Source: Candidatus Foliamicus sp. (GTDB lineage: Bacteria > Pseudomonadota > Gammaproteobacteria > Steroidobacterales > Foliamicaceae). From it: a stretch of 64,000 bases of DNA. The stretch covers positions 2,790,152 through 2,854,151 of the forward strand of contig OZ253475.1 in assembly GCA_965261845.1 (NCBI GenBank), in the 5' to 3' direction. Made by a program: the position numbers and the translations under genes. Shown here one piece after another: positions 1 to 64,000 of the stretch (position 1 is the stretch's first letter; each line of letters begins with the position of its first letter). The notes below the pieces were generated by a model. It saw only the letters and a list, made by a program, of their open reading frames with translations. It did no database searches and was not told the origin of the DNA.

Positions 1-2585
1 ACGCTGAAGTCGAGTTCGTCGACATCGGTGTCGGGATCGGTCCAGACTTCGAAGAGCTGCACCACGATGACGACCCTGTCCTGTTCCTGGTCCACCTCGA
101 TCGTGGTCGTGCCCGCCTTGGTCTTCGCATCAGTCTTCCGGCTGACCGACCACCTCGCGGGTGTGTCCTCGTCGGCTTCGTCGTCGGCGATGGTGGATTG
201 ACTGAACGTGGGCGCCTCGTCCGCGGCGTCCTCAAGGTCGAAGGTGATGTCCTTATCGTCCGTCTCGCCTGCGCCGTCCGTCACCGTCACCGTGATGTCA
301 ACTTCGTCGTCATCCTCGAAATCCAGGGGCTTGACCGGTGTCCTTAGATCTTTGCCCTTGTCGTCTACCGCCAGCTCCGCCGCCGACTTGGTGTGAATCT
401 CGTAGTGCACGGAATCTTCGTCCCTGCCCACTTCCATCACCTTCAAGCGATTCTTGACGTTCGTGCCTTCCTGTTTCGCCGTAAAATCGACCTCCAGCAC
501 GCCGTATGGATGCGGCGCGATGGCTACGTCATCGTCGCGGACAGAGAAAGAGGCGACCTTCTGCGAACCGGAGCCTTCCGTGTAATCGAACTCCTCGACG
601 TCACGGATGTCGGGCGTATCGTTGTCCCTGTCATCATCATCGGACAGCGCCACAGCCAGCTTGAAACTGGTCTGCGCCGAATTGTCGCCCTCGTCCGTGG
701 CAGTGACCGTGACCGTGTAGACACCACGTTCCGGCAGCATGTCCGCCTTATTGGTCATCTTTCCGGAGTCGGAAATCTGCAGCCAATCCACGACACTGCC
801 GTCGGAATCGACCACCGAAACGGTGTAGGTCAGGTCGTCGCCATCCTCGTCGGTGAAGGCCGCATCGTCTCCGGTCGTATCCAGAGCAAAGCTCAGCCAG
901 TCGCCGTCGCGCACATCTTCTTCATCCAGGTCGTCGTCTACCGTGACCCACCAGTCGCCGATAGTCTTGAGGGCGACCGGGCCGTCTCCGGCCGCAATGT
1001 CCTTGACCGTGATCTTGATCGACTGCGATATGGAAGCGTTGGTGGGATCCTCGCCTTTACCCGGCGCAGTCACCTGCCGGTCGGTAGCGGTAATCTTCAG
1101 GGTGATTTCGTCGCCTGCCTCGAAGTTCAGGGACGCGTCGTCCTTGAGCTTGAGCTGCCCGTCGGCGGTTACCTCGAACCGGGCATCGGCCTCGCCGTCC
1201 ACCTCGAAGGTGTAATCATGCTGACCGTGCGGATGCCTGGCGTCGTCGTTGTCTTGGACCCTCACCGTTCCGAGCACCGCGCCCTTGGCGTTTTCGTCCA
1301 CCTCGACGGCGGTAACGCGAACCACAACGCCGTCCTTTTCCGTCACCTGCAAATCGAGCCGGCTCGGCGCAGCGTTCTTTGCGTCGACAATCACATCGAA
1401 GGTTGCCTCGGCTGTCATGCCTCCGGCGTCCATCGCGATGATCGACAAGCCGTCAATCGAGTCGGTCATGCCGGCCGGTGACGTGCCGGAAATGGTTCCC
1501 ATGATGGTCTGATCGGCGCCGGAGCCCGCAGTGGTCACCGAGAAGGTCAACCAGCCCGGGGCATTGTCCGAAAGCCGGTAGGTGAGCGTGTCACCGTCGG
1601 GGTCCGTGAACAGCGCCTTGAGGTCCACCGTGGTGGAGTTCTCTTCGCCGCCTGCGAAAACCGCGTCGGCAACACCGGTTTCAGCAACCGAGGGGCCTTC
1701 GTTCACGTCGTTGACCGTGACGGTGACTTCCTCGACGTTCGATACTACGCCAGAGCTGTCGGTGTAGCTCACTGTGAGCATCACCTCACCACCGACCTTC
1801 TCGTAATCGAAGGTGGTGCCTTCCGTCATCGCCAGCCACAGCCCATTCTCGGGATCGAGGATGACCTGGAAGTATTCGGCCATGTCGCCGCCAAGGGTAA
1901 CGGCGTCCGCGCCTTCCTGGTGGGTCGTCGGATCGCCGGCATCGGCGTCCATGACTTCGATCAGCGCAAGAGGCGGACCTCCCTTGCCGTCATGCACCGT
2001 GTTCTCGTCTATGGTCAGGCTCGTGTTGACGTCCTTGACCGGCACAATCTCGTTGTCCCGCACATCGACCGTCGGCGCCTCGTTCACGTCACCGATCGTG
2101 ACGGTGACAGTGTGGGTGGCGGATGCGCCATCGCCACTGGCCGTGATGGTTACGTCAACCGATCCACCATCCTCGCTCTCGAAGTCAAGGCTCATGTCAT
2201 CCTTCAACTTCAAGTTGCCGCCGGCAACGCCGCCGTCAACCTCAAACCGCTTGTCGCCCACCATGATCGAGGTCGCGTTTTCAAACGCTACCGCAACCAG
2301 CGTAGCGCCGTCCATGTTCTCGTCCACCGATGCCGTGGCGTCCGCGGTGATCACCGCCGCCGGTGGAGGTGGAGGCGGAGGCGGAGGCGGAGGCGGAGGC
2401 GGAGGCGGAGGCGGAGGCGGAGGAGGCGTCGGCCGTTGCGAGCCTCCACCCCCGCAGGCGTCCAGCGCGAGCGCCAATGCGGGAATTACAAGAATATCCG
2501 CTCGCGACGGATTCTCCCGACGCTGGCGTATCGCCCCTTCAAGGCGCGCCTGCAAGAGTTTGATTACGATTCCTGACTTAGACAT
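1..2585 (-). CDS. Large cadherin-repeat / dystroglycan-type cadherin-like surface lipoprotein. N-terminal ~861 codons are present and the 3' end lies outside the window.
   Basis: The minus-strand frame is open from the window edge to the ATG at 2585-2583, preceded by AAGGAGG. It is absent from the ORF track because no stop lies in the window. The N-terminus is MSKSGIVIKLLQARLEGAIRQRRENPSRADILVIPALALALDAC-GGGGS (hydrophobic stretch plus Cys). About 24 Pro follow, then repeated ~100-aa modules with cadherin-type signatures (DVNEAPT, VNDVNEGPS, DPDGDTLTYRLSDNAPGWLTFS). Confidence 0.8.
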   Translation of the reverse strand, partial: MSKSGIVIKLLQARLEGAIRQRRENPSRADILVIPALALALDACGGGGSQRPTPPPPPPPPPPPPPPPPPPPPPPAAVITADATASVDENMDGATLVAVAFENATSIMVGDKRFEVDGGVAGGNLKLKDDMSLDFESEDGGSVDVTITASGDGASATHTVTVTIGDVNEAPTVDVRDNEIVPVKDVNTSLTIDENTVHDGKGGPPLALIEVMDADAGDPTTHQEGADAVTLGGDMAEYFQVILDPENGLWLAMTEGTTFDYEKVGGEVMLTVSYTDSSGVVSNVEEVTVTVNDVNEGPSVAETGVADAVFAGGEENSTTVDLKALFTDPDGDTLTYRLSDNAPGWLTFSVTTAGSGADQTIMGTISGTSPAGMTDSIDGLSIIAMDAGGMTAEATFDVIVDAKNAAPSRLDLQVTEKDGVVVRVTAVEVDENAKGAVLGTVRVQDNDDARHPHGQHDYTFEVDGEADARFEVTADGQLKLKDDASLNFEAGDEITLKITATDRQVTAPGKGEDPTNASISQSIKITVKDIAAGDGPVALKTIGDWWVTVDDDLDEEDVRDGDWLSFALDTTGDDAAFTDEDGDDLTYTVSVVDSDGSVVDWLQISDSGKMTNKADMLPERGVYTVTVTATDEGDNSAQTSFKLAVALSDDDDRDNDTPDIRDVEEFDYTEGSGSQKVASFSVRDDDVAIAPHPYGVLEVDFTAKQEGTNVKNRLKVMEVGRDEDSVHYEIHTKSAAELAVDDKGKDLRTPVKPLDFEDDDEVDITVTVTDGAGETDDKDITFDLEDAADEAPTFSQSTIADDEADEDTPARWSVSRKTDAKTKAGTTTIEVDQEQDRVVIVVQLFEVWTDPDTDVDELDFS
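2362..2427. repeat. GGAGGC-type hexanucleotide microsatellite encoding the poly-proline linker of the lipoprotein
   Basis: A run of ggtgga/ggaggc units, with at least 8 perfect ggaggc copies at 2371-2418. Read on the minus strand it gives CCT/CCG Pro codons. Confidence 0.9.
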
Positions 2586-2631
2586 GAGTCTGCCTCCTTA
2601 ACGAGCAGTTCCATTGGTTGAAATAGTCGAT

Positions 2632-2640
2632 CCCCCCCCC
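2632..2640. repeat. C9 (G9 on the coding strand) homopolymer, 47-55 nt upstream of the lipoprotein start codon
   Basis: tccccccccc at 2631-2640. It lies between a perfect TATAAT (minus strand, 2697-2702) and the RBS. Confidence 0.9.
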
Positions 2641-3164
2641 GAACGCACTTGCACCTAAGTGCAGCACTAAAGCCGGCGGCGAACTCCATGGGGCGGATTA
2701 TAGAGCAAATTTTTGCTTAATGCATCATGCCGTCGCACTTGTCATAATTGCAACGCGATGTACGCAAAGGTGAATCCGACCGTCCCCTGAACGGGGCTAG
2801 AGAAAAATTCCAACCAGATTGCCGCTTCACGCGACAGACCGGCATCTCGGTCGAGTTACGATTGCTCTTCCCCCCATTCCCTAATTCGTCGACTCACAGC
2901 ACGCAAAGGGATCACTAATATGTAGCGATCAAGATTGTACACGCATCGCGCCACGCGGTAACGCACGATGTCGGCAACAGCCCAATGAGGCCGGCAACAT
3001 GTGCGGCACCGTGCAGGTCACCGCCAGATCGCGCAACTCGATATCGCGCTGGGGCAAACGCAACGCGGCAGGGTAATCCGATGTCCTGGTCGACTTGGCC
3101 TGCCCCAAAAGTCGATTGAGACACGTCGATAGCCATTGCATCAGCGAGAAAGTTCAACCTCAAG

Positions 3165-3246
3165 CGGCTTATCCCCGCTGGCGCGGGGGAACACACGAGC
3201 TTGTTACCAAGCAAGGGCCTATCCCCGCTTGCGCGGGGGCAATCAC
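3165..3246 (-). CRISPR. Two-repeat type I-E mini-array (degenerate repeat, ~20-nt spacer, canonical repeat)
   Basis: Minus-strand read: TAA(cas6e), 16 nt, GTGATTGCCCCCGCGCAAGCGGGGATAGGCCC, TTGCTTGGTAACAAGCTCGT, GTGTTCCCCCGCGCCAGCGGGGATAAGCCG. The distal repeat is almost the canonical I-E repeat (E. coli GAGTTCCCCGCGCCAGCGGGGATAAACCG). The proximal repeat keeps the CCCCGC/GCGGGG stem. No third repeat was seen in the next ~500 nt. Confidence 0.7.
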
Positions 3247-3262
3247 GCGATACCCGCAACAG

Positions 3263-4042
3263 TTAGACCTGCACAGGCGCGCGCTTCGGCGGACGCAGGA
3301 GAAGCATGCCATACCCGTACGCGCGGTGTCGACCGACCCCGCACCGCAGGAGACTAGCAAAGGCGGTTGGGTCATTCACTGTCAGCACGCCGTGAAACAC
3401 CGCCTCCGGGCCTTCTATCATTTGATTTCCTCGCGCCACGCACACTCGCTGAAAGCGAGCCAGCCGGCTGGTGACCCGGTCCAATTCGGCCGCTTTGCGT
3501 AATTGCTCATCGAGCCAGTCAAGATATATGTCCTGGCGCCCGATCTTGGCGTCCGGATTCCGCAGTACGGCCAGCCAGAACGCATCGAGTTCCGTAGATC
3601 CGGCTCCGGGTTTTTCTCCCACTACGCTCCCGTTGCGCGTTTCAATCGGCCGGCTGACCCTGCGCACCGGCCGTGCCTGCACATCAAACCCCAGCCGCTG
3701 CCCTTCGCGCCATTGGTTTGGCATGGGTTTGGTGGTGATCCGGGCCGCGTCCAGCACGGACAAGTGTTCGGGCCACGCAAAGTTCGCTGCCGCTTCACGC
3801 AACTCCGTACCGTCCTTCCTGGAGTATGCGTACAGGTTCCCTGCCGAACTTCTTGGCGGCACCATCAGACGAAACGGGCTCAGGACCTGACGACCGAAGA
3901 CCTCCGTAAGCAGGTGGTGGAGCGCGCGGCCGCGGTCCAAGCGCGCGTGCGCGTTGCCTCGCCGTACCCAGCCGCGCTCGCCCACCCAGCGAGCCAACTG
4001 GTCTAGTCGAACAGGAACGCGAACGAGAAAGAAGCCCTTCAC
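3263..4042 (-). CDS. cas6e: Cas6e (CasE/Cse3) crRNA endoribonuclease
   Basis: The C-terminus GVLTVNDPTAFASLLRCGVGRHRAYGYGMLLLRP matches the Cas6e signature (E. coli GVLTINDAPALIDLVQQGIGPAKSMGCGLLSL). The preferred start is the GTG at 4042, which overlaps the cas5e stop (GTGA). The track ATG at 4096 is an alternative. Confidence 0.85.
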   Translation of the reverse strand: MKGFFLVRVPVRLDQLARWVGERGWVRRGNAHARLDRGRALHHLLTEVFGRQVLSPFRLMVPPRSSAGNLYAYSRKDGTELREAAANFAWPEHLSVLDAARITTKPMPNQWREGQRLGFDVQARPVRRVSRPIETRNGSVVGEKPGAGSTELDAFWLAVLRNPDAKIGRQDIYLDWLDEQLRKAAELDRVTSRLARFQRVCVARGNQMIEGPEAVFHGVLTVNDPTAFASLLRCGVGRHRAYGYGMLLLRPPKRAPVQV

Positions 4043-4761
4043 GGCACCCAACCCTCCACGACGCGTCGGCTGCCACTGTGCAATCCAGTGCGCCATTTGC
4101 GCAGATCCGCCCGTTCAACAAGCCGGTCCACATGCGCCCCACGCTCCGGCCCCTCGCCCACCGGCCACAGCGCCCGCCTGCGAGCTGACGATGATTGGTC
4201 CGCCGCGACGGCACAAAGCGCCGCATAGGCGTTGGGTGCCTCCACCCAACGTTCCGATTCCGGCGCTACCAGAGGCCGCGACGGCAGGCATGTCTTGCGC
4301 CCGACAAACAGGGGGCGGGCCGGGCAATCGAAGGCGTGGGCCAACGCCTCTATCGTTGGTGGCACATTGATCTGCTCCAGCCGCAATACAACGCCAACCG
4401 CCTCATCGGCAAGGTATTCGCGCCTGCGCCGGTGCGGACTGGCATAGGTTCGCCAGCCGCCTGTACGTTGCTCGGGCGCGGCCCGCGTAGTCCAGGCTGT
4501 GTCCCGACTGTTCAGTTCCGCGTTTTGCATGTCGGTCAGCAAGAAACCCTCGCGCTGCTTGTAGGCAGCGAACACGAGCCGGTCTTGCAAGACCTGATGC
4601 TGCGCTCCATCGCACCAATGCCACCCCAGCGCGTTGCCGATGAGTCCGGTGATCATGGAGGCAGCCGGAAAATCCCGAATCGGGCGCACCTGGTCCACGG
4701 CGATTCCTCCGAACGCCATCAGCGGGGCCTCGAGACGCAAGACCAGCCAATGGTGGTTCAT
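4039..4761 (-). CDS. cas5e: Cas5e (CasD)
   Basis: The N-terminus MNHHWLVLRLEAPLMAFGGIAVDQVRPIRDFPAASMITGLIGNALG is the typical Cas5e motif. Its ATG overlaps the cas7e stop (ATGA at 4758-4761). Confidence 0.85.
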   Translation of the reverse strand: MNHHWLVLRLEAPLMAFGGIAVDQVRPIRDFPAASMITGLIGNALGWHWCDGAQHQVLQDRLVFAAYKQREGFLLTDMQNAELNSRDTAWTTRAAPEQRTGGWRTYASPHRRRREYLADEAVGVVLRLEQINVPPTIEALAHAFDCPARPLFVGRKTCLPSRPLVAPESERWVEAPNAYAALCAVAADQSSSARRRALWPVGEGPERGAHVDRLVERADLRKWRTGLHSGSRRVVEGWVP

Positions 4762-5948
4762 TGCGGCAACTGCTGCGGCAAACCCCGGGCCCAAGACGCG
4801 AGATCCGCCAAAGACCCGGGTTGGACATCGGCGAAACCTACATCAGCGATCGAAAGTATGCGGCGCTGCTCACCGGTAGCGTAAACCGCGTCCAGTTTAT
4901 GCAAGTGGGCCGCCAGAACCTCGGCGGCCGCGTCCAGTTCTGGCGCGCACGGCGTGCGGAACGCCTCGGCCAGGCTGCGCGGCTGCCGGTCGCCGGCCTC
5001 CAGCAACATCAGCGACGCGCGCGAATAGGGTGCCGTCGAGCCCAATTTGGCGCCCGGTGAGACTTCGGCAATGAGATGAACCAGATTGTAGAGCACCTTC
5101 CCGGTCAGTGGGGCGCTGGACAGTTCTTCCCCCAGGTTGGCCGCCAGTGACGGGATGTCCACCACGACATACCCGTAGAACAGGCTCGAAGTCAATTCAG
5201 TTTCCTGGATGGTGGCGGCGCTCGATCCGGCTTCAAGCAGATCATCCACCGCCGTCAAGTAGTCGGTTTCCACCTCTTCCGCGTGAACCGAAAACGAATG
5301 CGCGACATGCAGCGGCCCGGTCATGTTGGCGGCGGAGTCCGACGTCACCAGGCGACCGAACAGCGCCGCCGTCAGCCCTGCGGGGAGCTGCGTGCTTTCG
5401 CGCATGGCTCTTATGTTGGCCCGAAACGATTTTTGAGGACTGCCTGTCCCGTCGCCGTCCACCCATCGCTTCGCCAACTTGAATGCGTTTTCCGCGTTTC
5501 CGTCTGCCTGGGCCATCAACCGCGCGAATTCCGTGCCCAGCCATTCAATCTCCGGCACTCCAAACAACAGCGGTTGGCGCTTGTTTTCGAACCTGGACTT
5601 CTCGCCGTGCTCTGTTGGCGCATCCTCGCGATTGAATCCATAAATGGCGAACTGAAACCACGGCGCGAGCGCTTCGACGACAGCATGGTCCCAACGCACG
5701 CCGCTTGAGCGAGCCTGCTTGATGATCTTGTCCACGAGATAGCGCGAACGAACGGACGCCACGCCAATCTTCTCCAGCGCGCGCGGATCTTCCGCCATGC
5801 GCCAATGCCGTTTCAGGCATTGCGAGGCAACGCGCGTGCGCGAGACTCCGCCGTAGGGCAGGCGCTTCGCCAGCCCATCCTCGTCGCGGTTCAGCAAGAC
5901 CCCTGTATAGGGACTTAGGGTGTGGACTTGAAGAAAGCGAGGTCTCAT
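4758..5948 (-). CDS. cas7e: Cas7e (CasC/Cse4) Cascade backbone subunit
   Basis: MRPRFLQVHTLSPYTGVLLNRDEDGLAKRLPYGGVSRTRVASQCLKRHWR matches the Cas7e N-terminal signature (FLQIH.L....NLNRDD.G.PK...fGG..R.RiSSQ.LKR). An AAGGGGA RBS is present. The ATG overlaps the upstream stop (ATGA at 5945-5948). Confidence 0.9.
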   Translation of the reverse strand: MRPRFLQVHTLSPYTGVLLNRDEDGLAKRLPYGGVSRTRVASQCLKRHWRMAEDPRALEKIGVASVRSRYLVDKIIKQARSSGVRWDHAVVEALAPWFQFAIYGFNREDAPTEHGEKSRFENKRQPLLFGVPEIEWLGTEFARLMAQADGNAENAFKLAKRWVDGDGTGSPQKSFRANIRAMRESTQLPAGLTAALFGRLVTSDSAANMTGPLHVAHSFSVHAEEVETDYLTAVDDLLEAGSSAATIQETELTSSLFYGYVVVDIPSLAANLGEELSSAPLTGKVLYNLVHLIAEVSPGAKLGSTAPYSRASLMLLEAGDRQPRSLAEAFRTPCAPELDAAAEVLAAHLHKLDAVYATGEQRRILSIADVGFADVQPGSLADLASWARGLPQQLPQ

Positions 5949-8059
5949 AAAACAATTCCCCTTCTGTGTTCGGCCGCGGACTGGGAAAGCGCCCGGTCCA
6001 AGCAACGATAGTATGGCTGGGCAATTCTCCGCCCGTCCTGCGGCGTAAGCAGAATTGCGACAATATCGGTGACATCGACTCCGGAGCCGCGCGGCATGCA
6101 CGCACTCAGCCTGCGTGCCGCCCGGTGAAGATGGCCGGCGCGCACTTGTCCTCGGGCCACAAGAAGTTGCAGCAACCTCGTCTCGCTAAGAAAAGGCCGT
6201 GCGCTGTGTTGTTCTCGTTCCAGCCAATCGCTATCGCCGCCGTCACAAAATACGGTCCCCAGCCGACGCTGCGGATCATGAAGGGGCGGACGCTCGGCGG
6301 GGTTGCCCTTCGGCGTAAGGATCGCCAAGGTCCGCACGATCGCATTCCATTCTTCTTCGCGGTCTCTTCGCCCGATCGTATCCGGGTGTCGAGCTGCGAG
6401 AGACTCAAACGCCGGCCCGCCCGTGGCGACCGGCATCCGGCGCAGCTGCGCCAATTCGTCGGCACTCATACGCTGCAGCCAGGCCGCCGCGGCGCACGCT
6501 GCATCATCTGTTCGTCTACCATTCAGCTCCTCCGATACAGACAATACAGACAATTCAGGAAATTGCTTGCGCAACCCTTTGCGGAACTGCCTGTGCGCAC
6601 GTGCTTCCGCACGATGCCGTAACGCCGAGGGACAAGGCATGGAAGAGAGACCAGTTTCAAACTCGATCCGTGCAGCGTGCCGAAGATCTTCCAAGAAGGC
6701 CTTTCGGACGCCATCGAACGACCTATTGCCGCCTTCCTGATGCGCCGCCACCCGTTTCCAAAGCGCCTCGAAGAACAACCGATCCGCGCGCCGATCAAAG
6801 CGGCTGCATGCGGTTTGCGCGTACTCGTAGTGTTTGCTTTCACTCCGCCGCCAGTCGCCCCCGGCCGCTACCGCCGCCAAAGCGTTTCTCAACAAGTTGT
6901 CAAACGCTTTGATTTCCTCCATCTGTTGCTTCGCACACTCAGCAGCGGTAGCCGACTCGTAGAACGCGCGCCCGGGCACCGGTACATGGCGTGCGTGAAA
7001 GCCCTCCGTCTTGCGCTTCCCACGCCCAAAAGCCTCCGCTACCAAGACCATGTCTTCGGACTCATGCGGGCCATATTCCGCCAGGATCGGTCGTTTCCAA
7101 TTGCCGGAAAACAGCAGCTCGTTCAGCCGAACATAAGTAAAGCCTCGTCTTCCCAGCGTAAGACTCTTGCCCTCCTTGTTCTCAACCGGGATCCAGGGAT
7201 CGCCGACGTTGCCCTTGAAAGGCCCTCCATCGGTGCGCGGTCTGCCTGAAGTGCTTCGGCGAGCTGTGATTCGCACACGTGCGTCCTCCAGCCGGACCCG
7301 TCGGCTCGTCTCAATGAACCACGGGTCCAGGTTCGGAACCTGCAATTGCTCCCCTTCCGGCCAGGGGAGACACCAGAGCAGCGCTGGGCCGCCGACAGCG
7401 CCCACACCAGAAGTCCGCGAGCCATGCAGCAGCCGGCGAACGTCTCGCGCCCACCACGCCGAAGGGCACACCGTCGTATCAAGCGCCGAGCCGGGCGCCA
7501 ATCCCAGGAGCGGGCGGCTGGATAGGCCGCTGCTCATCCGCACGATCCCATAATTGCCCTGGCCCGAATAGCCGGCCATCGTCTGCAACGAGACCAAGGC
7601 ATACAGCCAGTCCTCTGCCTCGCTCGCATAGGCGACTGCGTGCTTCTCATCGAAGTTCTTGGATGTACTTAGCATGTCCAAGTTGTCGGGAGTCGGCACC
7701 GGCTTCCATTTGAGGCCGCCAGGGTCCGGAGGCTGCAGGAAGGCTGGGCGCTCTGGATTCTCTACGATCAAACACCACGGCTCATCGTGGTCGAAATCGG
7801 TCGTCAATCCGCGCAAAAAGGCCGCCCAAGTCTCGCCATCCTCCGGCAGGCGATCCTGGTCTGCGTTCCACAAAGCCAGCGCCGCCAATTGCACCAGGAA
7901 CACGTGCCAAGCCGCACGCTGATGCGGCCGCAGGGAAACAAATCCCGCTACTTCCTGTCGCGCCATCGCCGCGAACAACCCCGGCAGCGTTAGGGCTTTT
8001 TCTTGCCTGGACCATCCGGACGCGGTAATCAGGGACTCCACCAATAGATTGTGTTTCAT
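5945..8059 (-). CDS. cas8e: Cas8e (Cse1/CasA) fused in-frame to Cas11e (Cse2/CasB), ~704 aa
   Basis: The N-terminus MKHNLLVESLI..LTLPGLFAAM.. and a length of ~515 aa fit Cse1. The C-terminal ~180 aa fit Cse2: LAQLRRMPVATGGPAFESLAARHP..EEEWNAIVRTLAIL..LSETRLLQLLVARGQVRAGHLHRAARRLS..VDVTDIVAILL..IAQPYY. It is a single uninterrupted ORF. The preferred start is the ATG at 8059 (AAGGA 8 nt upstream) rather than the track TTG at 8080. Confidence 0.8.
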   Translation of the reverse strand: MKHNLLVESLITASGWSRQEKALTLPGLFAAMARQEVAGFVSLRPHQRAAWHVFLVQLAALALWNADQDRLPEDGETWAAFLRGLTTDFDHDEPWCLIVENPERPAFLQPPDPGGLKWKPVPTPDNLDMLSTSKNFDEKHAVAYASEAEDWLYALVSLQTMAGYSGQGNYGIVRMSSGLSSRPLLGLAPGSALDTTVCPSAWWARDVRRLLHGSRTSGVGAVGGPALLWCLPWPEGEQLQVPNLDPWFIETSRRVRLEDARVRITARRSTSGRPRTDGGPFKGNVGDPWIPVENKEGKSLTLGRRGFTYVRLNELLFSGNWKRPILAEYGPHESEDMVLVAEAFGRGKRKTEGFHARHVPVPGRAFYESATAAECAKQQMEEIKAFDNLLRNALAAVAAGGDWRRSESKHYEYAQTACSRFDRRADRLFFEALWKRVAAHQEGGNRSFDGVRKAFLEDLRHAARIEFETGLSSMPCPSALRHRAEARAHRQFRKGLRKQFPELSVLSVSEELNGRRTDDAACAAAAWLQRMSADELAQLRRMPVATGGPAFESLAARHPDTIGRRDREEEWNAIVRTLAILTPKGNPAERPPLHDPQRRLGTVFCDGGDSDWLEREQHSARPFLSETRLLQLLVARGQVRAGHLHRAARRLSACMPRGSGVDVTDIVAILLTPQDGRRIAQPYYRCLDRALSQSAAEHRRGIVL

Positions 8060-8115
8060 CGCATCAATCCTTCGCGGCAATACTGGCAGTGTTTCCCTTC
8101 AATTGATACAACCGC

Positions 8116-8913
8116 CTACTGCACCAGCACGCGGGCCGTAACCGTTTCCGTTTGCGGCAGCAGGCACAAGTCGTCCTTGCAGGTCTGGTAAGTAACCTCA
8201 GCGCTCACCTCGTACAACCCGGGCAAGGTGCCGTCCATCGCTTCGACCGATTGCCCCCAGGTCACTGCCTTACCCATGTGAACGTCGTATGAGCCCTTGA
8301 AGCGAAACGGCGGGCGCTTGACCGCGCCTACAGTCTCCAATCCGTCCGGCACGCTGAAGCTCACGCTTGTCTCTTTCATGCCCTGCCCTACATTCCTGCC
8401 GGTTGCGGCATAGATGTACCAGCCGTCCTGCATGTCGAGGTGAACCTTGACGTCCGAGCTTCTGCCCATCTCCAGCACTACCATCGGGTCCACCCGGACC
8501 GAAACCGGTGACAACGGCTGATCCGGCGAATCAGACTCTGCGAGATCCGGTTCGCTGCCGCCCGGCATGTCTTCGACCGTTGCGGTATTGGCGGCAATCA
8601 TCGGTTCTGCCACATTGTTCTTGCTTCCCAACATCACATAAACGCGGCCCTGATGGCGCATCGTGAGCCAATAGCCCTTGCCCATTTCATACAGTCTGCC
8701 GATTGTTTCGTCCCAGTAAGGCTGCTGCTCCACCGCAAACTTTTCCAATTCTTCGTCACTGGGCATTTCGAAAGTCTCGCCTTCCTGCTCGCGTCGGGCA
8801 ACTATTTCCGCATACATGGTGCGATATGTTTCCGCCGTCGGGCGTGGACGCGGGGGATATAAGCCCGGGTCCTTGCCAGCGCTCTCCACCTTATTTACGG
8901 GAACTATATGCAT
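8116..8913 (-). CDS. Protein with a C-terminal DsbD N-terminal (alpha) domain-like fold, co-oriented with the cas operon. It may be 5'-truncated by IS5.
   Basis: The C-terminal ~125 aa fit the DsbD-alpha pattern (..GWHIY.....vsYQgC.d..C.pP): HLDMQDGWYIYA...VTYQTCKDDLCLLPQTETV. There is no signal peptide. The reading frame stays open upstream of the ATG into the IS5 end, which is 15 nt away. Confidence 0.5.
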   Translation of the reverse strand: MHIVPVNKVESAGKDPGLYPPRPRPTAETYRTMYAEIVARREQEGETFEMPSDEELEKFAVEQQPYWDETIGRLYEMGKGYWLTMRHQGRVYVMLGSKNNVAEPMIAANTATVEDMPGGSEPDLAESDSPDQPLSPVSVRVDPMVVLEMGRSSDVKVHLDMQDGWYIYAATGRNVGQGMKETSVSFSVPDGLETVGAVKRPPFRFKGSYDVHMGKAVTWGQSVEAMDGTLPGLYEVSAEVTYQTCKDDLCLLPQTETVTARVLVQ

Positions 8914-8927
8914 GGCTAGACAGATAG

Positions 8928-10098
8928 GGAAGGTCTGAATAACGGCCTACATGGGCCGTGATGCGGTTAGCGCCCTCGCCGTTTGCGGTGAGATCCCGGT
9001 ATTGGCGCCGATTCGACGCAAAAACGGGGGTTTGCGGGGCGTTCTCGACGCCCGCTGCGGTTTCCACAGACACCAACCCCATGTCAGGCGGCCGCATAGC
9101 GGCCAGCGATGAGAAGATTGGTGAAGCCAAGCAGCATCGCGATGCGCTGCGTGTTCTTCGCCAAGCCCCTGTAGCGCACCTTGGAATAGCCGAAGTGGCG
9201 CTTCACATACAGGAACGGGTGCTCCACCTTCGCCCGAATCGACGCTTTGCGCTTCTCAGCCGCTTCCTCGGCACTCGCCTTGTCGAGCCGCCGGCGCCGG
9301 CCCGGCCTCATGGCCACCTGCCAGTCCACTTCCCGACCCTGGTGCTCCGGACGCTTGTGCACGCCCTGGTAGCCGGCGTCGCCTCGCACCTCGGATTCGC
9401 CGCCGTGCAATACCAAGTGCGCGTGCGTCACGTCCGCGCCGTTCGCCGCCGTCGTCGCCAACCCGTGTGTCAGACCCGACTGCGAGTCCACACCGATGTG
9501 CGCCTTCATCCCGAAGTACCAACGGTTGCCCTTCTTCGTGGGGTGCATTTCCGGGTCCCGCTCACCCTTCTTGTTCTTCGTCGACGAGGGCGCGTCAATG
9601 AGGCTCGCGTCCACGATCGTGCCCGTCTTGAGCCGGTGACCTTGCAACGCCAGGTGCGCGTTGATCTCCCCGAACAACTCCTCCCCCAGACCGTGACGCT
9701 CCAGCAGATGCCGAAAGTTCAGGATCGTCGTCTCGTCCGGCAGCGCACCCGTCAGCCGCAACCCCGCAAAGCGACGCACCGACTCCACCTCATACAACAG
9801 GTCCTCCATCCCCGGATCGCTTACGTTGTAGAACAACTGCACGCAGTGAACTCGAAGCATCGTTCCCAGCGGATACGGCCGCCGACCCCGTCCCGCCTTC
9901 GGATAAAACGGCTCAATGCGCCGCTCAAGCCGCTCCCAGGGAATCAGCCGGTCCATCTTCGCCAGAAACTTCTCGCGGCGCGTGCGCCGCTTCTTCAAAT
10001 CGTGCTCCAACTCCGAAAACGTCGCCTGTCCCATCTCAACAACCTCACCGCAAAAACGATACCGCTATTATCCCAGAAAGGACTTGATCAGACCTTCC
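8928..10098 (-). mobile_element. IS5-family insertion sequence (~1.17 kb)
   Basis: Terminal inverted repeats GGAAGGTCTGA at 8928 and (reverse complement) ending at 10098. It carries a single DDE transposase. The flanking tetranucleotides ATAG and TTAG are not identical. Confidence 0.85.
9084..10034 (-). CDS. IS5-family DDE transposase
   Basis: 316 aa. FLAKMDRLIPWERLERRIEPFYPKAGRGRRPYPLGTMLRVHCVQLFYNVSDPGMEDLLYE... and YRGLAKNTQRIAMLLGFTNL are typical of the IS5 group. Confidence 0.9.
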   Translation of the reverse strand: MGQATFSELEHDLKKRRTRREKFLAKMDRLIPWERLERRIEPFYPKAGRGRRPYPLGTMLRVHCVQLFYNVSDPGMEDLLYEVESVRRFAGLRLTGALPDETTILNFRHLLERHGLGEELFGEINAHLALQGHRLKTGTIVDASLIDAPSSTKNKKGERDPEMHPTKKGNRWYFGMKAHIGVDSQSGLTHGLATTAANGADVTHAHLVLHGGESEVRGDAGYQGVHKRPEHQGREVDWQVAMRPGRRRRLDKASAEEAAEKRKASIRAKVEHPFLYVKRHFGYSKVRYRGLAKNTQRIAMLLGFTNLLIAGRYAAA

Positions 10099-10484
10099 TT
10101 AGTGCTTTCTGCGACGTTTCAAGTGCGCAGGAAGACTTGGAACGGATCGTGGTCAACGCACAGCGTTACATGGCGCAGCTGGTCCCGCAAGCGCACGGCA
10201 ACGCGGCCTACGAGGTGCAGCAGGCCGAGGGCGCGGCTGTTCGGTGAGTGGAAACCTCTCAGGCGGAGGCGGAGGCCCTCGTTATCGTGGCCAGGGCGGT
10301 GCAAACCGCGCCTGGAGTAATCCAGAACATGCTCTGGCGGGAAAAGCTGGAAAGCGCTCTTTCCGGCAACGCCAAGATCATAATCCCTAATAAGGACAGC
10401 CTGGGAAAGGTGGCGTTGTGGAAGCGGTGCCCCGAAGAGAGCCCGGCAAACCATGGGCAGGACGGCAAGAAGAAAGGTAGGTAA
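10099..10484 (+). pseudogene. hflK: hflK 3' fragment, truncated by IS5, with an in-frame TGA at 10245-10247
   Basis: FCDVSSAQEDLERIVVNAQRYMAQLVPQAHGNAAYEVQQAEG..*..AEAEALVIVARAVQTAPGVIQNMLWREKLESALSGNAKIIIPNKD parallels the E. coli HflK C-terminal half. It is followed 2 nt later by the hflC start. Confidence 0.6.
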
Positions 10485-10486
10485 GT

Positions 10487-10636
10487 ATGAAAGGAAGACT
10501 GATCGCCACTATCCCGGCAATCGCGCTGGGTGTTGTCGCCTACGACAGTTTCTACGTCATCACCGAGACGGAACAGGGCGTGCTGACTCACTTTGGGAAG
10601 GTCTCCCCCCCGGTTCTGCAGCCGGTTTGGAAGATT
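10487..10636 (+). pseudogene. hflC: hflC 5' fragment (50 codons), interrupted by IS21
   Basis: MKGRLIATIPAIALGVVAYDSFYVITETEQGVLTHFGKV.. is the N-terminal TM plus SPFH start typical of HflC. Confidence 0.55.
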
Positions 10637-10756
10637 TGCATGTTAATCGGCGTGCAATAGTGACCCACTATCGGGGGAATCGGCGTCCAAAATTGACCCC
10701 CCTGAAGTTGATCGATTCAACTCACCTCGTTGTTTGGACGGACGGGGTGACGGGAG

Positions 10757-12268
10757 ATGTTGATAGTGGAGACGATTGCGCGGATCCGTCGGGATCATCT
10801 GGATCGGGGGGTGCCGATCAGGCGGATTGCCCGTGAGTTGAAGTTGTCGAGGAACACGGTTCGCAAAGCGATCCGTGGGGATGTAGCGGCGTTTGGATAC
10901 GAGCGCACGGTGCAGCCGCTTCCGAAGCTGGGTCCATGGGTCGGGGAGCTGGAGCGGTTAATGGAGGCCAACGAGGGCAAGCGCCGGCGGGAGCGTTTGT
11001 CGCTGCTGCGGATTTTTGAGCAGTTACAGGGACTGGGCTATGAGGGCGGATACGATGCGGTGCGTCGCTATGCGATGTCGTGGCGGTGGCGGCGTTCGGG
11101 GTCGGGTTCGCAAGTGTATGTGCCGTTGATTTTCGATCCGGGCGAGGCCTACCAGTTTGACTGGAGCCACGAGTATGCGGTGGTGGCGGGCACGACGACG
11201 CGAGTCAAGGCGGCGCACCTGCGGTTGTGCCACAGTCGGTTGTTCCTGGTTCAGATTTTTCCTCGGGAAAGCCAGGAGATGGTGTTTGAGGCGCACGAGC
11301 GCAGCTTCCGGTTCTTCGGTGGGGTATGCCGGCGCGGCATCTACGACAACATGAAGACGGCGGTGCAGACGGTGTTCGTTGGCAAGGCGCGCGCCTACAA
11401 CCGGCGATTCGTGGAGATGTGTTCGCATCATCTGATTGAGCCTGTGGCCTGCACGCCCGGGGCGGGTTGGGAGAAGGGCCAGGTGGAGAGCCAGGTGGGC
11501 CACGTGCGCGGGCGTATGTTCGTGCCGCGCCCGCGCGGGCGCAGTTACGCGGAGATCAACGCGTGGCTGAAGGATCAGTGCATCCGTGAGGCGAAGCGGC
11601 GGCGTCATCCCACGATCAAGGACAAGACGGTGTGGGAAGTTTACGAGCAAGAGCAGCCGTATCTGATGGCTTACCGGGGTCCGTTCGACGGGTTCCACGC
11701 GGTGGAGGCGGCGGTATCGAAGACGTGTCTGGTGTGTTTCGATCGCAATCAGTACAGCGTGGAGTCGCGCGCGGTGGGCCGCACGGTGGATGTGTGCGCA
11801 TATGCTGATCGGATCGTGATCCGCCAGAACGGCGAGACGGTGGGGGAGCATCCGCGCTGCTTTGAGCGTAACAAGGTGGTGTACAACCCGTGGCATTACG
11901 TGCCGATCCTCAAGCGCAAGCCCGGCGCGCTGAGGAATGGGGCGCCGTTCAAGGACTGGGCGCTGCCGGACGCGCTGGGGCGTGTACGGGCTGGATTGGG
12001 CCGTCATGACGACGGCGATCGGCAAGTGGTGAAGATCCTCGGTGCGGTGCTGGAGGATGGCCTGGAGGCGGTGGAGGCGGCCTGCGCCGAAGCCCTGGCC
12101 GAAGGCGCCTGCAGCCACGATGTGGTGCTCAATATCCTGGCGCGCCGGCGCCAGCCCGCGCCCCCGGCGCCGATCCCGACACCGGTGGATCTGTGGTTGC
12201 GCCTGGAGCCGACGGCCGACTGCGCTCGTTACGAGGGCTTGATGGAGGTGCGTCGTGGAGCGGCATGA
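10757..12268 (+). CDS. istA: IS21-family transposase IstA
   Basis: 503 aa. N-terminal HTH (IRRIARELKLSRNTVRKAIR), then AYQFDWSHE...CHSRLFLVQIFPRESQEMVFEAH..FFGGVCRRGIYDNMKTAV and the rest of the IstA core. Confidence 0.9.
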   Translation: MLIVETIARIRRDHLDRGVPIRRIARELKLSRNTVRKAIRGDVAAFGYERTVQPLPKLGPWVGELERLMEANEGKRRRERLSLLRIFEQLQGLGYEGGYDAVRRYAMSWRWRRSGSGSQVYVPLIFDPGEAYQFDWSHEYAVVAGTTTRVKAAHLRLCHSRLFLVQIFPRESQEMVFEAHERSFRFFGGVCRRGIYDNMKTAVQTVFVGKARAYNRRFVEMCSHHLIEPVACTPGAGWEKGQVESQVGHVRGRMFVPRPRGRSYAEINAWLKDQCIREAKRRRHPTIKDKTVWEVYEQEQPYLMAYRGPFDGFHAVEAAVSKTCLVCFDRNQYSVESRAVGRTVDVCAYADRIVIRQNGETVGEHPRCFERNKVVYNPWHYVPILKRKPGALRNGAPFKDWALPDALGRVRAGLGRHDDGDRQVVKILGAVLEDGLEAVEAACAEALAEGACSHDVVLNILARRRQPAPPAPIPTPVDLWLRLEPTADCARYEGLMEVRRGAA

Positions 12269-12842
12269 GGTACTGGACATGATGCGCGCGCTGCGTCTGT
12301 CGGGCATGCGCACGGTGTTCGACGAGATCGTGGCCGTGGCGATCAAGCGCGGTCACCCGGTCCAGCGCGTCATCGGCGAGTTGCTCAAGGCGGAGATCGC
12401 CGACAAGAAGGCGCGTTCGATCAAGTACCAGATGACCATCGCCAAGCTGCCGACGGTCAAGGAGCTGGCCGACTTTGACTTCGCCTCAAGCCCGGTCAAC
12501 GAACTGCTGGTGCGGGACCTGGCCACCGGCGCGTTCCTGGGCGACAAACGCAACCTCGTGCTGGTCGGCGGAACGGGAACCGGCAAGACGCATCTGAGCG
12601 TGGCCATCGCCCGGGCCTGCATCCGCAACGGCGCCCGGGCACGCTGCTACAACGTCGTGGACCTGGTCAATCACCTCGATGCCGAGGCGCGCGACGGCCG
12701 CCAGGGCCGGACCGCCAACCAACTGGGCCGACGTGATTTGATCATCCTCGACTTATGTTGCGTACGCGGTTATGTGGAGTTGGCGGTGCCCGGCAAGTGT
12801 TTTGTCGGGGGCAAAGCATGAACCAACTCCACATAATATTCG

Positions 12843-13877
12843 CTACAGGCGACGCAGCCATCCAGTGATATCGGAACCATCGATGGCGACCTGTCCGCCT
12901 TTCGGCGGCGCCAGTGCATCCGGGAACACCTGCGAGAGCGCGGTGCGCTTCAGGTCGATGTCGGCGCGTGCATAGCGCATAGTGGTGTTGACGCTGGCGT
13001 GCCCGAGCCACTGGCTGATGGTGGCGAAGTCCACGCCGGCTTTGAGGAGTTGGATGGCCGTGGTGTGTCGAAGGGAGTGCGGATGCAGTTGCTTGTCGCG
13101 AAGCGTGGGTGCGGCGCTTGCGCTGGCAGCCAGGTGTTTATTCAGCCGGTAGCGTACGCCGAAGCGCGTCAGCGGTCCGCCGCGTTGATTACGGAACACG
13201 ATGGCGGTCGAGGGATGGTCGTCATTTTCAGATCGTTCGTTATCGATCAGCGTGCGTAGCAACTGCGCGGTGGCGGGCCAGATCGGGCACAGGCGCACCT
13301 TGTTGCCCTTGCCGTGCAGGCGTACTTGGCAAGGCGGCTCAAGGCGCATGTCGCGCACCCGCAGGTTGAGGACCTCCTGGACGCGAGCGCCGGTGTTGAA
13401 CAGCAGCGCGAACAGTGTGTAATCGCGTTGGCCGCCGGAGGTATCGCGGTCGATGCTGTGCAGAAGCGCCGTCATCTCGGCGGTCTCGAAGTACTCGATC
13501 GGTGCTTCTCGCGCGCCGCGTTTGAAGGGGATAGAGAGAACGCTCTGGAGCGTCGCCAGGTACACGGGGTGTTGCGCGATGAGGAAGCGCGCGAACGTGT
13601 GCAGTGCAGCCAGGCGGGCATTGCGGGTGGCGACACCGTTGCGACGAACGCACTCAAGATACTGAAGGAACCGTATCACGCGTTCGCGATCGAGATCGGC
13701 GATCCTGAGCCGCTCGATGGGGCGCTGTGTGTCGCCGGATGCAAAACGCAGGAACAGCACGAGGGCGTCTCGGTAACTCTTGACGGTGTGCGTACTCAGA
13801 CCGCGCAGATGCGGCAGATACTCCTCGAAGAAGCCACGTACCGCCCGGCCGAGTTCGGTGGGTTTACCGGTGCTCAT
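12843..13877 (-). CDS. Tyrosine recombinase, third gene of the RIT trio
   Basis: The preferred start is MSTGKPTELGRAVRGFFEEYL (ATG 13877), overlapping the upstream gene by 14 nt. Catalytic motifs: TGARVQEV, HSLRHTTA, LGHASVNTTMRYA. Confidence 0.85.
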   Translation of the reverse strand: MSTGKPTELGRAVRGFFEEYLPHLRGLSTHTVKSYRDALVLFLRFASGDTQRPIERLRIADLDRERVIRFLQYLECVRRNGVATRNARLAALHTFARFLIAQHPVYLATLQSVLSIPFKRGAREAPIEYFETAEMTALLHSIDRDTSGGQRDYTLFALLFNTGARVQEVLNLRVRDMRLEPPCQVRLHGKGNKVRLCPIWPATAQLLRTLIDNERSENDDHPSTAIVFRNQRGGPLTRFGVRYRLNKHLAASASAAPTLRDKQLHPHSLRHTTAIQLLKAGVDFATISQWLGHASVNTTMRYARADIDLKRTALSQVFPDALAPPKGGQVAIDGSDITGWLRRL

Positions 13878-14850
13878 CGGACACCTCCCCGATGACATGG
13901 CCGCAGTGGCGCGCGAACCGTTCGCTCGCCAGCGCCGCGAGCGTCGGGACAAAACGCAGGTAGTAGGCGGTTGAGACGATCGACACGTGTCCCAGGTAAA
14001 GCGCGATATGGGGCAGACCGCTTTGCACATCGGCGCCGCGCTCGTAGAGTCGCATCAGCGCCTGTACGGCAAAGCTGTGGCGAAGATCATGGACCCGGGG
14101 GCGCCGACCCTGGACATTGCGGACACCGGCGATCTCGAACAGTCGCCCGATGCCCGCACTGAGACCGCTTCCGGTATAGGGGCGCCAGCCCCGCGAGCGG
14201 TTACAAAGTAACGGTGCGCTCGGGCGGTTATCGTCACAGGCAGCGGTCCGCGCGCGAAGGTATCGGCGCAGTTCGCGGTGTGCGCTCGCCGATAACGGCA
14301 CAAGACGCGACTTGTGGAACTTCGACTCGCGCACCCGGATGACGCCGGACTGGGCGTCCAGGTCATCGAGCGTCAGACGCAAGACTTCTCCCCGGCGCAG
14401 CCCGGCGGTGTAGAGCAGGACGAGCGCCAGGCGCAGCACTGCCCCTCGCAACGGCGAGTTCGCCGAGGGTGCCAGCGCGGTCGTGGATGTCAGCATCCCG
14501 GCGATCTGCTCGGGTTCGATGAGGACCGGGACTCGATAGGGTTGTGGGCGGGCGAAGTACAACGGGTCCGGTACAAAGCAAGCGGGTTCGGTCCTGCGCC
14601 GATACAGGCAGAGCCGGCGCACGATGAGCTGGCGGGCGCGGCGCGTGTTGGCGGAGAGCGGCTTGAGGTGTTCGCACCAACGATCGAAGGCCGTCGGATC
14701 GAGATCGCTCGCACCGGCCTGCAAAAGGAAGCTGCGAACGCCCCGTAGCACGTCCTCCTCGTTCCGGTAGCCGCGCCCCAGTGTTCGCTGGTGCGCGAGG
14801 AAGGCGCATATCGGCGCATCGAGGACGGTGCCCGACAACCGCTTATCCAT
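13864..14850 (-). CDS. Tyrosine recombinase, second gene of the RIT trio
   Basis: 328 aa. Motifs: TAGLRRGEVLRL, HDLRHSFA, LGHVSIVSTAYYL. Confidence 0.85.
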   Translation of the reverse strand: MDKRLSGTVLDAPICAFLAHQRTLGRGYRNEEDVLRGVRSFLLQAGASDLDPTAFDRWCEHLKPLSANTRRARQLIVRRLCLYRRRTEPACFVPDPLYFARPQPYRVPVLIEPEQIAGMLTSTTALAPSANSPLRGAVLRLALVLLYTAGLRRGEVLRLTLDDLDAQSGVIRVRESKFHKSRLVPLSASAHRELRRYLRARTAACDDNRPSAPLLCNRSRGWRPYTGSGLSAGIGRLFEIAGVRNVQGRRPRVHDLRHSFAVQALMRLYERGADVQSGLPHIALYLGHVSIVSTAYYLRFVPTLAALASERFARHCGHVIGEVSDEHR

Positions 14851-15007
14851 GACCGTGCTCCTCGATACCGGTGAGGCGGGGCACCGGAAGCGCCACGGCG
14901 CGCAAGGCCTTGATATCCAAACGCAGATAGACGCACGTGCTCTCCAGGCTACGATGGCCGAGAAGATCCCCGATCGTAAGCGTTCGGTTACCGGGTGATT
15001 TGCTGGC

Positions 15008-15889
15008 TTATCGGTTGAGGATTCGTTTCCAGTCTTTTCGGAGAGGGCGCAGCCAGATGGTCTTTATCGGCTTATCGTATTTCTTGTGCCGGTCGTAGCG
15101 TCCGCGGCCCTGGGTGATGCCGACCGGTGTCCATCCGGAGGCCTTGTAGGTGGCGCCGGTGAAGCGTGGGGTCTCGACGAACGTCTCGATCAGCACCGGG
15201 GTTGTGTTGTAGCGCTCGCCCCAGTCCGGGGGCAGTTGCCGGCCGACGGCGGAGAGGATGTGCGAGGCGAGGTTGGGGATCGTGATCCAGGGCAGGATGA
15301 GGAAGCGCGCGTTGTCGATCACCCGCGGCAGGTTCTTCTCGCGCAGCGCCGGTGTCCAGCCGATGAAGCGGTCGCGCGGGGCCAGCTTGCGCGCTGCGGT
15401 GGAGAACCCGAGCAGCGCCAGCAAGCCGCCGTGGCGGTCATGGACGGTGTAGCGCATCTGGGCGCCGACCAGGGTCTTGTAGCCGAGGTAGTGGTAGCGG
15501 GCGATGAACGCATTCCACTGTTTGCTTTGCGGCGTGCCGCCAAGCACGGTGCGCAGCCGGATGGGGCGCACCTGATCGAGTCGTTGCGGTGGCGGATCCG
15601 GCGGCGCGTCGGTGTCGGGTCCGAACGCGATCGGCCCGGCGCGGTTCTGCCCCCACTTGGGCGGCGGCAGTTCGATGCGCCCGTCCTTGTGCATGGCCAG
15701 CATGGTCACCCGCGCCATCATGTCCTTGAGCCCGCCATCGGGCTTGTACCAGCCGATGCTTTTGCAGAACGCCTTGGACAACGCATGGCGGGTCAGTGCT
15801 GGCGGGCCGGCGATCAGCGCGCGCAACACCGCCATCTCCCCGGCGGTGAAGTCGCGACCGTAGTAACGGCACTCGATGGCTCCGGTCAT
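15008..15889 (-). CDS. DUF4338-like protein encoded inside the IS66-family element
   Basis: The preferred ATG at 15889 overlaps the transposase stop (ATGA). ..WNAFIARYHYLGYKTLVGAQMRYTV..LLGFSTAARKLAPRDRFIGW..RVIDNARFLILPW..NLASHILS..VLIETFVE..FTGATYKASGW fits the DUF4338 family, the signature domain of Druantia DruA. The assignment is from memory. Confidence 0.6.
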   Translation of the reverse strand: MTGAIECRYYGRDFTAGEMAVLRALIAGPPALTRHALSKAFCKSIGWYKPDGGLKDMMARVTMLAMHKDGRIELPPPKWGQNRAGPIAFGPDTDAPPDPPPQRLDQVRPIRLRTVLGGTPQSKQWNAFIARYHYLGYKTLVGAQMRYTVHDRHGGLLALLGFSTAARKLAPRDRFIGWTPALREKNLPRVIDNARFLILPWITIPNLASHILSAVGRQLPPDWGERYNTTPVLIETFVETPRFTGATYKASGWTPVGITQGRGRYDRHKKYDKPIKTIWLRPLRKDWKRILNR

Positions 15890-17847
15890 CCCGGCGCCAT
15901 CCACTCGCGCCGGCGCGCCGGGCTCATCGACCAGGGCAGCCACTCGTCCAACTGCGGCGGCGCCCGTGCACCCTGGGCCGCGCAGGCGCTGAGCCACTCC
16001 CGCAGCCAGCGGTGCACATCGATGCCGTTCAACGCGAGCGTCTCCATCACGGTGTACATCAGCGCGGTGAACCGCGCCCCGGCTTCGCTATCGGAACCGA
16101 ACGACAGGCGCCGTCCGATGACCGCGCCACGAAGCGTGCGTTCGGCAAAGTTGTTGTCCATGGGCACGTCAGGGCGTTCAAGGAACACGCAAAGGCCCGC
16201 GCGATGATTCAGCAGCGAGCGCAACGGCTTGCCCTCGATCGCCGCCTCTTCCAACGCCGCCAGTTCGCCTTCGGCGGTAGCGAACAGGCGCTCCAGCTCC
16301 GCTTCGAGCGCTTGCTGCGCGTCGGCGAACGCCCCGTCGGGTCGTTGCCGGCCGGGCTCGTAATGCGCCAACCGCTGCCGGTTCAGCCGGTAAATCGCAG
16401 CCACCCGTTGCAGCCACGCTTGGCACCAGTCCGTCAGGTGCACCTGCCCGGCGGCGGCGGCGATAAAATCGCGGCGTTGATGGACCCAACACCACGACAG
16501 GAGAATCCGGCCTTCCAGGAGGCGGGCCAGCTTCTTGTAGGTGGCGAGCCGGTCGACCACCAGCACCTGCTCGCCCGCGGCCCCACCGAACACCGTCAAG
16601 GCCGCCTCGGCGCTCCGCGACGGGTCGATGTGGAAGTACACCGCATCCCCCGTGACCGAGACCCACAGCCAGGCTCGACCGCTCCGCCCCGCCTGCCGCA
16701 GTGCCTGGATACGCCAGCCGGTCTCGTCACCGTGGCGCACCGCCGCCCGGTTCTGGCGATCGAGAATCGCCCGCGCCAGCGGCTCGAACAGCGGCGCGAA
16801 CCGGGCGATGCCGCCGGCCAGCGTGCCGGCAGAGACCGCAAGGCCCTGGTGCGTCAGCCAACCCGCAACCCCGTTGAGGGGGCGATGGCAGACATAGCGC
16901 TCGAACAGCACGCACGCCCACACGCTGGTCCCGTAGGAGGTGCGGGGGTACAGCCGATGCGGCGCCGGCGCGATGACCGCCTGCGGCGAGTCCTCACAGT
17001 CGCATGCCCGGCGCCAGCGGGGGCGGACGATACGGCGCCGATGCGCCCGCACCTCGATCTCGACGATCTCCGTGCACCGATCCCCGTTGGCGACGTACGG
17101 CGTGCCACAGCCCGAACAGCGGCGCGCCCGGGCCGCAAGATCCTGCACTTCATCCCGTTGCTCAAGCCCCGGCCGCGCCGTTCGGCCATGACCCCGGGCA
17201 CCGGCTTGCTGGCCGCGCCGACGATCGGAATGCGGCTTCTGCTGCCGCTCGCTCTTGCGCCCGTACAGCGTCTTCGACAGCACCGCGCGACTCGCGCGCA
17301 GGGCCGCCAACTCGGCCTCCAAGGCCTCAATGCGGGCGCTCATCCCGTCCTGCGCGGACACCGCCGCGCGCACTTCCTGGCGAAGTTCGGCGTTCCGCCG
17401 CCGCAGCAACGCGTTGCTCCGGCGCAGTGTTGCATTCTTCCGACACCACTCCGTATTCTTGCGCTGCAATTGCCCGACTCGCCGGCGTAACAACACCGGG
17501 GTGGAGCGCCACGACATACCCGCCGCCGACAGCAGCCGCTTAAGCTGCTCTACCTCCGCCTGCAACGACAGCGCGTCCCGCGCCGTGCGGCGCACCGCCT
17601 TGGTCTCCTCGCGGGCCTCGATCAGCTTGACGCGACCGGACTCAAACTGAGCCTTCCAGGACGCGGCCTTGCCACGGGCGCGAACTTCCGCCCAACGATA
17701 CTCCTGCGCTCGGGCCTCGGCCTCCGCCACGCACGCCTGCGCTTCCTCATACAGCAACCGCCAGTCGCGCGAGGAACAAGACCCCTCCGACCCTTCGACA
17801 ACCGTCAGTACGGCGCCAACATTCCGTGCGCAACTCGCCATGCGCAC
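15886..17847 (-). CDS. IS66-family transposase (TnpC-type)
   Basis: 653 aa. N-terminal coiled coil, then LYGRKSERQ, a Cys cluster (CSGCG), and ..HGDETGWRI..AWLWV..CWVHQRRDF..VPMDNNFAERTLRG. Confidence 0.9.
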   Translation of the reverse strand: MRMASCARNVGAVLTVVEGSEGSCSSRDWRLLYEEAQACVAEAEARAQEYRWAEVRARGKAASWKAQFESGRVKLIEAREETKAVRRTARDALSLQAEVEQLKRLLSAAGMSWRSTPVLLRRRVGQLQRKNTEWCRKNATLRRSNALLRRRNAELRQEVRAAVSAQDGMSARIEALEAELAALRASRAVLSKTLYGRKSERQQKPHSDRRRGQQAGARGHGRTARPGLEQRDEVQDLAARARRCSGCGTPYVANGDRCTEIVEIEVRAHRRRIVRPRWRRACDCEDSPQAVIAPAPHRLYPRTSYGTSVWACVLFERYVCHRPLNGVAGWLTHQGLAVSAGTLAGGIARFAPLFEPLARAILDRQNRAAVRHGDETGWRIQALRQAGRSGRAWLWVSVTGDAVYFHIDPSRSAEAALTVFGGAAGEQVLVVDRLATYKKLARLLEGRILLSWCWVHQRRDFIAAAAGQVHLTDWCQAWLQRVAAIYRLNRQRLAHYEPGRQRPDGAFADAQQALEAELERLFATAEGELAALEEAAIEGKPLRSLLNHRAGLCVFLERPDVPMDNNFAERTLRGAVIGRRLSFGSDSEAGARFTALMYTVMETLALNGIDVHRWLREWLSACAAQGARAPPQLDEWLPWSMSPARRREWMAPG

Positions 17848-19629
17848 AACAATAGCGAAATCCCGGTCCCGTTACCAGCCCCCTTTCACGGAACGCTTAC
17901 CCCCGATCGCCTTGACGCCGACCCCACGTTCCAGCAGCCGCATGGCAAAGGCATGTCGCAAGCTGTAGGAGGAGTAACGCCCGGACGGAAGACCGCACTG
18001 GCGGGACCGCTTCGCGAAGAGGTCGCAGACCGCGGTGTGCTTGAGGGCGCCGCTGGGCCGGCGCACGCGCAGGAACAACTCGCGCTGAGCGCACACCTCT
18101 CGCCCCCGATGCAAGTAACGGCGCAAGAGGCGAAGGGTTGGCGCGGCCAACGGCAACACCAGTTGCGAGTTGGTTTTGCGTTGCTGGACGCGTAGCGTCT
18201 TGGCCTCAAAATCCACCGAGTCGAGTTCCAGCGCCACGATCTCCGAGGGACGCAGGCCATAATGGGCCATCAGGTGCAGTATCGCGTAGTCGCGCCAGCC
18301 CGCCTTGCCCGCTCGATCAATCGAGCGCAGCAGTCGGAGTACCAGTGACCACGGCATGGCCCGCGGCGGTCGTTCGCCCCGATAGGTGCGAGGCGTGTCG
18401 ATCGTGTCCAGACGTGTCGGAATCAGCCGACAATCGAACGCAAAGGCCAGGAACGCGCGCAGGTGCGCGACCGTGTGCTGCAAAGTCTGTCGCGTGATCC
18501 GCGCACTCTTCATCGACAGATAGCGCTCGACATGGACCGCGTTCAGCACGGCTAGCGAATCCGTCGAACCGAGCGCGTGGTCCAGAAAGCCCGACACCGT
18601 CGACACGTGTTGCGCGGTCGTTGAGAGTGCGAAACCGCGTACTTCACGCAAAAACCGACCGTACTCCTCGATACCCCGCTGCCGTCCGCTCAGCGGCATG
18701 ACTTCCAGGCGACCACAAGCCGCGAGGAATCGTCGGTAGGCGCATCGTGTCGCCCGGTAGCCGATCGCTTGACGGTCCGGTACGCCCTGAAACGCGAACA
18801 GTTCCTTGAGCCGGCGGACCGAGTAGGCTGTGTTGGATCCGGCTTCTCCGTCACGCTCGAACACGTGCCGCAACCGACGAAGGTGCCCGCAGGTGTTCTG
18901 GCGCGAGTAGCCACTGGCCATCAGCCAGGCGCCAAACGCCTCAAGCTCCTCGCCGCAGCACGATTGCTCGTAACGAGGGTGATACCTGGGAAAAAGTGTA
19001 CGCAGCATGACTGCCTCCTAATTGTTGTCTTCGGAGGCACTACGCTGCCAGCTAACGATTTGTTATGTTGAGTTCCGGTCAGAAACGGCGTGCTTGCATC
19101 AGTGGCCCGAGGAACGAACTCCACATAAGTGACAACTCAACATAACTCGACGAGCTCGGCTACCTGCCCTTTGCCCAGGCCGGCGGCCAGTTGCTGTTCC
19201 ATCTCATCAGCAAGCTCTATGAACGCACGTCCATCGCGGTGACCACGAACCTGGCCTTCGGGGAATGGCCCAGTGCGTTCGGCGACGCGAAAATGACCAC
19301 GGCCCTGCTCGACCGTCTCACCCATCATTGCGACATCATCGAGACGGGCAACGAGAGTTGGCGGTTCAAGAACCGTTCCTGATCGGCAAAGCACCCTACA
19401 CGGCCCATCCGGACGGGCCCGGCCACAATCACGATGGTCCGGCCAGACTTATCCATGCCTTGTACACCGCCCCGCCATTGTGTTTAAGGCACGCGGGTCC
19501 GTGCACAAGGCATGGATAAGTCTGCTTCTCAAGACTCCAACGCTGCCCCCCCCCAGAAGCCTGTTCGGGTGGGTCAATTTTGGACGCCGATAGTGGGTCA
19601 ATATTCAATGCCGATTGACAATTTGCAAG

Positions 19630-19995
19630 GTGGACCGCCGGATCCATACGCTGACCAATCGCCCGAGTGAACTGCTGAGCGAGGACCAGAAAAGCACCAT
19701 GGTGGACGGTTAGTTTCTGTGGCGAACGGTGGACTCGATTCTCTTCGTCGAGGCGATCAGTACCGGTGAAAGCGCAGTGGAGAAACTGCAGGATCTTTAC
19801 CTCTCCAGCAACAGGATCATCATTAGCAATATTGCGCGGGACGCATTTATCCGGCTGGGCCTGGAGCACGAAGACATGGACGAGGCGGCCGAGGAGTGGG
19901 AGGAAGTTCGCATGGCCAATCCTTCAATTTGGCTTTTTCGCTCCTACGCCCTTCTCGATATATCATGCAATCCAGTTGATGGGCGTACCGACTAA
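19630..19995 (+). pseudogene. hflC: hflC remnant downstream of IS21, with an in-frame TAG at 19711-19713 and a divergent, truncated 3' end
   Basis: VDRRIHTLTNRPSELLSEDQKSTMVDG*FLWRTVDS.. parallels E. coli HflC (..LDARIQTMDNQADRFVTKEKKDLIVDSYIKWRISDF). About 7 residues are missing at the IS21 junction. Confidence 0.5.
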
Positions 19996-21360
19996 TAACG
20001 GTTCCTTCTACGGGAAAGGCTATCGGTCTTATCGGTGGGGATTTGGAGAATGCAAGAACCTTGGGCCTGGAATGAAGGGGGCGCGATGACCACACAACGC
20101 AAGTGGCTGGAAACGCTCGGGCAGTTTGCTGCGAAGGTGATGCAGGACGTCATATACCTAGTAGGCGTGGGCACCATTATTTCGGTGCTGGTTTGGCAAG
20201 AATTCGTTGCGAATGTTGGGGGTTCTACGCCGTGGCAACGTTAGCAGTCGCTTACCGCGCACTGTGGACTGCAGCCAAGATCATTTGGCAATCGCGCAGG
20301 GCCACCGCCCCGCCGAAGGCCGAACCCGAAGCCCGCTAGGCGCTTTCGTTCACCTGGCATAACAGCAGGCCCGGCCCTTCGGTAGAGGGGCCAAGCCTTT
20401 TCCTGCGCGACAAACCCCCCGAATACGTACGGCTAACCGTACGCGTCCCGCGCTCCGAGCAGGACCAACTGCGGGCGCTCGCGCGCTGGCGCAGGGCTTC
20501 CATGACGGCCCTGGCGCGCCAAGCCATAAGGATTACATCGAACCCGAGGACCACGCCGGCAAGGACCCGCCGGAGACCGACCGCGGGCGAGCGCATTTGC
20601 GATTGATGCGAACCACGCTCACGGCCCGGAATTAAAAGCGCGGTCCCCACTGACGAAGGGAGCTGCGCCCGGCGTCGGTTGGGCGGCATAAGGAGTAGCG
20701 ACCGAGAACCGACTGGTCGGCGACTGTGTGCCGCGGACGCCGGCCAATCTCACACCCAATGAAAGTCCTATTCGAACTGGGCCGGCGCTTGCTTCGTTCT
20801 TATGCTGGGCTTTTGCCGTGTCCCGCGATCATGGTCTGCGCAATTACCGATCAGGATCGCCAGCCCCGTCTGCCGGAATCTCGCCACTGGCCTAAACGAC
20901 ACCAAGCGCAAGCTCCGGCCCTCTGCAGCGCGCTGCCCCCTATGCGTTAGGCTCCGTTCTTTCCGCCAGGTAGAGAGCGGCCCTGCAGGAGCGGCGAAGC
21001 GCTCCACGTTCTCGGGGATGTATGCGGGCCGTGAGTCCCGTTGATGGATCCGTGCAGAAATCGCCGTCTTAGGCGGCAAATGGTGCGATATTCAACACGG
21101 GGGGTCTCGGCGAATTGCCGCCCAACGCGGCGGGTTGGGGTCGATCGCACCGAATTGGCGTAGTAAATGGGGCCTGCAGGCCAAAAAACGCCAGTTCGGC
21201 AGGATTAGGACCCACCAGGACGCTGTAGCGTCCGGCGTGTGTCAGCAGCTTGGGCGCATTGCAACGCGAGGGCGTTTACATCAGTGAATTTGCCCCTGCC
21301 CACGGTTGGGTCCATGCCCGGGAAGCTCGGCGCGACGTGTCGGCGCCGGACAGGCTTGGT

Positions 21361-22426
21361 TCAGGCCTTCCTGAATCGCCAGCCGTACATGGTACGCTCG
21401 TAGAAATTGAACCACTTCCTTGCTTTAGGATCTTCGAACGGGTAGTCCGCTCCGAGTTGCCGCGCCGTAACGAGGCCGGTCAGGAAACAGGTTTCCTGAC
21501 TGTTGATCAATGTGTGGGCCCCACAGTGCCATACGCGCCTCTTGCCCTGGACGAAGCGAAACATCTGGACCAGAAGAGCCACGTGGCGAACGTCGTGCAC
21601 GACGTGTTGGAACCACCATTTCTTGACGATCTTGCCTTCGTCGATCGGACTGATCGGGTTGTAGGTCACCAGGCAGGGCTTGTCGGAGCGATTCGCCCAG
21701 GGCTGCTGGTTGTGCATGATGTAGGTGATTTCGTAGTTGTCTGGTCTCACGCCGTATTGCTTGATGTGATTGCTCCGGGTCGCGAGCGGCTTCACGGCGC
21801 TGTCCGGAAGTATCGAGGCGTCCGAATGCACGATCGTATGGTTGTGCAGTTCGCTTTCGTAACGGATCGAAGACAGAAGGCAGTTCTCAATAAAGGAAGG
21901 TTTGTCCAGGATCATCAAGGTCTGGTTCGCATTGCAGGCGAAAACCACATCGTGGAATGTCTCTTTGTTTCCGTTTTCATCCTCCACTACCACATCAGTG
22001 GAATGCCGGTACACCTTTCGGACCGGCCGGGCGAGGTAGATCCTGTCCCGAAGGGCGGCCGACATCTCTTCGTAGATTCGCCGCGTGCCCTGGTTCCAGG
22101 TCCGCATCGGCGTTGCGGATTCGATATCGAAGAACTCTAGGTAACGGGCGAACAGGGACGCGGGCATGTCGGAAACGTTCGTCGCCATCAGGAAGTTCAC
22201 GAACAACGGTTTGAGAATCTTGTAGCGGAAATCGTCGGAGAATCGGCCAAAGTTCAGCATCGCGCCCATGCTGACGTAGTTGAACGGGTTGAGGGCATTG
22301 AGGAATCGGGATCTGATCTTGCGCTTCGTAGAGTCGAAAGTCGAATCGATCAGGATGTTGGTTAAGCGCCCAGGCCACCCCGAGCCCCGAGACTCCCGCA
22401 CCGATAATAGCTACCCTTCTCGGCAT
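21361..22426 (-). pseudogene. NAD(P)/FAD-binding oxidoreductase, apparently frameshifted near 22.33-22.40 kb
   Basis: The Rossmann N-terminus MPRRVAIIGAGVSGLGVAWAL.....RLYEA (start 22426) is in a different frame from the 346-aa body (21361-22401). A sequencing error cannot be excluded. Confidence 0.55.
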
Positions 22427-22456
22427 GGTCGCCCCTCGCTTCATTTTCTTCAAGGC

Positions 22457-22711
22457 TCACACTCTAGCATTGTCCGCGTCGCCCTGAACTTTCAGTCTGA
22501 CTTGGCGCCGGGCCTTGTGCATCGCTTCCTGCGGAAACAAGTCCCGCTTATTCGCCCGAATCCGGGCTGTTTCATTCGGCGGGAGGCCCGGCAGGGCATC
22601 CGTGGAAAGAAATGCACAGCCCGAATATACGGAGTATGGGCGGCGAAGGTATCCGACAACGCCTACAAGCAGAAAAGAAAGTGCCGCCCACAACCGTTTG
22701 GTAAAGGTCAT
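22457..22711 (-). CDS. Small membrane protein (hypothetical)
   Basis: 84 aa with one predicted TM (LWAALSFLLVGVVGYL). ATGA overlap with the upstream ORF. It sits 30 nt upstream of the oxidoreductase. Confidence 0.35.
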   Translation of the reverse strand: MTFTKRLWAALSFLLVGVVGYLRRPYSVYSGCAFLSTDALPGLPPNETARIRANKRDLFPQEAMHKARRQVRLKVQGDADNARV

Positions 22712-23019
22712 TCCGTCTTTTCTTGCCTATATTTCGCCAGGGCGCGGCCTACGAACAACTGCGCGTAAATTCGCCGAAACAATACGCCGAGAGCCAGATA
22801 GCCTGCCCCGGCAGCAATTGTCGCCGCGCCAGCGACGACCAATCCTTTACTCAACCCGAGGTTAACGAGAAGTCCGAGCAGCGCAAGTGGAACCAAGGTG
22901 CGAGTCCAGAGAGTGGGCCTGTGTTTCCGTCGAAGGGTAACGTATTCCCGTGAAGGGTGTCCGTGTCCTTCAATCGCCTCTTGCAGGTCGGGCGACAATG
23001 TGAGACTCCCGCCAAACAA
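22708..23019 (-). CDS. Small membrane protein (hypothetical)
   Basis: 103 aa with two hydrophobic segments. First gene of a putative three-gene operon. The IS3 left end begins 13 nt upstream. Confidence 0.35.
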   Translation of the reverse strand: MFGGSLTLSPDLQEAIEGHGHPSREYVTLRRKHRPTLWTRTLVPLALLGLLVNLGLSKGLVVAGAATIAAGAGYLALGVLFRRIYAQLFVGRALAKYRQEKTE

Positions 23020-23071
23020 AATGTATCTGGTTGAATCGAGCCGGGTTTACCGGAGGCTCCGGATCTTGAGA

Positions 23072-23170
23072 TGGAGTGCCCCAGGTTTGGTGGACACTTC
23101 CGGGCTATGTTGGAGTGCCCCCGATTTGGTAGACACTTCCGGGCTATGATTGGAGTGCCCCCGGTTTGGT
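23072..23170 (+). repeat. ~39-bp tandem repeat of the IS3 subterminal sequence, 2.5 copies here. The third copy continues at 24574-24612 after the nested IS.
   Basis: TGGAGTGCCCC(A/C)GGTTTGGT(G/A)GACACTTCCGGGCTATG(T/AT) at 23072, 23111 and 23151. A single related copy (..GAGTCAAGCCGCCATGGCCGACACTTCC) occurs at the other IS3 end at 59.12 kb. Confidence 0.85.
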
Positions 23171-23174
23171 GTTG

Positions 23175-24573
23175 TGTAGAGAGCACATAACTTGTCCGGT
23201 TTTAGAGCACATAAAGTGTCCGGTTTGGAGTTTACCCTCAAGGGGGTTGCGCGCTCCCCGTGAAGGGAGCGTAGCGACCGGAGCGGGGAGCGCGCAAAAG
23301 CGGTCATGCGGCCCTCTCCAGTTGCTCGGTTTGCGGGTGTCCATCGGGCCCGTAACGGGCCAACAGCCGGGGGCCGTGCCAGATCGATAGCGTGCCGTTC
23401 ATATGTCGACGCACCTTTACGCGGACCTTGAAATAGTGCGGACGGTAGCGGCTCGCCGGCAGTTGCAGCGCCTGTCTCTCGAACCGCACACAGTTGTCGC
23501 GGCCCACCGTTCGCTCGTGGATCTCGCACAGAATGTTGTCGAGGCGGGCGATCTCGGCCATCGCCACGAAGGCGCTCTTGTCCTCCGCAGGCGATCGGCG
23601 GAACTCGGCATTGAACGCCGGCTGATAGACCTCGGCGAGATAACGGTTGGCCCCGGCCATGTCCGCGATCCCCGCCAAGGCCAGCTCCCGCACCAGGCGG
23701 CCCTGGTGGGTGCGAAAGGCCCGCTCGGAGCGCCCTCGCGCTTCGGGCGAATACGCCGGGATCATGTCGATGCCCAAATCCTGCATCATCGCCCGACCGA
23801 ACTGCGTAAGCTTCGTCTTGTCCACCTTGCCGCCCGCCTCGGGCGTGTGCCAGTAGTGCGAGGCCCGGTCCGTATACAACGAACAGAAAAGCCCTTTGGA
23901 CTCAATCACCTCACGCACCCCCGCAAAACTGCTCCATGTGCCTTCCTCTTCGCAAAAGAACATCGAGTAGTGCTCATTGGTGGCGTCGTCCATCGTCACG
24001 ATCAAGTCCCACACCCGGCCTTTGACCCACTCATGCGAACTGCCGTCCTGGTGCAGCATCACCCCCGGCCACGGCGCCGGGTCGCGCTTGCGCCGGTGCT
24101 TGCCCCGACCCTTGCCCTTCGACACCGCCCCGTGCGCCTGAAGCTTGTTCCTCACCCACGTGTAACTGCGACGGCCCCCCGCGCGCCGATACCAGGAATA
24201 GTAGTGGCGAATGTTCCAACCCTCGTGCCGCGTCCGGTAGCGATCCACCATCCGCATCACCTCGTCCACCGGCGCCGCACGGTGCGAGGCCCGCGACACC
24301 CGGCGGTCCCGCAATCCCTCAATACCGTCCTCGCCATAGCGAACCGTCCAGCGCCGAAACGTCCTTGTACTCACCCCCAGCAACGCCGCCGCCTGATCCT
24401 GCGTCAAACAGCCGCCTTCCCAGTCCCGAAGCGCTTCCTCAAACATCCCCAAACGCCTCCACTCGCGATGCGTGGCCGTCCCCATCTCGCACTCCCCAAG
24501 AACAAGAAACGCTCCAAGATACGACCGGACACTTTATGTGCTCTAAAACCGGACAAGTTATGTGCTCTCTACA
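23175..24573 (-). mobile_element. rve-type IS (ISNCY/IS1202-like or IS481-like) with perfect 50-bp terminal inverted repeats
   Basis: TGTAGAGAGCACATAACTTGTCCGGTTTTAGAGCACATAAAGTGTCCGGT is present at 23175 and, as a perfect reverse complement, ending at 24573. The 18-bp GAGTGCCCCCGGTTTGGT occurs at 23153-23170 and at 24574-24591. Confidence 0.85.
23304..24485 (-). CDS. DDE (integrase-core/rve) transposase with an N-terminal HTH
   Basis: 393 aa. LTQDQAAALLGVSTRTFRRW..YGEDGIEGLRDRR, then HQDGSSHEW...VTMDDATNE..LYTDRASHY and ..AYSPEARGRSER. Confidence 0.85.
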   Translation of the reverse strand: MGTATHREWRRLGMFEEALRDWEGGCLTQDQAAALLGVSTRTFRRWTVRYGEDGIEGLRDRRVSRASHRAAPVDEVMRMVDRYRTRHEGWNIRHYYSWYRRAGGRRSYTWVRNKLQAHGAVSKGKGRGKHRRKRDPAPWPGVMLHQDGSSHEWVKGRVWDLIVTMDDATNEHYSMFFCEEEGTWSSFAGVREVIESKGLFCSLYTDRASHYWHTPEAGGKVDKTKLTQFGRAMMQDLGIDMIPAYSPEARGRSERAFRTHQGRLVRELALAGIADMAGANRYLAEVYQPAFNAEFRRSPAEDKSAFVAMAEIARLDNILCEIHERTVGRDNCVRFERQALQLPASRYRPHYFKVRVKVRRHMNGTLSIWHGPRLLARYGPDGHPQTEQLERAA

Positions 24574-24632
24574 GAGTGCCCCCGGTTTGGTAGACACTTC
24601 CGGGCTATGACCTGAGCATAGGAGGAAGTGCC

Positions 24633-24737
24633 ATGAGCAACCAAAGATACAGTCCAGAATTCAAGGACGAAGCCGTCCGACAGATCGTCGATCGCGGATA
24701 TTCCGTGGCGGAAGTTTCGGAACGCCTCGGCGTTTCG
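24633..24737 (+). pseudogene. IS3-family orfA N-terminal fragment
   Basis: MSNQRYSPEFKDEAVRQIVDRGYSVAEVSERLGVS is a conserved IS3 OrfA HTH. The rest of the ORF is unrelated. Confidence 0.75.
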
Positions 24738-24819
24738 GTGCAAATGGCGGAAGGTGCGCCGTATTTTGCGCGCCGGGTCCGCCGCCAAGGCAGCGAGGCC
24801 GAATCATGGTCGCCCGTTG

Positions 24820-25521
24820 TCACACCTTTGTGACGGTCCACAGCACCTTGCCGACGATGTGGGCGTCGCCGGCCGGGACCGTGTAGTTGGCGTAGTCCGC
24901 GTTGGCCGACTTCAGGCGCAGCCCGGACTCGCCCCCGGCGCTGGTCGCGCGCTCGACGCGCTTGACCACCAGCCCGTTGCCGTCCCAGAGCACGAACATC
25001 TCGCCGGTGGCGGGGACGCGCCGGGACGTATCGACGAGCAGCCGGTCGCCTTCGGAGAGCTCCGGTTCCATTGATTCGCCCCGCACCCGGAGCACTCGGA
25101 CGGCCCCTGGGACAGCGCCGCCCTCGTAGCGGATCATCCCCTCGGGCAGGAACCACCGCGCCTTCTCGTCAACATATTCGCCGGCGAGCGCCCCCGGCCC
25201 GGCCGAGGCCTCCACCTCCACCTCCGGGATGCTGGCGAGCGGCACGAGTGAGTCCGCCGGCCCGACGGGTCGGCGGGGCTTCGGCCCGCTGCCCTTGCGC
25301 CTCGGCGGACGCTGGGCGTGGTGCAGATTCTCGACCTTGCAGCCGAGCACCTCGGCGAGCTTCTCCGCGTCCCGGTGGGCGAGCACCTTGGGGGTGCCGC
25401 GCTCCAGGAACCCGTGCATGTAGCTGACGTTGCGGCCGATGGCGAGCGATGCCTCGCGCATGTTCAGTCCGCGCTTCCACAGCAGGTCGCGGATTTTTTG
25501 TCGCACCGGGTCCTTTTCCAT
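24820..25521 (-). CDS. CI/LexA-like repressor (XRE HTH plus S24 peptidase domain)
   Basis: 233 aa. N-terminal HTH (LNMREASLAIGRNVSYMHGFLERG). C-terminal S24 motifs (VRGESMEPELSEGDRLLVD ... LVVKRV). Confidence 0.8.
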   Translation of the reverse strand: MEKDPVRQKIRDLLWKRGLNMREASLAIGRNVSYMHGFLERGTPKVLAHRDAEKLAEVLGCKVENLHHAQRPPRRKGSGPKPRRPVGPADSLVPLASIPEVEVEASAGPGALAGEYVDEKARWFLPEGMIRYEGGAVPGAVRVLRVRGESMEPELSEGDRLLVDTSRRVPATGEMFVLWDGNGLVVKRVERATSAGGESGLRLKSANADYANYTVPAGDAHIVGKVLWTVTKV

Positions 25522-25613
25522 CGCAAGTCCTCGCGCGTGTGTCGCGTCCCGATAGCTTATTCACTAAAAGACACTATTGTCAACGATATTTCGTGCCCGT
25601 AAGGTTACGTGCC
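25522..25613. promoter_or_regulatory. Divergent intergenic region between the S24 repressor and the transfer-region regulators. It probably holds promoter and operator sites.
   Basis: 92-bp AT-richer gap between divergent genes. It contains the imperfect palindrome GACACTATTGTC. Function is inferred only from position. Confidence 0.3.
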
Positions 25614-26321
25614 ATGAACGACCTTGCACACCAACTCCGCGACACGGTACGGGCCTGGCTCAAGCGCACCGGTACCCCACCCGCGCGCCTGGGCGCCGAC
25701 GCCCTGGGCGACCCGTCCTTCGTGCTGCGGCTGATGCGTGGGCGCGTCCCGCGCGTGAACACCGCCGACAAGGTGCTCGCCTTCATCGGCGAGGAACCCG
25801 TCGGCCCCGTCTTCCGGGCTGAGATCGAAGCGTTCATCGAGACTACGCGCACCAAGGCCTACGTACTCGGGCATGACGCGGCGGGCGATCCCTCGTTCGT
25901 CGCGCGGCTGAGCCGGGGCGCCTCGCCCCGGCTCGACACCGTAGCGCGGGTGCGCGCCTGGATGGCGGCTCACTGCGGCGAGGCTGAGCGCGCGGCGATC
26001 CGCGCCGCGGTCGCTGGCGCGACAGCAGGGGCCGTTCGATCCAACGCGGCCGAATGCAACACAACCCCCACCAACAACAATGAAGGAGGCACTTCCATGA
26101 GCGAGCAACCGACCCACTACTTGGGCACGCGCGAGGCCGCAGCTTTCCTGCGGCTCTCGCCCCGCACGCTGGACCGCTACCGGGTCACCGGTGAGGGACC
26201 AGCGTTTCATAAGTTCGGCACCCGCATCCGCTACGCCCACGCCGATCTTGAGGATTGGGCCGCGGCGCGGCGGATGACCTCGACCTCCGACGACCGCATG
26301 GGCGGCCGGAGGGTGGCCTGA
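25614..26321 (+). CDS. Hypothetical protein with two internal ~40-aa repeats, ending in a MerR/AlpA-type HTH. The HTH part may also be made separately.
   Basis: The repeats are GADALGDPSFVLRLMRGRVPRVNTADKVLAFI and GHDAAGDPSFVARLSRGASPRLDTVARVRAWM. A strong internal SD (GAAGGAGG) with ATG at 26097 precedes MSEQPTHYLGTREAAAFLRLSPRTLDRYRVTGEGPAFHKFGTRIRYAHADLEDW. Confidence 0.6.
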   Translation: MNDLAHQLRDTVRAWLKRTGTPPARLGADALGDPSFVLRLMRGRVPRVNTADKVLAFIGEEPVGPVFRAEIEAFIETTRTKAYVLGHDAAGDPSFVARLSRGASPRLDTVARVRAWMAAHCGEAERAAIRAAVAGATAGAVRSNAAECNTTPTNNNEGGTSMSEQPTHYLGTREAAAFLRLSPRTLDRYRVTGEGPAFHKFGTRIRYAHADLEDWAAARRMTSTSDDRMGGRRVA

Positions 26322-26659
26322 TGGTGCGTCGTGCGCGGCAAATCGTGGGCACTGCGCTTTCGTTTGAGAACGTCCGCACGCTGGCCGCCTTCGCCGTCGC
26401 GGCGCTGGCGCTGGTATTCGGAGCCGATCCGGCCTTCGCCTCGACGGACGCGACCTTCCAGGGGCCGCTGGACACGGTGACCGGCATCGTCGGGGGCACC
26501 GGCGGGCAGCTCGCCGCCACGCTGGCGGTGGGTGCGGCGCTGGTCGGCTCGGTGCTGCGTTTCAACACGCAGCAGCTCATGGGAGCGGTCGGCGTCGGCG
26601 TCGCCGCGGGCGCGGGAGTCGGCATCGTCACCAGCCTGGTCGGCACGGCCATCGTCTGA
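26321..26659 (+). CDS. Putative conjugative pilin precursor
   Basis: 112 aa. Long leader ending AFA/STD, two hydrophobic segments, Gly/Ala-rich. First gene of the tra operon immediately before traL. TGATG overlap with the upstream ORF. Confidence 0.55.
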   Translation: MVRRARQIVGTALSFENVRTLAAFAVAALALVFGADPAFASTDATFQGPLDTVTGIVGGTGGQLAATLAVGAALVGSVLRFNTQQLMGAVGVGVAAGAGVGIVTSLVGTAIV

Positions 26660-26664
26660 AGGCG

Positions 26665-26958
26665 ATGAGCGATACCGCGCGCCACGCCATTCCCCGGCGT
26701 CTCGACGATCCCGAACGCTGGCTGTTCTGGACGGTCGACGAGGCCGCGGCCCTGCTGGGTCCGGCCCTGCTCGGGCTCGCCGCCAACGCTTTCGTGACCG
26801 GCTTGGTCGCGGGCATCGGCGGCTGGCTGCTGCTGCGCCGGATCAAGCGCGGCGCCGGCGGGAAGGTTGTGCGCTACGCGCTGTACTGGTTCCTCCCGGA
26901 CTTTGCGCTGCGGCTTAAAAGCACGCCGCCGAGCCATGTCCGCCGCTACCTGGGCTGA
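26665..26958 (+). CDS. traL: F-type T4SS protein TraL
   Basis: 97 aa. IPRRLDDPERWLFWTVDEA.. and ..YALYWFLP....PPSHVRRYLG fit the TraL pattern. Confidence 0.8.
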   Translation: MSDTARHAIPRRLDDPERWLFWTVDEAAALLGPALLGLAANAFVTGLVAGIGGWLLLRRIKRGAGGKVVRYALYWFLPDFALRLKSTPPSHVRRYLG

Positions 26959-26963
26959 GGGCC

Positions 26964-27521
26964 ATGCGCCGGGAGGTTCGAGAGGCCGAGGGCCGCAAAG
27001 CCCGCGACGCGCGCCTCGCGCTGGCGGTGCTGCTGGGGCTATCGCTGATTGCCAACCTGACGCTCTCGGTCGGTCTTGCCGGCCGCGAGGCCGTGACCGT
27101 GCTGGTGCCGGCGGTGTCCGGCCCGGTGTGGGAGGTCGGGAGCAGTTGGGCGGGCCGGCGCTATCTGGAGGACGCGGCGCGCACCGTGGCGGTGACGCTG
27201 CTGACGCTGACGCCGGAGAACGCGGGATTCGTGCGCCAGGCGGTCGCGCGATTGAGCCACGCCTCGGCCCGGGGCGCGATCGGCGCCTGGGTTGCGGCGG
27301 AAGCGGAACGCATGGCCCGTCGCGACCTGTCGAGCGCCTTTTATCCGTGGCACATCGAGGCCGACCCGGAAACGCTGACGGTCGAGGTGCGAGGAGAACT
27401 CGCCACCTGGATCGGGCGCGAGGAGTCTGCGCGCGAGCGTAAGGCCTACCGGCTCGTCTTCCGAGTCGACGGCGGACGGTTGGGCCTTTTGCGATTCGAG
27501 GACCTGGAGGACGAACAATGA
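26964..27521 (+). CDS. traE: F-type T4SS protein TraE
   Basis: 185 aa with an N-terminal TM. Size and position (traL-traE-traK) fit. Confidence 0.7.
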   Translation: MRREVREAEGRKARDARLALAVLLGLSLIANLTLSVGLAGREAVTVLVPAVSGPVWEVGSSWAGRRYLEDAARTVAVTLLTLTPENAGFVRQAVARLSHASARGAIGAWVAAEAERMARRDLSSAFYPWHIEADPETLTVEVRGELATWIGREESARERKAYRLVFRVDGGRLGLLRFEDLEDEQ

Positions 27522-28411
27522 AAACGATGACTTCGAGGCGGCTGCTGGGCGCACTGGCCGTCGCTTCCTTTGTGAATATGCACGCGGTCTTCGCCGTCGC
27601 GGCACCGACGGCGAGCACACGCATTCTCGATGCCGCCGACCACGCCGAGCTCGCCGTCGAAGTGTCGGCGAACGGGGTGGTCCGGGTGGCGCTCTTGGAC
27701 GACCGGATCGCGCGGGTGATTCGGGCTTCAAGCGGGTTCGAGGTGGAGCACGACCCCGCGGCGGGCGATCTGTATCTCCGGCCCGCTTCTGAATCCGCCA
27801 CACCGCAGGTGCCCGCCGCACCGCAGGTGTCCGCCGCACCGCAGGTGTCCGCCGCACCGCAGGTACCCGCCACACCGCAGGTACCCGCCACACCGCAGGT
27901 GTCCGTGGTGCTGTTCGTCGGATCGGAGAAGGGCTTGACCTACCGGTTGACGCTGACCCCGATTGCGGGCGGTCCGGCGCAGATCCTGATCCGCAATGCT
28001 CACGCGGAAGCCGCGGGCCCGGCGCCGGTGGCGCGCAATCCCCGCATCGCCGCCATCGCCGGACTGGTCCGGGCGGTGGCCAACGGCACGCCGCCGGCGG
28101 GTTACGCGGTCGAGCCGGGCGACCAGAATCTCGCCGCCACCGCGGAAATCGTCGCGCTCGAATTCTGGCGCGGGCCGCGCTATGAGGCGGGGCTGGTCGC
28201 CCTGGGCGCCGACGCCCCCGTGGACGCAGCGGCGCTGGCCGCGCTGCTGGGTCCGGACGTGGCGGCGGTCTGGATCGCCGGGCCCGCGGTCGGCAGGCCC
28301 CTGCGGGGCGGCAGGCTTGCGGACGGCAGTCCGGCGGCGGGACGCTACGTGGTGGACCGCGTCCGCTCGGGCCGTTTGGCGGTGGTCGTGCGCGAGGCGG
28401 GCGAGCGATGA
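27518..28411 (+). CDS. traK: F-type T4SS protein TraK (secretin-like), with a hexapeptide repeat insert
   Basis: 297 aa with a signal peptide. Position fits TraK. It contains 6 copies of PQV(P/S)A(A/T). Confidence 0.7.
   Translation: MKTMTSRRLLGALAVASFVNMHAVFAVAAPTASTRILDAADHAELAVEVSANGVVRVALLDDRIARVIRASSGFEVEHDPAAGDLYLRPASESATPQVPAAPQVSAAPQVSAAPQVPATPQVPATPQVSVVLFVGSEKGLTYRLTLTPIAGGPAQILIRNAHAEAAGPAPVARNPRIAAIAGLVRAVANGTPPAGYAVEPGDQNLAATAEIVALEFWRGPRYEAGLVALGADAPVDAAALAALLGPDVAAVWIAGPAVGRPLRGGRLADGSPAAGRYVVDRVRSGRLAVVVREAGER
27797..27904 (+). repeat. 18-bp tandem repeat, 6 copies, inside traK
   Basis: GCC(A/G)CACCGCAGGT(G/A)(C/T)CC, six in-frame copies. Confidence 0.95.
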
Positions 28412-29711
28412 GGGGTGGAGCTTCCACCCCGCGGGGATCCCGCCACACGGGGGCCGACGCGCCCGACGGCGGCGCCCGCCAGGTGCGCAACCGCCAGATT
28501 CTGCTGTTCTCGTCGGTCGCGGCGGTGGCGCTGGTCGCGATCGCCGTGTGGCTGTCGGGTTCCGGCGGCAAGGCGCCCGCGCCCGACGCGCTCATCGCGG
28601 CGGAAGTAGCCGGGCCCGACACCGCGGAGGACACCTGGACGCGGCGCTCCGAGGCGCGAATCGGCACGGTGGAGGCGGACTTGCGCGAGCTGCGCAACGC
28701 CAACCGTCAGCTCGCCGACGAGAACCGCAGGCTCTTAGAAGAGATTGGCCGAAACGCCGACGAGGCCAAAGGCATTATCGACCGCCTCACGGCGGCGCTT
28801 GGCGACCGCCTGGAGGCGGGGCCACCGGAACCGGACGCGCGAGCGCCATTCGCCGACGTGTTCGCGCCGGGGGGCGCTGCGCGCGGCAGCACTGCGCACA
28901 GCAACACTGCGCACGGCGGTGAAGCTTCCGCTGCGCCCGACCGTTCTGCCGCCCCGCAGGGGCTGATCGAGCGCTTTTCGCTCGACGATGCGGTGTTCCG
29001 GGAGGCCGATGGCGAGGACGCCAGGCCGCTTTCGCTTTGGCTGCCGGCCGGCAGCCACGCCGAGGCGGTGGTGATCGCCGGGGTGGACGCCTCCGCCGGG
29101 GTCGCCTCCCAGGGCGATCCGCGCCCGGTGCTTCTAAGGATCACGGGCCCCGCCTGGACGGCGGCGGAGGACGGGACGGCGCAAACGGTCGATCTTGACG
29201 GCTGCACCGTTACCGGCGCCGCCTATGGGGATCTGTCGTCGGAAAAGATCTACGCGCGGCTGCGCACCTTGACCTGTTCAGGGGACGAGCCCGGCACTGT
29301 CGTCGAGACCGAAGTGGCCGGGTTCGTCGCCGGCGCCGGCAAGGCCGGCGTGCGGGGACCGGTCGTGAGCCGCGAGGGCGCGCTGGTGCAGAAGGCGTTT
29401 TCGCGGGGCTGGTGTCCGGCGTCGGCCAGAGCGTTTCAAACGCGTTCGCGCCTCGCGCGGTTGCGACCGGGAGCAACGCGGCGGCGCTCGCCAACACCGG
29501 GCTCGACGAGATCGGTCGCGCCGGCATTGGCGCAGGCGCCTCCTCGGCGGGCCGGCGGGTCTCCGACTACCTGATCCGCCGCGCCGAACAGTACCAGCCG
29601 GTGATCCAGCTTATGGCCGGCACGGAGGTGACCGTGGTGTTTCTCGAAGGCACGCGGCTCGACGGCCGGCCCGACACCCAATCCCAACGGAGAAAGAACA
29701 ATGACGGTTGA
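28408..29711 (+). pseudogene. traB: F-type T4SS protein TraB, with a reading-frame break near 29.39-29.40 kb
   Basis: ORF 28408-29574 carries the TM, coiled coil and ..GKAGVRGPVVSREGALVQKAF. The conserved C-terminus (AGLVSGVGQSVSNAF...VSDYLIRRAEQYQPVIQLMAGTEVTVVFLEG) is in the -1 frame (29412-29711 ORF). The switch lies at or near a T4 run (29398-29401). Confidence 0.75.
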
Positions 29712-30309
29712 GAACCTGAACACCCGCCGGCGCCTGCTCGCGCCGGCGATGGCGGCCGCTGTCGCCGTGATGCTCGCGGGCTGCACCGCGACCCATATCG
29801 GCGAAGACTGGCAGTGCCCCCCCGCCCAGGGCACGCAGTGCACCAGCGTCGCCGCTGCCGATCCGATGGTGAAGCGCCTTGCGGGGGGCGGACTTCTCGC
29901 AGGGGAACGTGCCGGAACACAAGCGCCAATTGCGGCGCTCGGAGACGGGCATCACGGCGCACCCGGCACTTCCATCGAAGCCGGCGGCGACGGTATCGGG
30001 CGCAACTGTCCCCCGCTCTGCCGGGCCTTTCGGTGGTTCGCCCGGCTTCTGGAAACCGATGCCGAAGGCGACGCGGCCGAACCTTCGGCTGCGCCGGCGC
30101 CCGCCGAGCACGACGCAGCAGCGGATGAGCACGCGGACAAGGGCAAACGTTCCGGCGCGGCAGACGAACCGCCGAGAGATGCTGCCCTGCGCCGGCCCGA
30201 GACGATCGGGCGGGTGTGGATCGCGCCGTACGTGGACGGCGATGGCGTCTACCGCGAGGGCGCTTGGGTGCGCATCGTGATCGCGCCCGCGGCGTGGGGG
30301 CGACCCTGA
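29701..30309 (+). CDS. traV: F-type T4SS lipoprotein TraV
   Basis: Lipobox MLAGC, a CPPAQGTQC motif, and C-terminal RPETIGRVWIAPYVDGDGVY typical of TraV. Confidence 0.8.
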   Translation: MTVENLNTRRRLLAPAMAAAVAVMLAGCTATHIGEDWQCPPAQGTQCTSVAAADPMVKRLAGGGLLAGERAGTQAPIAALGDGHHGAPGTSIEAGGDGIGRNCPPLCRAFRWFARLLETDAEGDAAEPSAAPAPAEHDAAADEHADKGKRSGAADEPPRDAALRRPETIGRVWIAPYVDGDGVYREGAWVRIVIAPAAWGRP

Positions 30310-32915
30310 TGCTCAAGCGCCTCGGGGACCTGTTTGAGGGGCCGGCTGGGCTTGAGCCGTGGACGCCGCCGGAGGTCCCGGCGGCGCTGAACGGGCTGTT
30401 GCCCTGGCGCGCCTTCGACGAGGCTAGCGAGCTCTACGTCAACGCTTCAAGCGTCGGGTTCGCGATCGAGATCCCGCCGTTCGCCGGGATCGACGCCGAG
30501 ACTTTGGGCGCGCTTTCGGGCACGCTCGCCGACGCGGCGCCAGAGCGCTGCACGGTGCAGGTGATCCACTGGGCGAGCCCCCGGTTCGGGGCGGCGCTCG
30601 ACGCCTGGGGCGCGCCGCGCCGGAACGCGGGTCCGGTGCAGGCGGCGATGCGCGAGCGCCGCGAGCGGCTGCTGTCGCACGCGGGCTGGCGAGCGCTCCA
30701 TTCCGGCGGTCCGCCCTTTACGCTCTCCGACTACCGGGTGTTCGTGTGCGCGGCGCTGCCGGGACCGCCGGGTCCTGTGCCCGAGACCGCGCTCAGCGGT
30801 TTTCGGCGGGCGCTCGAGGGCACGCTGGCCTCGGCCGGCGCCGCGGCGAGGCGGCTCCACCCCGACGATCTGCTTTCGCTCGCCATCGAACTCATCGCGC
30901 CGGATATGGCCGGGACGCCGGGCGGCGGGTTGGCCCGCCCCGGGCTGGGCCGCTCCGGGTTGGCCCGCCCGCGGCGGCGCTGGTCGCCCCGCGATCCGCT
31001 GCACATGCAATGCGCGGCCCCCGGGCGCGCGCTCACGGTCGCGCCGGCGGGGCTGGTGTTCCATAATCCCGACGGAAGCGACGTGGCGGTGCGGGTGCTC
31101 ACCGCGGCGGCCTTCCCGGAAGTCTGGCCGGGCTGGCGGGGCAACGCGCTGATCGGCGACTTCCACCGCGAGTTTCTGCAGCCGGGCTGTCCGGTCCTGA
31201 CCTGCCTCACGGTCGTGACCGGCGACGAGGCCGCCATCGATCGGGCGGTTTTCAAAGCCGCGCGCGCCACACAGCAGGCCGGCACCGGCATCGCCCGCTA
31301 CCTGCCGGGGTTACCGGAGAAGGCCCGCGACTGGCGGTTCGTCACCGAGCGCCTCAAGGACGGCGAGCGGCTGGTGCGCGCGGCCTACACGGCCGCGGTC
31401 TACGCCCCGCTCGACGCCATCGACGAGGCCGAGCAGGCGGTGCGCGCGATCTACCACGGCCAGGGCTGGCGAATGGCCGCCGAGCGCTACGTGCAACTGC
31501 CGTCCTGGCTCGCGGGCCTGCCGATGGTCCCGGCCGGCGGGCTTGGCGACGATCTGGAGCGCATGGGCCGCATGAAGACCCTGCTCACGTCCGCGGCGGT
31601 CAACCTCGCCCCGGTGCACGGCGAGTGGCGCGGCCAGCCGGCAACGCCCGACACGCCCCCGGCGCTGCTGCTTATCGGGCGCCGCGGCCAGCCCGCCGGC
31701 TGGTCGCCGTTCGCCAACACGGCCGGCAACTACAACGTCGCGGTTACCGGCAAGTCGGGCTCGGGCAAATCCGTGCTGATGCAGGAACTGGTCGCAGGCA
31801 TCGTCGGGGCGGGCGGCGAGGCGGTCGTCATCGACGATGGGCGGTCGTTCCAGCACGCCGCCGAGGCCTTGGGCGGGACGTTCATCGCGTTCGGCAAGGA
31901 TCCCGCCTGCCTCAACCCGTTCGCAATGATTGATTCCGCCGCCGCGCAAGCGGACGGCGACTACCGCGAGGAGTGTTTTGCAATGCTCGCCGGCGTGCTG
32001 TCCCGCATGTGCCGGAGAAGGGGGGGCATTGACGACATCGAGGCGGCGCTGATCAACGAGGCGATCGCCGAGGCCTGGGACGAGGCCGGCGATACCGCGG
32101 ATCTCGCCACGGTGCGCCGGCGGCTGGCGGCGCGCGAGGACCGCCGGGCGGCGGACATGGCCACCGCGCTCGGCCCCTGGTGCCCGGGCGGGTCGATGGG
32201 CCGGCTGTTCGAGGGATCGGCGGTTCCGGACTTGAGCGGCGCGGTCACCGTGTTCGAGCTCGCCGAGCTCAAGGGCCGTGGCGACCTGCAGGCGGTGGTG
32301 CTGATGCTGGTGGTGTTTCTGGCCACCCAGCGCATGTACCACGGCGAGCGCACGCGGGCGAAGGCCATCGTCATCGACGAGGCCTGGGACCTGCTCTCGG
32401 GCGAGGACAGCCGGGCGTTCCTGGAGGGCGCGGCGCGGCGGGCGCGCAAGTACCGCGGCGCGCTGGTCACCGGCACGCAATCGGTCAACGACTACTACGC
32501 CAATCCCGCGGCGCGGGCCGCCTGGGAGAACTCCGACTGGGTGATCTTCCTCGCCCAGAAAGACGAATCCGTCGAGCTGCTCAAGTCCGAGAAGCGCATC
32601 CACTGCGACCCCGGCATGGAGCAGGCGCTGAAAAGCCTGACCACGGCCGACGGGCGCTTCGCCGAACTCGTGCTGCACGGCCCGGACGGCTGGCGCGTGG
32701 CGCGCCTGGTGCTCGATCCGTGGTCGGTAGCGCTGTTCTCCTCGCGCGGACCGGCGTTCGCCGAGGTTGAGCGGCTCAAGGCGGAAGGTTTGTCCACGGT
32801 GGAGGCCATCGACCGGGTCGTCGGCGCGGAGCGGCCGACCGTTGCTGCGAAGCCGCAAAGCGACGGCCCGTATTCCGAACCCGACCAAGCTGATCAACAC
32901 CGAGGACGCGAATGA
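30309..32915 (+). CDS. traC: F-type T4SS ATPase TraC (VirB4 family)
   Basis: ~868 aa. The ATG overlaps the traV stop (TGATG). Walker A is VAVTGKSGSGKSVLMQEL; Walker B-like is AIVIDEAWDLL. Confidence 0.9.
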   Translation: MLKRLGDLFEGPAGLEPWTPPEVPAALNGLLPWRAFDEASELYVNASSVGFAIEIPPFAGIDAETLGALSGTLADAAPERCTVQVIHWASPRFGAALDAWGAPRRNAGPVQAAMRERRERLLSHAGWRALHSGGPPFTLSDYRVFVCAALPGPPGPVPETALSGFRRALEGTLASAGAAARRLHPDDLLSLAIELIAPDMAGTPGGGLARPGLGRSGLARPRRRWSPRDPLHMQCAAPGRALTVAPAGLVFHNPDGSDVAVRVLTAAAFPEVWPGWRGNALIGDFHREFLQPGCPVLTCLTVVTGDEAAIDRAVFKAARATQQAGTGIARYLPGLPEKARDWRFVTERLKDGERLVRAAYTAAVYAPLDAIDEAEQAVRAIYHGQGWRMAAERYVQLPSWLAGLPMVPAGGLGDDLERMGRMKTLLTSAAVNLAPVHGEWRGQPATPDTPPALLLIGRRGQPAGWSPFANTAGNYNVAVTGKSGSGKSVLMQELVAGIVGAGGEAVVIDDGRSFQHAAEALGGTFIAFGKDPACLNPFAMIDSAAAQADGDYREECFAMLAGVLSRMCRRRGGIDDIEAALINEAIAEAWDEAGDTADLATVRRRLAAREDRRAADMATALGPWCPGGSMGRLFEGSAVPDLSGAVTVFELAELKGRGDLQAVVLMLVVFLATQRMYHGERTRAKAIVIDEAWDLLSGEDSRAFLEGAARRARKYRGALVTGTQSVNDYYANPAARAAWENSDWVIFLAQKDESVELLKSEKRIHCDPGMEQALKSLTTADGRFAELVLHGPDGWRVARLVLDPWSVALFSSRGPAFAEVERLKAEGLSTVEAIDRVVGAERPTVAAKPQSDGPYSEPDQADQHRGRE

Positions 32916-33595
32916 GCGCACCCACAACCCAACGCATGCGCGAAATCGACGGGTCGTCTGCCCGCCTTGCGCAGCAACTCGCCTGGCCGGGCGACCCGGC
33001 CGGGCTGACGGCCACCGGCATCAAATTCGAGGCGCTGGCCCATGTGCTGGCGAACACCTGCCGTTGGGGCGGGCGCACCCGCCGGTTCTATTCCGTCGCG
33101 CAGCGCGCGGTGGTGGCCAGCGAGGCCATCGAGGCGCTCGACGGGCTGGCGCCGGAGGAGTGCCGGACCCTGGCCCTGCGCGCGCTTCTCACGGAGGCGA
33201 GGATCGCCTGGCTGGGGGATGTACCGGGGGGCGGTCCGGCATCGGCGAGGGCCGCCGAGCGGGCCCGGCGCGATGGCGCGGCGATCGACCGCGCGGTGCT
33301 TGAGGCGGCTGGAGTCGACGGCGACCCGACGCCCGAACAGGCCGACCTGCTGCGCTTCGTCGCCCGCATGACCGATGCCGCCGAGCGGCGCGATCTCGCG
33401 GATGCCGAAATCGATGCCGGCGCGGGGGCCGCGTTCCCGCCGCTGAAGCGCCGCATCCGCCCGGTCGAGCCGGGACGGGCGGCAATGCTCTGGCTCAGCC
33501 GCTTCCGCGAACTCGCCGGACCGGCCGCTGGCGCCGCTGCGGGCAAGGCTGGCGCGGGCGCCGGCGTCACAAACCCGAAACCAAACACCGAATAG
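32912..33595 (+). CDS. Hypothetical protein in the tra operon
   Basis: 227 aa, overlapping the traC stop. The only weak resemblance is to HD-type hydrolases (..RFYSVAQRAVV..), and the His is not conserved. Confidence 0.45.
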   Translation: MSAPTTQRMREIDGSSARLAQQLAWPGDPAGLTATGIKFEALAHVLANTCRWGGRTRRFYSVAQRAVVASEAIEALDGLAPEECRTLALRALLTEARIAWLGDVPGGGPASARAAERARRDGAAIDRAVLEAAGVDGDPTPEQADLLRFVARMTDAAERRDLADAEIDAGAGAAFPPLKRRIRPVEPGRAAMLWLSRFRELAGPAAGAAAGKAGAGAGVTNPKPNTE

Positions 33596-33605
33596 GAGAA
33601 AGACG

Positions 33606-33935
33606 ATGTCGCGCACCTATCGCGGAACCGCACGGAGAAACCGGAGCATGAGACGGACGCAGGGAACGAAGACCGGCCGCTGGCGGCGTGACCGCCGCCG
33701 CGCCCCAAAGCTGAGAGTGGTCCGCGAGGCCGAGGACGTGTTTCGCGCGGCCATTCTCGCGGGACTGCTTTCGGCCGAGCGTTCGGACCTTCGTTGGGCC
33801 GGGCACTACTTCTACATGTTCCACGACGAGGACGGGACCGCCTGGTTCAAACACCGCGACACCCGCGCCTACCTCGCGTTCTCGCCACGCCGCGAGGCCG
33901 AAGCCGGCTGCAATTCCGAGAGGCACGGGACGTGA
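33606..33935 (+). CDS. Hypothetical basic protein
   Basis: 109 aa with an Arg-rich N-terminus. Position in the operon is the only support. Confidence 0.35.
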   Translation: MSRTYRGTARRNRSMRRTQGTKTGRWRRDRRRAPKLRVVREAEDVFRAAILAGLLSAERSDLRWAGHYFYMFHDEDGTAWFKHRDTRAYLAFSPRREAEAGCNSERHGT

Positions 33936-34327
33936 ACGAACTGCGACTGCTCGGCTGCGCCGTATTGCTCAACCTGGGCGTCGCGGCGGTGGTCGGCGTC
34001 GGGATCGCGCGGCACATGGTCGAGGCGGTTCCGAGGATCGCCAGTGTGCGGCTTGCCGCACTCGTCGCCGAGCACGCGGAGACCGCTTCCCGCGGCGACC
34101 GTGGCGCGGAGGAGACGGCGGCGGCGACACGGGCCTGGGCCCGGGCGCTGGAAGACGCGCTCGCACAAGTCGCCGAGCGTCACGGCGCGGTGCTGCTGCC
34201 GGTGCGCGGCGTGGCCGCGGGCGCCCCCGACCTGACGGCCGAGGTCCGGGCCGAGATGGCGCGGGCCGTGCCGGGCAGCAGAGCGCTGGCGGCCCGCGAG
34301 GCGGCGGGCACAGAGGCGCGACCGTGA
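33932..34327 (+). CDS. trbI: TrbI-like (F-type) small membrane protein
   Basis: GTG start at 33932 overlapping the upstream stop. ~131 aa with an N-terminal TM (LLGCAVLLNLGVAAVVGVGI). Its position before traW matches other F-type clusters. Confidence 0.45.
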   Translation: MNELRLLGCAVLLNLGVAAVVGVGIARHMVEAVPRIASVRLAALVAEHAETASRGDRGAEETAAATRAWARALEDALAQVAERHGAVLLPVRGVAAGAPDLTAEVRAEMARAVPGSRALAAREAAGTEARP

Positions 34328-34923
34328 GGACAGGCACCGCCGAGCGCGCTGGGGGCCGCGACGGCCGCTGTTCCGCCCGCGCCACGTTCGCCGCGATGGC
34401 GGCGCTGATCGGGCTGTGGTGGTTCGCCCTCTCGCACGTGTATGTCAACGCGAGCTGGTCTGACGAAGCCTGGGCCTACCTTAAGCTCCCGCTGGCCGGT
34501 GATCCCCGCTTGGGCGAGATGGTGCTGTTCGAGCCGCCCGGCGCCGTGGGTTCCCCGATTCCGTACCTGAAGACCGTGCGCGGCCTGCCGGGCGCCGTGG
34601 TCGCCTTAGACGCCAACGGCACGGTTAGCATCGACGGCGTTCGGGTAAGCCGGGCCAAGCCGCGCGGGCTCGACGGCAAGCCGCTTGCGCCGATCGCGCC
34701 CGGGCCGATACCGGCGGGCCAATACTACCTGCACGCGGAGCACACCGACAGTCACGACAGCCGCTACGCGGAGATCGGCTTCGTGCCCCGCTCGCGCATT
34801 CTCGGGCGCGCCGTGGCGCTGCCGGACATCCCCTGGCTAGGGCTCGACGGGCCGCTGGTCGGGCCCGAAGACATCCGCGGGGACGCGGCCGAGGCAGGCG
34901 ACCTCACGGAGGCGAGGCGATGA
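34324..34923 (+). CDS. S26-family signal peptidase (RP4 TraF-like pilin maturation peptidase)
   Basis: 199 aa. Contains ..HTDSHDSRYAEIGFVPRSRILGRA.., which is the S26/TraF C-terminal box, and an N-terminal TM. Confidence 0.65.
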   Translation: MRTGTAERAGGRDGRCSARATFAAMAALIGLWWFALSHVYVNASWSDEAWAYLKLPLAGDPRLGEMVLFEPPGAVGSPIPYLKTVRGLPGAVVALDANGTVSIDGVRVSRAKPRGLDGKPLAPIAPGPIPAGQYYLHAEHTDSHDSRYAEIGFVPRSRILGRAVALPDIPWLGLDGPLVGPEDIRGDAAEAGDLTEARR

Positions 34924-35729
34924 CGCGGCGTGCGTTCCGCATTGCGGCGTGGGCCGGCATGGCCGCGCTGGCGCTGGGCGCCCTGTCTGCCTCGGCGCGA
35001 GACTTGGGCGTTCGCGGCGCGACCTGGCCGGTGGCAGAACCCGACCTGCTGGCCGGGATCGAGGCGCGACTGATCGACATGGTGCGCTCCGGCGAGATGG
35101 CGCGCGTTCAGGACAAGGCCCGGGAACGCGCCCGGCGATCGCTGGAGGAACCGGAGCCGGTGCCCGGTATCGTCCCGGCGACCAGAAAACACACCCGCCG
35201 GTTCGATCCGGCCATCGTCGTGGCCGAGGACATCGTGGGCCCAAACGGCGAAGCCATCGCTACGGCGGGCACCCGGATCGACCCGTTCGACCACGTAATA
35301 CTGACGGCCGACGTGCTGTTCGTCGACGGGCGGCGCGAGGCCGAAATCGCCTGGGCGCTGGCCCGCGAGCGGCCCGCAAAGATCGTGCTGCTCGCCGGAC
35401 GGCCGCTCGATCTCATGCGCCGGCATGGGCGGGCATTCTACTTCGACATTGGCGGACGGCTCTCCGAGCGGTTCGCGATCCGCGCCACCCCCACGGTGCT
35501 CGCGCACCCCCCTGGCGGGGGGGCATCCCCTGGCGGGGGGCAATCCTCTGGCGGGGGGCGTGTCGGCGAAGGAGCCTACCTGCTCTTGACCGAGTTCCCG
35601 GTCGAAGACCCGTCACCGACGGTCCGGTCCCGGGGACACACGTCTCCGAGGGACCCTGCGCCAGCAGGCTGCGCCCCGGAAACGGAATCCACCCCCGAAA
35701 CCACCGACAGGAGAGAACCACTATGCTGA
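34920..35729 (+). CDS. traW: F-type T4SS protein TraW
   Basis: Signal peptide, then RDLGVRGATWPVAEPDLLAGIEARL.. and ..HGRAFYFDIGGRLSERFAIRATPTV fit TraW. The C-terminal tail is low-complexity with 18-bp repeats (35510-35563). Confidence 0.75.
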   Translation: MTRRAFRIAAWAGMAALALGALSASARDLGVRGATWPVAEPDLLAGIEARLIDMVRSGEMARVQDKARERARRSLEEPEPVPGIVPATRKHTRRFDPAIVVAEDIVGPNGEAIATAGTRIDPFDHVILTADVLFVDGRREAEIAWALARERPAKIVLLAGRPLDLMRRHGRAFYFDIGGRLSERFAIRATPTVLAHPPGGGASPGGGQSSGGGRVGEGAYLLLTEFPVEDPSPTVRSRGHTSPRDPAPAGCAPETESTPETTDRREPLC

Positions 35730-36184
35730 ACATGAACCGAGTCACGCTGCTTGGCCACGCCGGGCGCGACCCCGAGATCCGAACGCTGAACAACAGCAAC
35801 AAGGCCGCGTCATTCGCGCTCGCCACGACGGAGCGCTGGAAGGACCGCGCCGGCCGGACCGCCGAAACCGGCGCGGTCCGGGAGCGCACCGAATGGCACC
35901 GCGTCGTGGCCTACGGCCCGGCGGCGGACGCCGCGGAGAAGCTGTTACGCAAAGGCAGCGCCGTCCTGGTCGAAGGCCGGCTCGCCACGCGCGAGTACCG
36001 CGACCGCGACGGCAACCCGCGAACCGTCACCGAGATCGTCGTCGCCGGGCCGCAGGGCGTCATCAACGTGCTCTCCACTCCTCGCGGGGAGCAGGCCCCT
36101 GGCGGGGAGCAAGCCCCTGCCGGGGATCAATCCCCTATGGGGGACGAAACGCCCGCCAGGGCGGCGGCGGCGGATTGGATATGA
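35723..36184 (+). CDS. ssb: Single-stranded DNA-binding protein embedded in the tra operon
   Basis: MNRVTLLGHAGRDPEIRTL..TEWHRVVAYG..AEKLLRKGSAVLVEGRLATREYRDRDGN.RTVTEIVV is a classical OB-fold SSB. The tail has 4 x 18-bp repeats (36080-36151) and ends ADWI instead of DDDIPF. Confidence 0.85.
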   Translation: MLNMNRVTLLGHAGRDPEIRTLNNSNKAASFALATTERWKDRAGRTAETGAVRERTEWHRVVAYGPAADAAEKLLRKGSAVLVEGRLATREYRDRDGNPRTVTEIVVAGPQGVINVLSTPRGEQAPGGEQAPAGDQSPMGDETPARAAAADWI

Positions 36185-37185
36185 GGTGCCTGCCGTTCAG
36201 GGTCGCCACGGCCCTGGTCCTGGGAATTGTCCTGTGGTCGGCGCCCGCTGCGGCGCAGACCTGCTCGGGGCGCTTCGTCAACCCGATTACGGATGTGTGC
36301 TGGGAGTGCCTGTTCCCGATCTCGATCGGGCCGGTCTCCATCGGCGGCGCCTCGGGCGCTCCGGACACGGACAATCCGTCCTCGCCGATCTGCTTTTGCG
36401 GCTCGCCCATTCCCCGCATCGGGTTGTCGCTCGGCGTGTGGGAACCGGCAAGGCTGGTGGACGTCACCCGCACCCCCTGGTGCTTCCCCAATCTGGGCGG
36501 GCTTGACATCGATCCGGGCCTGCCCGCGCCGCGCGGGCGCACGGGTTCCTCGGGAGGCGACGGCGCGGGGGGCTCCGTGTGGCACGCCCACTACTACGTC
36601 TATCCGCTGTTGTCGTGGATCGGCGCGCTGCTCGACCTCGGCTGCCTGGAGGGCGGGAGCCTCGACATCGCCTGGGTCTCGGAGCTTGATCCGGCGTGGC
36701 TCGACGACGAGCTGTCGTTCCTCTTGAACCCCGAGGCGGCGCTGTTCGCCAATCTGCCGGCGCAAGCCGCCTGCGCGGCGGACTGCGCGGCGGCCTCGGC
36801 GGGTCTGCCGCTCGATCCGATGTTCTGGTGCGCCGGCTGCCAGGGCGGGATGTACCCGCTGACCGGCAACGTGGCCGCGCACGTCGGCGGAGTGCAGGCG
36901 TCGCTGCTCGCGGCCCAGCGGCTGGTCTACCGGCTGCACCGGGCGGGGCTGGCCTGGGGCACATCGGGGTCGGCGGCCCTGTGCGGGCGCTACCCGATGC
37001 CGATCATGCAAAAGAGCCAGTACCGCTGGCAGATGACGCAGCCCGTGCCGGCCACGACGCCGGCGACCGGCTGCAACCCCACGGGCCGCACCTCGGTGCT
37101 GTGGGAATCGCTACGCGAGCTGCCCGTATCGGGCGAGAGCTTCGGCTACCTGCTGTGGAGGAAACGGAATTGCTGCATCTTATAA
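36181..37185 (+). CDS. traU: F-type T4SS protein TraU
   Basis: Signal peptide, CSGRFVNPITDVCWECLFPISIG, and multiple conserved Cys ending ..RKRNCCIL. Confidence 0.9.
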   Translation: MRCLPFRVATALVLGIVLWSAPAAAQTCSGRFVNPITDVCWECLFPISIGPVSIGGASGAPDTDNPSSPICFCGSPIPRIGLSLGVWEPARLVDVTRTPWCFPNLGGLDIDPGLPAPRGRTGSSGGDGAGGSVWHAHYYVYPLLSWIGALLDLGCLEGGSLDIAWVSELDPAWLDDELSFLLNPEAALFANLPAQAACAADCAAASAGLPLDPMFWCAGCQGGMYPLTGNVAAHVGGVQASLLAAQRLVYRLHRAGLAWGTSGSAALCGRYPMPIMQKSQYRWQMTQPVPATTPATGCNPTGRTSVLWESLRELPVSGESFGYLLWRKRNCCIL

Positions 37186-38090
37186 GTAAGAGCCTCAATC
37201 AGCGCGCCGGAGCTTTCGCCCGATACGGGTTCGCGCGATACGGGTTCGCCCGATACGGGTGCTGCGCACGGCGGTCGGGTGGCCAGGGAATCGTCGCAGC
37301 GGTGGCGCTGGTCCTGTGCGTGGGGCCGGTGCTTGCCGGGGATCCGCCGGCTTCGGCGGAGGACTTGGCGCAGTCCACCGTCGAGGAGGCCGGCGCCCCT
37401 CGCAACGAAACCGCCGACGTTCGCGCATTGGCCGACGACGCGCTTGCCGAGGCCGATGAATCCCTCGGACACGCCGACCTGGAGGACTGGACCCGCTCGG
37501 TGATCGCCGACGCGCTTGAGCGTGTGGGTGCGGTCGCGGAGACGTCCGCGGGTGCCGGAGCGGAAAGAACCGCCGCAGCCGGCGACCCGCTTCCGGCCGA
37601 GCGCCACGCGGCGCAGGCCGCCGAGGGTCTGTGGGCCCGTCAGGGCAGGAACGGCTTGCCTGCCCGCCGGGGCACGGCCGAGGTGCTGGTGTTCCTGAGC
37701 CTCGCGGTGCCCGAGGAGAGCTGGGCGCAATGGGCTGCGGAGGCGGCCCGGGCCGGCGCGCCCCTGGTGCTGCGCGGCGTCTTGCCGGCGGGACTGCGAG
37801 CGACGGTGACCGAGGTCGGCCGGCGCCTCGGCGGACACGAGGCGGGGGTGGCCATCGATCCCCGGCTGTTCCGCCTGTTCGGTGTCGAGCGGGTCCCCGC
37901 GGTGGTCGCCGTGCCGGGCGGCGTCCCGGCCTGTGCAAGCCGCGGTTGCGCGGACGACACCCCACCGCCATTCGACTCGGTCGGCGGAAACATCGGCCTT
38001 GGGGCGGCGCTCGAAGCCATCGGCGCCGAGGGGGATGCAGCCCGTGAAACCGCCCGCCGGCATCTCAAACGCCTTGGGAGACGGCCATGA
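37170..38090 (+). CDS. trbC: F-type pilus assembly protein TrbC (start uncertain)
   Basis: LVFLSLAVPEESWAQWAAEAARAGAPLVLRG...IDPRLFRLFGVERVPAVV...GNIGLGAALEAI fits TrbC. The N-terminal region contains a 15-bp x3 repeat (RYGFA, 37218-37262). Confidence 0.7.
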   Translation: MLHLISKSLNQRAGAFARYGFARYGFARYGCCARRSGGQGIVAAVALVLCVGPVLAGDPPASAEDLAQSTVEEAGAPRNETADVRALADDALAEADESLGHADLEDWTRSVIADALERVGAVAETSAGAGAERTAAAGDPLPAERHAAQAAEGLWARQGRNGLPARRGTAEVLVFLSLAVPEESWAQWAAEAARAGAPLVLRGVLPAGLRATVTEVGRRLGGHEAGVAIDPRLFRLFGVERVPAVVAVPGGVPACASRGCADDTPPPFDSVGGNIGLGAALEAIGAEGDAARETARRHLKRLGRRP

Positions 38091-39229
38091 GAACCGGAGC
38101 AACACACGCCCGGTTCGGCCGGGTCGCGGCGGCCATCAGGGGCCCGGCGGGCCTCATGCGGCTGCTGGCCTGGGCCGTGATGGTGGGCGGGTACGGCCTG
38201 ATGCTCTGGGCGCTGTCCGGGTCGGCTTACGCCGACGACCCGAAGGACGCAGCGCGGCAGATCGGTCAGGCCGGTTCGGCCGCGGCCGGCGCCATCGCGC
38301 GCGACTCGGGGAACGCGCAATCGGTGCCCGGGTTCGCCGGAACGAACGTGCCCGAACGCAATCTAAACGAGGCCGGCATGGAGAACGCGGCGCGGCTGCG
38401 GCTGGCCGACCCGGACGATCCCGGCGGTTCGACCGGGCGCGCGGTGATCTACGGGGCCGCGGTGCGGCCGTCCGTGCCGGTTCCGGCGAACGATCCCGCG
38501 GTGGAGCGCGCGCGGGCCGTGCAGGCTGCGCCGACGGACGCCGCCCATCGCGCCGGCGGGCTCGCATCCGGCGGCTCGGCGGATTGCGACGCCGGCGTGA
38601 CCGACGCCGGGCGGGGCGGCGCCTGCGGCCGCATCTCGTCGTGCGTCGGCGCCGGCTGCGAGACGGTCGAGGCGCAGGGCAACACCGGTTTCGCCCGCTC
38701 CGTGGCGATGCTCAACATGGTGCTGGAGATGGGCGGCGATGAGTTCGACCGCAACGACCTGCGGGTGTTCGCCGGGGACCGCCGCGCCTGCGCCATCAAG
38801 TACGGCGGGCTCGCCAACTGCTGCAAGGACTCCGGGTTGCTGGTGGGCATTGCGAACTGCTCGGCTGAGGAGAAGGAACTCGCCGGGGAGCGCCATGCAG
38901 GCAACACCCACTATCTCGGGCGGCGCTGCGCGAAGCGCGTGTTGGGCGTGTGCGTGAAGCGCGAGCGGGAGTGGTGCGTGTTCGGCTCCAAGCTCGGCCG
39001 CATCCTGCACGAGCAGGCGCGCCCGCAGCTCGGCATCGGCTGGGGCCATTGCGAAGGATTCACCGTCGCTGAAATCGAACGCATCGACTTCGACCGGCTG
39101 GATCTGACCGAATTTACCGAGAACCTGGAGGACGGCGCCCACGAGCCCGCCCTCGCCCTGCCGGACAGGCACGGCACCCAAGCGGACATGGCCGACCGCG
39201 TGCGCGACTTTTACGGGAGGAACCCGTGA
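38087..39229 (+). CDS. traN: F-type mating-pair stabilisation protein TraN (short form)
   Basis: 380 aa with a signal/TM segment. Cys-rich C-terminal half (CGRISSCVGAGC, ANCCKDSG, CSAEEKEL, CVKREREWCVF) is typical of TraN. Confidence 0.8.
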   Translation: MRTGATHARFGRVAAAIRGPAGLMRLLAWAVMVGGYGLMLWALSGSAYADDPKDAARQIGQAGSAAAGAIARDSGNAQSVPGFAGTNVPERNLNEAGMENAARLRLADPDDPGGSTGRAVIYGAAVRPSVPVPANDPAVERARAVQAAPTDAAHRAGGLASGGSADCDAGVTDAGRGGACGRISSCVGAGCETVEAQGNTGFARSVAMLNMVLEMGGDEFDRNDLRVFAGDRRACAIKYGGLANCCKDSGLLVGIANCSAEEKELAGERHAGNTHYLGRRCAKRVLGVCVKREREWCVFGSKLGRILHEQARPQLGIGWGHCEGFTVAEIERIDFDRLDLTEFTENLEDGAHEPALALPDRHGTQADMADRVRDFYGRNP

Positions 39230-40050
39230 GGGCGCCGCGCCCGAACTCCGCGCACCTCCTGGCGGCAGTCTCGCTGGCGGCGCTCGCGGCCGTGGCGCCC
39301 GCGCAGGCCGAGGCGCAGGAATGGCGCGATTGGTGCGACAAGCCCGGCGCCGAGATGCGGCTCGGCTGGCACTTCTACTGCGACCGGGACGAAGACGACA
39401 TCGACGAGGCTCCCGACCGGATCGCCCTCGCGTTCCCGGCGCCGAGCGCGACGCAGCGGATCGAGGCGCTGCGTCGCGAACTGGACGAGTTCCGGGCGGC
39501 GGCGATCCTCGACCCCTCGCCGGTGAAGGTGGGCGCTTACCTGCGCCTGCAACAGGCGACGCTTGAGCGCGCCGCGGTGTTCTCCGACGCGTTCCGCCGC
39601 ACGGTCTGGGCGACCCCGGAATTGGATTACACGCTCACCCGCCCGGTGGGCGCGCTCGCCAAGCAGCTCTGGTCCGACGCGCGGCGCGAGGAGCGCGAAG
39701 CGGCGCTGCGCGGTTTGAGCGAGCGCTACGGGCTGATCTATCTCGGCCATGCGGCCTGCTCCGAGTGCCAGGTGTTCGGGCCGCTGCTGCGCGCGTTCGC
39801 GCTGCGCCACGGCCTCGACGTGCTGGCCGTGTCGATGACCGGCGAGGCACTGGAGGGCTGGCCGGAGGCCGTTCCCGACAATGGGCGCGCAGCCTGGCTC
39901 GGCCTCGACGGCGCGCCGACGCCGGCGGTCGTGCTGTACGACACCGAAACCCGTGAGGTGCTGCCGGTCGGGTTCGGGGTGCTCGCCGAGGACCAGCTCG
40001 CCGAGCGCATCTTCGTGCTCACCGCACGGGATACCGGCCATGACTACTAG
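39226..40050 (+). CDS. traF: F-type pilus assembly protein TraF/TrbB-like (thioredoxin fold)
   Basis: 274 aa with a signal peptide. Contains ..YGLIYLGHAACSECQVFGPLLRAF.. (a CxxC motif) and a TraF-like N-terminal half. Confidence 0.7.
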   Translation: MRAPRPNSAHLLAAVSLAALAAVAPAQAEAQEWRDWCDKPGAEMRLGWHFYCDRDEDDIDEAPDRIALAFPAPSATQRIEALRRELDEFRAAAILDPSPVKVGAYLRLQQATLERAAVFSDAFRRTVWATPELDYTLTRPVGALAKQLWSDARREEREAALRGLSERYGLIYLGHAACSECQVFGPLLRAFALRHGLDVLAVSMTGEALEGWPEAVPDNGRAAWLGLDGAPTPAVVLYDTETREVLPVGFGVLAEDQLAERIFVLTARDTGHDY

Positions 40051-41509
40051 GCCCTGGCGGGCGGCAGCCCTGCGGACGGCAGCCCTGCGGTCAGCAGCCT
40101 TGTTCGCCGCCGGGCGTGCCGCGCTACTCACCGCGGTTGTTGCTGTCGCGCTAGCGACCGCGCAAGCGGACGTGCTTTCGGAGATGGAGTCGTTCTGGCA
40201 GGGTGCGGCGGTCAACACCACGGGACCCACCGCATTCCAGGGCCAGGCTTCCGGCCACTGGACGCTCGGCAACCTCTATATGCGCGCACCGGTGCGCACC
40301 GAGCAGATCGCGACGCTGAGCCTGCCGAGCTTCCGGGCCGGCTGCGGCGGCATCGACGCCTTCGCCGGCGCGTTCTCGTTCATCGACTCCGACCAGTTGA
40401 TCGCGTTCGGCCGCGCGGTTGCGCAGAACGCCTCGGGGTTCGCGTTCGAGCTGGCGCTGGAAACCATCTCGCCGGTGATCGCCGAGACGATGTCCAAGCT
40501 CCGGGCTTTGTCGCAGTGGGTCAACAACCAGAACCTGAACTCCTGCGAGAGCGCCCAGGCGCTGGTCGGGGCGGTGTGGGCGAAGAACGACCGTGCGAGC
40601 GAGGCCATCTGCGCCGCGATCGGCACATCCCAGGGGATTTTCTCGGACTACGCGGCCGCGAAACACGGTTGCGGGGCGGGCGGCAAGCGCAACTCGACGC
40701 TCGCCTCGGCCACAGGACCGATGGCGGACCAGGTGCCGGTGAACGTCAACTACGCCTGGCGGGCCGTGCAGGCCTCGGCGTTTCTCTCCGCCGACACCGA
40801 TCTCGCCGAGTTCGCGATGTCGGTCTCGGGCACCGTGATCGTCACCGCGCCGACTGCCGACGGCGACGCCTCCGGTCCTCGGGTGCGCATCCTGCAGCCG
40901 CTCATCTTGGATCGCCGGGTCACCGAAGTGCTGATGGAAGGCGGCGGCAACCTGCCCGTCTACCGATGCGACACGGCGGCGGACTGCCTGAACCCCACGC
41001 TGGGCGAGGCCCCCGTCCCGGCGGACCGGGGGTTCAGGGCGCGGGTCGCGGACCTGCTGCGGCGTCTCGCGGAGGCGGTGCGAAACGACACCGCGCCACC
41101 GGCCGACGCCCTGGGGCTGGTCAATCTGACGACGATCCCGGTCTACCGGGTCATCAACGCGGCGGCCGCCTACCGCGGCGCGGTGATCGACAGCGAGATC
41201 GACGCGCTCGCCGAGGCCGTCGCGCTGGACCTGCTCCAGGTCTGGATCGCCGATCTGCACCGCGCGGTCGAGGAGCGCGCGGGTACGCTCGATATCGCCG
41301 ACGGCGAACAACTGATGCGCTGGCGCGAGGGGCTGCGGGCCAACCGCGCGGCGCTGGCCCAGCACCGCAATGAGGGCCTGGCCCGATTCAACACCGCACT
41401 GGCGGTCGTCGAAAAACTCCGGCTCATCGAGACCGAGCTCGCAGGCGCCCTGTCGGCGGATCTGCGCGCGGCGCTGGCGTTCGCCCGCGGCGGCGCAGGC
41501 GCCCGCTAG
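40040..41509 (+). CDS. traH: F-type T4SS protein TraH
   Basis: ~489 aa. MESFWQGAAVNTTGPTAFQGQASGHWTLGNLYMRAP...PSFRAGCGGIDAFAGAFSFI is the TraH signature. Confidence 0.85.
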   Translation: MTTRPWRAAALRTAALRSAALFAAGRAALLTAVVAVALATAQADVLSEMESFWQGAAVNTTGPTAFQGQASGHWTLGNLYMRAPVRTEQIATLSLPSFRAGCGGIDAFAGAFSFIDSDQLIAFGRAVAQNASGFAFELALETISPVIAETMSKLRALSQWVNNQNLNSCESAQALVGAVWAKNDRASEAICAAIGTSQGIFSDYAAAKHGCGAGGKRNSTLASATGPMADQVPVNVNYAWRAVQASAFLSADTDLAEFAMSVSGTVIVTAPTADGDASGPRVRILQPLILDRRVTEVLMEGGGNLPVYRCDTAADCLNPTLGEAPVPADRGFRARVADLLRRLAEAVRNDTAPPADALGLVNLTTIPVYRVINAAAAYRGAVIDSEIDALAEAVALDLLQVWIADLHRAVEERAGTLDIADGEQLMRWREGLRANRAALAQHRNEGLARFNTALAVVEKLRLIETELAGALSADLRAALAFARGGAGAR

Positions 41510-41520
41510 GTGCCTGGCGG

Positions 41521-41565
41521 CACGGCAGTGCTGCGCACGGTAGTGTTGCGCACGATAGTGCTGCG
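41521..41565. repeat. 15-bp x3 tandem repeat in the traH-traG intergenic gap
   Basis: CACGGCAGTGCTGCG / CACGGTAGTGTTGCG / CACGATAGTGCTGCG. Confidence 0.9.
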
Positions 41566-41634
41566 CAGGGCGGCCGGGGCACACGCCGGTACCGGCGCCG
41601 AGGATCCGGCGCGGGCCGTGGCGCGCTAGCGCCC

Positions 41635-44532
41635 ATGTTCGAGATCTTCACACTGGGCGGCGGCACGTATCTCGTCGACCTGCTCAACGCCGTCGCCACC
41701 ATCACCGGCGGCGGCGCGTATATCACGCTCGCGCAGCTCGCCGGCGCCGCCGGACTGGCCTGGGTCCTGTTCCGCACCGCCTTCGGCGGTTCCTGGAAGG
41801 ACAACGGCAAGTGGATTTTGATGTTCGTCGCCGTATGGGGCGCGATGATCGTGCCGAAGGCCACGGTGCGGGTGGTGGACCGGCTCGATCCGGCGCTCGC
41901 CCCGGCCGTGGTCGCCAACGTGCCCATCGGGCTTGCGCTGTTCGCCTCGGCGACCTCCCAGATCGGCGACGGGCTGACCCGCTTGACCGAGCAGGCGTTC
42001 GCGCTGCCGAACGATCTGGCCTACCAGCGCCACGGGATGATCTTCGGGTCGCGGCTGGCGGATGCGGCGACACGGCTCGAGGTGACCGACGCGGTGTTCG
42101 CGCGGAATCTCCGCGCCTACGCCCGCCAGTGCGTGTTCTACGCGCTGCTGCTCGGCCACGTCTCCGCCGACGAGCTGCGCGAGTCCACCGATCTGTGGAC
42201 GCTGGTGACGTCAAGCCGCTCGCCCTCCGCGGGCGCCTCGCCCGCGCGCATGGTCGAGTTCGCCGAAAGAAACGCCGGCGGCGGCGTCGACCGCTCGATC
42301 CTGACCTGCGCGGACGCGGCGGGGAGACTGAACGCGCAGTGGGCCGCGGAGATCGGGCGTGCCGGTGCGGTGTTCGGACGAAGGCTCTTCCCCGGCGCGG
42401 CCACCGACGCGCTGGCGCGCACGGAGCTGATGGCGGCGCTGCCGGCCGCGCACGATTTCTTGATCGGCGCGTCGCGCTCGGCAGCGGAGATCATGCGCCA
42501 GCAGATGGTGCTCAACGCCGTGCACGATGCCGGAGAGCAGTTCGCGGCCGAGGCCGGCAACGCCGCGGCGCTGCGCGCCTACACGGAAGCTCGGGCCGAG
42601 GCGCAGACCGTCGCCGCCTACCGGGCCATCGGCCGCCAGGCCGAGACCTGGGTGCCGATGCTCAAGATCGTGTTCGAGTGCCTCTACATCGGCGCGTTCC
42701 CCATGGCCGTGCTGCTGATGCTGACTCCCGCGGGCGCAGCGATCTTGCGCTCCTACGTGACGGGGCTGGTGTGGCTGCAATCCTGGGGCCCGCTGTATGC
42801 CGTCCTGCACCGGATCGCCATGGGAGAAGCCGCCGAGCGCATGGCCGCGTCCGCGCTCATGCCAGGCGGCGACATCGGCATCTCGCTGGTCGCGCAGGCC
42901 GGCATCCGGGCGGTCGCGGCCGATGTCGCGGTGATGTCGGGGTACCTGTCAATGTCCGTGCCGTTCCTGGCCGCCGCGATCGCGTTCGGGGTCTCGCGGA
43001 TGACGTCGCTTGCGACCTCGGTGCTTCATGTGGGCCAGGAAGCGGCGATCGGCGCGGCCCGCGAGGGCTCCACGGGCAATCTCGCGCTCGGCTCCACGCA
43101 ATTCGACACGCACCGGTATTCGACGCTGGAAGGCCGCCAGATCCGCACCTCGGCGCAGGTCGACGACCACCGTCACACGGGTTACGCCCCGGGCGGCGCG
43201 GCATTCACGGTGACCGGCGACGGGACCGTGGTGGCGGACGCGGGCAGCGCCACCAGCCGGATCCCGGCGGCCGGGGTGCGGCTGTCGGAATCGCTTGCGG
43301 TCTCGCATGAGGCGCGCGCCGCGGAGGCGCGAAGCCAGTCCCGGCAGTTCTCGGCCCAGGCCGGGACGGCGAGAAGCGCGGCGGTCACCGACGCCACCCG
43401 GCTCGGCGAGCGCTACGCGCGCGACGTCTCGACGGGCGAGGCGCACGCCCGGGGCGTGACCGAGAGCGACAGCGCGCAGGTCCAGGAACTTCAGAGCCAC
43501 TACGAAAGGATGGCGGAGACGGCGGGGGTGACGAAGGACCAGATGGCGGTGCTCGCGGCCGAGGCGCGGATCGGCGGGGGCTGGAACAAGATCGTGAAGG
43601 TCAGCGCCGAGGGCTCGGCGCGCTGGCGCGGCCAGACGATGGAGTCCAAAGCGTTCAATCGCCTTAAGGAATACGCGGCCAGCCACCAGGTGCTGGAGTT
43701 GTCCTCACGGGTGTCGGAAGCCTCGCGCCGTTACGCTACTCAAAGCGGCGAAAGCCGGCACGCGGGGCTGGAGGAGAGCCTGGCCGCGAATCTGACGGAC
43801 CTGCAGCGGTTCGAGGAGCGCGCCTCGCTCGCGCACCAGGAATCGGAGAGCTGGGCCGAACAGGCATCAACGGTGCGCTCCGAGGCGCAGGCGATCGACC
43901 GGGAACTCGGTCAGCCGTTCTTCGTCTGGCTGAGCGAACGCGAGGATGCCGGCGGCCGGGCGCTTGGGACGGCGGGCGCGATCCGGCTGGCGTCGCCGCA
44001 AACGCCCGAGGAGGCCGAGACGCTGCGCCAGTACGCGAGTGCGTTTGTGGCCGAGCGGTTCCCCGAGCCTGTGGGACCGAAGCCGGAGTCGGTGTCCGGC
44101 CGCGGCGACTACGACGCCGCGCGCGACACGCTCGACGAGGCCTATTCCCGGGAGACCGCCGCGGCCCACGCCGGGTGGTCGCAGGGCGTGCGCGGCCGGG
44201 CGCGGGGAGCGGGAACGCCTGCGCCCGGTGCGGTGGATGCCGAGGCCGGGCGCGCCCGGGCGGAAACGCAAGGCCGAATGGCCGCCGGGGAGGCGAAACG
44301 CGCCGCCCGCAAGGGCACGAACGAAGAGGACATCCAGCACGGACAGGCCCGGGTCGAGGGCGAGATCGACAAGCCGCTCGCGCGCCACGCCACCGAGAGC
44401 CTGCCGGGCATCGGGGACTGGCTCGCCGGGAAGCTGTTCGGCACCGCCGAGAACGCGGCGCCGGACGGCGACGAAGATCGCGCCCAGGCGGACGCCTCGC
44501 GGCGAGCAGACGCCTCGCGGCGGGCGGATTAG
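41635..44532 (+). CDS. traG: F-type mating-pair stabilisation / entry-exclusion target protein TraG
   Basis: 965 aa. MFEIFTLGGGTYLVDLLNAVATITGGG.Y..L is the TraG_N start. Multiple TM segments and a long C-terminal periplasmic region. Confidence 0.85.
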   Translation: MFEIFTLGGGTYLVDLLNAVATITGGGAYITLAQLAGAAGLAWVLFRTAFGGSWKDNGKWILMFVAVWGAMIVPKATVRVVDRLDPALAPAVVANVPIGLALFASATSQIGDGLTRLTEQAFALPNDLAYQRHGMIFGSRLADAATRLEVTDAVFARNLRAYARQCVFYALLLGHVSADELRESTDLWTLVTSSRSPSAGASPARMVEFAERNAGGGVDRSILTCADAAGRLNAQWAAEIGRAGAVFGRRLFPGAATDALARTELMAALPAAHDFLIGASRSAAEIMRQQMVLNAVHDAGEQFAAEAGNAAALRAYTEARAEAQTVAAYRAIGRQAETWVPMLKIVFECLYIGAFPMAVLLMLTPAGAAILRSYVTGLVWLQSWGPLYAVLHRIAMGEAAERMAASALMPGGDIGISLVAQAGIRAVAADVAVMSGYLSMSVPFLAAAIAFGVSRMTSLATSVLHVGQEAAIGAAREGSTGNLALGSTQFDTHRYSTLEGRQIRTSAQVDDHRHTGYAPGGAAFTVTGDGTVVADAGSATSRIPAAGVRLSESLAVSHEARAAEARSQSRQFSAQAGTARSAAVTDATRLGERYARDVSTGEAHARGVTESDSAQVQELQSHYERMAETAGVTKDQMAVLAAEARIGGGWNKIVKVSAEGSARWRGQTMESKAFNRLKEYAASHQVLELSSRVSEASRRYATQSGESRHAGLEESLAANLTDLQRFEERASLAHQESESWAEQASTVRSEAQAIDRELGQPFFVWLSEREDAGGRALGTAGAIRLASPQTPEEAETLRQYASAFVAERFPEPVGPKPESVSGRGDYDAARDTLDEAYSRETAAAHAGWSQGVRGRARGAGTPAPGAVDAEAGRARAETQGRMAAGEAKRAARKGTNEEDIQHGQARVEGEIDKPLARHATESLPGIGDWLAGKLFGTAENAAPDGDEDRAQADASRRADASRRAD

Positions 44533-44540
44533 TGGCGATG

Positions 44541-44978
44541 TTAGTGGCCGTCGGCCAGGTCTCGTCGGTTGCCGTCCGCCAGATTCCTTGGACTGCCGTC
44601 CGCCAGGACATCGCGCATCCAGGCGTAGCCTCCGGTGCGGAGGTCCAGGTCCAATTCCTCTTCGTGGTCCTCCTCGTGGCGGTAGTCGCGGAAGGCCGAC
44701 CAATCGCCGTGGCGAAGGCCCGCGACGATGGCGAGGGCAAGGCTCGCGAGCACGGTCCAGGCGATAGCCGCGAGCCACAGCGGCGCGAGGAGTTCCTCGC
44801 CCATTCCGCTAACAGTGGCGGTGATCGCGAGGCCGATGGGCCCGAGCACGACAAGACGTTCGCGCCAGCGGCGACTCCGCGACACACGGCTGCGCCGGGG
44901 CAGCCGGTTGCGCCGGGGCGGCCGGTTGCACCGGGGCAGATTGGCACGGGGGGGCGGTGGAATCGAATTGCGGGTCAT
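44541..44978 (-). CDS. Small inner-membrane protein convergent with traG (candidate entry-exclusion factor)
   Basis: 145 aa. Basic N-terminus, two hydrophobic segments (LVVLGPIGLAITATV, LLAPLWLAAIAWTVLASLALAIVAGL), and an acidic C-terminus. The functional call rests on position only. Confidence 0.4.
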   Translation of the reverse strand: MTRNSIPPPPRANLPRCNRPPRRNRLPRRSRVSRSRRWRERLVVLGPIGLAITATVSGMGEELLAPLWLAAIAWTVLASLALAIVAGLRHGDWSAFRDYRHEEDHEEELDLDLRTGGYAWMRDVLADGSPRNLADGNRRDLADGH

Positions 44979-45091
44979 GGACGGGGTCTCCGGACAACGG
45001 GGGATGGGCGGGCCGGACTCTCGGGACCGCCACCGCTTGCCCGATCCCCCGCCCGGCTCCGCCTCTTCGCGGCGCGGGTTGCAGGAGATCC

Positions 45092-47317
45092 ATGCTCGTG
45101 AGGGCCTTTGGCGGCAGCACGCTGCGGGGCGGGCAGACCGTCTTCCACGGCCTGCACATGTGGAGCCAGCTCCTGCGCGCGGCCCTGCTGCTTACCGCGT
45201 TCGGAGTCGTCGCCACGCCCGCCTGGCGGGCCTGGGACCGCACCACCGGCTACGAGTGGTACGCCGCGGCAATCGTGACGGTCGCCGAGGCCAAGCTCGG
45301 GATCGGCTACGAGCGCACCATGCGCCAGGAAGTGCGCCAGCCCGACGGGCGGACCGTCGTCCTCACACTGTCCGAGATTGCTGCCTCGCCGCAGGCGCTG
45401 GCCATGCGCGAGAAGCTGAAAACAGAGCTGTTCGCGGGCGCCGCGCTCGGCGCAAGACTCTCTGCCGGCGCGATCGCTGTGCTGCTCGCGCTGTTCTGGC
45501 TGCGCGGCCGGCAGCTCGGGCGCAACCGCCGCATCCGCGGCGTCGAACTCGCCACGGTGGGCGAGCTGAAACGGCGCATCCGACCGTTGCCGCGGCGGGC
45601 CATCGATCTCGTCTCCCGCAGTCATCCTCCCTACCGCATCGCGGGAGCGCCGTATCCCGAGCGCGCCGAGACCCAGCACACCATCGTCTCCGGCACCACC
45701 GGATCGGGCAAGACCGTGCTGATCTCGGATCTCGTCGGGCAGATCCGCGAGCGCGGCGAGCGTTGCGTCGTCTACGACAAGATGGGCAGCTACACCCGCG
45801 CGTTCTTCGACCCGAAACGCGACCGGCTGCTCAACCCGCTCGATGCCCGAAGCCCCCGCTGGTCGCCGTTCTACGAGGCGCGAAGCCCGCGCGACTTCGA
45901 CACCATGGCCGCGGCGCTGATCCCGCAGCAGAAGGACACCGTCGATCCGTTCTGGGTCACGGCCGCCCGGCAGCTGTTCGCCAACGGCGCCGGGGTGCTG
46001 CGCGAAAGGGGTGTCACCGAGAACCGGGTGCTGGTCGAGCACCTGCTCAAGACCGACCTCACCCAACTCGCCCAGGCCATGGAGGGCACGGTGGCGCAGT
46101 CCATCGTCGATCCCGACAACCCCAAGACCGCGCTGAGCGTCCGCGCCATGCTCACCGCCAACATCGGCGCGCTGGAATACCTGCCCGACACCGGCGAGCC
46201 GTTCTCGATCCGCGACTGGATCGCCGACGACGGGCTTGCCCGGGACGGACCTGCCCGCAAGGGCGGCGGGTTCCTGTTCCTGACCTCGCGCGGCGACCAG
46301 CACGCCAGCCTGCGGGGGCTGATCTCGACCTGGCTTGAGATTGCCGTCAACGCCATGCTGTCGCTTAAGCAGGACGACGCCCGCCGCATCTGGGTTGTGC
46401 TCGACGAGTTGCCGACGTTGCACCAGGTGCCGAGCCTCCAGCCCGGGCTGGCCGAATCGCGCCAGTTCGGCGGCTGCTTCGTGCTCGGCATCCAGGTGAT
46501 CTCGGCGTTGCGCGACCTCTATGGGCGCAACGGCGCGGAGACCATCTCCGGGTTGTGCGGCACCCGTGTGGTGCTGGCCGCCCCCGACCGCGACACCGCG
46601 CAATGGTCGGCCGACAGCCTCGGGCGTAGCGAGGTCGAGGAGATCGCCGAGGGGTTCAGCTACGGCGCCAGCACCATCCGCGACGGCGTGTCGCTGACAC
46701 CCCGGCGCGAGCTGCGCCCGCTCGCGCTCGCCTCCGAGATCATGCAGCTTGAAAGCCTGCACGGCTGGCTGCGGTTCCCCGGCCCGCTGCCGGTCGCCCG
46801 CATCCGGCTCAACTACGTTGCTCGGCCCAAGGCGGCCGAGCGGTTCGTGTCGAGGCCGCCGGCTGCGCCGGAGCAAACGGCGGCCGCGAACGAAGTGGTG
46901 AAGGTGAAGGAAGAGTCGATGGCCAAGCCGCGGTCGAAGCGGTCAAGGGATGCAAATGACGACGCACCCGTTCTGCGGAGCGATGCGCTGGCTCTTCCGC
47001 CGCTGGATACGGACAGTGGATCGAAGCCACCTCCAAAAACGCGGCACGGCAACGACCGGAAGATGGCGAAGGCGCCAACGCGAAACACCGGATCGAACCC
47101 GGACACGAACTCCCGCGGCGCCGGCGGAACGGCCGAGTCCAGGCGCGAAGTCGATGCCGCGATTGCCCAACGGTCCAGCGGGACGGCCAAGGCCGGGAAC
47201 GCAAGGCGCCCCGCGCCGGTCGTTGAGCCAAAGGACCCACCCGCCGTCGCGGACGGTGATGGGACGGTTGAGGCCGATCGCGGCGCGGACGGGCAACCGG
47301 ACTGCGACTGGATGTAA
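45092..47317 (+). CDS. traD: Type IV coupling protein TraD
   Basis: ATG at 45092 after GCAGGAG. Two N-terminal TMs. Walker A is TIVSGTTGSGKTV; Walker B is RIWVVLDELPTL. Long disordered C-terminal tail. Confidence 0.9.
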   Translation: MLVRAFGGSTLRGGQTVFHGLHMWSQLLRAALLLTAFGVVATPAWRAWDRTTGYEWYAAAIVTVAEAKLGIGYERTMRQEVRQPDGRTVVLTLSEIAASPQALAMREKLKTELFAGAALGARLSAGAIAVLLALFWLRGRQLGRNRRIRGVELATVGELKRRIRPLPRRAIDLVSRSHPPYRIAGAPYPERAETQHTIVSGTTGSGKTVLISDLVGQIRERGERCVVYDKMGSYTRAFFDPKRDRLLNPLDARSPRWSPFYEARSPRDFDTMAAALIPQQKDTVDPFWVTAARQLFANGAGVLRERGVTENRVLVEHLLKTDLTQLAQAMEGTVAQSIVDPDNPKTALSVRAMLTANIGALEYLPDTGEPFSIRDWIADDGLARDGPARKGGGFLFLTSRGDQHASLRGLISTWLEIAVNAMLSLKQDDARRIWVVLDELPTLHQVPSLQPGLAESRQFGGCFVLGIQVISALRDLYGRNGAETISGLCGTRVVLAAPDRDTAQWSADSLGRSEVEEIAEGFSYGASTIRDGVSLTPRRELRPLALASEIMQLESLHGWLRFPGPLPVARIRLNYVARPKAAERFVSRPPAAPEQTAAANEVVKVKEESMAKPRSKRSRDANDDAPVLRSDALALPPLDTDSGSKPPPKTRHGNDRKMAKAPTRNTGSNPDTNSRGAGGTAESRREVDAAIAQRSSGTAKAGNARRPAPVVEPKDPPAVADGDGTVEADRGADGQPDCDWM

Positions 47318-50300
47318 TGGTCGTCTCGGTCGGCGCCGTCGCTTCTCCCTCTCAGGGCGTCTCCTACTACGAGCGCGACGGCTACTACGCGAAGGACGAT
47401 CCCGAGCACCGGAAACTAAGCGCCTGGGCCGGCAAGGGCGCGGAGGAGCTCGGCCTCGAAGGCCCGGTCGATCCGGACGTGTTCAAGGCGGTGCTCGAAG
47501 GCCGTGTGCCCGACGGATCGGGCAAGCGCCTCGGCCGGGTCGACAGGGACGGCAACCGCACCCACCGGCCCGGGCGCGACCTCACGTTCTCAGCGCCGAA
47601 GTCGGTCTCGCTCGTCGGCCTGGTCGGCGGCGACAGGCGTGTCGTCGAGGCGCACGACCGGGCCGTCAAGCGTGCGCTGTCCTGGGTCGAGGGCAACGCC
47701 GCGGAGACCCGCCTGCGGGATCCGGAAACCGGGCGGATGGTCCGGGCCGGCCACCAGAAGATGGTCGCCGCGACGTTCCGGCACAACGTCTCCCGCAACC
47801 TCGACCCCCAGCTACACACTCACGCGGTGCTCGCCAACATGGTAAAGGGCGAAGACGGCAAGTGGCGGACGATGGCCAACGAGGGGCTGTACCGCCGGCA
47901 GAAGCTGATCGGCATGATCTACCGCAGCGAGCTGGCGCGGGGTCTTTCAAAGCTCGACTACGGCATCGAGAAAAGCCACGCCGACGGGCGGTTCGAGATC
48001 GCGGGCGTGTCCCGCGACGTCGTCGAGGCGTTCTCGACCCGGCGCGCCGAGATCGAGGCGGCGGTGGCCGAGCGCGGCGCGGACGGCACCGCCGCCAATC
48101 CCAGGCTCGCTGAGCGTGCAGCGCTCATGACGCGGGCGCGAAAGCGCGACGTGGACAAGGGGGCGCTGCGCGAGAACTGGCAACGGCAGGCGGTGGAACT
48201 GGGGTTCGACGCCCGCGCGCTGGTCGTCGAGGCCGGCGGAAAGACCGCTTTGCCCGAACGGGAAGCGGTGGCGGAACCCACTACCGAGGCGGCGTCGCGG
48301 GGTGCATCGTCAGAGGTCGCCATTCGAAAAACGGAGGTGGCGCGTGAGGTGCTGGCGAGCACCGGCGTCGCTGCGGGCCAGGGTGCCGAAGGAACCGCCG
48401 GAACGGCGAAGACCCCGGGGGCCGAGGCCGCGGAATGGGCAGTTGCGCATCTTGCCGAGCGCGAGGCCGTGTTCAGCCGTTCCGATCTGCTGGCCGCGAC
48501 GCTGGCCTGGCGGCCCGGCGCGGTCTCGGTCGAGGCGGCCGAAAAGGCGGTGGGCGATCTCCAGCAAGCCGGAACGCTCCACGCGGCGCCGGCGCTCGAA
48601 TCGGGCGACGGCATGACCACCGACAAAGCGCTTGCCGACGAGCGCGAGACCATCGGCCTCATGCGGGATGGACACAACCGCGGCCGCCCGGTGATGCGAA
48701 GCTGGCTGGTGGGTGCGCGTCTGCACCGCGGACCGCTTACGGAAGGACAGCGGGAAGCCGTGAAACTGATCCTCGGGACGAAGGACCGCGTCGTGGGCGT
48801 TCAGGGCTACGCCGGCACCGGCAAGACCGCTATGCTGCGGCGGGTCCGGGCGCTCGCTGAGAAAAGCGGCCACCGCATGGTGGGGCTCGCGCCCTCGGCC
48901 TCGGCGGCGCAGACGCTCGCGGCCGAAGCGGGCATCGAGACCGAGACCCTGCAGTTGTTCCTTGCCCGCAACGGCGGGATCGCGGCGGGCCGCCTCACAA
49001 AGAAGGGCGAGCGCGAAATGCGCGCCGCGTTCGCCAAAACCGTCCTGGTGGTCGACGAGGGATCGCTCGCCTCCACCGTCCAGGCCCGCGACCTGCTCAG
49101 GATCGCGGGCGTCGTTCGCATTCCCAGGGTCGTTCTGGTCGGCGATTCCAAGCAGCTCGACGCCGTGGACGCCGGAAAGCCGTTCGCGCAGTTGCAGGAG
49201 GCCGGCATGAAAACCGCGACCATGGACCGGATCATGCGCCAGCGGAATCCCGACCTGAAGGCCGCCGTCGAGGCCAGCCTCGCCGGCGAGATCGCCAAGG
49301 CGTTTGAGAAACTCGGCTCCAATGTCGCGGAGGTGAAGCCCGACAACATTGCCGGAGCGGTCGCCGCGCGCTGGCTGAAGTTCTCCCCGGAAGAACGCGA
49401 GCGTACCGGGGTCATGGCGCCGAGCCATGCCTTGCGGCAGGCAATCAACGGACACATCCGGGAGCGGCTTGTCCGGGAGGGCCGCCTCCATGGCCCCGCG
49501 CTCCAGGGCGAGCGGCTGGTGTCGCGCGGCTACACCAACGCGGAGAAGGCGCTCAGCGGCAACTACGCGCCCGGCGACATCGTCGCCTTCCACCGCCCGT
49601 ACAAGCGGATCGGCGTGGGGAAGGGCGATGAGCGCCGCGTTGTCGGAGTTGATCAAAAGCACCGCCAGGTGCTGCTCGACGGCGGCGAAGACGGGACCGT
49701 GCGCTGGAAGCCGGGCGAGATCGCCGGGCGCCGGGGCGGCAGCGAGATCTACAAGGCCGAGGGCATCGAACTGCGCGCAGGCGACCGCGTCCGCTGGACC
49801 CGCAACGACAAGGGGCTCGGGCTGGTCAATAGCCGCACCGCCGAAGTGGTCGCGGTGAAGAACGGCCGGGTGACGTTCCGGCTGGAGGATGGGGGGAAGC
49901 TGGAACTCGGCCAGGGCGATCCGCAACTGCGCCACATCGACCATGCTTGGGCGTCGACCGTGCACGCGTTCCAGGGCCGCACCGTGGACAACGTGATAGC
50001 CGCCATGGAGGCGACGCACCCCCACCTGACCACGCAGAAGTCCTTTTACGTCGAGATCAGCCGGGCGCGGGACCGGGCTGAGCTGGTCACCGATGACGCG
50101 AAGGCGCTGCGCGAGCAATTGGAGGCCGTAACCGGCGAGCGGATATCGGCGCTGGAAGGTATCGGCGAAACAAAGCGCGAGGCACACGAATGGGAACAGG
50201 AAGCCATGCCTGGCGGTGAGCGCGAGCGAGAGCGTGGAGCGGAACTGGGCGGAGACAAGGATTCCGGATCAGCAACGCAACTGCACGAGGCGCGCGTGGC

Positions 50301-50340
50301 CGATCGGGATCGTGGCAAAAGCATGGATGTTGGGCTGTGA
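47317..50340 (+). CDS. traI: MobF-family relaxase/helicase TraI (TrwC-like)
   Basis: 1007 aa. N-terminal VSYYERDGYY (catalytic Tyr pair region). Three-His motif FRHNVSRNLDPQLHTHAVLAN. C-terminal RecD-like helicase (VGVQGYAGTGKTAML, VLVVDEGS, VLVGDSKQL). Confidence 0.9.
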   Translation: MVVSVGAVASPSQGVSYYERDGYYAKDDPEHRKLSAWAGKGAEELGLEGPVDPDVFKAVLEGRVPDGSGKRLGRVDRDGNRTHRPGRDLTFSAPKSVSLVGLVGGDRRVVEAHDRAVKRALSWVEGNAAETRLRDPETGRMVRAGHQKMVAATFRHNVSRNLDPQLHTHAVLANMVKGEDGKWRTMANEGLYRRQKLIGMIYRSELARGLSKLDYGIEKSHADGRFEIAGVSRDVVEAFSTRRAEIEAAVAERGADGTAANPRLAERAALMTRARKRDVDKGALRENWQRQAVELGFDARALVVEAGGKTALPEREAVAEPTTEAASRGASSEVAIRKTEVAREVLASTGVAAGQGAEGTAGTAKTPGAEAAEWAVAHLAEREAVFSRSDLLAATLAWRPGAVSVEAAEKAVGDLQQAGTLHAAPALESGDGMTTDKALADERETIGLMRDGHNRGRPVMRSWLVGARLHRGPLTEGQREAVKLILGTKDRVVGVQGYAGTGKTAMLRRVRALAEKSGHRMVGLAPSASAAQTLAAEAGIETETLQLFLARNGGIAAGRLTKKGEREMRAAFAKTVLVVDEGSLASTVQARDLLRIAGVVRIPRVVLVGDSKQLDAVDAGKPFAQLQEAGMKTATMDRIMRQRNPDLKAAVEASLAGEIAKAFEKLGSNVAEVKPDNIAGAVAARWLKFSPEERERTGVMAPSHALRQAINGHIRERLVREGRLHGPALQGERLVSRGYTNAEKALSGNYAPGDIVAFHRPYKRIGVGKGDERRVVGVDQKHRQVLLDGGEDGTVRWKPGEIAGRRGGSEIYKAEGIELRAGDRVRWTRNDKGLGLVNSRTAEVVAVKNGRVTFRLEDGGKLELGQGDPQLRHIDHAWASTVHAFQGRTVDNVIAAMEATHPHLTTQKSFYVEISRARDRAELVTDDAKALREQLEAVTGERISALEGIGETKREAHEWEQEAMPGGERERERGAELGGDKDSGSATQLHEARVADRDRGKSMDVGL

Positions 50341-50568
50341 TGTCCTGGTTCAAGACGCAGAGAGGATCGATACCGCAGGATCCAGAACCACTGTTTGTAG
50401 AGGGAAAAGGTTCTTTCGCCATCGAGTGAACGTCATACGCGAGTCGGAACACCACAGGAACTCGTATCCGATAACAATGTCGATGTCTTCCATATAGGAT
50501 GGCTAATCGCCATACACGCGTAGAATACTCAAAATATTCTCTTCACGAAATTTCGATATTATGATATT

Positions 50569-51417
50569 TTGATGGTTATGAACCAATCAAAAATACCCAG
50601 ACTAAAACCCCTCCTAGATGCGCTCCCGCCGGGATTTATCGTGGATACGGCGTGGCTGAAGGCGCGGGGCATCGACGCGAAGTCCATCCACGACTATGCC
50701 ACGCGCGGGTGGATCGAACGTGTCGTTCGCGGAGTTTACCGCCGTCCGCTGCCGAACGGCGCCCGGGCGGACGAACTGTCCTGGCAGGTGGTTCTGCTCT
50801 CCCTGCAGCGCTTCAAGGGCTGCAGCGTGCATCTGGGCGGGGAAAGCGCTCTGGATTTCGCCGGTCACGTCCACTATCTGAGCCTTGGAGGAACGCGGCG
50901 TGTTCATTTCTACGGCGACGCACCCTCGTGGCTCAAGCGTCTGCCGACAACGGAACAGATCGTCCTGCACCGATCCAGGCTGTTCGGCGGCGACCCGGTA
51001 GGGGTTGACGAGGCCGATGGCCTGGACGAGGACAACGGATGGGCCGTGGATGTTTGGCGATGGCCCATAAGGGCATCGTGTTCCGAACGCGCGATACTCG
51101 AAGCGATCGATGAACTGCCGAACAACGCGAGCTTCGAGCACCTGGACCGGATATTCGAAGGTCTGACAGGGCTGCGACCCAAGCGGCTCTTGACGCTGCT
51201 GGCGGCCTGTCGCAGCGTCAAGGTGCGGCGGCTGTTCTTCGTGTTCGCGGACATGCACGAACACGGCTGGCGAAAATACCTGGAAACCGAGCGGATCGAC
51301 TTCGGCAGCGGACCGCGGGCGCTTGTCCAGGGCGGAAGGTTTCATCCGACCTACGGCGTCTCCGTTCCCGAGTTCCTCCTTCCGGCAGCACCGGTAGCCG
51401 CGGGCAGCGATGATTGA
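50569..51417 (+). CDS. abiEi: AbiEi-family antitoxin / transcriptional regulator
   Basis: 282 aa. The N-terminal wHTH pattern ..GFIVDTAWLKARGIDAKSIHDYATRGWIERVVRGVYRRP is typical of AbiEi. It overlaps the following toxin gene by 8 nt. Confidence 0.75.
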   Translation: MMVMNQSKIPRLKPLLDALPPGFIVDTAWLKARGIDAKSIHDYATRGWIERVVRGVYRRPLPNGARADELSWQVVLLSLQRFKGCSVHLGGESALDFAGHVHYLSLGGTRRVHFYGDAPSWLKRLPTTEQIVLHRSRLFGGDPVGVDEADGLDEDNGWAVDVWRWPIRASCSERAILEAIDELPNNASFEHLDRIFEGLTGLRPKRLLTLLAACRSVKVRRLFFVFADMHEHGWRKYLETERIDFGSGPRALVQGGRFHPTYGVSVPEFLLPAAPVAAGSDD

Positions 51418-52324
51418 TCGTTACCTCGCGCAGGTTCGCCTGCTGGTGGACGTGCTGCCGGACGTTGCGGCGGAATCCGCATTCGCACTCAAGGGAGGCA
51501 CGGCCATCAACCTGTTCTACCGGGAAATGCCGAGGCTGTCGATCGATATCGACCTCACTTGGCTTCCGATCAGTGACCGTTCTTCGTCGCTCAGGGAAAT
51601 GGATAGCGCACTGGACCGCATCGCCACTTCGATCGTCAGACGCAACCGCGGGATTAGCGCGAGGCGCGCGAGTGGCGGTGGGCACAGCGACACGCGGATA
51701 TTGGTGACGCGGGGCCGGGTGCAGATCAAGATCGAGACCTCGCCGGTGGCACGGGGCGCGGTGTTCCCGCCACGGAGAATGGTGGCGTCCGAGTTCGTGA
51801 CGGAACAGTTTGGATTCGTTGAGATGAAGGTGCTGGCCTTCGAGGACCTTTTTGCCGGCAAGCTCGTTGCTGCGCTCGACCGCCAACATCCGCGCGACCT
51901 GTTCGACGTCAAGCTGCTTTACGAGCACGAGGGGCTCACCGACGATCTGTTCCGTGTATTCATGGTGTATGTGGCGAGTTCCCGTCGGCCGATGCACGAA
52001 CTGCTGGCGCCGGCCTTGCCGTCAAGAGCTGACTGGTACGATGCGGAGTTTGCAGGCATGGCTCGGGATCCTGTATCCCAGGAAGCGCTGTTGGAGACAG
52101 GGCGCCGTCTGCATGCGGATGTAGGGCCAAGATTGACAGGCAGGATCGCCACCCTTCTGCTCTCTCTCCACGATGCCGAGCCGGATTTCGGATTGATCGG
52201 GCTGCCCGAGGCTGCGGAATTGCCGGCTGTTCATTGGAAACTGCTCAACCTGGAGAGGCTGAGGCGGGCGGATCCTCAAAAGCATGCAGAACAGCGAGGT
52301 GCACTGGAACAGCTATTGCGATAA
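51410..52324 (+). CDS. abiEii: AbiEii/AbiGii nucleotidyltransferase toxin (DUF1814)
   Basis: 304 aa. FALKGGTAINLFYREMPRLSIDIDL.. and ..LAFEDLFAGKLVAALDRQHPRDLFD are signature motifs. Confidence 0.8.
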   Translation: MIDRYLAQVRLLVDVLPDVAAESAFALKGGTAINLFYREMPRLSIDIDLTWLPISDRSSSLREMDSALDRIATSIVRRNRGISARRASGGGHSDTRILVTRGRVQIKIETSPVARGAVFPPRRMVASEFVTEQFGFVEMKVLAFEDLFAGKLVAALDRQHPRDLFDVKLLYEHEGLTDDLFRVFMVYVASSRRPMHELLAPALPSRADWYDAEFAGMARDPVSQEALLETGRRLHADVGPRLTGRIATLLLSLHDAEPDFGLIGLPEAAELPAVHWKLLNLERLRRADPQKHAEQRGALEQLLR

Positions 52325-52604
52325 AGGGAGGTTGTGATCGAAGGTTGGCGGAATGCCAAACACCGCCGTTTGAGTCCGACCGCCTATCGGCACAACCCTA
52401 AGGGGGGCATTTGGGAGTTCCAGCAGTGGTGCGACGCGGAGAATAACGTTTCTTAAATCCTGTAAGAGAACCTTATCGGGTTTGGGACCGCAATCCGAAT
52501 CGGGGTTCTTGGATGTTGGCGGATATCCTCCACTGGCGGACGCGACCCAGAGGGCAACGCCAATGTGGACCAGGAAATGGCAGGAAGCTAGAATCCGTCC
52601 CGCC

Positions 52605-52970
52605 ATGACGAAACTGAAGGACATCCTTAAGAAGGTCGACCTGAAGGAAAGCGCGTCGCCTGGAGCCAAGACGGAGCGCGATGCGTCGCAAATTATTGCT
52701 GATAACGCGCAATCGCGCTCGCGAGCGGACGAGATCGCCAACCAACACGTACGTTGGCCTGAAAACCTCGATTTTGAGATTCCCGAGGAAGGGAAACTCC
52801 CGTTTATCGGGGGGACGCTGCGTGACATTCGCGATACGCTCAAGAGTCAGAAGAGGGCGGGCAAATTGATGCTGTGGATAGCCGTCGCGACCCTGCTACT
52901 GGTCGCCATACAGTTCGCCTTGAACACCTGGCTTGACTGGGATCAGCTTTCGGCTATCTGGGCGGATTGA
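52605..52970 (+). CDS. Hypothetical C-terminally membrane-anchored protein
   Basis: ~121 aa from MTKLKDILKK. One C-terminal TM (LMLWIAVATLLLVAIQFAL). Lower-GC region. Confidence 0.35.
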   Translation: MTKLKDILKKVDLKESASPGAKTERDASQIIADNAQSRSRADEIANQHVRWPENLDFEIPEEGKLPFIGGTLRDIRDTLKSQKRAGKLMLWIAVATLLLVAIQFALNTWLDWDQLSAIWAD

Positions 52971-52986
52971 TTTAGCGCAAAGAACC

Positions 52987-53331
52987 TCATCCAATGTCCG
53001 CAGGGTAATCGGGGATCTCCGTCTCTATCAGCCTGAGCTGCAATTCGATTGCTGCCCGAAAGGCATCAACAACCCGACACCATTCAGGTTCCTCAATACC
53101 GGCTTCCTGCAGCATGGCTTGGATTCTCCCCGTGCTGGTGACTTCTTCCTCCAGCGCGCCGCGCACGGTCTTGAAGAAGGCAAGCACTTCCGCATCGTTC
53201 AGGCGCTGGGTCGCAAGAAGGCCATTGACCAGGGCATGCAGCACGACGGCGCGGCCTGCCCGATACGCAGCCTGTGCAGCCCATACGTGTCGGATCGTCA
53301 CGGTCGCACCAATCGCCATCCATTTGCTCAC
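52987..53331 (-). CDS. Hypothetical protein
   Basis: 114 aa, last ORF of the minus-strand cargo block. No recognisable motif. Confidence 0.35.
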   Translation of the reverse strand: MSKWMAIGATVTIRHVWAAQAAYRAGRAVVLHALVNGLLATQRLNDAEVLAFFKTVRGALEEEVTSTGRIQAMLQEAGIEEPEWCRVVDAFRAAIELQLRLIETEIPDYPADIG

Positions 53332-53498
53332 ATCGTAGGTAACTCCGAGCTGACGTGCAGCTCGTAAATGAGACCTAATTGGACAGAATTGCCAAAAGAG
53401 ACTGGAATTGCCTCAAGAACGGAAATTTAGGGGCCTTTGAGCTAGAAAAATCCCTGTCGCCGGAAGTGACAAAATCCTGCGCCTCCGGCTTTCTCGAT

Positions 53499-55034
53499 TC
53501 AGCGACCAAAGACGATGTCCTCCCACACGGGAACTTGCTTCGAGCGGAGTCGCTTTAAGATGGCCAAGCGACAGATTGCTTGGCCTTCCTTCAGGACCAC
53601 GGTATCGGCTTTCTTCACGCGGCCCGCATGAATCACGCCCGACGCGGAGGAGTAGACCTTTTTGAGAACATCAAACCGTTGCCGTCTTTCGGAGCGATTG
53701 CGGCCCGTATACCAGGCGCCATTAGTTGCAAGGCGGAAGGTCAGTTCCGTTCTATTGCCTCTAGGTAGAAACAGCGCCTCCAGGGCTGTCCTGAGAAAAA
53801 CCAGGCGGTCCGCGTTATCTGGACGGCGCGCCTTTGATTTCAGCCAGTAGTGCAGGGCGGTCTCGACATCGTCGGGCAGCTTGCATAATTCGGGCAGAAG
53901 CCGGGTGGCTTTCTTGAGGTCATCTTCCGTCAACGTCGGCTCCGTTGCTGTGCGGGGGGGCGGTTCGCCACTGCCCGAATAGGCGGAGCTGTTTCGCTGG
54001 CCGAAATGGGCGTGGTCGCCATAGTCGGTCCAGATCACGGGTGTTTCCACCGCGACATCGCAGACGAGGGACAGCGCGCGCTTGAGCTGATCGATGCCTC
54101 CGGCTGGCAAAGGCCAACTTACTTCCATTTTGGCCAAGGGTCTCCAGGACACGATGGCTGGACGGCCAGTTTGCTCGGCATCATTGGTGGGCATTGAGAG
54201 GACAGGAGCGATCTTGCAAGGAACACGGAGCACCGTGCGGTCCAGAAAATCCGTTAGCGGGACGCCATAACCGGTGGGCAGCCAGTACTCGAGGTGCTTG
54301 CTCTTGCGTGGCAGTCGTTCCACAGATAGGCCGCTTGCAAGGGCAAAGGATTTTGCTGCATTGAGCCGTCCAAGAAGGATCCGAGTCTCGAACGCGAGCG
54401 GTGAGCCGCGCGCCCAGCGAAGCACCTTGCTTGCCGTGCGTTGGGGAGTACCGAGGCAAGCGTCAACGAGAAGGTAACGCCATAGGCTTGCCGATGTCGA
54501 GACTCCGATGGATTTGCGCGGCGAATTTCGCTGCTCTATCGGACAACCGTAGCCGCCGACAACCGGGTCGAGGGCGTGGCCGACATGTCCGTCGAACAGG
54601 ATTCCGAGGTCATCCAGCAGTGCCTCGAATATTGATAGGCGCGCTGGGTTTTCGATACCGTTGGGGAGTGGTGCCACGTGGATGTCAGAATCAAACATTT
54701 TCCGCTTCCAGCCACCTGATTGATGCAGCGCCAAAAGGCCGAGTGCGTCGAGTTCTTTCTCCAAGGTTTTCTTGAGCGTTATAGCGGTGCTGCCACCGTA
54801 GGGGGTTGGCCGGAACTCGACATCGCCACGCGCGAATTGCGTCAAGGAAAAGCGTGCGGAGCGCAGCTCGGCGTAAAGAAGCGACGCGAGCACCAACCCC
54901 CTTTTTCTGTCGTCGGCTGTTCCCAGCGGAGTGTGTCGCTTACGCTCCATAGCGGCTAATGCCCGGCCTTCCCGACTGTGGATGATATCGGGAAGAGGGC
55001 TCGCTTTCCAATCTTGTCTAGACCGTCTAGACAC
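53499..55034 (-). CDS. Uncharacterised 511-aa protein with an Apea-like-HEPN-like C-terminal domain
   Basis: The C-terminal ~120 aa LRTALEALFLPRGNRTELTFRLATNGAWYTGRNRSERRQRFDVLKKVYSSASGVIHAG follow the pattern (..alEsL...e..elt.rla.r.A.l......eR..i...lk..Y..RS.ivHG). Ala replaces the motif Arg. The N-terminal 380 aa are unrecognised. Confidence 0.6.
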   Translation of the reverse strand: MSRRSRQDWKASPLPDIIHSREGRALAAMERKRHTPLGTADDRKRGLVLASLLYAELRSARFSLTQFARGDVEFRPTPYGGSTAITLKKTLEKELDALGLLALHQSGGWKRKMFDSDIHVAPLPNGIENPARLSIFEALLDDLGILFDGHVGHALDPVVGGYGCPIEQRNSPRKSIGVSTSASLWRYLLVDACLGTPQRTASKVLRWARGSPLAFETRILLGRLNAAKSFALASGLSVERLPRKSKHLEYWLPTGYGVPLTDFLDRTVLRVPCKIAPVLSMPTNDAEQTGRPAIVSWRPLAKMEVSWPLPAGGIDQLKRALSLVCDVAVETPVIWTDYGDHAHFGQRNSSAYSGSGEPPPRTATEPTLTEDDLKKATRLLPELCKLPDDVETALHYWLKSKARRPDNADRLVFLRTALEALFLPRGNRTELTFRLATNGAWYTGRNRSERRQRFDVLKKVYSSASGVIHAGRVKKADTVVLKEGQAICRLAILKRLRSKQVPVWEDIVFGR

Positions 55035-55205
55035 CCTTATACTTCGGGGCCGGATCAGAATGACTACTGTTACCTACTGTTATTACGGATATTTTCATCT
55101 TGAACAAATTCTTTATCCAACGATTTTGCCAACGCTTATGCCGGTTGCACCAACCTTCCGGTCCCTTCAGGCACCTGGAATGCCAAAGGGTTCCCGGAGT
55201 CTTTA

Positions 55206-55541
55206 TCAGAACGGCCAGTTGGCCTCGGGCTGCGCCGTCTGGTACTTCGCTCCGACAAAAGGTGGATTGCCGAAGACGAAGGAGCAATCATCGGGTGGAA
55301 GCAATCCCGACCAGTCCGTCTCCAGCGCGTCGCCGTGAAGGATGTGTGGCGACTTCGCGAGGGAAATTCGGACATAGGACTGGCCGAATTCCAGACTCAG
55401 CCGAATGTTCATGATGTGATCCATCATCCACAACGCGGTTTCCGCGATGCGAGACGGGAACTCGCCAAGCTCGATTCCATAGAACTGGTCCACATCCACG
55501 ATCGATAGGTCCGACGCCAATGCGTCCATCTGTCTTCCCAT
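55206..55541 (-). pseudogene. Fragment of an N6-adenine DNA methyltransferase (MmeI / type IIL-like), truncated at both ends
   Basis: QFYGIELGEFPSRIAETALWMMDH...LHGDALETDW.....FVFGNPPFVGAKYQT contains motif IV (NPPF). Motif I (upstream) and the TRD (downstream) are missing. Confidence 0.6.
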
Positions 55542-55592
55542 CTATGGGCATTTAGTCGGCTGGGCCAGCCTCGAATTCCAAGGGACTGTCAT

Positions 55593-57002
55593 TCAAAGGT
55601 CTCTCAGGGTGTCCTCGATACTTGCCAGTTCCTCATCAATCTGTTCGCAGATATGACAGAAGTGGTTCGCAAGTGTTTCGTGTTCCTGCAAGATTGACCC
55701 CACAAATTCTTGCGCGTCCCGCCCCGATGCATGGCCTTTTTGCTTCGTGCGAACCAACTGGGCCGTTCGTAAGCCATCTAGTCGAACTGGCTCATCATGC
55801 TCGTTCACATTGTTAAGGATCTTCTCAAGTAACACAATGCTTCCTTCCTGCTTATCAAACGGTACGGTTCGTTCAGCCAATACCTTGCGCAACGGCCTTA
55901 TGACGAATCCCTCATGTACCAGTTTTGTTAGATCCAGAAAGGCTTCAGCCCATTCATCGCGACTTGAAGTGTGAGGCACGCAAGCGCGGACCATTGTTTG
56001 CTCGTCGCGCGGGCGCCACCACGAAGGTGGGTCTTTGTTCCACTTTCGGACTCTCGACCGAATCTGACTCAAAGGGTCAATGAAAGAAGTCCACCGTCCC
56101 TGAAAGTCATGTTCTAGCGCTCTTCTTGAAATGGGCGCCTTGGGTTTCTCATTGAAGGATTGCCAATAGAGCTGTTCAGAATACGGCAGTTTCCGTAAGT
56201 CGCAAATATAGGCATGAACCTGTCCTGCAGCGTTTGTATCGAAGCGGCGCAAGTGCCACGCTCCGCGGCAGGAGATATTACGATCACGGATCTTATACTT
56301 GTCGCGGTCGGCTTTGTATTTCAGTAATACGTCTGGCCTAAAGAAAGCTGGCGAAAGTTCAAAAGGAAGCTCGTTCTCATTCGCAGCAAAATAGTTGGTA
56401 GTTGCACCCGGCGCGACTGAGATTGTGACCACCCGATTGTTACGCCAGTCATGTGTGATGAATTCTGCATACTGTCTCTGGTCTCTTCCAAGCCAAGAAT
56501 CCTGCTTAGAAGAGAGAATTGCTGCCTTGCTACGGCTAGGACGGACGATTAGAACACCTCTGGTGTATGCGGCTGGGCCAAAAACATTTTGCCGATAGAA
56601 GAGATCATCAGACTCGACGATCAATTGGCCTGGCCCATCTCCCCATAACGGCGGAAGAGGACGATCGAACAGCGTGAAATCGAAAAGCAGCACGAGTAGC
56701 TGACTTGAAGCGGCCAGATACACTTCAAGTGATTCTCGTTTGAAAGATACTAGACATACCTTGTCTTCACTACGCATTGTTATGGAGACTACGTGTTCAA
56801 CGTCGCCATGATCGTCAAACCTGCAATAGCTTCCATGCTCGGGTTTCCAGTGAAGATTCTCAAGATGTGAATACTCCTGCAGCAGCTCGAAGTAGTCGCT
56901 GTCGCCACCATTCGAGTCCTCAAAGGTGCGTCCATATACAAGCTGTTTTCCCCTTTCCAATATCTGGGAACCCGCGAAGTCGCCACATCGTTCGATCCAC
57001 AT
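55593..57002 (-). CDS. Uncharacterised 469-aa protein (lower GC), with a C-terminal helical region carrying an R-x5-H motif
   Basis: Long intact ORF with a codon usage distinct from the neighbours. No family was recognised by eye. LRTAQLVRTKQKGHASG near the C-terminus is compatible with HEPN but not diagnostic. Confidence 0.55.
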   Translation of the reverse strand: MWIERCGDFAGSQILERGKQLVYGRTFEDSNGGDSDYFELLQEYSHLENLHWKPEHGSYCRFDDHGDVEHVVSITMRSEDKVCLVSFKRESLEVYLAASSQLLVLLFDFTLFDRPLPPLWGDGPGQLIVESDDLFYRQNVFGPAAYTRGVLIVRPSRSKAAILSSKQDSWLGRDQRQYAEFITHDWRNNRVVTISVAPGATTNYFAANENELPFELSPAFFRPDVLLKYKADRDKYKIRDRNISCRGAWHLRRFDTNAAGQVHAYICDLRKLPYSEQLYWQSFNEKPKAPISRRALEHDFQGRWTSFIDPLSQIRSRVRKWNKDPPSWWRPRDEQTMVRACVPHTSSRDEWAEAFLDLTKLVHEGFVIRPLRKVLAERTVPFDKQEGSIVLLEKILNNVNEHDEPVRLDGLRTAQLVRTKQKGHASGRDAQEFVGSILQEHETLANHFCHICEQIDEELASIEDTLRDL

Positions 57003-57057
57003 TCCTTCGCGGCCCCCGCCGGATACATAGCTAGCAGCATGGCCAAATGGAGTGCAA

Positions 57058-58636
57058 TTCCATGCTAGGAGCTTGCGCCGTAGGATAGTTCTTTGGGGTC
57101 GTTAGCGGATTCGCCCCCGTCTGGGAGTGGATTCACTTTTCCCCAAGCATTTTTCGGGGTCGTGCGCCAGGAATCCGGCGGATCGGGCCGCTCCGCGCGG
57201 CTCATTGGCCTGGTGAGCAGGCCCAGTGGGGCTGATTTCCCTCGCTTCACGCCGCCTGAAGCCCCGGCATCCGCTTGATGTTGAGCGCCAGACACACCAG
57301 GGCCCACTCGCCCCGAACCTTGCGCAGACCGCGCACACTGAACTGCCGAAAACCCATCGACTGCTTGATCCAGCCGTTGGGCGCCTCCGAAAGCCACTTG
57401 CGCCGGGCATACTGCGCGCGGCCTTCCTCACCCGCCAGCTTCTCCGCCATGCGCGCTTTGGCCGGATGCGCCACGGCGTCGGCGTCGGCCGCTTTCTTGC
57501 CCTCCCGGCCCAGGGCCACGCAGCCGTCCACGCCCCGATCCTCCAAGGCCGACAAATCCCGCTCGTTGCAATACCCCGCGTCCGCCAACACCCGCTCCGG
57601 AACCGCCCCATACGCTGCCTTCACCTCGTCCAGGCGCGGCAGCAACTGGCCCTGGTCGCTGGCGTTCGCCGTCACCTCCGCCGCCACAATCAACTGATGC
57701 GCATCATCCACCGCCAACTGCGCGTTGTAACACTGCTGAAAACCCTCCGATGACGTCTTCATGATCCGGCTCTGGGGATCCGTGAAGTTGCTCTGCGCCT
57801 TATCATCCGGCTCCCCGTATTCGCGCTTGTACGGCCGGCCGCCCTTCGGGTTCCGCTTCAGGCCCGGTACGCGCCCGCGCGCATCGTCCTTCTCCCGCTG
57901 AACCGCCTCCAAACGCGCCTTCGCCTCGCGGATCGCCTTGAGACGGTCTTTGCGCCGCTTCAACTCCGAAGGCATCTCATCGCCCCGAACGTCCACCCCA
58001 AAACGCTCGTCCTCTGCCGCGTCCACCGCGCCCGCACGGCCCACCAGCGCCTCAATCTCCGCCTCAAGGCGCTTCTCCTCGGCAACCATCCGCCCATAGC
58101 TCATCGCCTTGCGCTTGGAGGCGTTCGCTCGAACCTTCGTCCCGTCAATCGACAACGTCCCAAAACGCGCCGCGCCCACCAAACCCGCCAGGCGAACCAC
58201 CTCCACAAACAAACGCTTGAAATCGTCCAGATGACGGCGCCGAAACTCGCAAATCGTCCGGTGAGAAGGAAAGTTGCCGGCCGCCAACACACGAAACGCC
58301 ACGTCCTCCTCCAGCTTGCGAGCCAAAGCCCGCGAGGAAAACACGCCCGTGGCATACCCGTATATCAACACCTTCAGCATCATCAAAGGCGCATACGGCG
58401 ACTTGCGACGCCCATCGCCCTCATACGGCGCGTAAAACACCCCCAAGTCCAGACCGTCCACCAGGTCGCTCACGTGATGCGCCAAATGACCCGCCGGCAG
58501 CCAGTCCTGCAAAGCCGGCGGCATCAACAGCATCTGTTCCGGATCATACGGGCGAAACGTCGTCGGCATATCTTCAAACCCTTGGCCTTACACTTCCCCC
58601 ATTATCGCCGTTCCTACGGCGCAAGCTTGCATGGAA
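57058..58636 (-). mobile_element. IS1182-family insertion sequence (~1.58 kb)
   Basis: Inverted repeats TTCCATGC(TAGG)AGCTTGCGCCGTAGGA at 57058-57085 and the reverse complement at 58612-58636. Single transposase gene. Confidence 0.75.
57247..58569 (-). CDS. IS1182-family transposase
   Basis: 440 aa. FRPYDPEQMLLMPPALQDWLPAGHLAHHVSDLVDGLDL..YAPLMMLKVLIYGYATGVFSSRALARKLEEDVAFRVLA.. is typical of the IS1182 N-terminus. C-terminal DDE with ADAGY. Confidence 0.85.
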   Translation of the reverse strand: MPTTFRPYDPEQMLLMPPALQDWLPAGHLAHHVSDLVDGLDLGVFYAPYEGDGRRKSPYAPLMMLKVLIYGYATGVFSSRALARKLEEDVAFRVLAAGNFPSHRTICEFRRRHLDDFKRLFVEVVRLAGLVGAARFGTLSIDGTKVRANASKRKAMSYGRMVAEEKRLEAEIEALVGRAGAVDAAEDERFGVDVRGDEMPSELKRRKDRLKAIREAKARLEAVQREKDDARGRVPGLKRNPKGGRPYKREYGEPDDKAQSNFTDPQSRIMKTSSEGFQQCYNAQLAVDDAHQLIVAAEVTANASDQGQLLPRLDEVKAAYGAVPERVLADAGYCNERDLSALEDRGVDGCVALGREGKKAADADAVAHPAKARMAEKLAGEEGRAQYARRKWLSEAPNGWIKQSMGFRQFSVRGLRKVRGEWALVCLALNIKRMPGLQAA

Positions 58637-58949
58637 CAAATTGTAAATCATTGATACTAAAGGAATAAAATTTTTGGGTTTTACACAGGTCAAGGTGGGC
58701 AACTCCAGCGCTTGTTCCCTGCGGCCAGCGCCGCGGGAACCGTGGTGAACACTCCTAGGCAAATACAGGATGATGGATGCTATGTGTCAGCAAGGGTATC
58801 CGTCACGCTATCAGTATCAATTGCGCCTAACAAGGATGCCCCGAAAGCCATAAGGAAATTCTCGATAAAGTGTGCAAGCATTTCGCAAAACAATTGCTGC
58901 CAACCCCTCAAGAATACAAACGGATCTACTCACGATTAGCAGAGAAAAG

Positions 58950-59114
58950 ATGACCAAGAAACTAGTCGCCTACTTGCTGGCGGCGGTACCATTCGTAACA
59001 GTAGCAGTTGCAGACGATGAATCCACAGAAGATACCCAAGAAGTCGTAGAAGAAGTCCTAGAAGAGGCCTTCAAAGGGGCGATGATGAATCAACCCGGGT
59101 TTACCGGAGGCTGA
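58950..59114 (+). pseudogene. Small secreted acidic protein ORF, with its 3' end replaced by the IS3 terminus
   Basis: MTKKLVAYLLAAVPFVTVAVADDESTEDTQEVVEEVLEE.. is a signal peptide. The last 9 codons and the stop lie inside the IS3 inverted repeat that begins at 59086. Confidence 0.35.
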
Positions 59115-59700
59115 TTAGTTTGAGTCAAGCCGCCATGGCCGACACTTCCAGTTTCCGATAATACTCGCCCTCTTTCTCCACCGGTGGCATGTCGGCGATC
59201 GGTTCGAGCAAGCGTCGATGATTGAACCAGTCGACCCACTTTAGCGTCGACAGCTCCACCGATTCAAGATGGTGCCAGGGGCCGCGCAGGCGGATAATTC
59301 CGGTCACGGTGGCGCCTGGCAGAACTCGGTGTGACTGTCGATCGACTCGGCAAGATGCCGGGCATGGTTTTGTATTTCGAGAAGATGGATTGGTTGCTGC
59401 CAATCGAATCGGTCACGAACCACGGGCCGGTGGAAGCAAAACGCCACAACGCCTGGCCAACCTGTTCTCTGAGGCGCGCCCCGGTTTCGTTTACATCACA
59501 GACTTTCCAGATCGCGGAGTGATGGGCCGATATCTCGTGGACATCTCCTGGGAGAAGGAAGTGTGGTGCGCGGATGCGCCCACTCATGTCATTCACTTTG
59601 AGGGTGAACGCTTTCTGGGACCTTATGAGCGGGCTGATAGCTGAGGAGTTGCCGGGCGTCGGGGCGTCACTACGCCATGCTGTCAACCGGCAATCAACTT
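59086..59700 (-). mobile_element. Second IS3-family fragment. It holds the right IR plus a degenerate, frameshifted 3' half of orfB, and is inverted relative to the 23-kb fragment.
   Basis: Reading inward from 59086, TGAATCAACCCGGGTTTACCGGAGGCT matches the IRL at 23032 in 24 of 27 positions. The orfB C-terminus GPWHHLESVELSTLKWVDWFNHRRLLEPIADMPPVEKEGEYY ends at 59125. Upstream orfB-like motifs (IWKVCDV.., VTDSIGSNQS) are in another frame. Confidence 0.7.
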
Positions 59701-60083
59701 TGCGCCGAAGCCGCATGCCGGATTGAAACCTGCGAATCCCGGGCGTTCTTTGTGATCTGGTCGCATTCGTCCTGCCGTCCCTCGCGGATCATTTCGTCGC
59801 GTTTGAGCGTGGAGATCAGATAGACGCCGCGATAGATGCGCTCGACCTGGGCGACGATCTCCGGCGGGAGCTGCGGAGGATTCTGAGTGAGCGTGCCAGC
59901 GGTGAGGCTGACCGCGGCGTGGCGCACGAACTCCGCGGCCGTCATTCCGCGTGCCATGGCTTCCTTTTCGATGCAAGCCCACTCGGAATCGGAGAACCGG
60001 ATGGAGCGCGGCACTCGCGGCTGGGGCTGTTTTCCGGCGGGATTCTGGTCGGACTTTGCAGTTTCGGACTCGTTTTCGTTCAT
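59694..60083 (-). CDS. Ribbon-helix-helix (CopG/MobC-like) DNA-binding protein
   Basis: RSIRFSDSEWACIEKEAMARGMTAAEFVRHAAVS is a classical RHH strand-helix-helix. The start is either MNENESE (60083) or the track ATG at 60107. Confidence 0.65.
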   Translation of the reverse strand: MNENESETAKSDQNPAGKQPQPRVPRSIRFSDSEWACIEKEAMARGMTAAEFVRHAAVSLTAGTLTQNPPQLPPEIVAQVERIYRGVYLISTLKRDEMIREGRQDECDQITKNARDSQVSIRHAASAQS

Positions 60084-60179
60084 GAGCTTATCTCCAAAGC
60101 GCTGCATTCGATGGCCCCAGAACCGCCGTGATCGTCACAGCCGAGGGCTTGCCACTGTCTTTCCGAGGTCCATTTCCTT

Positions 60180-60296
60180 GTATGCCATCAGCATACATAT
60201 AGGATCGGCCCTTGAAGGAAACGTATGCTGTAAGCATACGCCATTCCGCAAGTCCTTGGAGCACAGGGAAATCCCCGCGTATGCTCCAGAGCATAC
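60180..60296. promoter_or_regulatory. Three copies of the palindrome GTATGC-N5/6-GCATAC upstream of the RHH gene
   Basis: GTATGCCATCAGCATAC (60180-60196), GTATGCTGTAAGCATAC (60223-60239) and GTATGCTCCAGAGCATAC (60279-60296). They lie in a 634-bp non-coding gap. Confidence 0.6.
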
Positions 60297-60741
60297 GCTC
60301 GGCCCATCAACGCCGAGGCGTTCCAAATCGCTGAGATCGCACAGCACTGCGGGACAGGCGCGCGCATGGCACACACCGCAGAGGAACTGCGTGGGGTGTG
60401 AAAACCGAGCCGCCTCCGGCGTCGAGAAGAGCACCGGGAGGCGGCATTCATGATGAGTAAATCGTCGCCGGAGAAGTCGGCGGGAGGGAGCCGTGGCGGC
60501 GAATGAGCGGCGGGAAGTGCGGACACTACCGCGGGCGGTCGTGCCTGGCACGCTGCCGGAGACGGCGGCGGATCGGTCCGCAGTGGTCCGAACACCGGCG
60601 CGCGGCGAAGCCGTCACTGGCGGCATGTCAGGCACGACGCTGGATTGGGCGCAACGTCGCGGCGGCGGGGCTGCCGGCTTCGACCAAAAAGAAGCGGGCC
60701 GCGCCGCCGGAGAGCGACGCGACCCGCGGGGTCGTTGCGGA

Positions 60742-61662
60742 CTACGCTGCGCGGCAGCGCTGCACCGGGATTCCGAGCTTGTCGGCCTTGTCGATGAGGT
60801 TGTCGGTGATGCCGCTGCCCGGGAACGCGATGACTCCCTTGGGCAGCAGGTTGAGCAGGTCGTCGTTTCGCCGGAACGGAGCGGCGCGCCCGTGTGCGTT
60901 CCAGTCCGGCTTGCAGACCACCTGGTGGACGCCGTGGCGTTCGGCCCACTGCGCGGCGATGCGTTCCACGCCGGGGCCGCCGCCGTGCACGAGGACCATG
61001 TCGCTGTACTTCGCGCGGGCCTTATCGAGCCGGGCGAAGATGGCGTCGATGTCGGTGACGTTCTTGCCGCCGGCCACCGCGATCAGCGTTCCATCGGGCA
61101 GGTGCGCCTGGGTTTCGCGATCCTTGCGCGCGCGCAGGAAGTCACGGGCGTCGATGGCCGCGGAGGTGAGCTTGCCGGTGTGCGAGACGTGGCTGCCGCG
61201 GCGCGGGCGCCAGGTGTGGCCGGTGGCGTCGCGGTAGGCGTCGGCGGCGGTGTCGCGCAGCTTCTCGAACGCGTCGCGCCGGTCGCCGAGGTTCTGCGCG
61301 CGGTGCGTCGTCAGCTCCAGCTCCCTCGCGTTGATCTCGGTGCCGTCCTGGGCGCGCTGCAGGTCGCGGATTCTGGGCGCGAGCCGGTCGACGCTGCGGT
61401 CGAGTCGTCTCACCTGCGCGTTAAGCATGTTGACGAAGCCCCAGAGCATGGACTCGCGCTCGTCGGCGAGCTGGGTGCCGTCGGGGCCGATGTTGTCCGC
61501 GAGGACGCGGAACGCCTCGCCGACGGCTTCGAGCGCGTCGCTTTTGTCCCAGACGTCCCTGGGGTCGAACTCGTCGCGCTCGGGTTTTGCGCCGTAGAGC
61601 GCGGCGTTCTCGCAGATGACGGCGGTGGGGGACTGGGCTTGATGAGTGTCGATATCGAACAT
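60742..61662 (-). CDS. DUF2493 (SLOG/DprA-like) family protein
   Basis: The preferred start is MFDIDTHQ (ATG 61662, with GGAGA RBS). The C-terminal VAGGKNVTDIDAIFARLDKARAKYSDMVLVHGGGPGVERIAAQWAERHGV.QVVCKPDW..HGRAAPFRRND fits DUF2493, common on alphaproteobacterial ICEs and plasmids. Confidence 0.7.
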   Translation of the reverse strand: MFDIDTHQAQSPTAVICENAALYGAKPERDEFDPRDVWDKSDALEAVGEAFRVLADNIGPDGTQLADERESMLWGFVNMLNAQVRRLDRSVDRLAPRIRDLQRAQDGTEINARELELTTHRAQNLGDRRDAFEKLRDTAADAYRDATGHTWRPRRGSHVSHTGKLTSAAIDARDFLRARKDRETQAHLPDGTLIAVAGGKNVTDIDAIFARLDKARAKYSDMVLVHGGGPGVERIAAQWAERHGVHQVVCKPDWNAHGRAAPFRRNDDLLNLLPKGVIAFPGSGITDNLIDKADKLGIPVQRCRAA

Positions 61663-62064
61663 GAGAGTGTCTCCTTGGATTACGTATTGAGTGTTGAGCC
61701 GTATTGGCCCGAAATGCCGGAAGAGCGTTTCCCGACTTAGGTTTATTGGTTCACGCGCGCGCAGCGGAGCCACCGCGAAGCGGCCGCAACGAAGTGGAGG
61801 ACCCCGTAGGGGTTGGCGCAGTGAGCACGTGTGGGACAATGGGCCTATGTCGGGAGGAGCTTTGTTGTTTCCACGACCACGCCCTCTTCGAGCAAGCGGA
61901 GCGCGCAGCGAGCCTGCGAGCGGAGGCGCGAGGGATTGCAGCGGAAATCGGAGCTTGCGGAGATTGCAGCGCAAAGCCCGGTCGCACAGCGACGCGCCCA
62001 ATCAACCTCCTGAAGGCTGCCTCGCCGTCCGCGTTCTGGCAATGAAATCCGAAATCCACGGCGA

Positions 62065-62292
62065 TCACCCATAGAACCGATGGGTGCCCACGAGGCGTTG
62101 CGCGACCTCGCGGATGCGTTCTCGGTCGTGGACGCGTTTCGGTCCTCGCCAGTCCTCGAACAGGTGGATCACGAAGTAGTGCGACCCGGGCTTGAGGATG
62201 TCGTCCTGGCGATAGACGTTGCCGACGCAGTCGCCGTCGAAGTAGATGCGCGATTGATGCGGACCGTTCCGCTTGAAGGTGATGTCGGTCAT
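62065..62292 (-). CDS. Small hypothetical protein
   Basis: ~75 aa from MTDITFKRNGPHQSRIYFDG. The longer track ORF upstream is Arg/Pro-rich and unlikely to be coding. Confidence 0.4.
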   Translation of the reverse strand: MTDITFKRNGPHQSRIYFDGDCVGNVYRQDDILKPGSHYFVIHLFEDWRGPKRVHDRERIREVAQRLVGTHRFYG

Positions 62293-62369
62293 TGATGCCT
62301 CCCGGTTGCTTGATCGCCGCGCGGCGAGACTCCCTCTGCCCTCTCCACGCCGTTCGCCCCCCGCCCGCT

Positions 62370-62681
62370 TCACTCCGCCTCCCGGGGCCGGAGCTCGGCG
62401 GCCGCCCAGGCGGCGGCGCGGGCGAGCACCTCTCCGTGGCAGGGCAGCGGCGCGCAGTGGCAGGCCAGGTCGCGTCCTTTGAGGGCGGCCAGCGCCGTCA
62501 GGTCGATCTTGCCGGCGCGGATGCGCCGCCAGAGATCGGCGCGGTAGCGCGCGATGACCTGGGCGCGGGTTCCGTCGCGGCCGACGATGAATGGGTTGCC
62601 CCATTCGGTGCGGCGGTCGATGCGCACCGCGCCGTTGGCGACGGCGTCGGGTTCGCGTTTCAGATTGACGATGCGGCTCAT
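62370..62681 (-). CDS. DUF4326 family protein
   Basis: 103 aa from MSRIVNLKRE (GGGAGAAGG RBS). VRIDRRTEWGNPF..G.DG.R..VI..YR..L....... and L.GRDLACHC.P.PCHGEVL are signature motifs. Confidence 0.75.
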   Translation of the reverse strand: MSRIVNLKREPDAVANGAVRIDRRTEWGNPFIVGRDGTRAQVIARYRADLWRRIRAGKIDLTALAALKGRDLACHCAPLPCHGEVLARAAAWAAAELRPREAE

Positions 62682-62713
62682 GCCTTCTCCCTCTATTCCA
62701 GCGGTGCTCGCAT

Positions 62714-63739
62714 TTACCCGCGCCGTCCTCCCTCGCCCGCGAAGCGGACCGACGGAGCGAGCCGCGCGGCGAGCGCGTCCGGGCCGAGTTCCAGGAGGTC
62801 GTCGTTGAAGTCGCCGCCTTCGGGAACGATGACGGTGACGGCGACCCCGGCGCGCGCGCAGCGCCGGGCGAGGCGTTCGGCGGCCCATTCGCCTTCGGCG
62901 TCGTTGTCGCGGGCGACGACCAGCCGTTCGACGCCGGGCGGAGGCGCGAACGCGCCGAGGCTCCCGGCGGAGAGCGCCGCGGCGGCCTTGAGCCTGGGTG
63001 CCGCAGTCACCAGAGACAGCACGGTCTCGATGCCTTCGCCGACCAGGAGCGTGGCGTCGGCCGAGCCGAACCGCACCGCGTGTCCGTGGATGCGACCGAG
63101 CGCCTTTCTCGGCAAGGCAACGCCCGCCTTGGCGGGCGAGCGGGGATCGAGCCAGGTGCGCTGCACGCCGGCGATGACGCCGTCGTCGCCGGTCACGGCC
63201 CCGACCAGCGCCGGCAGGCGGATGACGGAGGCGTCCTCGCGGTAGCGAAGCGCGGGGTGAAAGCGCAGCGCCGCGAAGCGGCAGCGCGCGAGCCCCCGGG
63301 CGAGGAGATAGCGTTCCGCGTGGGTGCCGTCGATGGCGTGGCAGCGGCGCCACAGGCGCCGAGCCGCCTCGGTCGAATCGTAGGTTTCGCCCCCGGCCAA
63401 TGGCGGCTCGCCCGATGGCGGCTCGCCCGGCAGTGCGAGGAAGGCACGGGCCTCGTCGAGCGCCGCGCGCAGCGTCGGCGCGCCCGAGCAATGGCGGATG
63501 ATGTCGAGCAGATCGCCGTGCTCGCCGGTGGCCGCGTCGGTCCACTTGCCGGGGATGCCGGGAGGCGCGAGGCGGACATAGAGCGAGCGCCCGCGGGCGC
63601 CGTCGAGGTCGCCCACGATCCAGTAACGCCCCTGGCGGCGACCGTGGGGCAGGTAGCGCCGGCACACGGCCTCGGGGCGTTGCCCGAGGGCGGCCGCGAC
63701 AGCGGCGGCGTTCATGGCGCCGCTCCGGCGGGAGGGCAT
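62714..63739 (-). CDS. Toprim-domain protein (DUF7146/primase-like), typical of ICEs
   Basis: ..YWIVGDLDGARGRSLYVRL..GKWTDAATGEHGDLLDII.. then LLVGEGIETVLS...LVVARDNDAEGEWAA (Toprim E and DxD). The start is either 63739 or 63715. Confidence 0.75.
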   Translation of the reverse strand: MPSRRSGAMNAAAVAAALGQRPEAVCRRYLPHGRRQGRYWIVGDLDGARGRSLYVRLAPPGIPGKWTDAATGEHGDLLDIIRHCSGAPTLRAALDEARAFLALPGEPPSGEPPLAGGETYDSTEAARRLWRRCHAIDGTHAERYLLARGLARCRFAALRFHPALRYREDASVIRLPALVGAVTGDDGVIAGVQRTWLDPRSPAKAGVALPRKALGRIHGHAVRFGSADATLLVGEGIETVLSLVTAAPRLKAAAALSAGSLGAFAPPPGVERLVVARDNDAEGEWAAERLARRCARAGVAVTVIVPEGGDFNDDLLELGPDALAARLAPSVRFAGEGGRRG

Positions 63740-63941
63740 GGTTTGGGCATGAGCGGACTCCTTCGGCCTTATGGGGAACGCCCGATACCGGCCGGCCTCC
63801 GCCTCTCGGCGGCGCCGGAGGACGAGCGTCCCGCGCGAAACGCGGGCTGGCCGCCCGAACGGGGCCGCTCGAAGCCAGCAGCAAAAAGGGGGACCGGCGC
63901 CGAAGCGCCGGCCCCCCGGAGAGGACGGATGATGACGGGTT

Positions 63942-64000
63942 CTAGAACGGGATCTCATCGTCCACGTCGGCGGCGGAGTCGCCGGCGGGCATGTCCGTGC
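63942..64000 (-). CDS. ssb: Second ssb gene, C-terminal end only (the gene continues beyond the window)
   Basis: The minus-strand read ends ..DMPAGDSAADVDDEIPF*, the acidic SSB tip motif (DDDIPF). Confidence 0.6.
   Translation of the reverse strand, partial: TDMPAGDSAADVDDEIPF

What the first reader, a model, noticed from the sequence alone, without database searches (positions are those of the whole stretch)
3165..8913. Stand-alone type I-E Cascade operon with no Cas3, Cas1 or Cas2
Four ORFs are intact: cas8e::cas11e, cas7e, cas5e and cas6e.

- They are chained by start/stop overlaps: ATGA at 5945-5948, ATGA at 4758-4761 and GTGA at 4039-4042.
- CRISPR repeats follow only 16 nt after cas6e.
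- The slot where cas3 normally sits upstream of cas8e is occupied by an unrelated DsbD-alpha-like gene.
- cas1 and cas2 are missing.
- I recognise no HD-nuclease/helicase or integrase-type cas gene anywhere in the 64 kb.

Preserved ORFs and preserved coupling argue against plain decay. A Cascade that binds but cannot degrade DNA is the hallmark of repurposed systems, such as CRISPR-associated transposons, type IV systems and Cas3-less type I derivatives. Here no Tn7-like tnsABC/tniQ genes are adjacent, so what happens after target binding is unknown. Possibilities include silencing, ICE/plasmid competition, or recruitment of an unlinked effector.
Basis: partly seen in the sequence, partly recalled or inferred. 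Interest (0 to 1): 0.85.

Follow-up and report, generated by a model that had tools for sequence, protein, structure and literature searches.

The report
Cas3-less Cascade with one hard-wired guide
This is a complete DNA-binding CRISPR complex (type I-E Cascade) that has lost its DNA-cutting and memory-forming genes but keeps one evolutionarily fixed guide RNA, so it most likely works as a natural RNA-guided gene switch rather than as an immune system.

Summary
The minus strand at 3263-8059 encodes an intact, translationally coupled cas8e::cas11e - cas7e - cas5e - cas6e operon. No I-E Cas3, Cas1 or Cas2 is detectable anywhere in the 64 kb.

- The "CRISPR" is only two repeats around one 21-nt spacer.
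- A giant cadherin-repeat lipoprotein gene follows on the same strand.
- An F-type conjugation module lies at 24.8-50.3 kb.

Six other distinct loci (Cas8 65-71% identical, different flanks) have the same Cas3-less operon, mini-array and, where the contig is long enough, the giant gene. All cas genes are under purifying selection (dN/dS 0.14-0.38, dS 0.5-1.4). In the mini-array, only the parts that would make one mature crRNA are conserved: the repeat-1 hairpin, the 8-nt 5' handle, spacer positions 1-5, 7 and 9-11, and the repeat-2 hairpin. This is the architecture of regulatory CreR/CreA mini-arrays, here as the sole guide of a nuclease-less Cascade.

At least two further Cas3-less I-E clades each have their own fixed guide. 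One guide partly matches an adjacent porin gene (p about 0.01).

Best reading: a natural CRISPRi-type regulator. The target is unproven; a weak candidate lies at the giant gene's ribosome-binding site. I class it as a new variant of a known kind.

The parts
5945..8059 (-). cas8e::cas11e fusion gene (704 aa). Cse1-like residues about 1-505, Cse2-like residues about 518-691. No extra nuclease domain.
   Evidence: PADLOC Cas8e 4e-143 and Cas11e 7e-34. TIGR02547 and Pfam Cse2 hits. AF2 model plus Foldseek matches to Cse1 and CasB structures. The C-terminal domain is 47-57% identical to the separate cas11 ORFs of complete relatives.
4758..5948 (-). cas7e (396 aa). Its start overlaps the cas8e::cas11e stop (ATGA).
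   Evidence: Pfam Cas_CT1975 8e-79, TIGR01869 3e-74. Overlap verified.
4039..4761 (-). cas5e (240 aa, no HNH or other insertion). ATGA overlap with cas7e.
   Evidence: TIGR01868 1.4e-49, covering 5-236 of 240 residues. PADLOC Cas5e.
3263..4042 (-). cas6e (259 aa). GTGA overlap with cas5e. The conserved GRALHHLL His motif and the G-rich loop are retained.
   Evidence: Pfam CRISPR_assoc 1.5e-30, TIGR01907. Alignment A5. PDB CasE C-terminal match.
3215..3243 (-). Repeat 1 (ATTGCCCCCGCGCAAGCGGGGATAGGCCC): hairpin plus the 8-nt 5' handle ATAGGCCC.
   Evidence: Hairpin and handle are invariant across seven Group A loci.
3194..3214 (-). The single 21-nt spacer TTGCTTGGTAACAAGCTCGTG. Positions 1-5, 7 and 9-11 are conserved family-wide (TTGCTnGkTAA); the rest varies in sequence and length.
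3165..3193 (-). Repeat 2 (TGTTCCCCCGCGCCAGCGGGGATAAGCCG). Its hairpin is conserved in the family; its 3' 8 nt are not.
2586..3164 (-). Partly conserved non-coding leader between the mini-array and the giant gene. It contains an extended -10-like TGTACAAT (2941-2934), TATAAT (2702-2697), a G9 tract (2640-2632; G8 in the twin contig L001) and the SD AAGGAGG.
   Evidence: Alignment A1. Sequence. Indel located. The consensus promoter scan found no full sigma-70 match.
2598..2608 (-). Weak candidate protospacer CTGCTCGTTAA immediately 5' of the giant gene's SD, on the coding strand. It matches 8 of 10 pairing positions of the window's own guide and 10 of 11 of the family pattern.
   Evidence: It is the top or tied-top local match at the homologous position in window, L002, L007 and L009. 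By eye in the sequences, L171 and L172 match 8/10 and L170 6/10. Not statistically significant on its own.
3..2585 (-). 5' part (861 codons, open, runs off the window) of a 1691-aa acidic cadherin/He_PIG-repeat protein. It has an N-terminal signal-anchor/lipobox-like segment (ALDAC) and a poly-Pro linker. It is a conserved downstream neighbour in Group A.
   Evidence: Full length seen in L001. Identical translation. Homologous giant genes in L002 and L007 by Pfam; giant ORFs at the same position in L009, L170 and L171.
8116..8913 (-). DsbD_N-like ORF (265 aa) directly upstream of cas8e. Present only here and in L001, so it is not part of the conserved module.
   Evidence: Pfam DsbD_N 9e-7. No homologue in other loci.
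9084..10034 (-). IS5-family transposase bordering the locus (context).
   Evidence: Pfam DDE_Tnp_1 / DUF772.

Best explanation
The locus encodes a domesticated type I-E Cascade that works as an RNA-guided DNA-binding regulator, a natural CRISPRi, and not as an adaptive nuclease system.

**Steps shown by the sequence**
- A complete crRNP-forming gene set is present.
- Cas3, Cas1 and Cas2 are absent from the 64 kb and from every sequenced flank of the relatives.
- There is a single-spacer mini-array directly after cas6e.
- In that mini-array, only the elements needed for one mature crRNA are conserved.

**Steps inferred**
- The operon transcript includes the mini-array.
- Cas6e cuts at the two hairpins to give one crRNA-like RNA: the handle ATAGGCCC, a guide whose first 11 nt are fixed, and the 3' hairpin.
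- Cascade loaded with it binds a PAM-flanked site through about 10 base pairs. The conserved positions fall in two 5-nt segments, and the flipped-out position 6 is free to vary.
- With no Cas3, Cascade simply stays on the DNA and blocks RNA polymerase.

**Target**
The target is not established. The best local candidate is the site just 5' of the Shine-Dalgarno sequence of the co-oriented giant cadherin-like lipoprotein gene. I put that at roughly 20%. Otherwise the target is an unlinked site in the host or in the conjugative element.
For: **Intact, correctly classified Cascade genes.**

**No Cas3, Cas1 or Cas2.** None in 64 kb.

**Same architecture in relatives.** Six other distinct loci share it in unrelated flanks: L002-004/L090, L007/8/10, L009, L170, L171 and L172.

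**Purifying selection.** dN/dS is 0.14-0.38 for Cas8, Cas7, Cas5 and Cas6 and 0.29 for the Cas11 domain, at dS 0.5-1.4.

**Mini-array conservation pattern.**
- Invariant: the R1 hairpin and handle, spacer positions 1-5, 7 and 9-11, and the R2 hairpin.
- Variable: position 6, positions 12 onward, spacer length (21-28 nt) and the R2 handle.
- This is the pattern reported for creR/creA elements (10.1101/2023.03.10.532045) and for regulatory mini-arrays (10.1101/2023.03.03.530964).

**Experimental precedent.**
- Cascade without Cas3 silences genes, and template-strand targeting works better inside transcribed regions (PMC4288158).
- Cas11 is dispensable for silencing (PMC12235044). This fits the five Group A loci that lack Cas11 entirely.

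**Independent Cas3-less clades.**
- Clades B and C also carry fixed guides, with variation at position 6 and at position 12 or 18.
- The clade C guide's best non-self match in L098 (13/15, shuffle p = 0.0115) lies in an adjacent porin gene. The homologous porin site matches 11-12/15 in other loci.
Against: - No convincing target was found. The candidate at the ribosome-binding site matches only 8/10 positions, usually mismatches seed position 7, does not co-vary with the guide, and is not beyond chance.
- The PAM is unknown.
- No promoter or terminator could be assigned by consensus scans.
- Expression and crRNA processing are untested.
- The rest of the genome could not be searched for cas3.
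- L170 (cas6e) and L171 (cas8e) carry frame disruptions. These may be sequencing errors or real decay.
- The link to the giant gene could be simple shared synteny within one lineage of mobile islands.
Confidence: 0.55

Rival explanations
1. This is an ordinary type I-E immune system whose cas3, cas1-cas2 and main array sit elsewhere in the genome, either split by IS or recombinase rearrangement or supplied in trans. The mini-array would then be only its CreR-like regulator.
For: The locus is embedded in IS5, IS21 and IS66 elements and a trio of tyrosine recombinases. Regulatory mini-arrays normally accompany complete systems. Only 64 kb of a roughly 3.6-Mb contig was visible.
Against: Seven distinct Group A loci, most without these IS elements, all lack cas3, cas1 and cas2 within the available flanks, up to 10 kb either side. 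In the complete relatives these genes are always contiguous with the Cascade genes (86 of 86 fully classified 'separate' loci). No target was found in the cas promoter region.
Confidence: 0.12
2. This is an addiction relic of the CreTA type. Cascade and the guide persist because they repress a toxic gene, either a small CreT-like RNA or peptide or an over-expressed envelope protein. Losing them would kill the cell, so no regulatory benefit is needed.
For: CreA-type architecture of the mini-array. CreTA is described as a module in which Cascade, guided by CreA, represses a toxin (PMC8501985 and PMC9458426 abstracts). A conserved promoter-like TGTACAAT lies just downstream of the array. L002 and L007 share a 16-codon mini-ORF there (read by eye from the sequences).
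Against: The mini-ORF is not conserved in the window, L009, L170 or L171. The guide has no match at that promoter. No toxin family was detected.
Confidence: 0.12
3. This is a weapon of a mobile element, working like type IV systems. The conjugative or integrative element uses nuclease-free Cascade to silence a conserved site in competing plasmids or ICEs, or in host defence genes.
For: The window carries an F-type T4SS, a coupling protein and a TrwC relaxase, plus an S24 repressor and HTH_17 protein. Integrases flank L002, L009 and L171. A TrwC relaxase lies near L006. GC is 62% in the cas operon against 71.5% in the T4SS module.
Against: A single invariant 11-nt guide and the absence of adaptation genes give no way to track diverse competitors. 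No match to the window's own 21-nt spacer or to the clade B guide in IMG/VR viral contigs; plasmid targets were not searched.
Confidence: 0.1
4. This is a non-functional remnant in slow decay after loss of cas3, cas1 and cas2.
For: Most Group A loci have lost Cas11. There are frame disruptions in L170 cas6e and L171 cas8e. The neighbourhood is rich in IS elements.
Against: dN/dS is 0.14-0.38 at dS up to 1.4. Start/stop coupling is kept, the catalytic-type motifs are kept, and the guide seed is conserved while the flanking non-coding DNA is randomised. The L171 frameshift is in a G-run in a long-read-style contig.
Confidence: 0.08

Closest known systems
Canonical type I-E CRISPR-Cas (E. coli / Thermus Cascade-Cas3)
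   Same: Homologous Cas8e, Cas11e, Cas7e, Cas5e and Cas6e in the canonical order. The 29-nt repeat has the CCCCGC-N4-GCGGGG hairpin and an ATAxxCCx handle.
   Different: No Cas3, Cas1 or Cas2. Cas8e and Cas11e are fused (Cas11 is absent altogether in most close relatives). One 21-nt fixed spacer replaces an array of 32-nt acquired spacers.
Regulatory mini-arrays / crRNA-like RNAs (CreA of CreTA; CreR; crlRNAs) in complete I-B, I-E, I-F, I-D and V-A systems
   Same: Two repeats flank one short spacer. The handle of repeat 1 and the hairpin of repeat 2 are preferentially conserved. Only the PAM-proximal part of the spacer is conserved. Repression is expected to occur without cleavage.
   Different: Known examples are accessories of complete nuclease-competent systems, and they target the cas promoter or an adjacent toxin or cargo promoter. 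Here the mini-array is the only guide of a Cas3-less Cascade, and no target in the cas promoter exists.
Type IV-A/IV-B CRISPR-Cas
   Same: Class 1 effector complexes without an effector nuclease or adaptation module, carried on mobile elements and acting by binding and silencing.
   Different: The proteins here are bona fide I-E families, not Csf. There is no DinG or CysH partner. The guide is a single fixed one rather than arrays of plasmid-derived spacers.
CRISPR-associated transposons (I-F3, I-B, V-K, I-E5) and HNH-armed Cascades (I-E2 Cas5-HNH, I-F4)
   Same: Type I derivatives that have typically lost Cas3. CASTs also use atypical or short 'homing' guides with partial complementarity.
   Different: No tnsABC/tniQ next to the conserved module; the IS21 istAB nearby is absent from the relatives. 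No HNH or PD-(D/E)xK domain in Cas5, Cas8 or Cas11.
Engineered Cascade CRISPRi in delta-cas3 E. coli (Rath et al. 2015, PMC4288158)
   Same: The same component set (Cascade plus a minimal array, no Cas3), which gives stable transcriptional silencing.
   Different: That system is artificial, with 32-nt fully matching guides. This is a naturally evolved version with a guide of about 11 nt.

Membership tests
Type I-E CRISPR-Cas (complete system) | Signature large subunit Cas8e (Cse1) and small subunit Cas11e (Cse2) | tested here: met
   PADLOC Cas8e 4e-143 and Cas11e 7e-34 on a single polypeptide. Structural match to Cse1 and CasB.
Type I-E CRISPR-Cas (complete system) | Cas7e, Cas5e and Cas6e backbone and processing subunits | tested here: met
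   Pfam, NCBIfam and PADLOC hits well above cut-offs.
Type I-E CRISPR-Cas (complete system) | Cas3 HD-nuclease/helicase | tested here: not met
   No tblastn hit in 64 kb with three verified I-E Cas3 seeds. Absent from all Group A flanks. The rest of the genome is not testable.
Type I-E CRISPR-Cas (complete system) | Cas1e-Cas2e adaptation module | tested here: not met
   No tblastn hit in the window or in the Group A loci.
Type I-E CRISPR-Cas (complete system) | Multi-spacer array with period of about 61 nt (29-nt repeat, 32-33-nt spacers) | tested here: not met
   Two repeats, period 50, one 21-nt spacer. Complete relatives show the 61-nt period.
Regulatory mini-array (CreR/CreA-type crRNA-like RNA) | Two repeat-like units around one spacer, with the R1 5' handle and the R2 hairpin preferentially conserved | tested here: met
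   Alignment A4 of seven loci. Criterion taken.
Regulatory mini-array (CreR/CreA-type crRNA-like RNA) | Short spacer, or conservation/complementarity limited to the PAM-proximal part; positions 6 and 12 free | tested here: met
   Spacer 21-28 nt. Positions 1-5, 7 and 9-11 invariant; positions 6, 8 and 12 onward variable.
Regulatory mini-array (CreR/CreA-type crRNA-like RNA) | PAM-flanked partial target in the promoter of the cas genes or of an adjacent toxin or cargo gene | tested here: inconclusive
   No hit upstream of cas8e. Only an 8/10 site at the giant gene's RBS, not above chance.
Regulatory mini-array (CreR/CreA-type crRNA-like RNA) | Embedded in a complete, nuclease-competent CRISPR-Cas locus | tested here: not met
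   Cas3, Cas1, Cas2 and a canonical array are absent.
CRISPR-associated transposon (CAST) | Tn7-like tnsA/B/C and tniQ (or an equivalent transposase set) conserved next to the Cascade genes | tested here: not met
   Neighbours are IS5, IS21 istAB, tyrosine recombinases and an IS66. None is conserved across Group A.
HNH- or nuclease-armed Cascade (I-E2, I-E3, I-F4) | HNH or PD-(D/E)xK domain fused to Cas5, Cas8 or Cas11 | tested here: not met
   Cas5e is 240 aa and fully covered by the Cas5e model. The fusion is covered by Cas8e plus Cas11e models and by Cse1 plus CasB folds, with no other Pfam domain.
Type IV CRISPR-Cas | Csf1/Csf2/Csf3 effector proteins with DinG, CysH or RecD partners | tested here: not met
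   All subunits score as I-E families. Only the Cas6e C-terminus weakly hits type IV Cas6 models.
CreTA addiction module | Toxin gene (creT) adjacent to creA and repressed by it | tested here: inconclusive
   No conserved small toxin. A 16-codon ORF is shared only by L002 and L007.

The most novel reading that the evidence does not exclude
Cas3-less type I-E Cascades carrying a single germline-fixed guide are a recurrent, previously undescribed class of natural RNA-guided transcription factors. They arose at least three times independently from immune I-E systems, each time next to cell-envelope genes: a giant cadherin-like lipoprotein here, Slam plus a secreted protein that may be its surface-lipoprotein substrate in clade B, and porins in clade C. 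They control the expression of those surface proteins through 10-17-bp R-loops.
Probability: 0.35. Interest if true: 0.85.

Novelty: new variant of a known kind. Interest (0 to 1): 0.68.

Why it matters
Rath et al. (2015) asked whether a Cas3-less Cascade acting as a transcription regulator exists in nature. This locus and its relatives are concrete candidates that can be tested directly.
- They are compact: four genes (three Cas proteins plus Cas8 suffice in most relatives) and a 79-nt guide cassette.
- They are evolutionarily maintained.
- They recur in separate lineages.

If confirmed, three things would follow:
- CRISPR effectors would be shown to be domesticated into dedicated regulators of host or mobile-element genes, possibly surface proteins that serve as adhesins or phage receptors.
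- The minimal guide length and Cas11-independence of I-E Cascade binding in vivo would be defined.
- Naturally optimised CRISPRi scaffolds would become available.

Tried and rejected
**Target search.**
- I looked for a full or seed match to the guide in the window and in all fetched loci.
- Only the weak site at the giant gene's ribosome-binding site recurs.
- Hits at the 3' ends of cas2 genes in Rhodobacterales loci are within the chance expectation.

**Viral targets.** Exact scans of IMG/VR with the window's own 21-nt spacer and with the clade B guide gave 0 hits.

**Autoregulation of the cas promoter (CreR model).** No consistent match upstream of cas8e.

**One Cas11 domain per complex explains the short spacer.** Rejected. 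L011 has the same fusion with cas3, cas1, cas2 and a normal 61-nt array, and most Group A loci have no Cas11 at all.

**The DsbD_N-like gene as an accessory effector.** Rejected, because it is absent from all relatives.

**Known RNA in the leader.** No Rfam family.

**Other searches that added nothing.**
- An HMM profile of the fusion against PDB sequences found nothing. The fold search was needed instead.
- The plasmid database holds only complete I-E relatives.
- The first genome-contig scan with the single protein found nothing. The source genome is not among the GTDB representatives.
- Makarova et al. 2020 could not be retrieved. My recollection that it shows an I-E variant lacking Cas3 next to a STAND NTPase is therefore unverified. 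No STAND gene was seen here.

Full report
**1. What is in the window**

The minus strand between 8059 and 3263 carries four intact, translationally coupled genes.
- The first product (704 aa) is a fusion of Cas8e and Cas11e. CRISPRCasTyper-derived PADLOC models give Cas8e 4e-143 over residues 4-502 and Cas11e 7e-34 over residues 518-691.
- NCBIfam and Pfam give weaker but concordant hits.
- An AlphaFold2 model built on 20 homologues (pLDDT 72) matches Cse1/CasA crystal structures (Foldseek E about 4e-7). Its C-terminal 180 residues match CasB/Cse2.
- An HMM profile search of PDB sequences had found nothing, so the fold comparison was needed.
- Cas7e (396 aa), Cas5e (240 aa) and Cas6e (259 aa) score far above the curated cut-offs.
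- Cas6e keeps the GRALHHLL histidine motif and the glycine-rich loop it shares with complete relatives.
- The upstream ORF 8913-8116 does carry a DsbD_N domain.

**2. Absence of the nuclease and adaptation genes**

I took Cas3, Cas1 and Cas2 from complete sister loci and verified them with Pfam. I then searched the whole window by tblastn and found no hit. Among the large ORFs scanned with Pfam, the only helicase-containing one is a TrwC/TraI relaxase. The rest of the genome, a 3.57-Mb contig, could not be searched.

**3.

(a) The "CRISPR" consists of only two repeats.
- They lie at 3243-3215 and 3193-3165, 50 nt apart, around one 21-nt spacer TTGCTTGGTAACAAGCTCGTG.

(b) A very large gene starts at 2585 on the same strand and runs off the window.
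- A 99.8%-identical metagenome contig (L001) shows it whole. It encodes a 1691-aa acidic protein with cadherin and He_PIG repeats, a signal-anchor/lipobox-like N-terminus and a poly-proline linker.

(c) The window carries a conjugation module at 24.8-50.3 kb.
- It is F-type: TrbI, TraC, TrbC, TraH, TraG, the coupling protein TraD and a TrwC relaxase. It also has an S24 repressor and an HTH_17 protein.
- Its GC content is 71.5%, against 62% for the cas operon.

Between the cas operon and the conjugation module lie IS5, IS21, three tyrosine recombinases and an IS66. The locus therefore sits in a mobile, mosaic region.

**4. Related loci: the architecture is conserved**

A protein search found about ten 90%-identity clusters with 65-71% identity to the Cas8e part. 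I retrieved their contigs. I call this set Group A: the window/L001, L002-004/L090, L007/008/010 (a Gammaproteobacteria MAG chromosome, OY762064.1), L009, L170, L171 and L172.
- All have cas8e-cas7e-cas5e-cas6e followed by a two-repeat mini-array.
- L002, L007, L009, L170 and L171 also have a giant ORF at the same position. In L002, L007 and L009 it begins MSKSGTVIQLLQARLE. L171 and L170 are close variants, and the L170 start is frame-disrupted. The L002 and L007 products carry cadherin and He_PIG domains. L172 ends just after the start codon.
- None has cas3, cas1 or cas2 within the available flanks.
- Their upstream contexts differ: P4-type integrases, an S24 peptidase with an HTH protein, AlpA, or IS elements. 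The loss of the nuclease and adaptation genes therefore predates the IS insertions seen in the window.
- Only the window and L002 keep the Cas11 domain. The other five have no Cas11 at all.

Pairwise dN/dS between the window and these orthologues:

| Gene or domain | dN/dS |
|---|---|
| Cas8e | 0.14-0.23 |
| Cas7e | 0.15-0.25 |
| Cas5e | 0.18-0.28 |
| Cas6e | 0.19-0.38 |
| Cas11 domain | 0.29 |

These values hold at dS 0.5-1.4, which means purifying selection acted while the loci were already Cas3-less.

Two relatives show frame disruptions: a local double frameshift in L170 cas6e, and a G-run deletion in L171 cas8e. L170 has 3.4x coverage and L171 looks like a long-read contig. These may be sequencing errors, but real decay in some members cannot be excluded.

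**5. The mini-array is a hard-wired guide**

I aligned the seven distinct Group A mini-arrays.

Conserved:
- the repeat-1 hairpin;
- the 8-nt 5' handle ATAGrCCy;
- spacer positions 1-5, 7 and 9-11 (TTGCTnGkTAA);
- the repeat-2 hairpin.

Not conserved:
- spacer position 6, and to a lesser degree position 8;
- everything from position 12 onward, including the spacer length (21-28 nt);
- the 8 nt after the repeat-2 hairpin;
- the DNA on either side of the array.

So exactly the nucleotides that end up in one mature crRNA and pair with a target in two 5-nt segments are under selection. The flipped-out sixth position is free.

This matches published descriptions. For CreR and CreA, the first pseudo-repeat conserves the 5' handle, the second conserves the 3' handle, and only the PAM-proximal part of the spacer matches the target (10.1101/2023.03.10.532045). 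Regulatory mini-arrays in complete I-E, I-F, I-B and I-D loci are described the same way (10.1101/2023.03.03.530964). The difference here is that the mini-array is the only guide of a Cascade that has no nuclease.

**6. Target search**

- No site in the window or in any Group A locus matches the guide well.
- IMG/VR holds no exact match to the window's own 21-nt spacer.
- The region upstream of cas8e shows no consistent match. This argues against CreR-type autorepression.
- One site recurs. It lies immediately 5' of the giant gene's Shine-Dalgarno sequence, on the coding strand: window 2608-2598, CTGCTCGTTAA.
  - It is the best or tied-best local match at the homologous position in the window, L002, L007 and L009, at 8/10 pairing positions.
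  - By eye, L171 and L172 also match 8/10 and L170 matches 6/10.
  - It matches 10/11 positions of the family pattern.
  - The expected number of such matches per region is about 0.5. Position 7 is usually mismatched, and the site's positions 7-11 drift while the guide stays fixed.
  - I therefore treat it as a candidate only, at about 20%.
- Its orientation, with the crRNA pairing to the template strand, is the more effective one for Cascade roadblocks inside transcription units (PMC4288158).

**7. Independent parallels**

Scans of GTDB genomes and JGI metagenomes returned 160 related I-E loci. Most are complete: cas3 upstream, cas1-cas2 downstream and 61-nt arrays. In a Cas7 neighbour-joining tree (no bootstrap), the Cas3-less loci fall into at least four separate clusters among complete systems. 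Group A is sister to the complete loci L023, L026 and L093.

Clade B (L047, L100-105, L092, L006/L015):
- Its own mini-array has the guide TTGTGnTACCCnCG, with positions 6 and 12 variable.
- L047 and L006 share conserved upstream neighbours: a secreted 536- or 563-aa protein and a Slam/SlipAM outer-membrane protein. That the secreted protein is a Slam-dependent surface lipoprotein is my inference from its adjacency to Slam.
- I found no convincing target for this guide.

Clade C (L050, L062/063, L080, L097-099):
- The guide is ATGGAyCArTGAGTTGGC, with positions 6 and 18 variable.
- A Porin_4 gene sits next to the locus in L050, L062/063 and L098.
- In L098 the guide's best non-self match is 13 of 15 pairing positions (spacer-shuffle p = 0.0115). 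It lies in the 5' coding part of that porin gene, on the coding strand.
- The homologous porin site matches 11-12/15 in L062, L063 and L050.
- L050 carries an extra mini-array. By my own position-by-position comparison of the sequences, its ATGCA variant guide fits the ATGCAG-type porin site in 14 of 15 positions.

These parallels make a cis-regulatory role for such guides more plausible. They also reveal a recurring link to cell-envelope genes.

The fusion of Cas8e and Cas11e is not itself tied to Cas3 loss. L011 has the fusion with a complete system and a normal array.

**8. Mechanism and rivals**

The best-supported model (confidence 0.55) is a natural CRISPRi. The operon and mini-array are co-transcribed. 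Cas6e processes one crRNA-like RNA. Cascade binds a PAM-flanked site through roughly 10 base pairs and, lacking Cas3, represses transcription.

Two experimental results support the model:
- Cascade without Cas3 silences genes (PMC4288158).
- Cas11 is dispensable for silencing (PMC12235044).

The rivals are:
- a split or trans-complemented ordinary system (0.12);
- a CreTA-like addiction relic (0.12);
- a type-IV-like weapon of the conjugative element (0.10);
- slow decay (0.08).

None is excluded. What is shown is the gene content, its conservation and the selection pattern. Transcription, crRNA processing, binding and the target are all inferred.

**9. Comparison with known systems and novelty**

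By protein families this is a type I-E derivative. It fails the membership tests for a complete I-E system (no Cas3, no Cas1-Cas2, no array), for CASTs (no conserved transposase set), for the HNH- or nuclease-armed variants I-E2 and I-E3 (no such domain) and for type IV (no Csf proteins).

The current classification and the terascale survey list I-E2, I-E3 and I-E5. They mention incomplete Cas3-less type I variants only in passing (PMC12669027 and PMC10910872). I recall an I-E variant lacking Cas3 next to a STAND NTPase in Makarova et al. 2020, but I could not retrieve that paper.

Three full-text searches found no description of Cas3-less I-E Cascades whose sole guide is a conserved regulatory mini-array. 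I therefore rate this as a new variant of a known kind, with substantial but not extreme interest (0.68).

Noticed in passing
window 24800-50340: An F-type conjugative transfer module: TrbI-like, TraC, an SSB-domain protein, TrbC, TraH, TraG, the TraD/TrwB coupling protein and a TrwC/TraI relaxase-helicase. An S24 LexA/CI-like repressor (24820-25521, minus strand) and an HTH_17 protein precede it. GC is about 71.5%, against 60-62% for the first 24 kb. The window probably spans an ICE or a composite mobile region.
   Followed up: partly
window 12843-19008 (compare L001 1-3106): Three tyrosine recombinase genes in a row, a 'recombinase in trio'-like arrangement. In the window they are interrupted by an insertion of about 2.9 kb that carries an IS66-family transposase and a DruA-domain ORF. 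The 99.8%-identical contig L001 lacks this insertion. L001 instead has a different IS (DruA/DDE_Tnp_1, about 2.1 kb) inserted between the mini-array and the giant gene. IS movement is therefore very recent.
   Followed up: partly
window 2632-2640 (minus strand): A homopolymeric G9 tract in the 5' leader of the giant adhesin-like gene. It is G8 in the otherwise near-identical contig L001. This could be a slipped-strand (phase-variation) site or a sequencing error.
   Followed up: no
window 2365-2423: A (GGAGGC)n tandem repeat of 9.8 copies. On the minus strand it encodes the poly-proline linker of the giant lipoprotein.
   Followed up: yes
L050, L062, L063, L080, L097-L099 (for example L098 3876-5111 and 10990-11080): An independent clade of Cas3-, Cas1- and Cas2-less I-E loci in Alphaproteobacteria MAGs, with separate cas11 and two copies per genome in two MAGs. 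The mini-array guide is conserved (ATGGAyCArTGAGTTGGC). In L050, L062/063 and L098 it partly matches (11-13 of 15) a site in the 5' coding region of an adjacent Porin_4 gene. L050 has a second mini-array (about 19000-19100) with two variant guides.
   Followed up: partly
L047, L100-L105, L092, L006/L015 (for example L006 5090-5190 minus strand; L047 6536-9670): Another Cas3-less clade, with the fixed guide TTGTGnTACCCnCG. In L006 the mini-array lies 4.9 kb upstream of cas8e on the opposite strand. L047 and L006 share upstream neighbours: a secreted 536- or 563-aa protein and a Slam/SlipAM protein. L092 keeps a weak (30% identity) Cas3-like remnant.
   Followed up: partly
L005 14809-16830: A stand-alone fused Cas8e-Cas11e Cascade operon abuts a 28-unit array of 36-nt repeats. 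Read on the opposite strand, the repeats end in ...ATTGAAGC, which I recall (from memory) as the typical 3' end of non-I-E repeats. The array probably belongs to a neighbouring system beyond the contig end.
   Followed up: no
L011 7419-16200: A Rhodothermales MAG has the same Cas8e-Cas11e fusion inside a complete I-E locus, with cas3, cas1, cas2 and a 61-nt-period array. The fusion is therefore compatible with canonical immunity.
   Followed up: yes
L171 6860-7300: The 5' end of the giant gene (RBS plus about 150 nt of coding sequence) is duplicated around an AT-rich insert of about 200 nt, giving two copies of the RBS-proximal TTGC... site.
   Followed up: no
L002 9020-9075 and L007 14597-14650: A 16-codon ORF, MSM(K/T)(A/T)PVR(T/N)G(C/Y)RC(S/F)RG, possibly leaderless, sits directly after a conserved TACAAT box downstream of the mini-array. 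It is conserved between these two loci but not in the window.
   Followed up: no
window 60742-63884: Two minus-strand ORFs in a GC-rich stretch beyond the conjugation module, one with a YspA/SLOG (YAcAr) domain and one with a DUF4326 domain. Function unknown.
   Followed up: no
window 23072-23226: Two adjacent imperfect tandem repeats (39-nt unit x 2.5 copies; 24-nt unit x 2 copies) in an intergenic stretch between the low-GC and high-GC parts of the window.
   Followed up: no

What the first reader, a model, noticed from the sequence alone, without database searches (positions are those of the whole stretch)
3165..3262. Leaderless two-repeat mini-array with the degenerate repeat on the cas-proximal side
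The array starts 16 nt after the cas6e stop, so there is no room for a leader or for cas1/cas2. It has only two repeats.

The cas-proximal repeat is the degenerate one (GTGATTGCCCCCGCGCAAGCGGGGATAGGCCC). It keeps an intact Cas6e stem, but its loop and 5'-handle are altered. The distal repeat is canonical (GTGTTCCCCCGCGCCAGCGGGGATAAGCCG).

In ordinary arrays the degenerate repeat is the leader-distal terminal one. Here the single crRNA would carry a variant 5' handle (AUAGGCCC instead of AUAAGCCG) and a canonical 3' hairpin. This is reminiscent of the atypical repeats that flank dedicated guides in repurposed systems.
Basis: seen in the sequence. Interest (0 to 1): 0.7.

Follow-up and report, generated by a model that had tools for sequence, protein, structure and literature searches.

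The report
Hard-wired guide of a nuclease-less Cascade
The two-repeat mini-array is real: it encodes the single, evolutionarily conserved guide RNA of a type I-E CRISPR complex that has lost its nuclease and memory genes. This complex travels with a giant cell-surface adhesin gene and probably regulates it.

Summary
On the minus strand, 16 nt after the cas6e stop, lie R1 (3246-3215), a 20-nt spacer (3214-3195) and R2 (3194-3165). No other repeat copy occurs in the 64 kb window, and there is no leader, cas1, cas2 or cas3.

In this Cas6e family the canonical repeat is GGTTCCCCCGC-N4-GCGGGGATAG(A/G)CC. R1's handle AUAGGCCC is therefore the canonical one, and R2's AUAAGCCG is the deviant.

This is not a fresh deletion scar. 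Nine divergent loci form one clade with the same layout: cas8e(±cse2)-cas7-cas5-cas6e, the mini-array, then a giant cadherin-like lipoprotein gene. The flanking genes differ between loci.

The cas genes are under purifying selection (dN/dS 0.1-0.4, dS up to about 1.3). The 5' handle, spacer positions 1-5, 7 and 9-11, and the R2 hairpin are conserved. Positions 6, 8 and 12 and the 3' half of the spacer vary.

The best reading is a CreR/CreA-like regulatory crRNA that is the sole guide of a domesticated Cascade. A site with the inferred PAM and an 8/10 seed match lies within 150 nt upstream of the giant gene in 6 of 9 loci (p<5e-5). Pairing is weak, and the target is unproven.

This is a new variant of a known kind.

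The parts
5945..8059 (-). cas8e fused in frame to cse2/cas11. The ORF opens at 8080, and the likely ATG start (MKHNLL...) is at 8059.
   Evidence: NCBIfam casA_cse1 matches the N-terminus and Pfam gives a weak Cse2 match at residues 542-660. It is 66% identical to the L001 Cas8e over 521 aa, and L001 lacks the Cse2 part. tblastn with Cse2 of L010 hits 6454-5990 at 61% identity. The same fusion occurs in L083 (701 aa).
4758..5948 (-). cas7e
   Evidence: Pfam Cas_CT1975 at 1e-78 and NCBIfam casC at 4e-74. dN/dS is 0.11-0.25 within the clade.
4039..4761 (-). cas5e, with no HNH insertion
   Evidence: NCBIfam casD_Cas5e at 2e-49, covering the whole protein. dN/dS is 0.19-0.31.
3263..4042 (-). cas6e (259 aa, GTG start)
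   Evidence: Pfam PF08798 at 2e-30. It is identical to the 259-aa protein P0001. dN/dS is 0.19-0.38. The C-terminal glycine-rich motif aligns to solved Cse3/CasE structures.
3215..3246 (-). R1 (psi-repeat 1). It has a degenerate 5' flank, an intact hairpin CCCCGC-GCAA-GCGGGG, and the canonical 8-nt 5' handle ATAGGCCC.
   Evidence: The handle ATAGRCCC is invariant in 9 orthologous loci.
3195..3214 (-). Spacer of 20 nt, TTGCTTGGTAACAAGCTCGT. The seed TTGCT-N-G-K-TAA is conserved, and the 3' half is lineage-specific and partly self-complementary (GCUUG-GUAA-CAAGC).
   Evidence: Alignment of nine loci. Folding and shuffle test, p about 0.03-0.04.
3165..3194 (-). R2 (psi-repeat 2). It is 28/30 identical to the nearest canonical repeat and supplies the 3' hairpin of the crRNA. 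Its own handle part, ATAAGCCG, is off consensus.
   Evidence: The hairpin CCCCGC-N4-GCGGGG is perfect in all 9 loci with varying loops. The 3' tail is not conserved.
2697..2711 (-). Candidate protospacer A: AAT|TTGCT|C|TATAA|T. It has an AAY PAM and an 8/10 seed match, and it overlaps a TATAAT -10-like box about 105 nt upstream of the giant gene's ATG.
   Evidence: This is inference, not shown.
2596..2610 (-). Position homologous to the relatives' candidate protospacer, directly 5' of the Shine-Dalgarno sequence. Relatives read AAC|TTGCT..TTAAGGAGG. The window has lost one T (AAC-TGCTCGTTAAGG), which breaks the register with the PAM.
1..2585 (-). 5' part (861 codons, running off the window) of a giant cadherin/He_PIG-repeat lipoprotein gene. 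It has a strong SD, a conserved 45-aa N-terminus ending in LALALDAC, and a poly-proline linker.
   Evidence: translation; Cadherin 3e-17, He_PIG 1e-9. Orthologues of 1574-2236 aa (split into two ORFs in L092) follow the mini-array in all 9 loci.

Best explanation
**What it is.** The mini-array encodes one hard-wired crRNA-like regulatory guide, of the same kind as CreR/CreA or 'crlRNA'. It serves a type I-E Cascade that has lost Cas3, Cas1, Cas2 and the leader. In most sister lineages Cse2/Cas11 is also lost.

**How the RNA is made (inferred).** The unit is read through from the cas operon, since only 16 nt separate it from the cas6e stop and no terminator is found. Cas6e cuts at the base of both hairpins. 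The product would be 5'-AUAGGCCC-UUGCUUGGUAACAAGCUCGU-GUGUUCCCCCGCGCCAGCGGGG-3'. It carries the family's normal 5' handle from R1 and the normal 3' hairpin from R2.

**What it does (inferred).** With no nuclease present, Cascade can only bind DNA. Only spacer positions 1-5, 7 and 9-11 are conserved. Position 8 alternates G/T, positions 6 and 12 vary, and the 3' half is free in sequence and length. The complex is therefore expected to form a short, partial R-loop and act as a transcription regulator, not as an immune effector.

**Most likely target (inferred).** The target is probably the adjacent, co-inherited giant cadherin-like lipoprotein gene. A site with the family's inferred PAM (AAC/AAT) plus TTGCT and 3 of the next 5 pairing positions lies next to its Shine-Dalgarno sequence in the relatives. 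In this window the site lies on a -10-like box.

**Status of the steps.**
- Shown: the anatomy, conservation, purifying selection, monophyly and linkage to the giant gene.
- Inferred: processing, DNA binding, the identity of the target and the direction of regulation.
For: 1. **Same architecture in nine divergent loci.** The loci are the window, L001, L081, L083, L086, L088, L090, L091 and L092. The flanking genes differ between them:
   - hfq-hflXKC-purA-4HBT in L088-L090;
   - P4-type integrases in L083, L086, L091 and L092;
   - Abi/HTH/S24 genes in L001;
   - IS elements and a conjugative element in the window.

   The Cascade, mini-array and giant gene therefore move as one unit.
2. **Monophyly.** The Cas6e proteins of these loci form one clade. 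The next branches (P0005 = L103, and P0012-14) are complete systems with cas1-cas2.
3. **No nuclease or adaptation genes.** There is no Cas3 or Cas1 in the 64 kb window or within ±10 kb in any of these loci.
4. **Purifying selection.** dN/dS is 0.11-0.38 for cas7, cas5 and cas6, with dS of 0.1-1.3.
5. **Selective conservation within the mini-array.**
   - The handle ATAGRCCC is invariant.
   - Spacer positions 1-5, 7 and 9-11 are invariant.
   - Positions 6 and 12, the flipped-out bases of I-E crRNA, vary, as does position 8.
   - The spacer 3' half is unalignable between lineages, and spacer length runs from 20 to 30 nt.
   - The R2 hairpin is perfect in all nine loci, with loop changes.
   - R1's 5' flank and R2's 3' tail are free.
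6. **Independent PAM inference.** Complete relatives carry CreR-like mini-arrays upstream of cas8e. Their seeds match sites about 180 nt upstream that are preceded by AAC or AAT. The last repeat base, which is PAM-derived in I-E, is mostly C.
7. **Seed match upstream of the giant gene.** An AAY PAM plus a seed match of at least 8/10 occurs within 150 nt upstream of the giant gene's ATG in 6 of 9 loci. None of 20,000 random 12-mers (maximum 5) or 20,000 permuted seeds (maximum 4) did as well. Without the PAM requirement the count is 7 of 9, p=0.004.
8. **Cas11 is dispensable for silencing.** Cas11-less E. coli Cascade still silences genes (PMC12235044), which fits the repeated loss of Cse2 here.
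Against: - **Weak pairing.** No candidate site pairs at spacer position 7, and none gives the 9 or more contiguous PAM-proximal base pairs used as a criterion for crlRNA targets (10.1101/2024.10.29.618823). E. coli Cascade needs seed positions 1-5 and 7-8.
- **No covariation.** Spacer position 8 varies G/T without matching changes in the target. The target's second segment lies in a linker of variable length.
- **Gaps in the pattern.** L088 and L090 lack a good site. In the window the homologous site has lost one base.
- **Partly post hoc.** I chose the region and the PAM for the statistical test after seeing the similarity.
- **Incomplete search for cas3.** A cas3 gene or a normal array could exist elsewhere in these 3-Mb genomes, because only ±10 kb (64 kb for the window) was examined.
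- **No expression data.**
Confidence: 0.5

Rival explanations
1. The guide is functional, but its real target lies elsewhere in the genome. It could also be a CreTA-type addiction arrangement. In that case the guide keeps a toxic RNA or gene silent, so that cells cannot lose Cascade even after the immune function has gone. The resemblance to the giant gene's leader would then be incidental.
For: - The seed is conserved at positions 7 and 9-11, yet no local site pairs at position 7.
- Long-term retention of a nuclease-less Cascade is what an addiction module would produce (Li et al., as summarised in PMC8501985 and PMC9458426).
- A TacA-acetyltransferase toxin-antitoxin pair sits between the mini-array and the giant gene in L089.
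- The papers note that low complementarity makes distal targets hard to find (PMC10120712).
Against: - No conserved small ORF or RNA lies between R2 and the giant-gene leader. That stretch varies from about 40 to about 1100 nt, and the short ORFs in it are not conserved.
- No site with a good seed match and PAM occurs near the conserved -10-like boxes, other than those already listed.
- The association with the giant gene across different genomic contexts, and the p<5e-5 seed/PAM statistic, would both have to be coincidence.
Confidence: 0.25
2. The unit is an inert remnant. A deletion removed cas1-cas2, the leader and most of the array, and the last repeat-spacer-repeat unit merely persists with no function.
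For: - More distant relatives have cas1-cas2, a leader and a long array at exactly this position.
- L083 still carries a second unit with a normal 33-nt spacer and a decayed third repeat.
- The window is full of IS elements.
Against: - The state is shared by nine loci that have diverged to a dS of about 1.
- The cas genes have dN/dS of 0.1-0.4.
- Between the window and L088, the handle plus the first 12 spacer nt differ at 2 of 20 positions, whereas the rest of the spacer and the flanks are unalignable between lineages.
- The degeneration is confined to exactly the repeat halves that are absent from the mature crRNA.
Confidence: 0.08
3. The locus is still part of an immune system. Cas3, Cas1-Cas2 and normal arrays are encoded elsewhere in the genome, and this mini-array is an ordinary CreR that autoregulates the Cascade operon.
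For: - Regulatory mini-arrays are reported in about 19% of I-E loci (PMC10120712).
- Complete relatives of this family carry a CreR-like element.
- Only a fraction of each genome could be inspected.
Against: - No seed match occurs in the 450 nt upstream of cas8e in any of the nine loci, and those upstream regions are not homologous to one another.
- The CreR-like element of complete relatives lies upstream of cas8e with a different seed (GRTGTGACTGG) and is absent here.
- Cse2 has been lost at least three times within the clade, which is unexpected for an interference-competent Cascade.
Confidence: 0.1
4. The two hairpins act only as Cas6e-dependent RNA processing or stability signals. They would separate the cas mRNA from a read-through transcript into the giant gene, and the 'spacer' would have no guide function.
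For: - No terminator is predicted between cas6e and the giant gene.
- The unit is co-oriented with both.
- The spacers tend to fold into a small hairpin of their own.
Against: This reading does not explain the invariant 8-nt handle. It also does not explain why the first two 5-nt spacer segments are conserved while positions 6 and 12 vary.
Confidence: 0.05

Closest known systems
CreR / CreA regulatory mini-CRISPRs (crRNA-like RNAs) of type I systems, including I-E (Liu et al., bioRxiv 10.1101/2023.03.10.532045; Shmakov et al., PMC10120712; Cheng et al., PMC8501985)
   Same: - Two repeat-like sequences flank one spacer-like sequence next to the cas genes.
- psiR1 keeps the part that makes the 5' handle, and psiR2 keeps the part that makes the 3' hairpin.
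- Only the PAM-proximal 11 nt or so of the spacer are conserved, with the sixth position free.
- The spacer is non-standard in length and often short.
- The predicted action is Cascade-mediated transcriptional control without cleavage.
- Regulation of non-cas 'cargo' genes has been proposed for I-D mini-arrays.
   Different: - The described cases sit inside complete immune loci that have cas3, cas1-2 and normal arrays. In I-E they lie between cas3 and cas8e and target the cas8e promoter or a toxin promoter.
- Here the mini-array is the only array. It occupies the position of cas1-cas2 and the array, downstream of cas6e.
- The system has no nuclease or adaptation genes nearby.
- No match to the cas promoter exists.
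- The only candidate target precedes a giant adhesin gene and pairs at 8/10 positions with a position-7 mismatch.
Derived subtype I-E variant of Streptomyces: cas5-cas6-cas7-cas8 with a STAND NTPase (Koonin & Makarova, PMC8730458)
   Same: - It is a type I-E-derived Cascade that lacks Cas3 and the adaptation module.
- Cas11 is not listed for it.
- It is stably linked to one non-cas partner gene.
   Different: - The Streptomyces variant is described as having no array, and its partner is a cytoplasmic STAND NTPase, a predicted cell-death effector.
- Here a conserved one-guide mini-array is present.
- The partner is a secreted or lipid-anchored cadherin-repeat giant protein.
- No STAND gene appears in any locus.
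- The hosts are uncultured Gammaproteobacteria (MAGs).
dCas12f-sigmaE RNA-guided transcription systems of Bacteroidetes (Hoffmann et al., PMC12259090)
   Same: It is a nuclease-dead CRISPR effector with a genetically linked, fixed guide that has been exapted for gene regulation.
   Different: - That system is class 2, with a single protein and a sigma-factor partner that activates transcription. The guide-target matches there are extensive.
- Here the effector is a class 1 Cascade with no sigma factor, and repression is the more plausible outcome.
Atypical-repeat 'homing' guides of CRISPR-associated transposons (I-F3, I-B, V-K CASTs)
   Same: - The effector lacks a nuclease.
- A dedicated guide is flanked by off-consensus repeats and conserved across relatives.
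- The module is found on mobile islands.
   Different: - No tnsA, tnsB, tnsC or tniQ genes are present in any of the loci.
- The islands carry tyrosine integrases or none at all.
- No target was found at island borders.

Membership tests
Canonical type I-E CRISPR-Cas immune system | Cascade genes cas8e, cse2, cas7, cas5 and cas6e | tested here: met
   Pfam and NCBIfam hits for all five, with cse2 fused to cas8e. Cse2 is absent in 7 of the 9 sister loci.
Canonical type I-E CRISPR-Cas immune system | Cas3 helicase-nuclease encoded with the locus | tested here: not met
   tblastn with Cas3 from two complete relatives gives no hit in the 64 kb window or in L001, L081-L092. The rest of the genome could not be searched.
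Canonical type I-E CRISPR-Cas immune system | Adaptation module (cas1, cas2), leader and multi-spacer array | tested here: not met
   There is no Cas1 hit. R1 starts 16 nt after the cas6e stop. There are two repeats only. For contrast, L103 has cas1-cas2, an AT-rich leader of about 60 nt and an array.
CreR/CreA-type regulatory mini-CRISPR (crlRNA) | Two repeat-like elements flanking one spacer-like element beside the cas genes; psiR1 conserved in the handle part and psiR2 in the hairpin part | tested here: met
   Nine-locus table. The handle ATAGRCCC is invariant, the R2 hairpin is perfect in all nine, and the other repeat halves are degenerate.
CreR/CreA-type regulatory mini-CRISPR (crlRNA) | Only the PAM-proximal part of the spacer is conserved or complementary, with the sixth positions free | tested here: met
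   Positions 1-5, 7 and 9-11 are invariant, positions 6, 8 and 12 vary, and positions 13 onward diverge.
CreR/CreA-type regulatory mini-CRISPR (crlRNA) | PAM-flanked partial target (about 9-15 PAM-proximal bp) in the promoter of the effector cas operon (CreR) or of an adjacent toxin (CreA) | tested here: not met
   No seed match lies upstream of cas8e, and no toxin candidate was found. The only PAM-flanked sites precede the giant gene and pair at 8/10 with a position-7 mismatch.
CreR/CreA-type regulatory mini-CRISPR (crlRNA) | Cas6-dependent maturation and Cascade-dependent repression | not testable with these tools
   This needs small-RNA-seq and reporter assays.
Cas3-less derived I-E variant with STAND NTPase (Streptomyces) | cas5, cas6, cas7 and cas8 without cas3, cas1 or cas2 | tested here: met
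Cas3-less derived I-E variant with STAND NTPase (Streptomyces) | Linked STAND NTPase gene and no CRISPR array | tested here: not met
   No STAND/NACHT-type gene appears in the precomputed Pfam lists of any locus, apart from a faint nSTAND3 mark on an IS21 IstB. A mini-array is present.
CRISPR-associated transposon (CAST) homing guide | Tn7-like tnsA/B/C and tniQ genes next to the effector, with the target at a fixed distance from the transposon end | tested here: not met
   No such genes appear in the gene tables of the loci or among the ORFs scanned in the window.
HNH-Cascade (Cas5-HNH / Cas8-HNH, PMC10910872) | HNH nuclease domain inserted in Cas5 or Cas8 to compensate for the loss of Cas3 | tested here: not met
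   Cas5e is 240-251 aa and is fully covered by the Cas5e model. No HNH hit occurs in Cas8e or Cas5e.

The most novel reading that the evidence does not exclude
A type I-E Cascade has been domesticated into a one-guide, RNA-programmed transcription factor, a natural CRISPRi. Its only job would be to control a giant cadherin-like surface adhesin. The two components are inherited and mobilised together as a module in uncultured marine Gammaproteobacteria. Weak, partial seed pairing next to the adhesin's ribosome-binding site or -10 box would give tunable rather than absolute repression.
Probability: 0.35. Interest if true: 0.8.

Novelty: new variant of a known kind. Interest (0 to 1): 0.62.

Why it matters
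If confirmed, this would be a class 1 example of a CRISPR effector that has fully left immunity. It has no nuclease, no adaptation genes and a single fixed guide, yet it has stayed under purifying selection for a long time.

That would place it beside tracr-L/scaRNA, CreR/CreA and the dCas12f-sigma systems as a case of RNA-guided gene control.

It also offers practical leads:
- A naturally minimised I-E Cascade, in several lineages without Cas11 and with spacers of 20-30 nt. This is of interest for compact CRISPRi tools.
- A concrete, testable link between a CRISPR-derived regulator and a host-interaction (adhesin) gene of uncultured, probably marine bacteria.

Tried and rejected
- **Full-length or seed targets of the spacer.** I searched the 64 kb window and all orthologous loci. 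Nothing exceeded 14/20, or a 9-nt run, which is chance level.
- **Target at the cas8e promoter (classical CreR).** None was found, and the upstream regions are not homologous between loci.
- **Exact spacer matches in viral contigs.** The window spacer, the L086-type spacer and the second spacer of L083 gave 0 hits.
- **Handle plus seed pattern in JGI metagenome contigs.** This returned only the already known L083 contig, plus what look like chance hits without repeat hairpins.
- **Known RNA family between the array and the giant gene.** There is no Rfam hit. The alignment fold of the leader shows only two short hairpins with little covariation.
- **Palindromic ancestral target CTTGCTGGTTAACCAGCAAG.** It is not present in any locus.
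- **L025 and L072.** These are more distant Cas1-less loci that also have a mini-array after cas6e. They have different spacers, no giant gene and no local target, so they are uninformative.
- **Conserved inverted copy of the seed just past the giant gene's stop codon in relatives.** It reads AAG/GAG|TTGCT(T/G)GTTGG. It is part of a conserved 3'-UTR hairpin before the terminator, and I judged it not separable from chance.
- **Search with the giant protein's N-terminus.** It returned only six short fragments.
- **Catalytic histidine of Cas6e.** The profile aligned only the C-terminal motif to solved structures. Conservation of the histidine (invariant ALHHLL motif) therefore rests on my own reading.
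Full report
**1. What is in the sequence**

On the minus strand the window carries a type I-E effector operon:
- cas8e fused to cse2 (8059-5945);
- cas7e (5948-4758);
- cas5e (4761-4039);
- cas6e (4042-3263).

All were identified by Pfam and NCBIfam.

Sixteen nucleotides after the cas6e stop come three elements:
- R1, GTGATTGCCCCCGCGCAAGCGGGGATAGGCCC (3246-3215);
- a 20-nt spacer, TTGCTTGGTAACAAGCTCGT (3214-3195);
- R2, GTGTTCCCCCGCGCCAGCGGGGATAAGCCG (3194-3165).

No further copy of the repeat exists in the 64 kb, and chance expectation for R2 is zero. tblastn with Cas3 and Cas1 of complete relatives finds nothing in the window.

About 580 nt further downstream on the same strand, a strong Shine-Dalgarno sequence precedes the start (2585) of a very large gene that runs off the window. 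The product has a conserved N-terminus ending in a lipobox-like LALALDAC, a poly-proline linker, and He_PIG and cadherin repeats.

**2. Which repeat is canonical**

I collected 80 loci encoding relatives of this unusually long Cas6e (259 aa). Most have cas1 directly after cas6e, then cas2 and a long array.

Their repeats read GGTTCCCCCGC-N4-GCGGGGATAGACC(C), or ...ATAGGCC(C) in several lineages. The closest complete system (L103, Cas6e 66% identical) has GGGTTCCCCCGCGCCAGCGGGGATAGGCC(G) after an AT-rich leader of about 60 nt.

Measured against this consensus:
- R2 is 28/30 identical. Its two deviations are one base at the 5' end and one in the handle (ATAAGCC instead of ATAGGCC).
- R1 has a 2-nt insertion and a loop change in its 5' part, but carries the family's normal handle, ATAGGCCC.

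The mature crRNA would have a canonical 5' handle and a canonical 3' hairpin.

**3. It is not a recent scar**

The nearest Cas6e relatives (62-70% identity) come from eight further distinct loci: L001, L081, L083, L086, L088, L090, L091 and L092. Duplicate assemblies are L082, L084, L085, L087 and L089.

All eight show the same layout: cas8e(±cse2)-cas7-cas5-cas6e, a two-repeat unit a few dozen nt or less after cas6e (overlapping its stop in L091), a gap of 0.4-1.5 kb, and an orthologue of the giant lipoprotein gene, 1574-2236 aa where it is a single complete ORF.

None has Cas3 or Cas1 within ±10 kb. The flanks differ between loci:
- hfq-hflX-hflKC-purA-4HBT in L088, L089 and L090;
- one or two P4-type integrases in L083, L086, L091 and L092;
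- Abi, HTH and S24-peptidase genes in L001;
- IS5, IS21, a trio of tyrosine recombinases and F-type transfer genes in the window.

In a neighbour-joining tree of Cas6e these loci form one clade. The next branches are complete systems.

Within the clade, cas7, cas5 and cas6 have dN/dS of 0.11-0.38 at dS of 0.1-1.3. The nuclease-less state therefore arose once, is old, and the Cascade proteins have stayed under purifying selection.

Cse2 is retained, fused to Cas8e, only in the window and in L083. On the tree it has been lost at least three times. Published work shows that Cas11 is dispensable for Cascade-mediated silencing in E. coli (PMC12235044).

**4. Anatomy of conservation in the mini-array**

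Across the nine loci:
- The 8-nt handle ATAG(A/G)CCC is invariant.
- Spacer positions 1-5 (TTGCT), 7 (G) and 9-11 (TAA) are invariant.
- Position 6 is G or T and position 12 is C, A or T. These are the two positions that are flipped out and unpaired in I-E crRNA, according to established structural knowledge of E. coli Cascade.
- Position 8 is G or T.
- From position 13 on, the spacers of different lineages cannot be aligned, and their length ranges from 20 to 30 nt.
- The R2 hairpin CCCCGC-N4-GCGGGG is perfect in all nine loci with five different loops, while its 3' tail is free.
- R1's 5' flank is free, and its hairpin carries a T-T mismatch in two loci.

Between the window and L088, the handle plus the first 12 spacer nt differ at 2 of 20 positions, although synonymous sites of the neighbouring genes are near saturation.

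Selection thus acts on exactly those parts that would make up one crRNA, and within the spacer on the PAM-proximal seed. This is the signature described for CreA/CreR regulatory mini-CRISPRs (10.1101/2023.03.10.532045; PMC10120712).

L083 still has a second unit with a normal 33-nt spacer and a decayed third repeat. This shows that the mini-array descends from an ordinary array.

**5. Search for the target**

Neither the full spacer nor its seed has a convincing match in the window, in the orthologous loci, upstream of cas8e, or in viral contigs.

Complete relatives carry a separate CreR-like mini-array immediately upstream of cas8e:
- psiR1 is TTCCCGAAA..TCGGGATAGACCC.
- The seed is approximately GRTGTGACTGG.
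- psiR2 is GATTCCCCAT..ATGGGG.

In four loci, 9-10 of the 10 scored PAM-proximal positions of this seed match a site about 180 nt upstream that is preceded by AAC or AAT. The last repeat base, which derives from the PAM in I-E adaptation, is predominantly C. Together these findings suggest an AAC/AAT PAM for the family.

Sites with that PAM followed by TTGCT are rare, at 0-2 per locus. In six loci one lies immediately 5' of the giant gene's Shine-Dalgarno sequence, for example AAC|TTGCT|G|TTTTA|AGGAGG in L086. In the window an AAT|TTGCT|C|TATAA|T site (2711-2697) overlaps a conserved TATAAT box about 105 nt upstream of the ATG.

The statistics for a PAM plus a seed match of at least 8/10 within 150 nt upstream of the ATG are:
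- Observed in six of nine loci.
- The best of 20,000 random 12-mers, scored on the same homologous sequences, reached five loci.
- The best of 20,000 permutations of the real seeds reached four loci.
- Without the PAM requirement the count is seven of nine loci (p=0.004).
- The summed match score has p=0.003.

The similarity is therefore unlikely to be chance, but it is weak:
- Position 7 is never matched.
- The second segment pairs at 3 of 5 positions.
- There is no covariation with the G/T polymorphism at position 8.
- L088 and L090 lack a good site.
- The window's homologous site has lost one base.

**6. Interpretation**

The best-supported account is this. Read-through from the cas operon and Cas6e processing yield a single crRNA-like RNA. 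This RNA arms a nuclease-less Cascade, and the complex binds DNA through a short seed and regulates transcription.

The adjacent giant adhesin gene is the most likely target, for two reasons:
- It is the only gene that always accompanies the module.
- Its leader carries the only PAM-flanked seed matches.

I put about 0.5 on this as a whole. Higher, about 0.75-0.8, is my confidence that the guide is functional and selected. Lower, about 0.35-0.4, is my confidence that the giant gene is the target.

The rivals are:
- a trans target or a CreTA-like addiction circuit;
- an ordinary CreR in a genome that keeps cas3 elsewhere;
- a pure RNA-processing signal;
- an inert relic.

The relic reading is hard to reconcile with sections 3 and 4.

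**7. Relation to what is known**

Regulatory mini-arrays in I-E loci are known and common, and regulation of cargo genes has been proposed for I-D (PMC10120712). A Cas3-less I-E derivative (cas5-8) linked to a STAND NTPase and lacking an array is known from Streptomyces (PMC8730458). Nuclease-dead Cas12f with a fixed guide drives transcription in Bacteroidetes (PMC12259090).

This module shares features with each of these systems but fits none of them:
- It has a guide but no immune context.
- It has no STAND, Tn7 or HNH component.
- Its partner is a surface protein.

I found no description of it in the searched literature. I therefore classify it as a new variant of a known kind.

**8. Limits**

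- There are no expression or binding data.
- Genomes were inspected only around the loci.
- The PAM is inferred from four regulatory targets and from repeat ends.
- The region and PAM used in the statistical tests were chosen after the similarity had been noticed.

Noticed in passing
L002, L005, L006, L008-L011, L013-L015, L018, L023, L027-L029, L036, L037, L043, L047, L052, L062, each about 30-60 nt upstream of cas8e (locus coordinates about 5850-6060; about 4850-4990 in L005): Complete I-E systems of this Cas6e family carry a conserved CreR-like mini-array just upstream of cas8e. In most of them psiR1 is TTCCCGAAA..TCGGGATAGACCC, the spacer is about 30 nt, and psiR2 is GATTCCCCAT..ATGGGG. 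In L009, L023, L027 and L029 its seed matches a site about 180 nt upstream that is preceded by AAC or AAT.
   Followed up: partly
window 2560-2645 (minus strand) and the homologous regions of L001 and L081-L092: From about -25 to +60 around the giant gene's ATG the nucleotide sequence is almost invariant across loci, synonymous positions included. The neighbouring cas genes, by contrast, have dS of 0.5-1.3. This suggests an RNA- or DNA-level element at the translation start.
   Followed up: partly
window 3195-3214; the spacers of L001 and L081: The lineage-specific 3' half of the spacer tends to be complementary to the conserved 5' seed. The window has GCUUG-GUAA-CAAGC, L081 has a 9-bp hairpin, and L001 has CUU.CUGG/CCAGAAG. 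Shuffle p is 0.03-0.05 for each. The effect is absent in L083 and L091. It could mean that the ancestral target was palindromic, or that the seed is masked in the free RNA.
   Followed up: partly
L001 17455-17520, L081 16243-16300, L083 15292-15350, L088 17313-17370, L090 18057-18115, L091 12437-12500: The giant gene's 3' UTR is conserved. It holds a small hairpin GCAAC-N4-GTTGC followed by a strong intrinsic terminator. On the opposite strand in L001, L083 and L091 it reads AAG/GAG/GCG|TTGCT T GTTGG, an inverted partial copy of the guide seed (matching positions 1-5 and 7-9); L081, L088 and L090 carry weaker versions.
   Followed up: partly
window 5945-8059 (minus strand); L083 3784-5889: Cas8e and Cse2/Cas11 are fused into one ORF (about 700 aa) in the window and in L083. 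The Cse2 part is absent from L001, L081 and the L086-L092 group, which implies at least three independent losses.
   Followed up: yes
L102 (a second assembly with identical cas6e) versus window 2480-3300: The two sequences are 100% identical through the mini-array and about 470 nt downstream of it. L102 then has an insertion element (DDE_Tnp_1 with a DruA-like domain) just upstream of the TATAAT box of the giant gene. This is strain-level IS disruption of the adhesin's upstream region.
   Followed up: partly
window about 21000-50400: An F-type conjugative transfer gene set lies here: TraC 30216-32915, TraH 39881-41509, TraG_N 41635-44532, coupling protein 44957-47317 and TrwC relaxase 47317-50340. 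The Cascade and adhesin module therefore lies next to, or on, an integrative conjugative element.
   Followed up: no
window 12843-19008 (minus strand): Three tyrosine recombinase genes in the same orientation (12843-14030, 13864-14850, 17872-19008) resemble a 'recombinase in trio' element. They are interrupted by an IS66-family transposase (15886-17847) and a DruA-domain ORF (15008-15997). IS21 (10757-12821, with a truncated istB) and an IS5-type transposase (9084-10034) lie between them and the cas operon.
   Followed up: no
window 2363-2440 (minus-strand codons of the giant gene): A run of 24 proline codons is built from CCTCCGCCT-type tandem units. The length of this linker differs between orthologues, from about 12 to more than 28 prolines, so it is a likely slippage-prone tract.
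   Followed up: no
L089 5260-6143: A TacA-like antitoxin and GNAT acetyltransferase toxin pair is inserted between the mini-array and the giant gene in one relative.
   Followed up: no
window 8116-8913 (minus strand): An ORF of 265 aa with a DsbD_N-like domain (9e-7) lies 35 nt upstream of the cas8e ORF on the same strand. It is not found at this position in any relative.
   Followed up: no

What the first reader, a model, noticed from the sequence alone, without database searches (positions are those of the whole stretch)
5945..8059. Natural Cas8e-Cas11e (Cse1-Cse2) fusion protein
A single ~704-aa ORF carries two parts.

- A Cse1-like N-terminal ~515 aa (MKHNLLVESLI.., LTLPGLFAAM..).
- A Cse2-like C-terminal ~180 aa (LAQLRRMP..GGPAFESLAARHP, EEEWNAIVRTLAIL, LSETRLLQLLVARG, VDVTDIVAILL, IAQPYY).

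No stop lies between them. The first internal Met of the Cse2 part (ATG at 6469-6467) has no Shine-Dalgarno sequence upstream; the preceding bases are ggcctggctgcagcgt. Canonical I-E Cascade contains two free Cas11 subunits per complex, so a covalent 1:1 fusion forces a different architecture.
Basis: partly seen in the sequence, partly recalled or inferred. Interest (0 to 1): 0.7.

Follow-up and report, generated by a model that had tools for sequence, protein, structure and literature searches.

The report
Cas8e–Cas11e fusion in Cas3-less Cascade
[quoted passage not shown] The fusion sits in a stripped-down CRISPR locus that has no nuclease, no spacer-acquisition genes and only one short, conserved guide, so it most likely binds DNA without cutting it.

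Summary
A 704-aa ORF (8059→5945, minus strand) has a Cse1/Cas8e body and a Cse2/Cas11e C-terminal domain. Both are supported by an AlphaFold model (pLDDT 91), Foldseek hits to solved CasA and CasB, and 50–57% identity of the C-terminus to free-standing Cse2 proteins.

- **Not an artefact.** The identical protein occurs on a second assembly. A 65%-identical orthologue is fused in the same register in several metagenomes. Fused forms appear at five or more places in a tree of relatives.
- **Origin.** In 123 of 126 unfused relatives, cse2 starts in the +1 frame inside the last bases of cse1, so one indel fuses the genes. The old SD and ATG survive out of frame (6533–6520).
- **No conserved internal start** exists for a free Cas11.
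The locus is Cascade-only: no cas3, cas1 or cas2 in 64 kb. A two-repeat mini-array with one 20-nt spacer follows cas6e.
- **Related loci.** Their short spacers keep an 11-nt seed in which only the flipped-out positions 6 and 12 vary freely. Sister loci have lost Cas11 altogether.
- **Best reading.** A nuclease-free, fixed-guide Cascade with at most one, tethered Cas11. Its target is unknown.

The parts
5945..8059 (-). cas8e-cas11e fusion gene (704 aa plus stop)
   Evidence: ORF and translation. AF2 model pLDDT 91. Foldseek matches to CasA and CasB. The identical protein occurs on a second assembly.
6560..8059 (-). Cse1/Cas8e body (aa 1-500), including the C-terminal helical bundle
   Evidence: Foldseek matches to 5cd4_I, 4h3t, 4f3e_A and 3wvo at probability 1.0. 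NCBIfam casA_cse1 matches aa 4-189 at E 7e-13. 1230 homologues, mostly ~510-aa Cse1 proteins.
6473..6559 (-). Junction (aa 501-529): former Cse1 tail (..FPELSVLSVSEELNG) joined to Cse2 helix 1 (RRTDDAACAAAAWLQR). The model predicts it as one continuous helix.
   Evidence: AF2 secondary structure shows helix 501-529, with pLDDT 79-95. The linker varies in length and sequence among fused homologues.
6520..6533 (-). Relic of the ancestral cse2 translation start: SD GGAGGAG (6533-6527) plus ATG (6522-6520). It is now in the +1 frame relative to the fused ORF.
   Evidence: Direct reading. It lies at the same place as the cse2 start in 123 of 126 unfused relatives, where cse2 overlaps the cse1 tail in the +1 frame. 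The same relic is present in L002, L006, L165, L167 and L168.
6466..6522 (-). 18-codon out-of-frame ORF (MVDEQMMQRAPRRPGCSV) opened by the relic ATG. Its TGA overlaps the in-frame ATG 6469-6467 as ATGA.
   Evidence: The arrangement is not conserved in L002, where the relic ORF runs 111 codons, so it is probably not functional.
5948..6517 (-). Cse2/Cas11e domain (aa 515-704)
   Evidence: Foldseek matches to 3wa8, 2zca and 4h79. Pfam PF09485 matches aa 535-653. 50-57% identity to free-standing Cse2/CasB proteins, E down to 3e-50.
4758..5948 (-). cas7e (396 aa). Its start overlaps the fusion's stop as ATGA.
   Evidence: Pfam Cas_CT1975 at E 8e-79; NCBIfam casC_Cse4 at E 3e-74.
4039..4794 (-). cas5e (240-251 aa depending on the start chosen). 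No HNH insertion.
   Evidence: NCBIfam casD_Cas5e at E 2e-49. The only Pfam hit is Cas_Cas5d, covering aa 16-245.
3263..4096 (-). cas6e (259-277 aa)
   Evidence: Pfam CRISPR_assoc at E 2e-30; NCBIfam casE_Cse3 at E 1e-14.
3215..3246 (-). Mini-array repeat 1 (GTGATTGCCCCCGCGCAAGCGGGGATAGGCCC). It starts 16 nt after the cas6e stop and would supply the 8-nt 5' handle AUAGGCCC.
   Evidence: Direct reading, core pattern search, conserved in L001, L002, L005 and L169-L171.
3195..3214 (-). Single 20-nt spacer, TTGCTTGGTAACAAGCTCGT. The first 11 nt (TTGCTnGnTAA) are conserved across the clade.
   Evidence: Positions 6 and 12 vary among six loci while positions 1-5, 7 and 9-11 are invariant.
3165..3194 (-). 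Mini-array repeat 2 (GTGTTCCCCCGCGCCAGCGGGGATAAGCCG). By my recollection of the E. coli sequence, this is close to the I-E repeat consensus. It would supply the 3' hairpin.
   Evidence: The repeat period is 50 nt, against 61 nt in canonical arrays.
1..2585 (-). 5' part of a giant cadherin/Ig-repeat lipoprotein gene (runs off the window). It is the conserved downstream neighbour of this Cascade module.
   Evidence: Translation. Pfam Cadherin, He_PIG and Cadherin_4. It is homologous to the ~2050-aa proteins that follow cas6e in L002 and L005, with a near-identical N-terminus. Large ORFs also follow cas6e in L169 and L170, but their homology was not tested.

Best explanation
**What it is**
- The gene encodes a genuine single-chain Cas8e–Cas11e. 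It arose when one small indel hit the short stretch where cse2 normally begins, in the +1 frame, inside the 3' end of cse1. That single change removes the cse1 stop and reads straight into cse2. The old SD and ATG were left stranded out of frame.

**The locus it belongs to**
- It is a derived, Cascade-only type I-E locus: cas8e-11e, cas7e, cas5e, cas6e, and no Cas3, Cas1 or Cas2.
- Its only guide comes from a two-repeat mini-array that is probably co-transcribed just after cas6e.

**How it most likely works (inferred)**
- Cas6e cuts out a ~50-nt crRNA with an 8-nt handle, a 20-nt spacer and a 22-nt hairpin.
- A shortened complex assembles on it: one Cas8e–Cas11e, about four Cas7, one Cas5 and one Cas6e.
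- The tethered Cas11 domain lies next to the Cas8e helical bundle as the only unit of the minor filament.
- The complex recognises a PAM plus an ~11-nt seed on a conserved DNA target. With no nuclease, it acts as a roadblock or regulator and does not cut.

**Shown versus inferred**
- Shown: both domains, that the fusion is real and recurrent, the frameshift origin, the absence of cas3/cas1/cas2 in the window, the mini-array, and seed conservation.
- Inferred: subunit counts, crRNA processing, the absence of a free Cas11, and the regulatory role.

**Confidence by component**
- About 0.97 that the fusion is real and is Cse1 plus Cse2.
- About 0.8 for the frameshift-in-overlap origin.
- About 0.5 for the single-Cas11, nuclease-free regulator model.
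For: **The domains**
- AF2 model with pLDDT 91.1 and pTM 0.79; Foldseek matches to CasA and CasB structures.
- The C-terminus is 50-57% identical to free Cse2 proteins.

**The fusion is real**
- The identical 704-aa protein is on two different contigs with different IS content.
- Orthologue P0002 (65% identical) is fused in five contigs from JGI and ENA samples.
- 22 of the 120 best homologues are fused, at five or more places in an NJ tree.

**Origin by frameshift**
- cse2 starts in the +1 frame within the last 4-23 nt of cse1 in 123 of 126 unfused loci.
- A relic +1 ATG lies 68-89 nt before the LAELRR motif in six fused lineages.
- The window and L002 share the same 26-nt distance from that ATG to the TGC codon.

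**No conserved internal start**
-.

**Cascade-only context**
- tblastn with two cas3 and two cas1 queries finds nothing in the 64-kb window.
- 84 of 93 unfused relatives have cas3 upstream, whereas six of eight fused lineages lack it.

**Mini-array and short spacers**
-.

**Seed signature**
- In the window clade, positions 6, 8 and 12 are the only variable ones among the first 12 (six loci).
- Between L010 and L087, only positions 6 and 12 differ among the first 15. By my calculation, chance gives about 0.045 × 0.0095.

**Stoichiometry rule**
- Removing 12 nt from the spacer removes two Cas7 and one Cse2 (PMC6859484).

**Cas11 is dispensable for silencing in E. coli**
- PMC12235044.

**Sister loci lack Cas11**
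- L005, L169, L170 and L171.
Against: - No target for the spacer was found in the window, in 171 related loci or in viral contigs. The regulatory role therefore has no identified substrate.
- Spacer lengths in related mini-arrays (20-28 nt) are not all multiples of 6 below 32, so the exact 4-Cas7/1-Cas11 count holds only for the window (and the other 50-nt-period arrays, L170 and L010).
- A cas3 gene elsewhere in the genome cannot be excluded.
- Repeat 1 is degenerate and crRNA processing is untested.
- The fusion also exists in a complete, apparently adaptive I-E system (L006/L166). It is therefore not specific to reduced loci.
- Repeated loss of Cas11 in sister loci could mean the fused domain is merely tolerated. 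Against that, it has stayed intact across 61%-identity divergence and folds confidently.
Confidence: 0.6

Rival explanations
1. The fusion is an assembly or sequencing frameshift error. In reality cse1 and cse2 would be two overlapping genes, as in most I-E loci.
For: Many related genomes in the scan are long-read MAGs, which are prone to indels. The out-of-frame SD and ATG at 6533-6520 look like a normal cse2 start.
Against: - The identical 704-aa protein is on a second, structurally different contig.
- Orthologue P0002 has the same frame relation and the same 26-nt spacing in five contigs, including k141-type short-read assemblies and a JGI metagenome.
- From the relic ATG the +1 frame runs only 18 codons and does not encode Cse2.
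- The junction is modelled as a confident continuous helix.
Confidence: 0.03
2. The gene makes two products, as type I-B, I-C and I-D cas8/cas10d genes do: the fused large subunit, plus free Cas11 from an internal start. The complex would then keep two or more Cas11 units.
For: - Internal in-frame translation of Cas11 is established for I-B, I-C and I-D (bioRxiv 10.1101/2020.04.18.045682; PMC11899642).
- In the complete fused system L006, an in-frame ATG preceded by GGGGGAGAG sits at the old cse2 start. L087 has a GTG preceded by GAAGGAAGGAA.
- In the window, the relic SD-ATG opens an 18-codon ORF whose stop overlaps the in-frame ATG 6469 (ATGA). That could allow termination-reinitiation.
Against: - In the window no in-frame start with an SD lies at the Cse2 N-terminus.
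- The only in-frame ATG (aa 531) would delete helix 1 and has no SD of its own.
- The ATGA arrangement is absent from the orthologue L002, where the relic ORF runs 111 codons.
- L132, L133, L140, L165, L167 and L168 have no plausible internal start.
- Sister loci manage with no Cas11 at all.
Confidence: 0.15
3. The locus is a decaying remnant of a type I-E system. cas3, cas1, cas2 and the array were lost, and the fusion is a neutral lesion on the way to pseudogenisation with no function.
For: - The locus lies in a lower-GC island (0.61 against 0.70-0.73) crowded with IS5, IS21 and IS66-like elements and integrases.
- Sister loci show cse2 deletions. L170 shows frameshifts in the cse1 tail and a truncated cas6e.
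- No target was found.
Against: - All four Cascade genes are intact and translationally coupled in the window and in the clade members L001, L002, L005, L169 and L171 (L170 is degraded). Between the window and L002, Cas7 is 81%, Cas5 78%, Cas6 68%, Cse1 69% and the Cse2 domain 61% identical.
- The mini-array sits in the same place in every clade member, and its seed is conserved with the 6/12 periodicity expected of a guide in use.
- The same architecture recurs in unrelated lineages: Binatia L010, and L167 and L168.
Confidence: 0.12
4. It is a normal interference complex that uses a Cas3 and crRNAs encoded elsewhere in the genome. The fusion would be irrelevant to the mechanism.
For: - Only 64 kb of a ~3.6-Mb contig could be inspected.
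- L165 carries a long array of a different repeat type next to its Cascade-only genes.
- Fused L006 works with Cas3 and 32-nt spacers.
Against: - cas3 is directly upstream of cse1 in 84 of 93 unfused relatives, so its absence here is a derived state.
- The clade's own guide is short and only its seed is conserved. According to a published summary of earlier work, that is the pattern of non-cleaving regulatory guides and gives poor cleavage in E. coli (PMC10120712; PMC6859484).
Confidence: 0.1

Closest known systems
Canonical type I-E Cascade (E. coli, T. fusca: Cse1(1) Cse2(2) Cas7(6) Cas5(1) Cas6e(1) plus Cas3)
   Same: The protein folds match for Cse1, Cse2, Cas7e, Cas5e and Cas6e. The gene order is the same. 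The repeat has the same CCCCGCG-loop-CGCGGGG hairpin and an ATAxxCCx handle.
   Different: - Cse1 and Cse2 are one polypeptide.
- There is no cas3, cas1 or cas2.
- The array has two repeats and one 20-nt spacer, not many 32-nt spacers.
- The predicted complex has one Cas11 and about four Cas7.
Large-small subunit single genes of types I-B, I-C and I-D, with internal translation of Cas11 (McBride et al. 2020 preprint; Haloferax Cas11b, PMC11899642)
   Same: The Cas11 domain is encoded at the 3' end of the large-subunit gene. The published idea that a tethered Cas11 could nucleate the minor filament applies here too.
   Different: - Those genes keep a functional in-frame internal RBS and start and produce several free Cas11 copies.
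- Here the ancestral start is out of frame and no conserved in-frame start exists.
- This fusion is a recent, recurrent event within I-E, not an ancestral architecture.
CreA/CreR and other regulatory mini-arrays ('cr-like RNAs') of type I systems (bioRxiv 10.1101/2023.03.10.532045; PMC10120712)
   Same: Two repeats, one of them degenerate, flank a spacer whose seed alone is conserved. Every sixth position is free. The guide is expected to direct binding without cleavage.
   Different: - Known CreR/CreA elements sit in complete loci beside a canonical array and Cas3, and they target the cas or toxin promoter nearby.
- Here the mini-array is the only guide, there is no Cas3, and no target lies in or near the locus.
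Cas3-less derived type I variants: I-E2 (Cas5-HNH), I-F4 (Cas8-HNH), I-F3 and I-B CASTs, I-E5 CAST (PMC12669027; PMC10910872)
   Same: Loss of Cas3 and of adaptation genes. Altae-Tran et al. note that in some HNH loci cas8 is additionally fused to cas11.
   Different: - There is no HNH or other nuclease domain. Cas5 is 251 aa and carries only a Cas5 domain.
- No Tn7 or Mu transposition genes are adjacent. The neighbours are integrases, IS elements and a giant adhesin-like gene.

Membership tests
Type I-E CRISPR-Cas effector (Cascade) | Cse1/Cas8e large subunit | tested here: met
   Foldseek probability 1.0 to six or more solved CasA/Cse1 structures. NCBIfam casA_cse1 at E 7e-13, below the curated cut-off.
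Type I-E CRISPR-Cas effector (Cascade) | Cse2/Cas11e small subunit | tested here: met
   The C-terminal ~180 aa match CasB structures 3wa8, 2zca and 4h79. They are 50-57% identical to free Cse2 proteins carrying PF09485. The domain is present as part of a larger protein, not as a separate gene.
Type I-E CRISPR-Cas effector (Cascade) | Cas7e, Cas5e and Cas6e in the order cse1-cse2-cas7-cas5-cas6e | tested here: met
   TIGR01869, TIGR01868 and TIGR01907 all score above their cut-offs. The genes are overlapping or coupled.
Type I-E CRISPR-Cas effector (Cascade) | Cas3 helicase-nuclease, the signature of type I | tested here: not met
   No tblastn hit with two divergent Cas3 queries anywhere in the 64-kb window. 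The gene upstream is a DsbD_N-like gene. The rest of the genome could not be searched.
Type I-E CRISPR-Cas effector (Cascade) | Adaptation module (cas1-cas2) and a multi-spacer array of ~32-nt spacers | tested here: not met
   No Cas1 hit in the window. Only two repeats with one 20-nt spacer.
Large-subunit genes with internally translated Cas11 (I-B/I-C/I-D type) | In-frame internal RBS plus start codon at the N-terminus of the Cas11 domain | tested here: not met
   The window has no in-frame ATG, GTG or TTG with an SD in the 60 codons before the Cse2 anchor motif. The SD-ATG that is present is in the +1 frame. Translation itself cannot be tested here.
CreR/CreA-type regulatory mini-CRISPR | Two (degenerate) repeats flanking a spacer-like sequence of which only the seed is conserved | tested here: met
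   The seed TTGCTnGnTAA is invariant in six loci and the sequence downstream of it is unrelated.
CreR/CreA-type regulatory mini-CRISPR | Partial complementarity, with a PAM, to a cas or toxin promoter in the same locus | tested here: not met
   There is no seed match outside the mini-array itself in the window or in the clade loci.
I-E2 (Cas5-HNH) Cas3-less variant | HNH nuclease domain inserted in Cas5 | tested here: not met
   Cas5e is 240-251 aa, and the single Cas5 Pfam domain covers aa 16-245.
CRISPR-associated transposon (CAST) | Adjacent Tn7-like, Mu-like or telomeric transposition genes (tnsABC/tniQ or equivalents) | tested here: not met
   The neighbours are IS5, IS21 and IS66-like transposases and tyrosine recombinases. 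No Tns or TniQ domain was seen among the ORFs scanned, but not every ORF in the window was scanned.

The most novel reading that the evidence does not exclude
The window belongs to an undescribed, recurrent class of derived type I-E systems.

- They are nuclease-free and adaptation-free Cascades that carry a single hard-wired short guide.
- The requirement for two free Cas11 subunits has lapsed, so Cas11 is either welded to Cas8e or lost.
- Carried on integrase-bearing islands, they would act as RNA-guided DNA-binding regulators, or as element-versus-element competitors, at a conserved chromosomal or mobile target.
- They are genetically linked to giant surface adhesin or Slam-type surface-lipoprotein genes.
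Probability: 0.35. Interest if true: 0.75.

Novelty: new variant of a known kind. Interest (0 to 1): 0.6.

Why it matters
- **Natural experiment on Cas11.** It shows how much Cas11 a type I-E Cascade needs. Where cutting by Cas3 is gone, two free small subunits are no longer maintained. One tethered copy, or none, suffices, which matches recent E. coli data that Cas11 is dispensable for silencing.
- **A simple route to recurrent fusion.** Overlapping cse1/cse2 reading frames make the fusion a one-mutation event. That bears on the open question of whether large-small subunit fusions arose once or many times.
- **A compact natural template.** The set comprises four genes, a ~50-nt guide and a pre-fused large-small subunit. 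It could serve as a starting design for minimal CRISPRi or recruitment tools.
- **A possible new derived I-E variant.** The conserved seeds point to a fixed, still unknown cellular or mobile-element target. If found, it would define a new exapted CRISPR function.

Tried and rejected
- **Profile HMM of the family against PDB sequences.** No hit at E ≤ 0.01. The fold comparison was needed instead.
- **Search for the spacer's target**, all negative:
  - the full 20-mer with up to 3 mismatches;
  - the 14-mer with up to 3 mismatches;
  - the seed with N at positions 6 and 8, in the window;
  - the same seed in all 171 loci;
  - per-locus seed scans;
  - viral contigs with the window spacer and with the 33-nt second spacer of L002.
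- **Seed-like hits judged to be chance.**
  - Hits at the 3' end of cas2 in four Rhodobacterales loci are one homologous event with no canonical PAM.
  - An AAG-flanked 9/10 seed match in L010 lies inside an IS transposase ORF.
- **tRNA or att-site idea for the target.** There are no tRNA genes in the window. Only L169 and L010 have one nearby.
- **Promoter/terminator scan and Rfam scan of the mini-array region.** Nothing found.
- **Literature search for a named Cse1-Cse2 or Cas8e-Cas11 fusion.** No paper in the held library. Makarova 2020 was not available.
- **Hypothesis that every short spacer is exactly 12 nt shorter.** Rejected. The repeat periods are 50, 51, 53, 54, 56 and 57 nt.
- **Organism identity.** It could not be obtained because the cluster entries carry no names.

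Full report
**1. The observation**

On the minus strand an ORF runs from ATG 8059 to TGA 5945 (704 aa). Homologues start at the same MKHNLL, so the ATG is preferred over the upstream TTG at 8080. Its stop overlaps the start of cas7e as ATGA. cas5e and cas6e follow on the same strand.

Curated HMMs alone would not have settled the domain calls. Pfam Cse2 gives E 3.5e-3 and NCBIfam Cse1 gives E 7e-13, both below their cut-offs. A family profile also found nothing among PDB sequences.

**2. Both domains are real**

- An AlphaFold2 model built on 120 homologues has mean pLDDT 91.1 and pTM 0.79. Residues 501-529 across the junction form one helix.
- Foldseek matches the first ~550 residues to CasA/Cse1 of E. 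coli, Thermus, Acidimicrobium, Thermobifida and a I-E HNH Cascade (probability 1.0). It matches the last ~180 residues to CasB/Cse2 of Meiothermus, Thermus and Thermobifida (probability 0.95-1.0).
- The C-terminal 195 aa alone retrieve 152 proteins. The 120 listed are free-standing (131-205 aa), up to 57% identical with E down to 3e-50. Many are tagged PF09485 and one is named CasB.

**3. Not an artefact, and not unique**

- The identical protein is on a 3.57-Mb contig and on a 190-kb metagenome contig, L001. L001 differs structurally from the window: an IS sits between cas6e and the next gene, and the integrase trio is uninterrupted.
- A 65%-identical orthologue, P0002, is fused in five contigs from several samples.
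- Of the 120 best homologues, 22 are ~700-aa fusions. In a neighbour-joining tree of the Cse1 part they fall in at least five places. This tree is rough and carries no support values.
- In a scan of species-representative genomes, only 2 of 80 related loci were fused. The state is therefore recurrent but uncommon.

**4. How the fusion arises**

- In 123 of 126 unfused relatives, cse2 starts in the +1 frame inside the last 4-23 nt of cse1, most often with a 14-nt overlap. Its SD lies in the Glu-Glu codons of the Cse1 tail.
- One indel between the cse2 ATG and the cse1 stop therefore both skips the stop and joins the frames.
- The window carries exactly the predicted scar. SD GGAGGAG (6533-6527) and ATG (6522-6520) sit in the +1 frame at the homologous ..EELNG.. 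position. They open an 18-codon dead-end ORF.
- The same out-of-frame relic lies 68-89 nt before the conserved LAELRR motif in L002, L006, L165, L167 and L168.
- The window and L002 share the same 26-nt spacing from the relic ATG to a conserved TGC codon. This suggests a single event before their divergence.

**5. Is a free Cas11 still made?**

- A scan of eleven fused genes found no conserved in-frame start with an SD at the Cse2 N-terminus.
- The window's only in-frame ATG (M531) lacks an SD and would remove helix 1.
- Plausible in-frame starts exist only in L006 (ATG after GGGGGAGAG) and L087 (GTG after GAAGGAAGGAA), the two fused loci that retain cas3.
- In the window, the relic ORF's TGA overlaps ATG 6469 as ATGA. 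That could allow reinitiation, but it is not conserved in L002. I give dual-product expression about 15%.

**6. Context changes the interpretation**

- The window has no cas3 or cas1 homologue anywhere.
- It lies in a 0.61-GC island among IS5, IS21 and IS66-like elements and tyrosine recombinases, next to 0.70-0.73-GC DNA.
- Sixteen bases after cas6e there is a two-repeat mini-array:
  - repeat 1 (3246-3215) is degenerate;
  - a 20-nt spacer (3214-3195) follows;
  - repeat 2 (3194-3165) is, by my recollection of the E. coli sequence, close to the I-E consensus.
- There are no other repeats in the window.

Among relatives, 84 of 93 unfused loci have cas3 upstream and 79 of 89 have cas1 downstream. 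The fused lineages divide as follows:

| Fused lineage | cas3 | Array near the cas genes |
|---|---|---|
| window / L001 | absent | 2 repeats, 50-nt period |
| L002 | absent | 3 repeats, 51- and 61-nt periods |
| L010 | absent | 2 repeats, 50-nt period, ~5 kb upstream |
| L140 | absent | at least one I-E repeat, then the contig ends |
| L165 | absent | long array of a different repeat type |
| L167 | absent | 2 repeats, 56-nt period |
| L168 | absent | 2 repeats, 53-nt period |
| L006 / L166 | present | long arrays, 61-nt period |
| L087 | present (partial, near the contig end) | 2 repeats, ~55-nt period |

Sources. L006/L166 is a complete system with cas3, cas1 and cas2.

- The mini-array loci (window/L001, L002, L010, L087, L167, L168) each carry one spacer of 20-28 nt, with repeat periods of 50-57 nt. 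L002 has one additional 33-nt spacer.
- The window's closest relatives (L005, L169, L170, L171) have the same Cascade-only layout and mini-array but no Cas11 at all. L005, L169 and L171 keep the unfused cse1 stop, followed by a 14-50-aa remnant ORF.

**7. The guide looks functional**

- Across six loci of the window clade the spacer begins TTGCTnGnTAA. Positions 1-5, 7 and 9-11 are invariant, positions 6, 8 and 12 vary, and everything after that is unrelated.
- In a second group (L010 against L087), the first 15 positions differ only at 6 and 12.
- Every sixth base of a type I guide is flipped out and does not pair, so this is the pattern expected of a seed kept by selection. By my calculation, chance placement gives about 0.045 and 0.0095 for the two groups.
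- I found no target.

**8. Mechanism proposed**

- Published work shows that Cascade loses one Cas7 per 6 nt and one Cse2 per 12 nt of spacer removed (PMC6859484).
- It also shows that E. coli Cascade lacking Cas11 still silences genes (PMC12235044).
- Seed-only regulatory guides from mini-arrays are known to direct repression without cleavage.
- Taken together, the window most likely encodes a shortened, nuclease-free Cascade. It would have one Cas8e-Cas11e, about four Cas7, Cas5, Cas6e and a ~50-nt crRNA, and it would bind a conserved site through a PAM plus an ~11-nt seed.
- The fusion is best seen as a change that became tolerable, or convenient, once Cas3 recruitment and full R-loop locking were no longer needed. 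It is not a design that forced a new architecture on a canonical complex.
- The Cas11 domain is nevertheless maintained. It is 61% identical between the window and L002, it is an open frame of ~176 codons in both, and it folds confidently.

**9. Comparison with known systems**

- It works most like a CreR/cr-like-RNA-guided Cascade, or like CRISPRi. It fails the membership tests for that family because there is no target in the locus and no canonical array or Cas3 alongside.
- Its gene layout resembles the I-B, I-C and I-D single large-small subunit genes, but it lacks their internal start.
- It is not I-E2 (no HNH domain) and shows no signs of being a CAST.
- Cas8-Cas11 fusions have been mentioned only in passing for HNH variants (PMC10910872). 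I found no paper describing this arrangement.

**10. Verdict**

- The fusion itself is a modest novelty with a clear mechanistic origin.
- The Cascade-only, fixed-guide context, with Cas11 fused or lost, is the more interesting result. It deserves a target search in the complete genomes.

Noticed in passing
window 1-2585 (-); L002 9161-15304; L005 14903-21052; L169 10768-15442; L170 8110-12711: In the window, L002 and L005 this Cascade-only module is followed on the same strand by a ~2000-aa cadherin/Ig-repeat lipoprotein gene. Its N-terminus is almost identical across these loci (MSKSG.VI.LLQARLE..NPSRADILVIPALALALDACGGGG) and is followed by a poly-proline run. Large ORFs also follow cas6e in L169 and L170, but their homology was not tested. 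Other Cas3-less fused loci sit beside Slam (SlipAM) and porin genes (L010, L168). The reason for the linkage is unknown.
   Followed up: partly
L005 11470-11700; L169 7340-7570; L171 2080-2300: The closest relatives of the window's cas8e have no cas11 at all. cse1 stops normally and a 14-50-aa remnant ORF fills the gap before cas7. Cas11 is therefore lost repeatedly in this Cas3-less clade.
   Followed up: yes
L010 5087-5160 (opposite strand); L087 ~6940-7010; L167 ~16190-16270; L168 ~14880-14960: Unrelated fused lineages also carry two-repeat mini-arrays with one short spacer. L010, L167 and L168 lack cas3, while L087 retains a partial cas3. L010 and L087 share TTGTGnTACCCnCGT. L167 and L168 share GArAAAGTATC. 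Each pair seems to have its own fixed target.
   Followed up: partly
window 12843-19008 (-): Three tyrosine-recombinase genes resemble a recombinase-in-trio element. In the window they are interrupted by a DruA-like ORF and an IS66-family transposase (15008-17847). In L001 the three integrases are contiguous, and a DruA/DDE transposase sits between cas6e and the adhesin gene.
   Followed up: partly
window 8958-12821: An IS5-family transposase (10034-9084, minus strand) and an IS21 istA/istB pair (10757-12821, plus strand) lie just upstream of the cas operon. A DsbD_N-like ORF (8913-8116) ends 56 nt before the fusion gene.
   Followed up: no
window 1-24000 versus 26000-50000: GC content steps from about 0.59-0.69 in the first 24 kb to 0.70-0.73 between 26 and 50 kb. 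This suggests that the Cascade, IS and integrase region is a horizontally acquired island.
   Followed up: no
window 23072-23188 and 24574-24610: 39-nt repeats (TGGAGTGCCCCCGGTTTGGTRGACACTTCCGGGCTATG) occur in tandem on one side, with a further copy on the other side, of an HTH/IS481-like transposase ORF (24485-23304). They are probably IS end repeats.
   Followed up: no
window 2362-2441: A (GGAGGC)n tandem repeat encodes the poly-proline linker of the adhesin on the minus strand. It could be a contingency or length-variable tract.
   Followed up: no
L165 14809-16830: The Cascade-only fused locus of P0009 lies next to a 28-repeat array with a 36-nt repeat of a different type (GCTTCAATGAGGCCGGGGCGCGACGGCCCCGGATAC, ~72-nt period). 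This is not a I-E repeat.
   Followed up: no
window 3201-3214 (-): The window's spacer is self-complementary (GCTTG-GTAA-CAAGC, a GNRA-type loop). The hairpin is not conserved in the other clade members.
   Followed up: no
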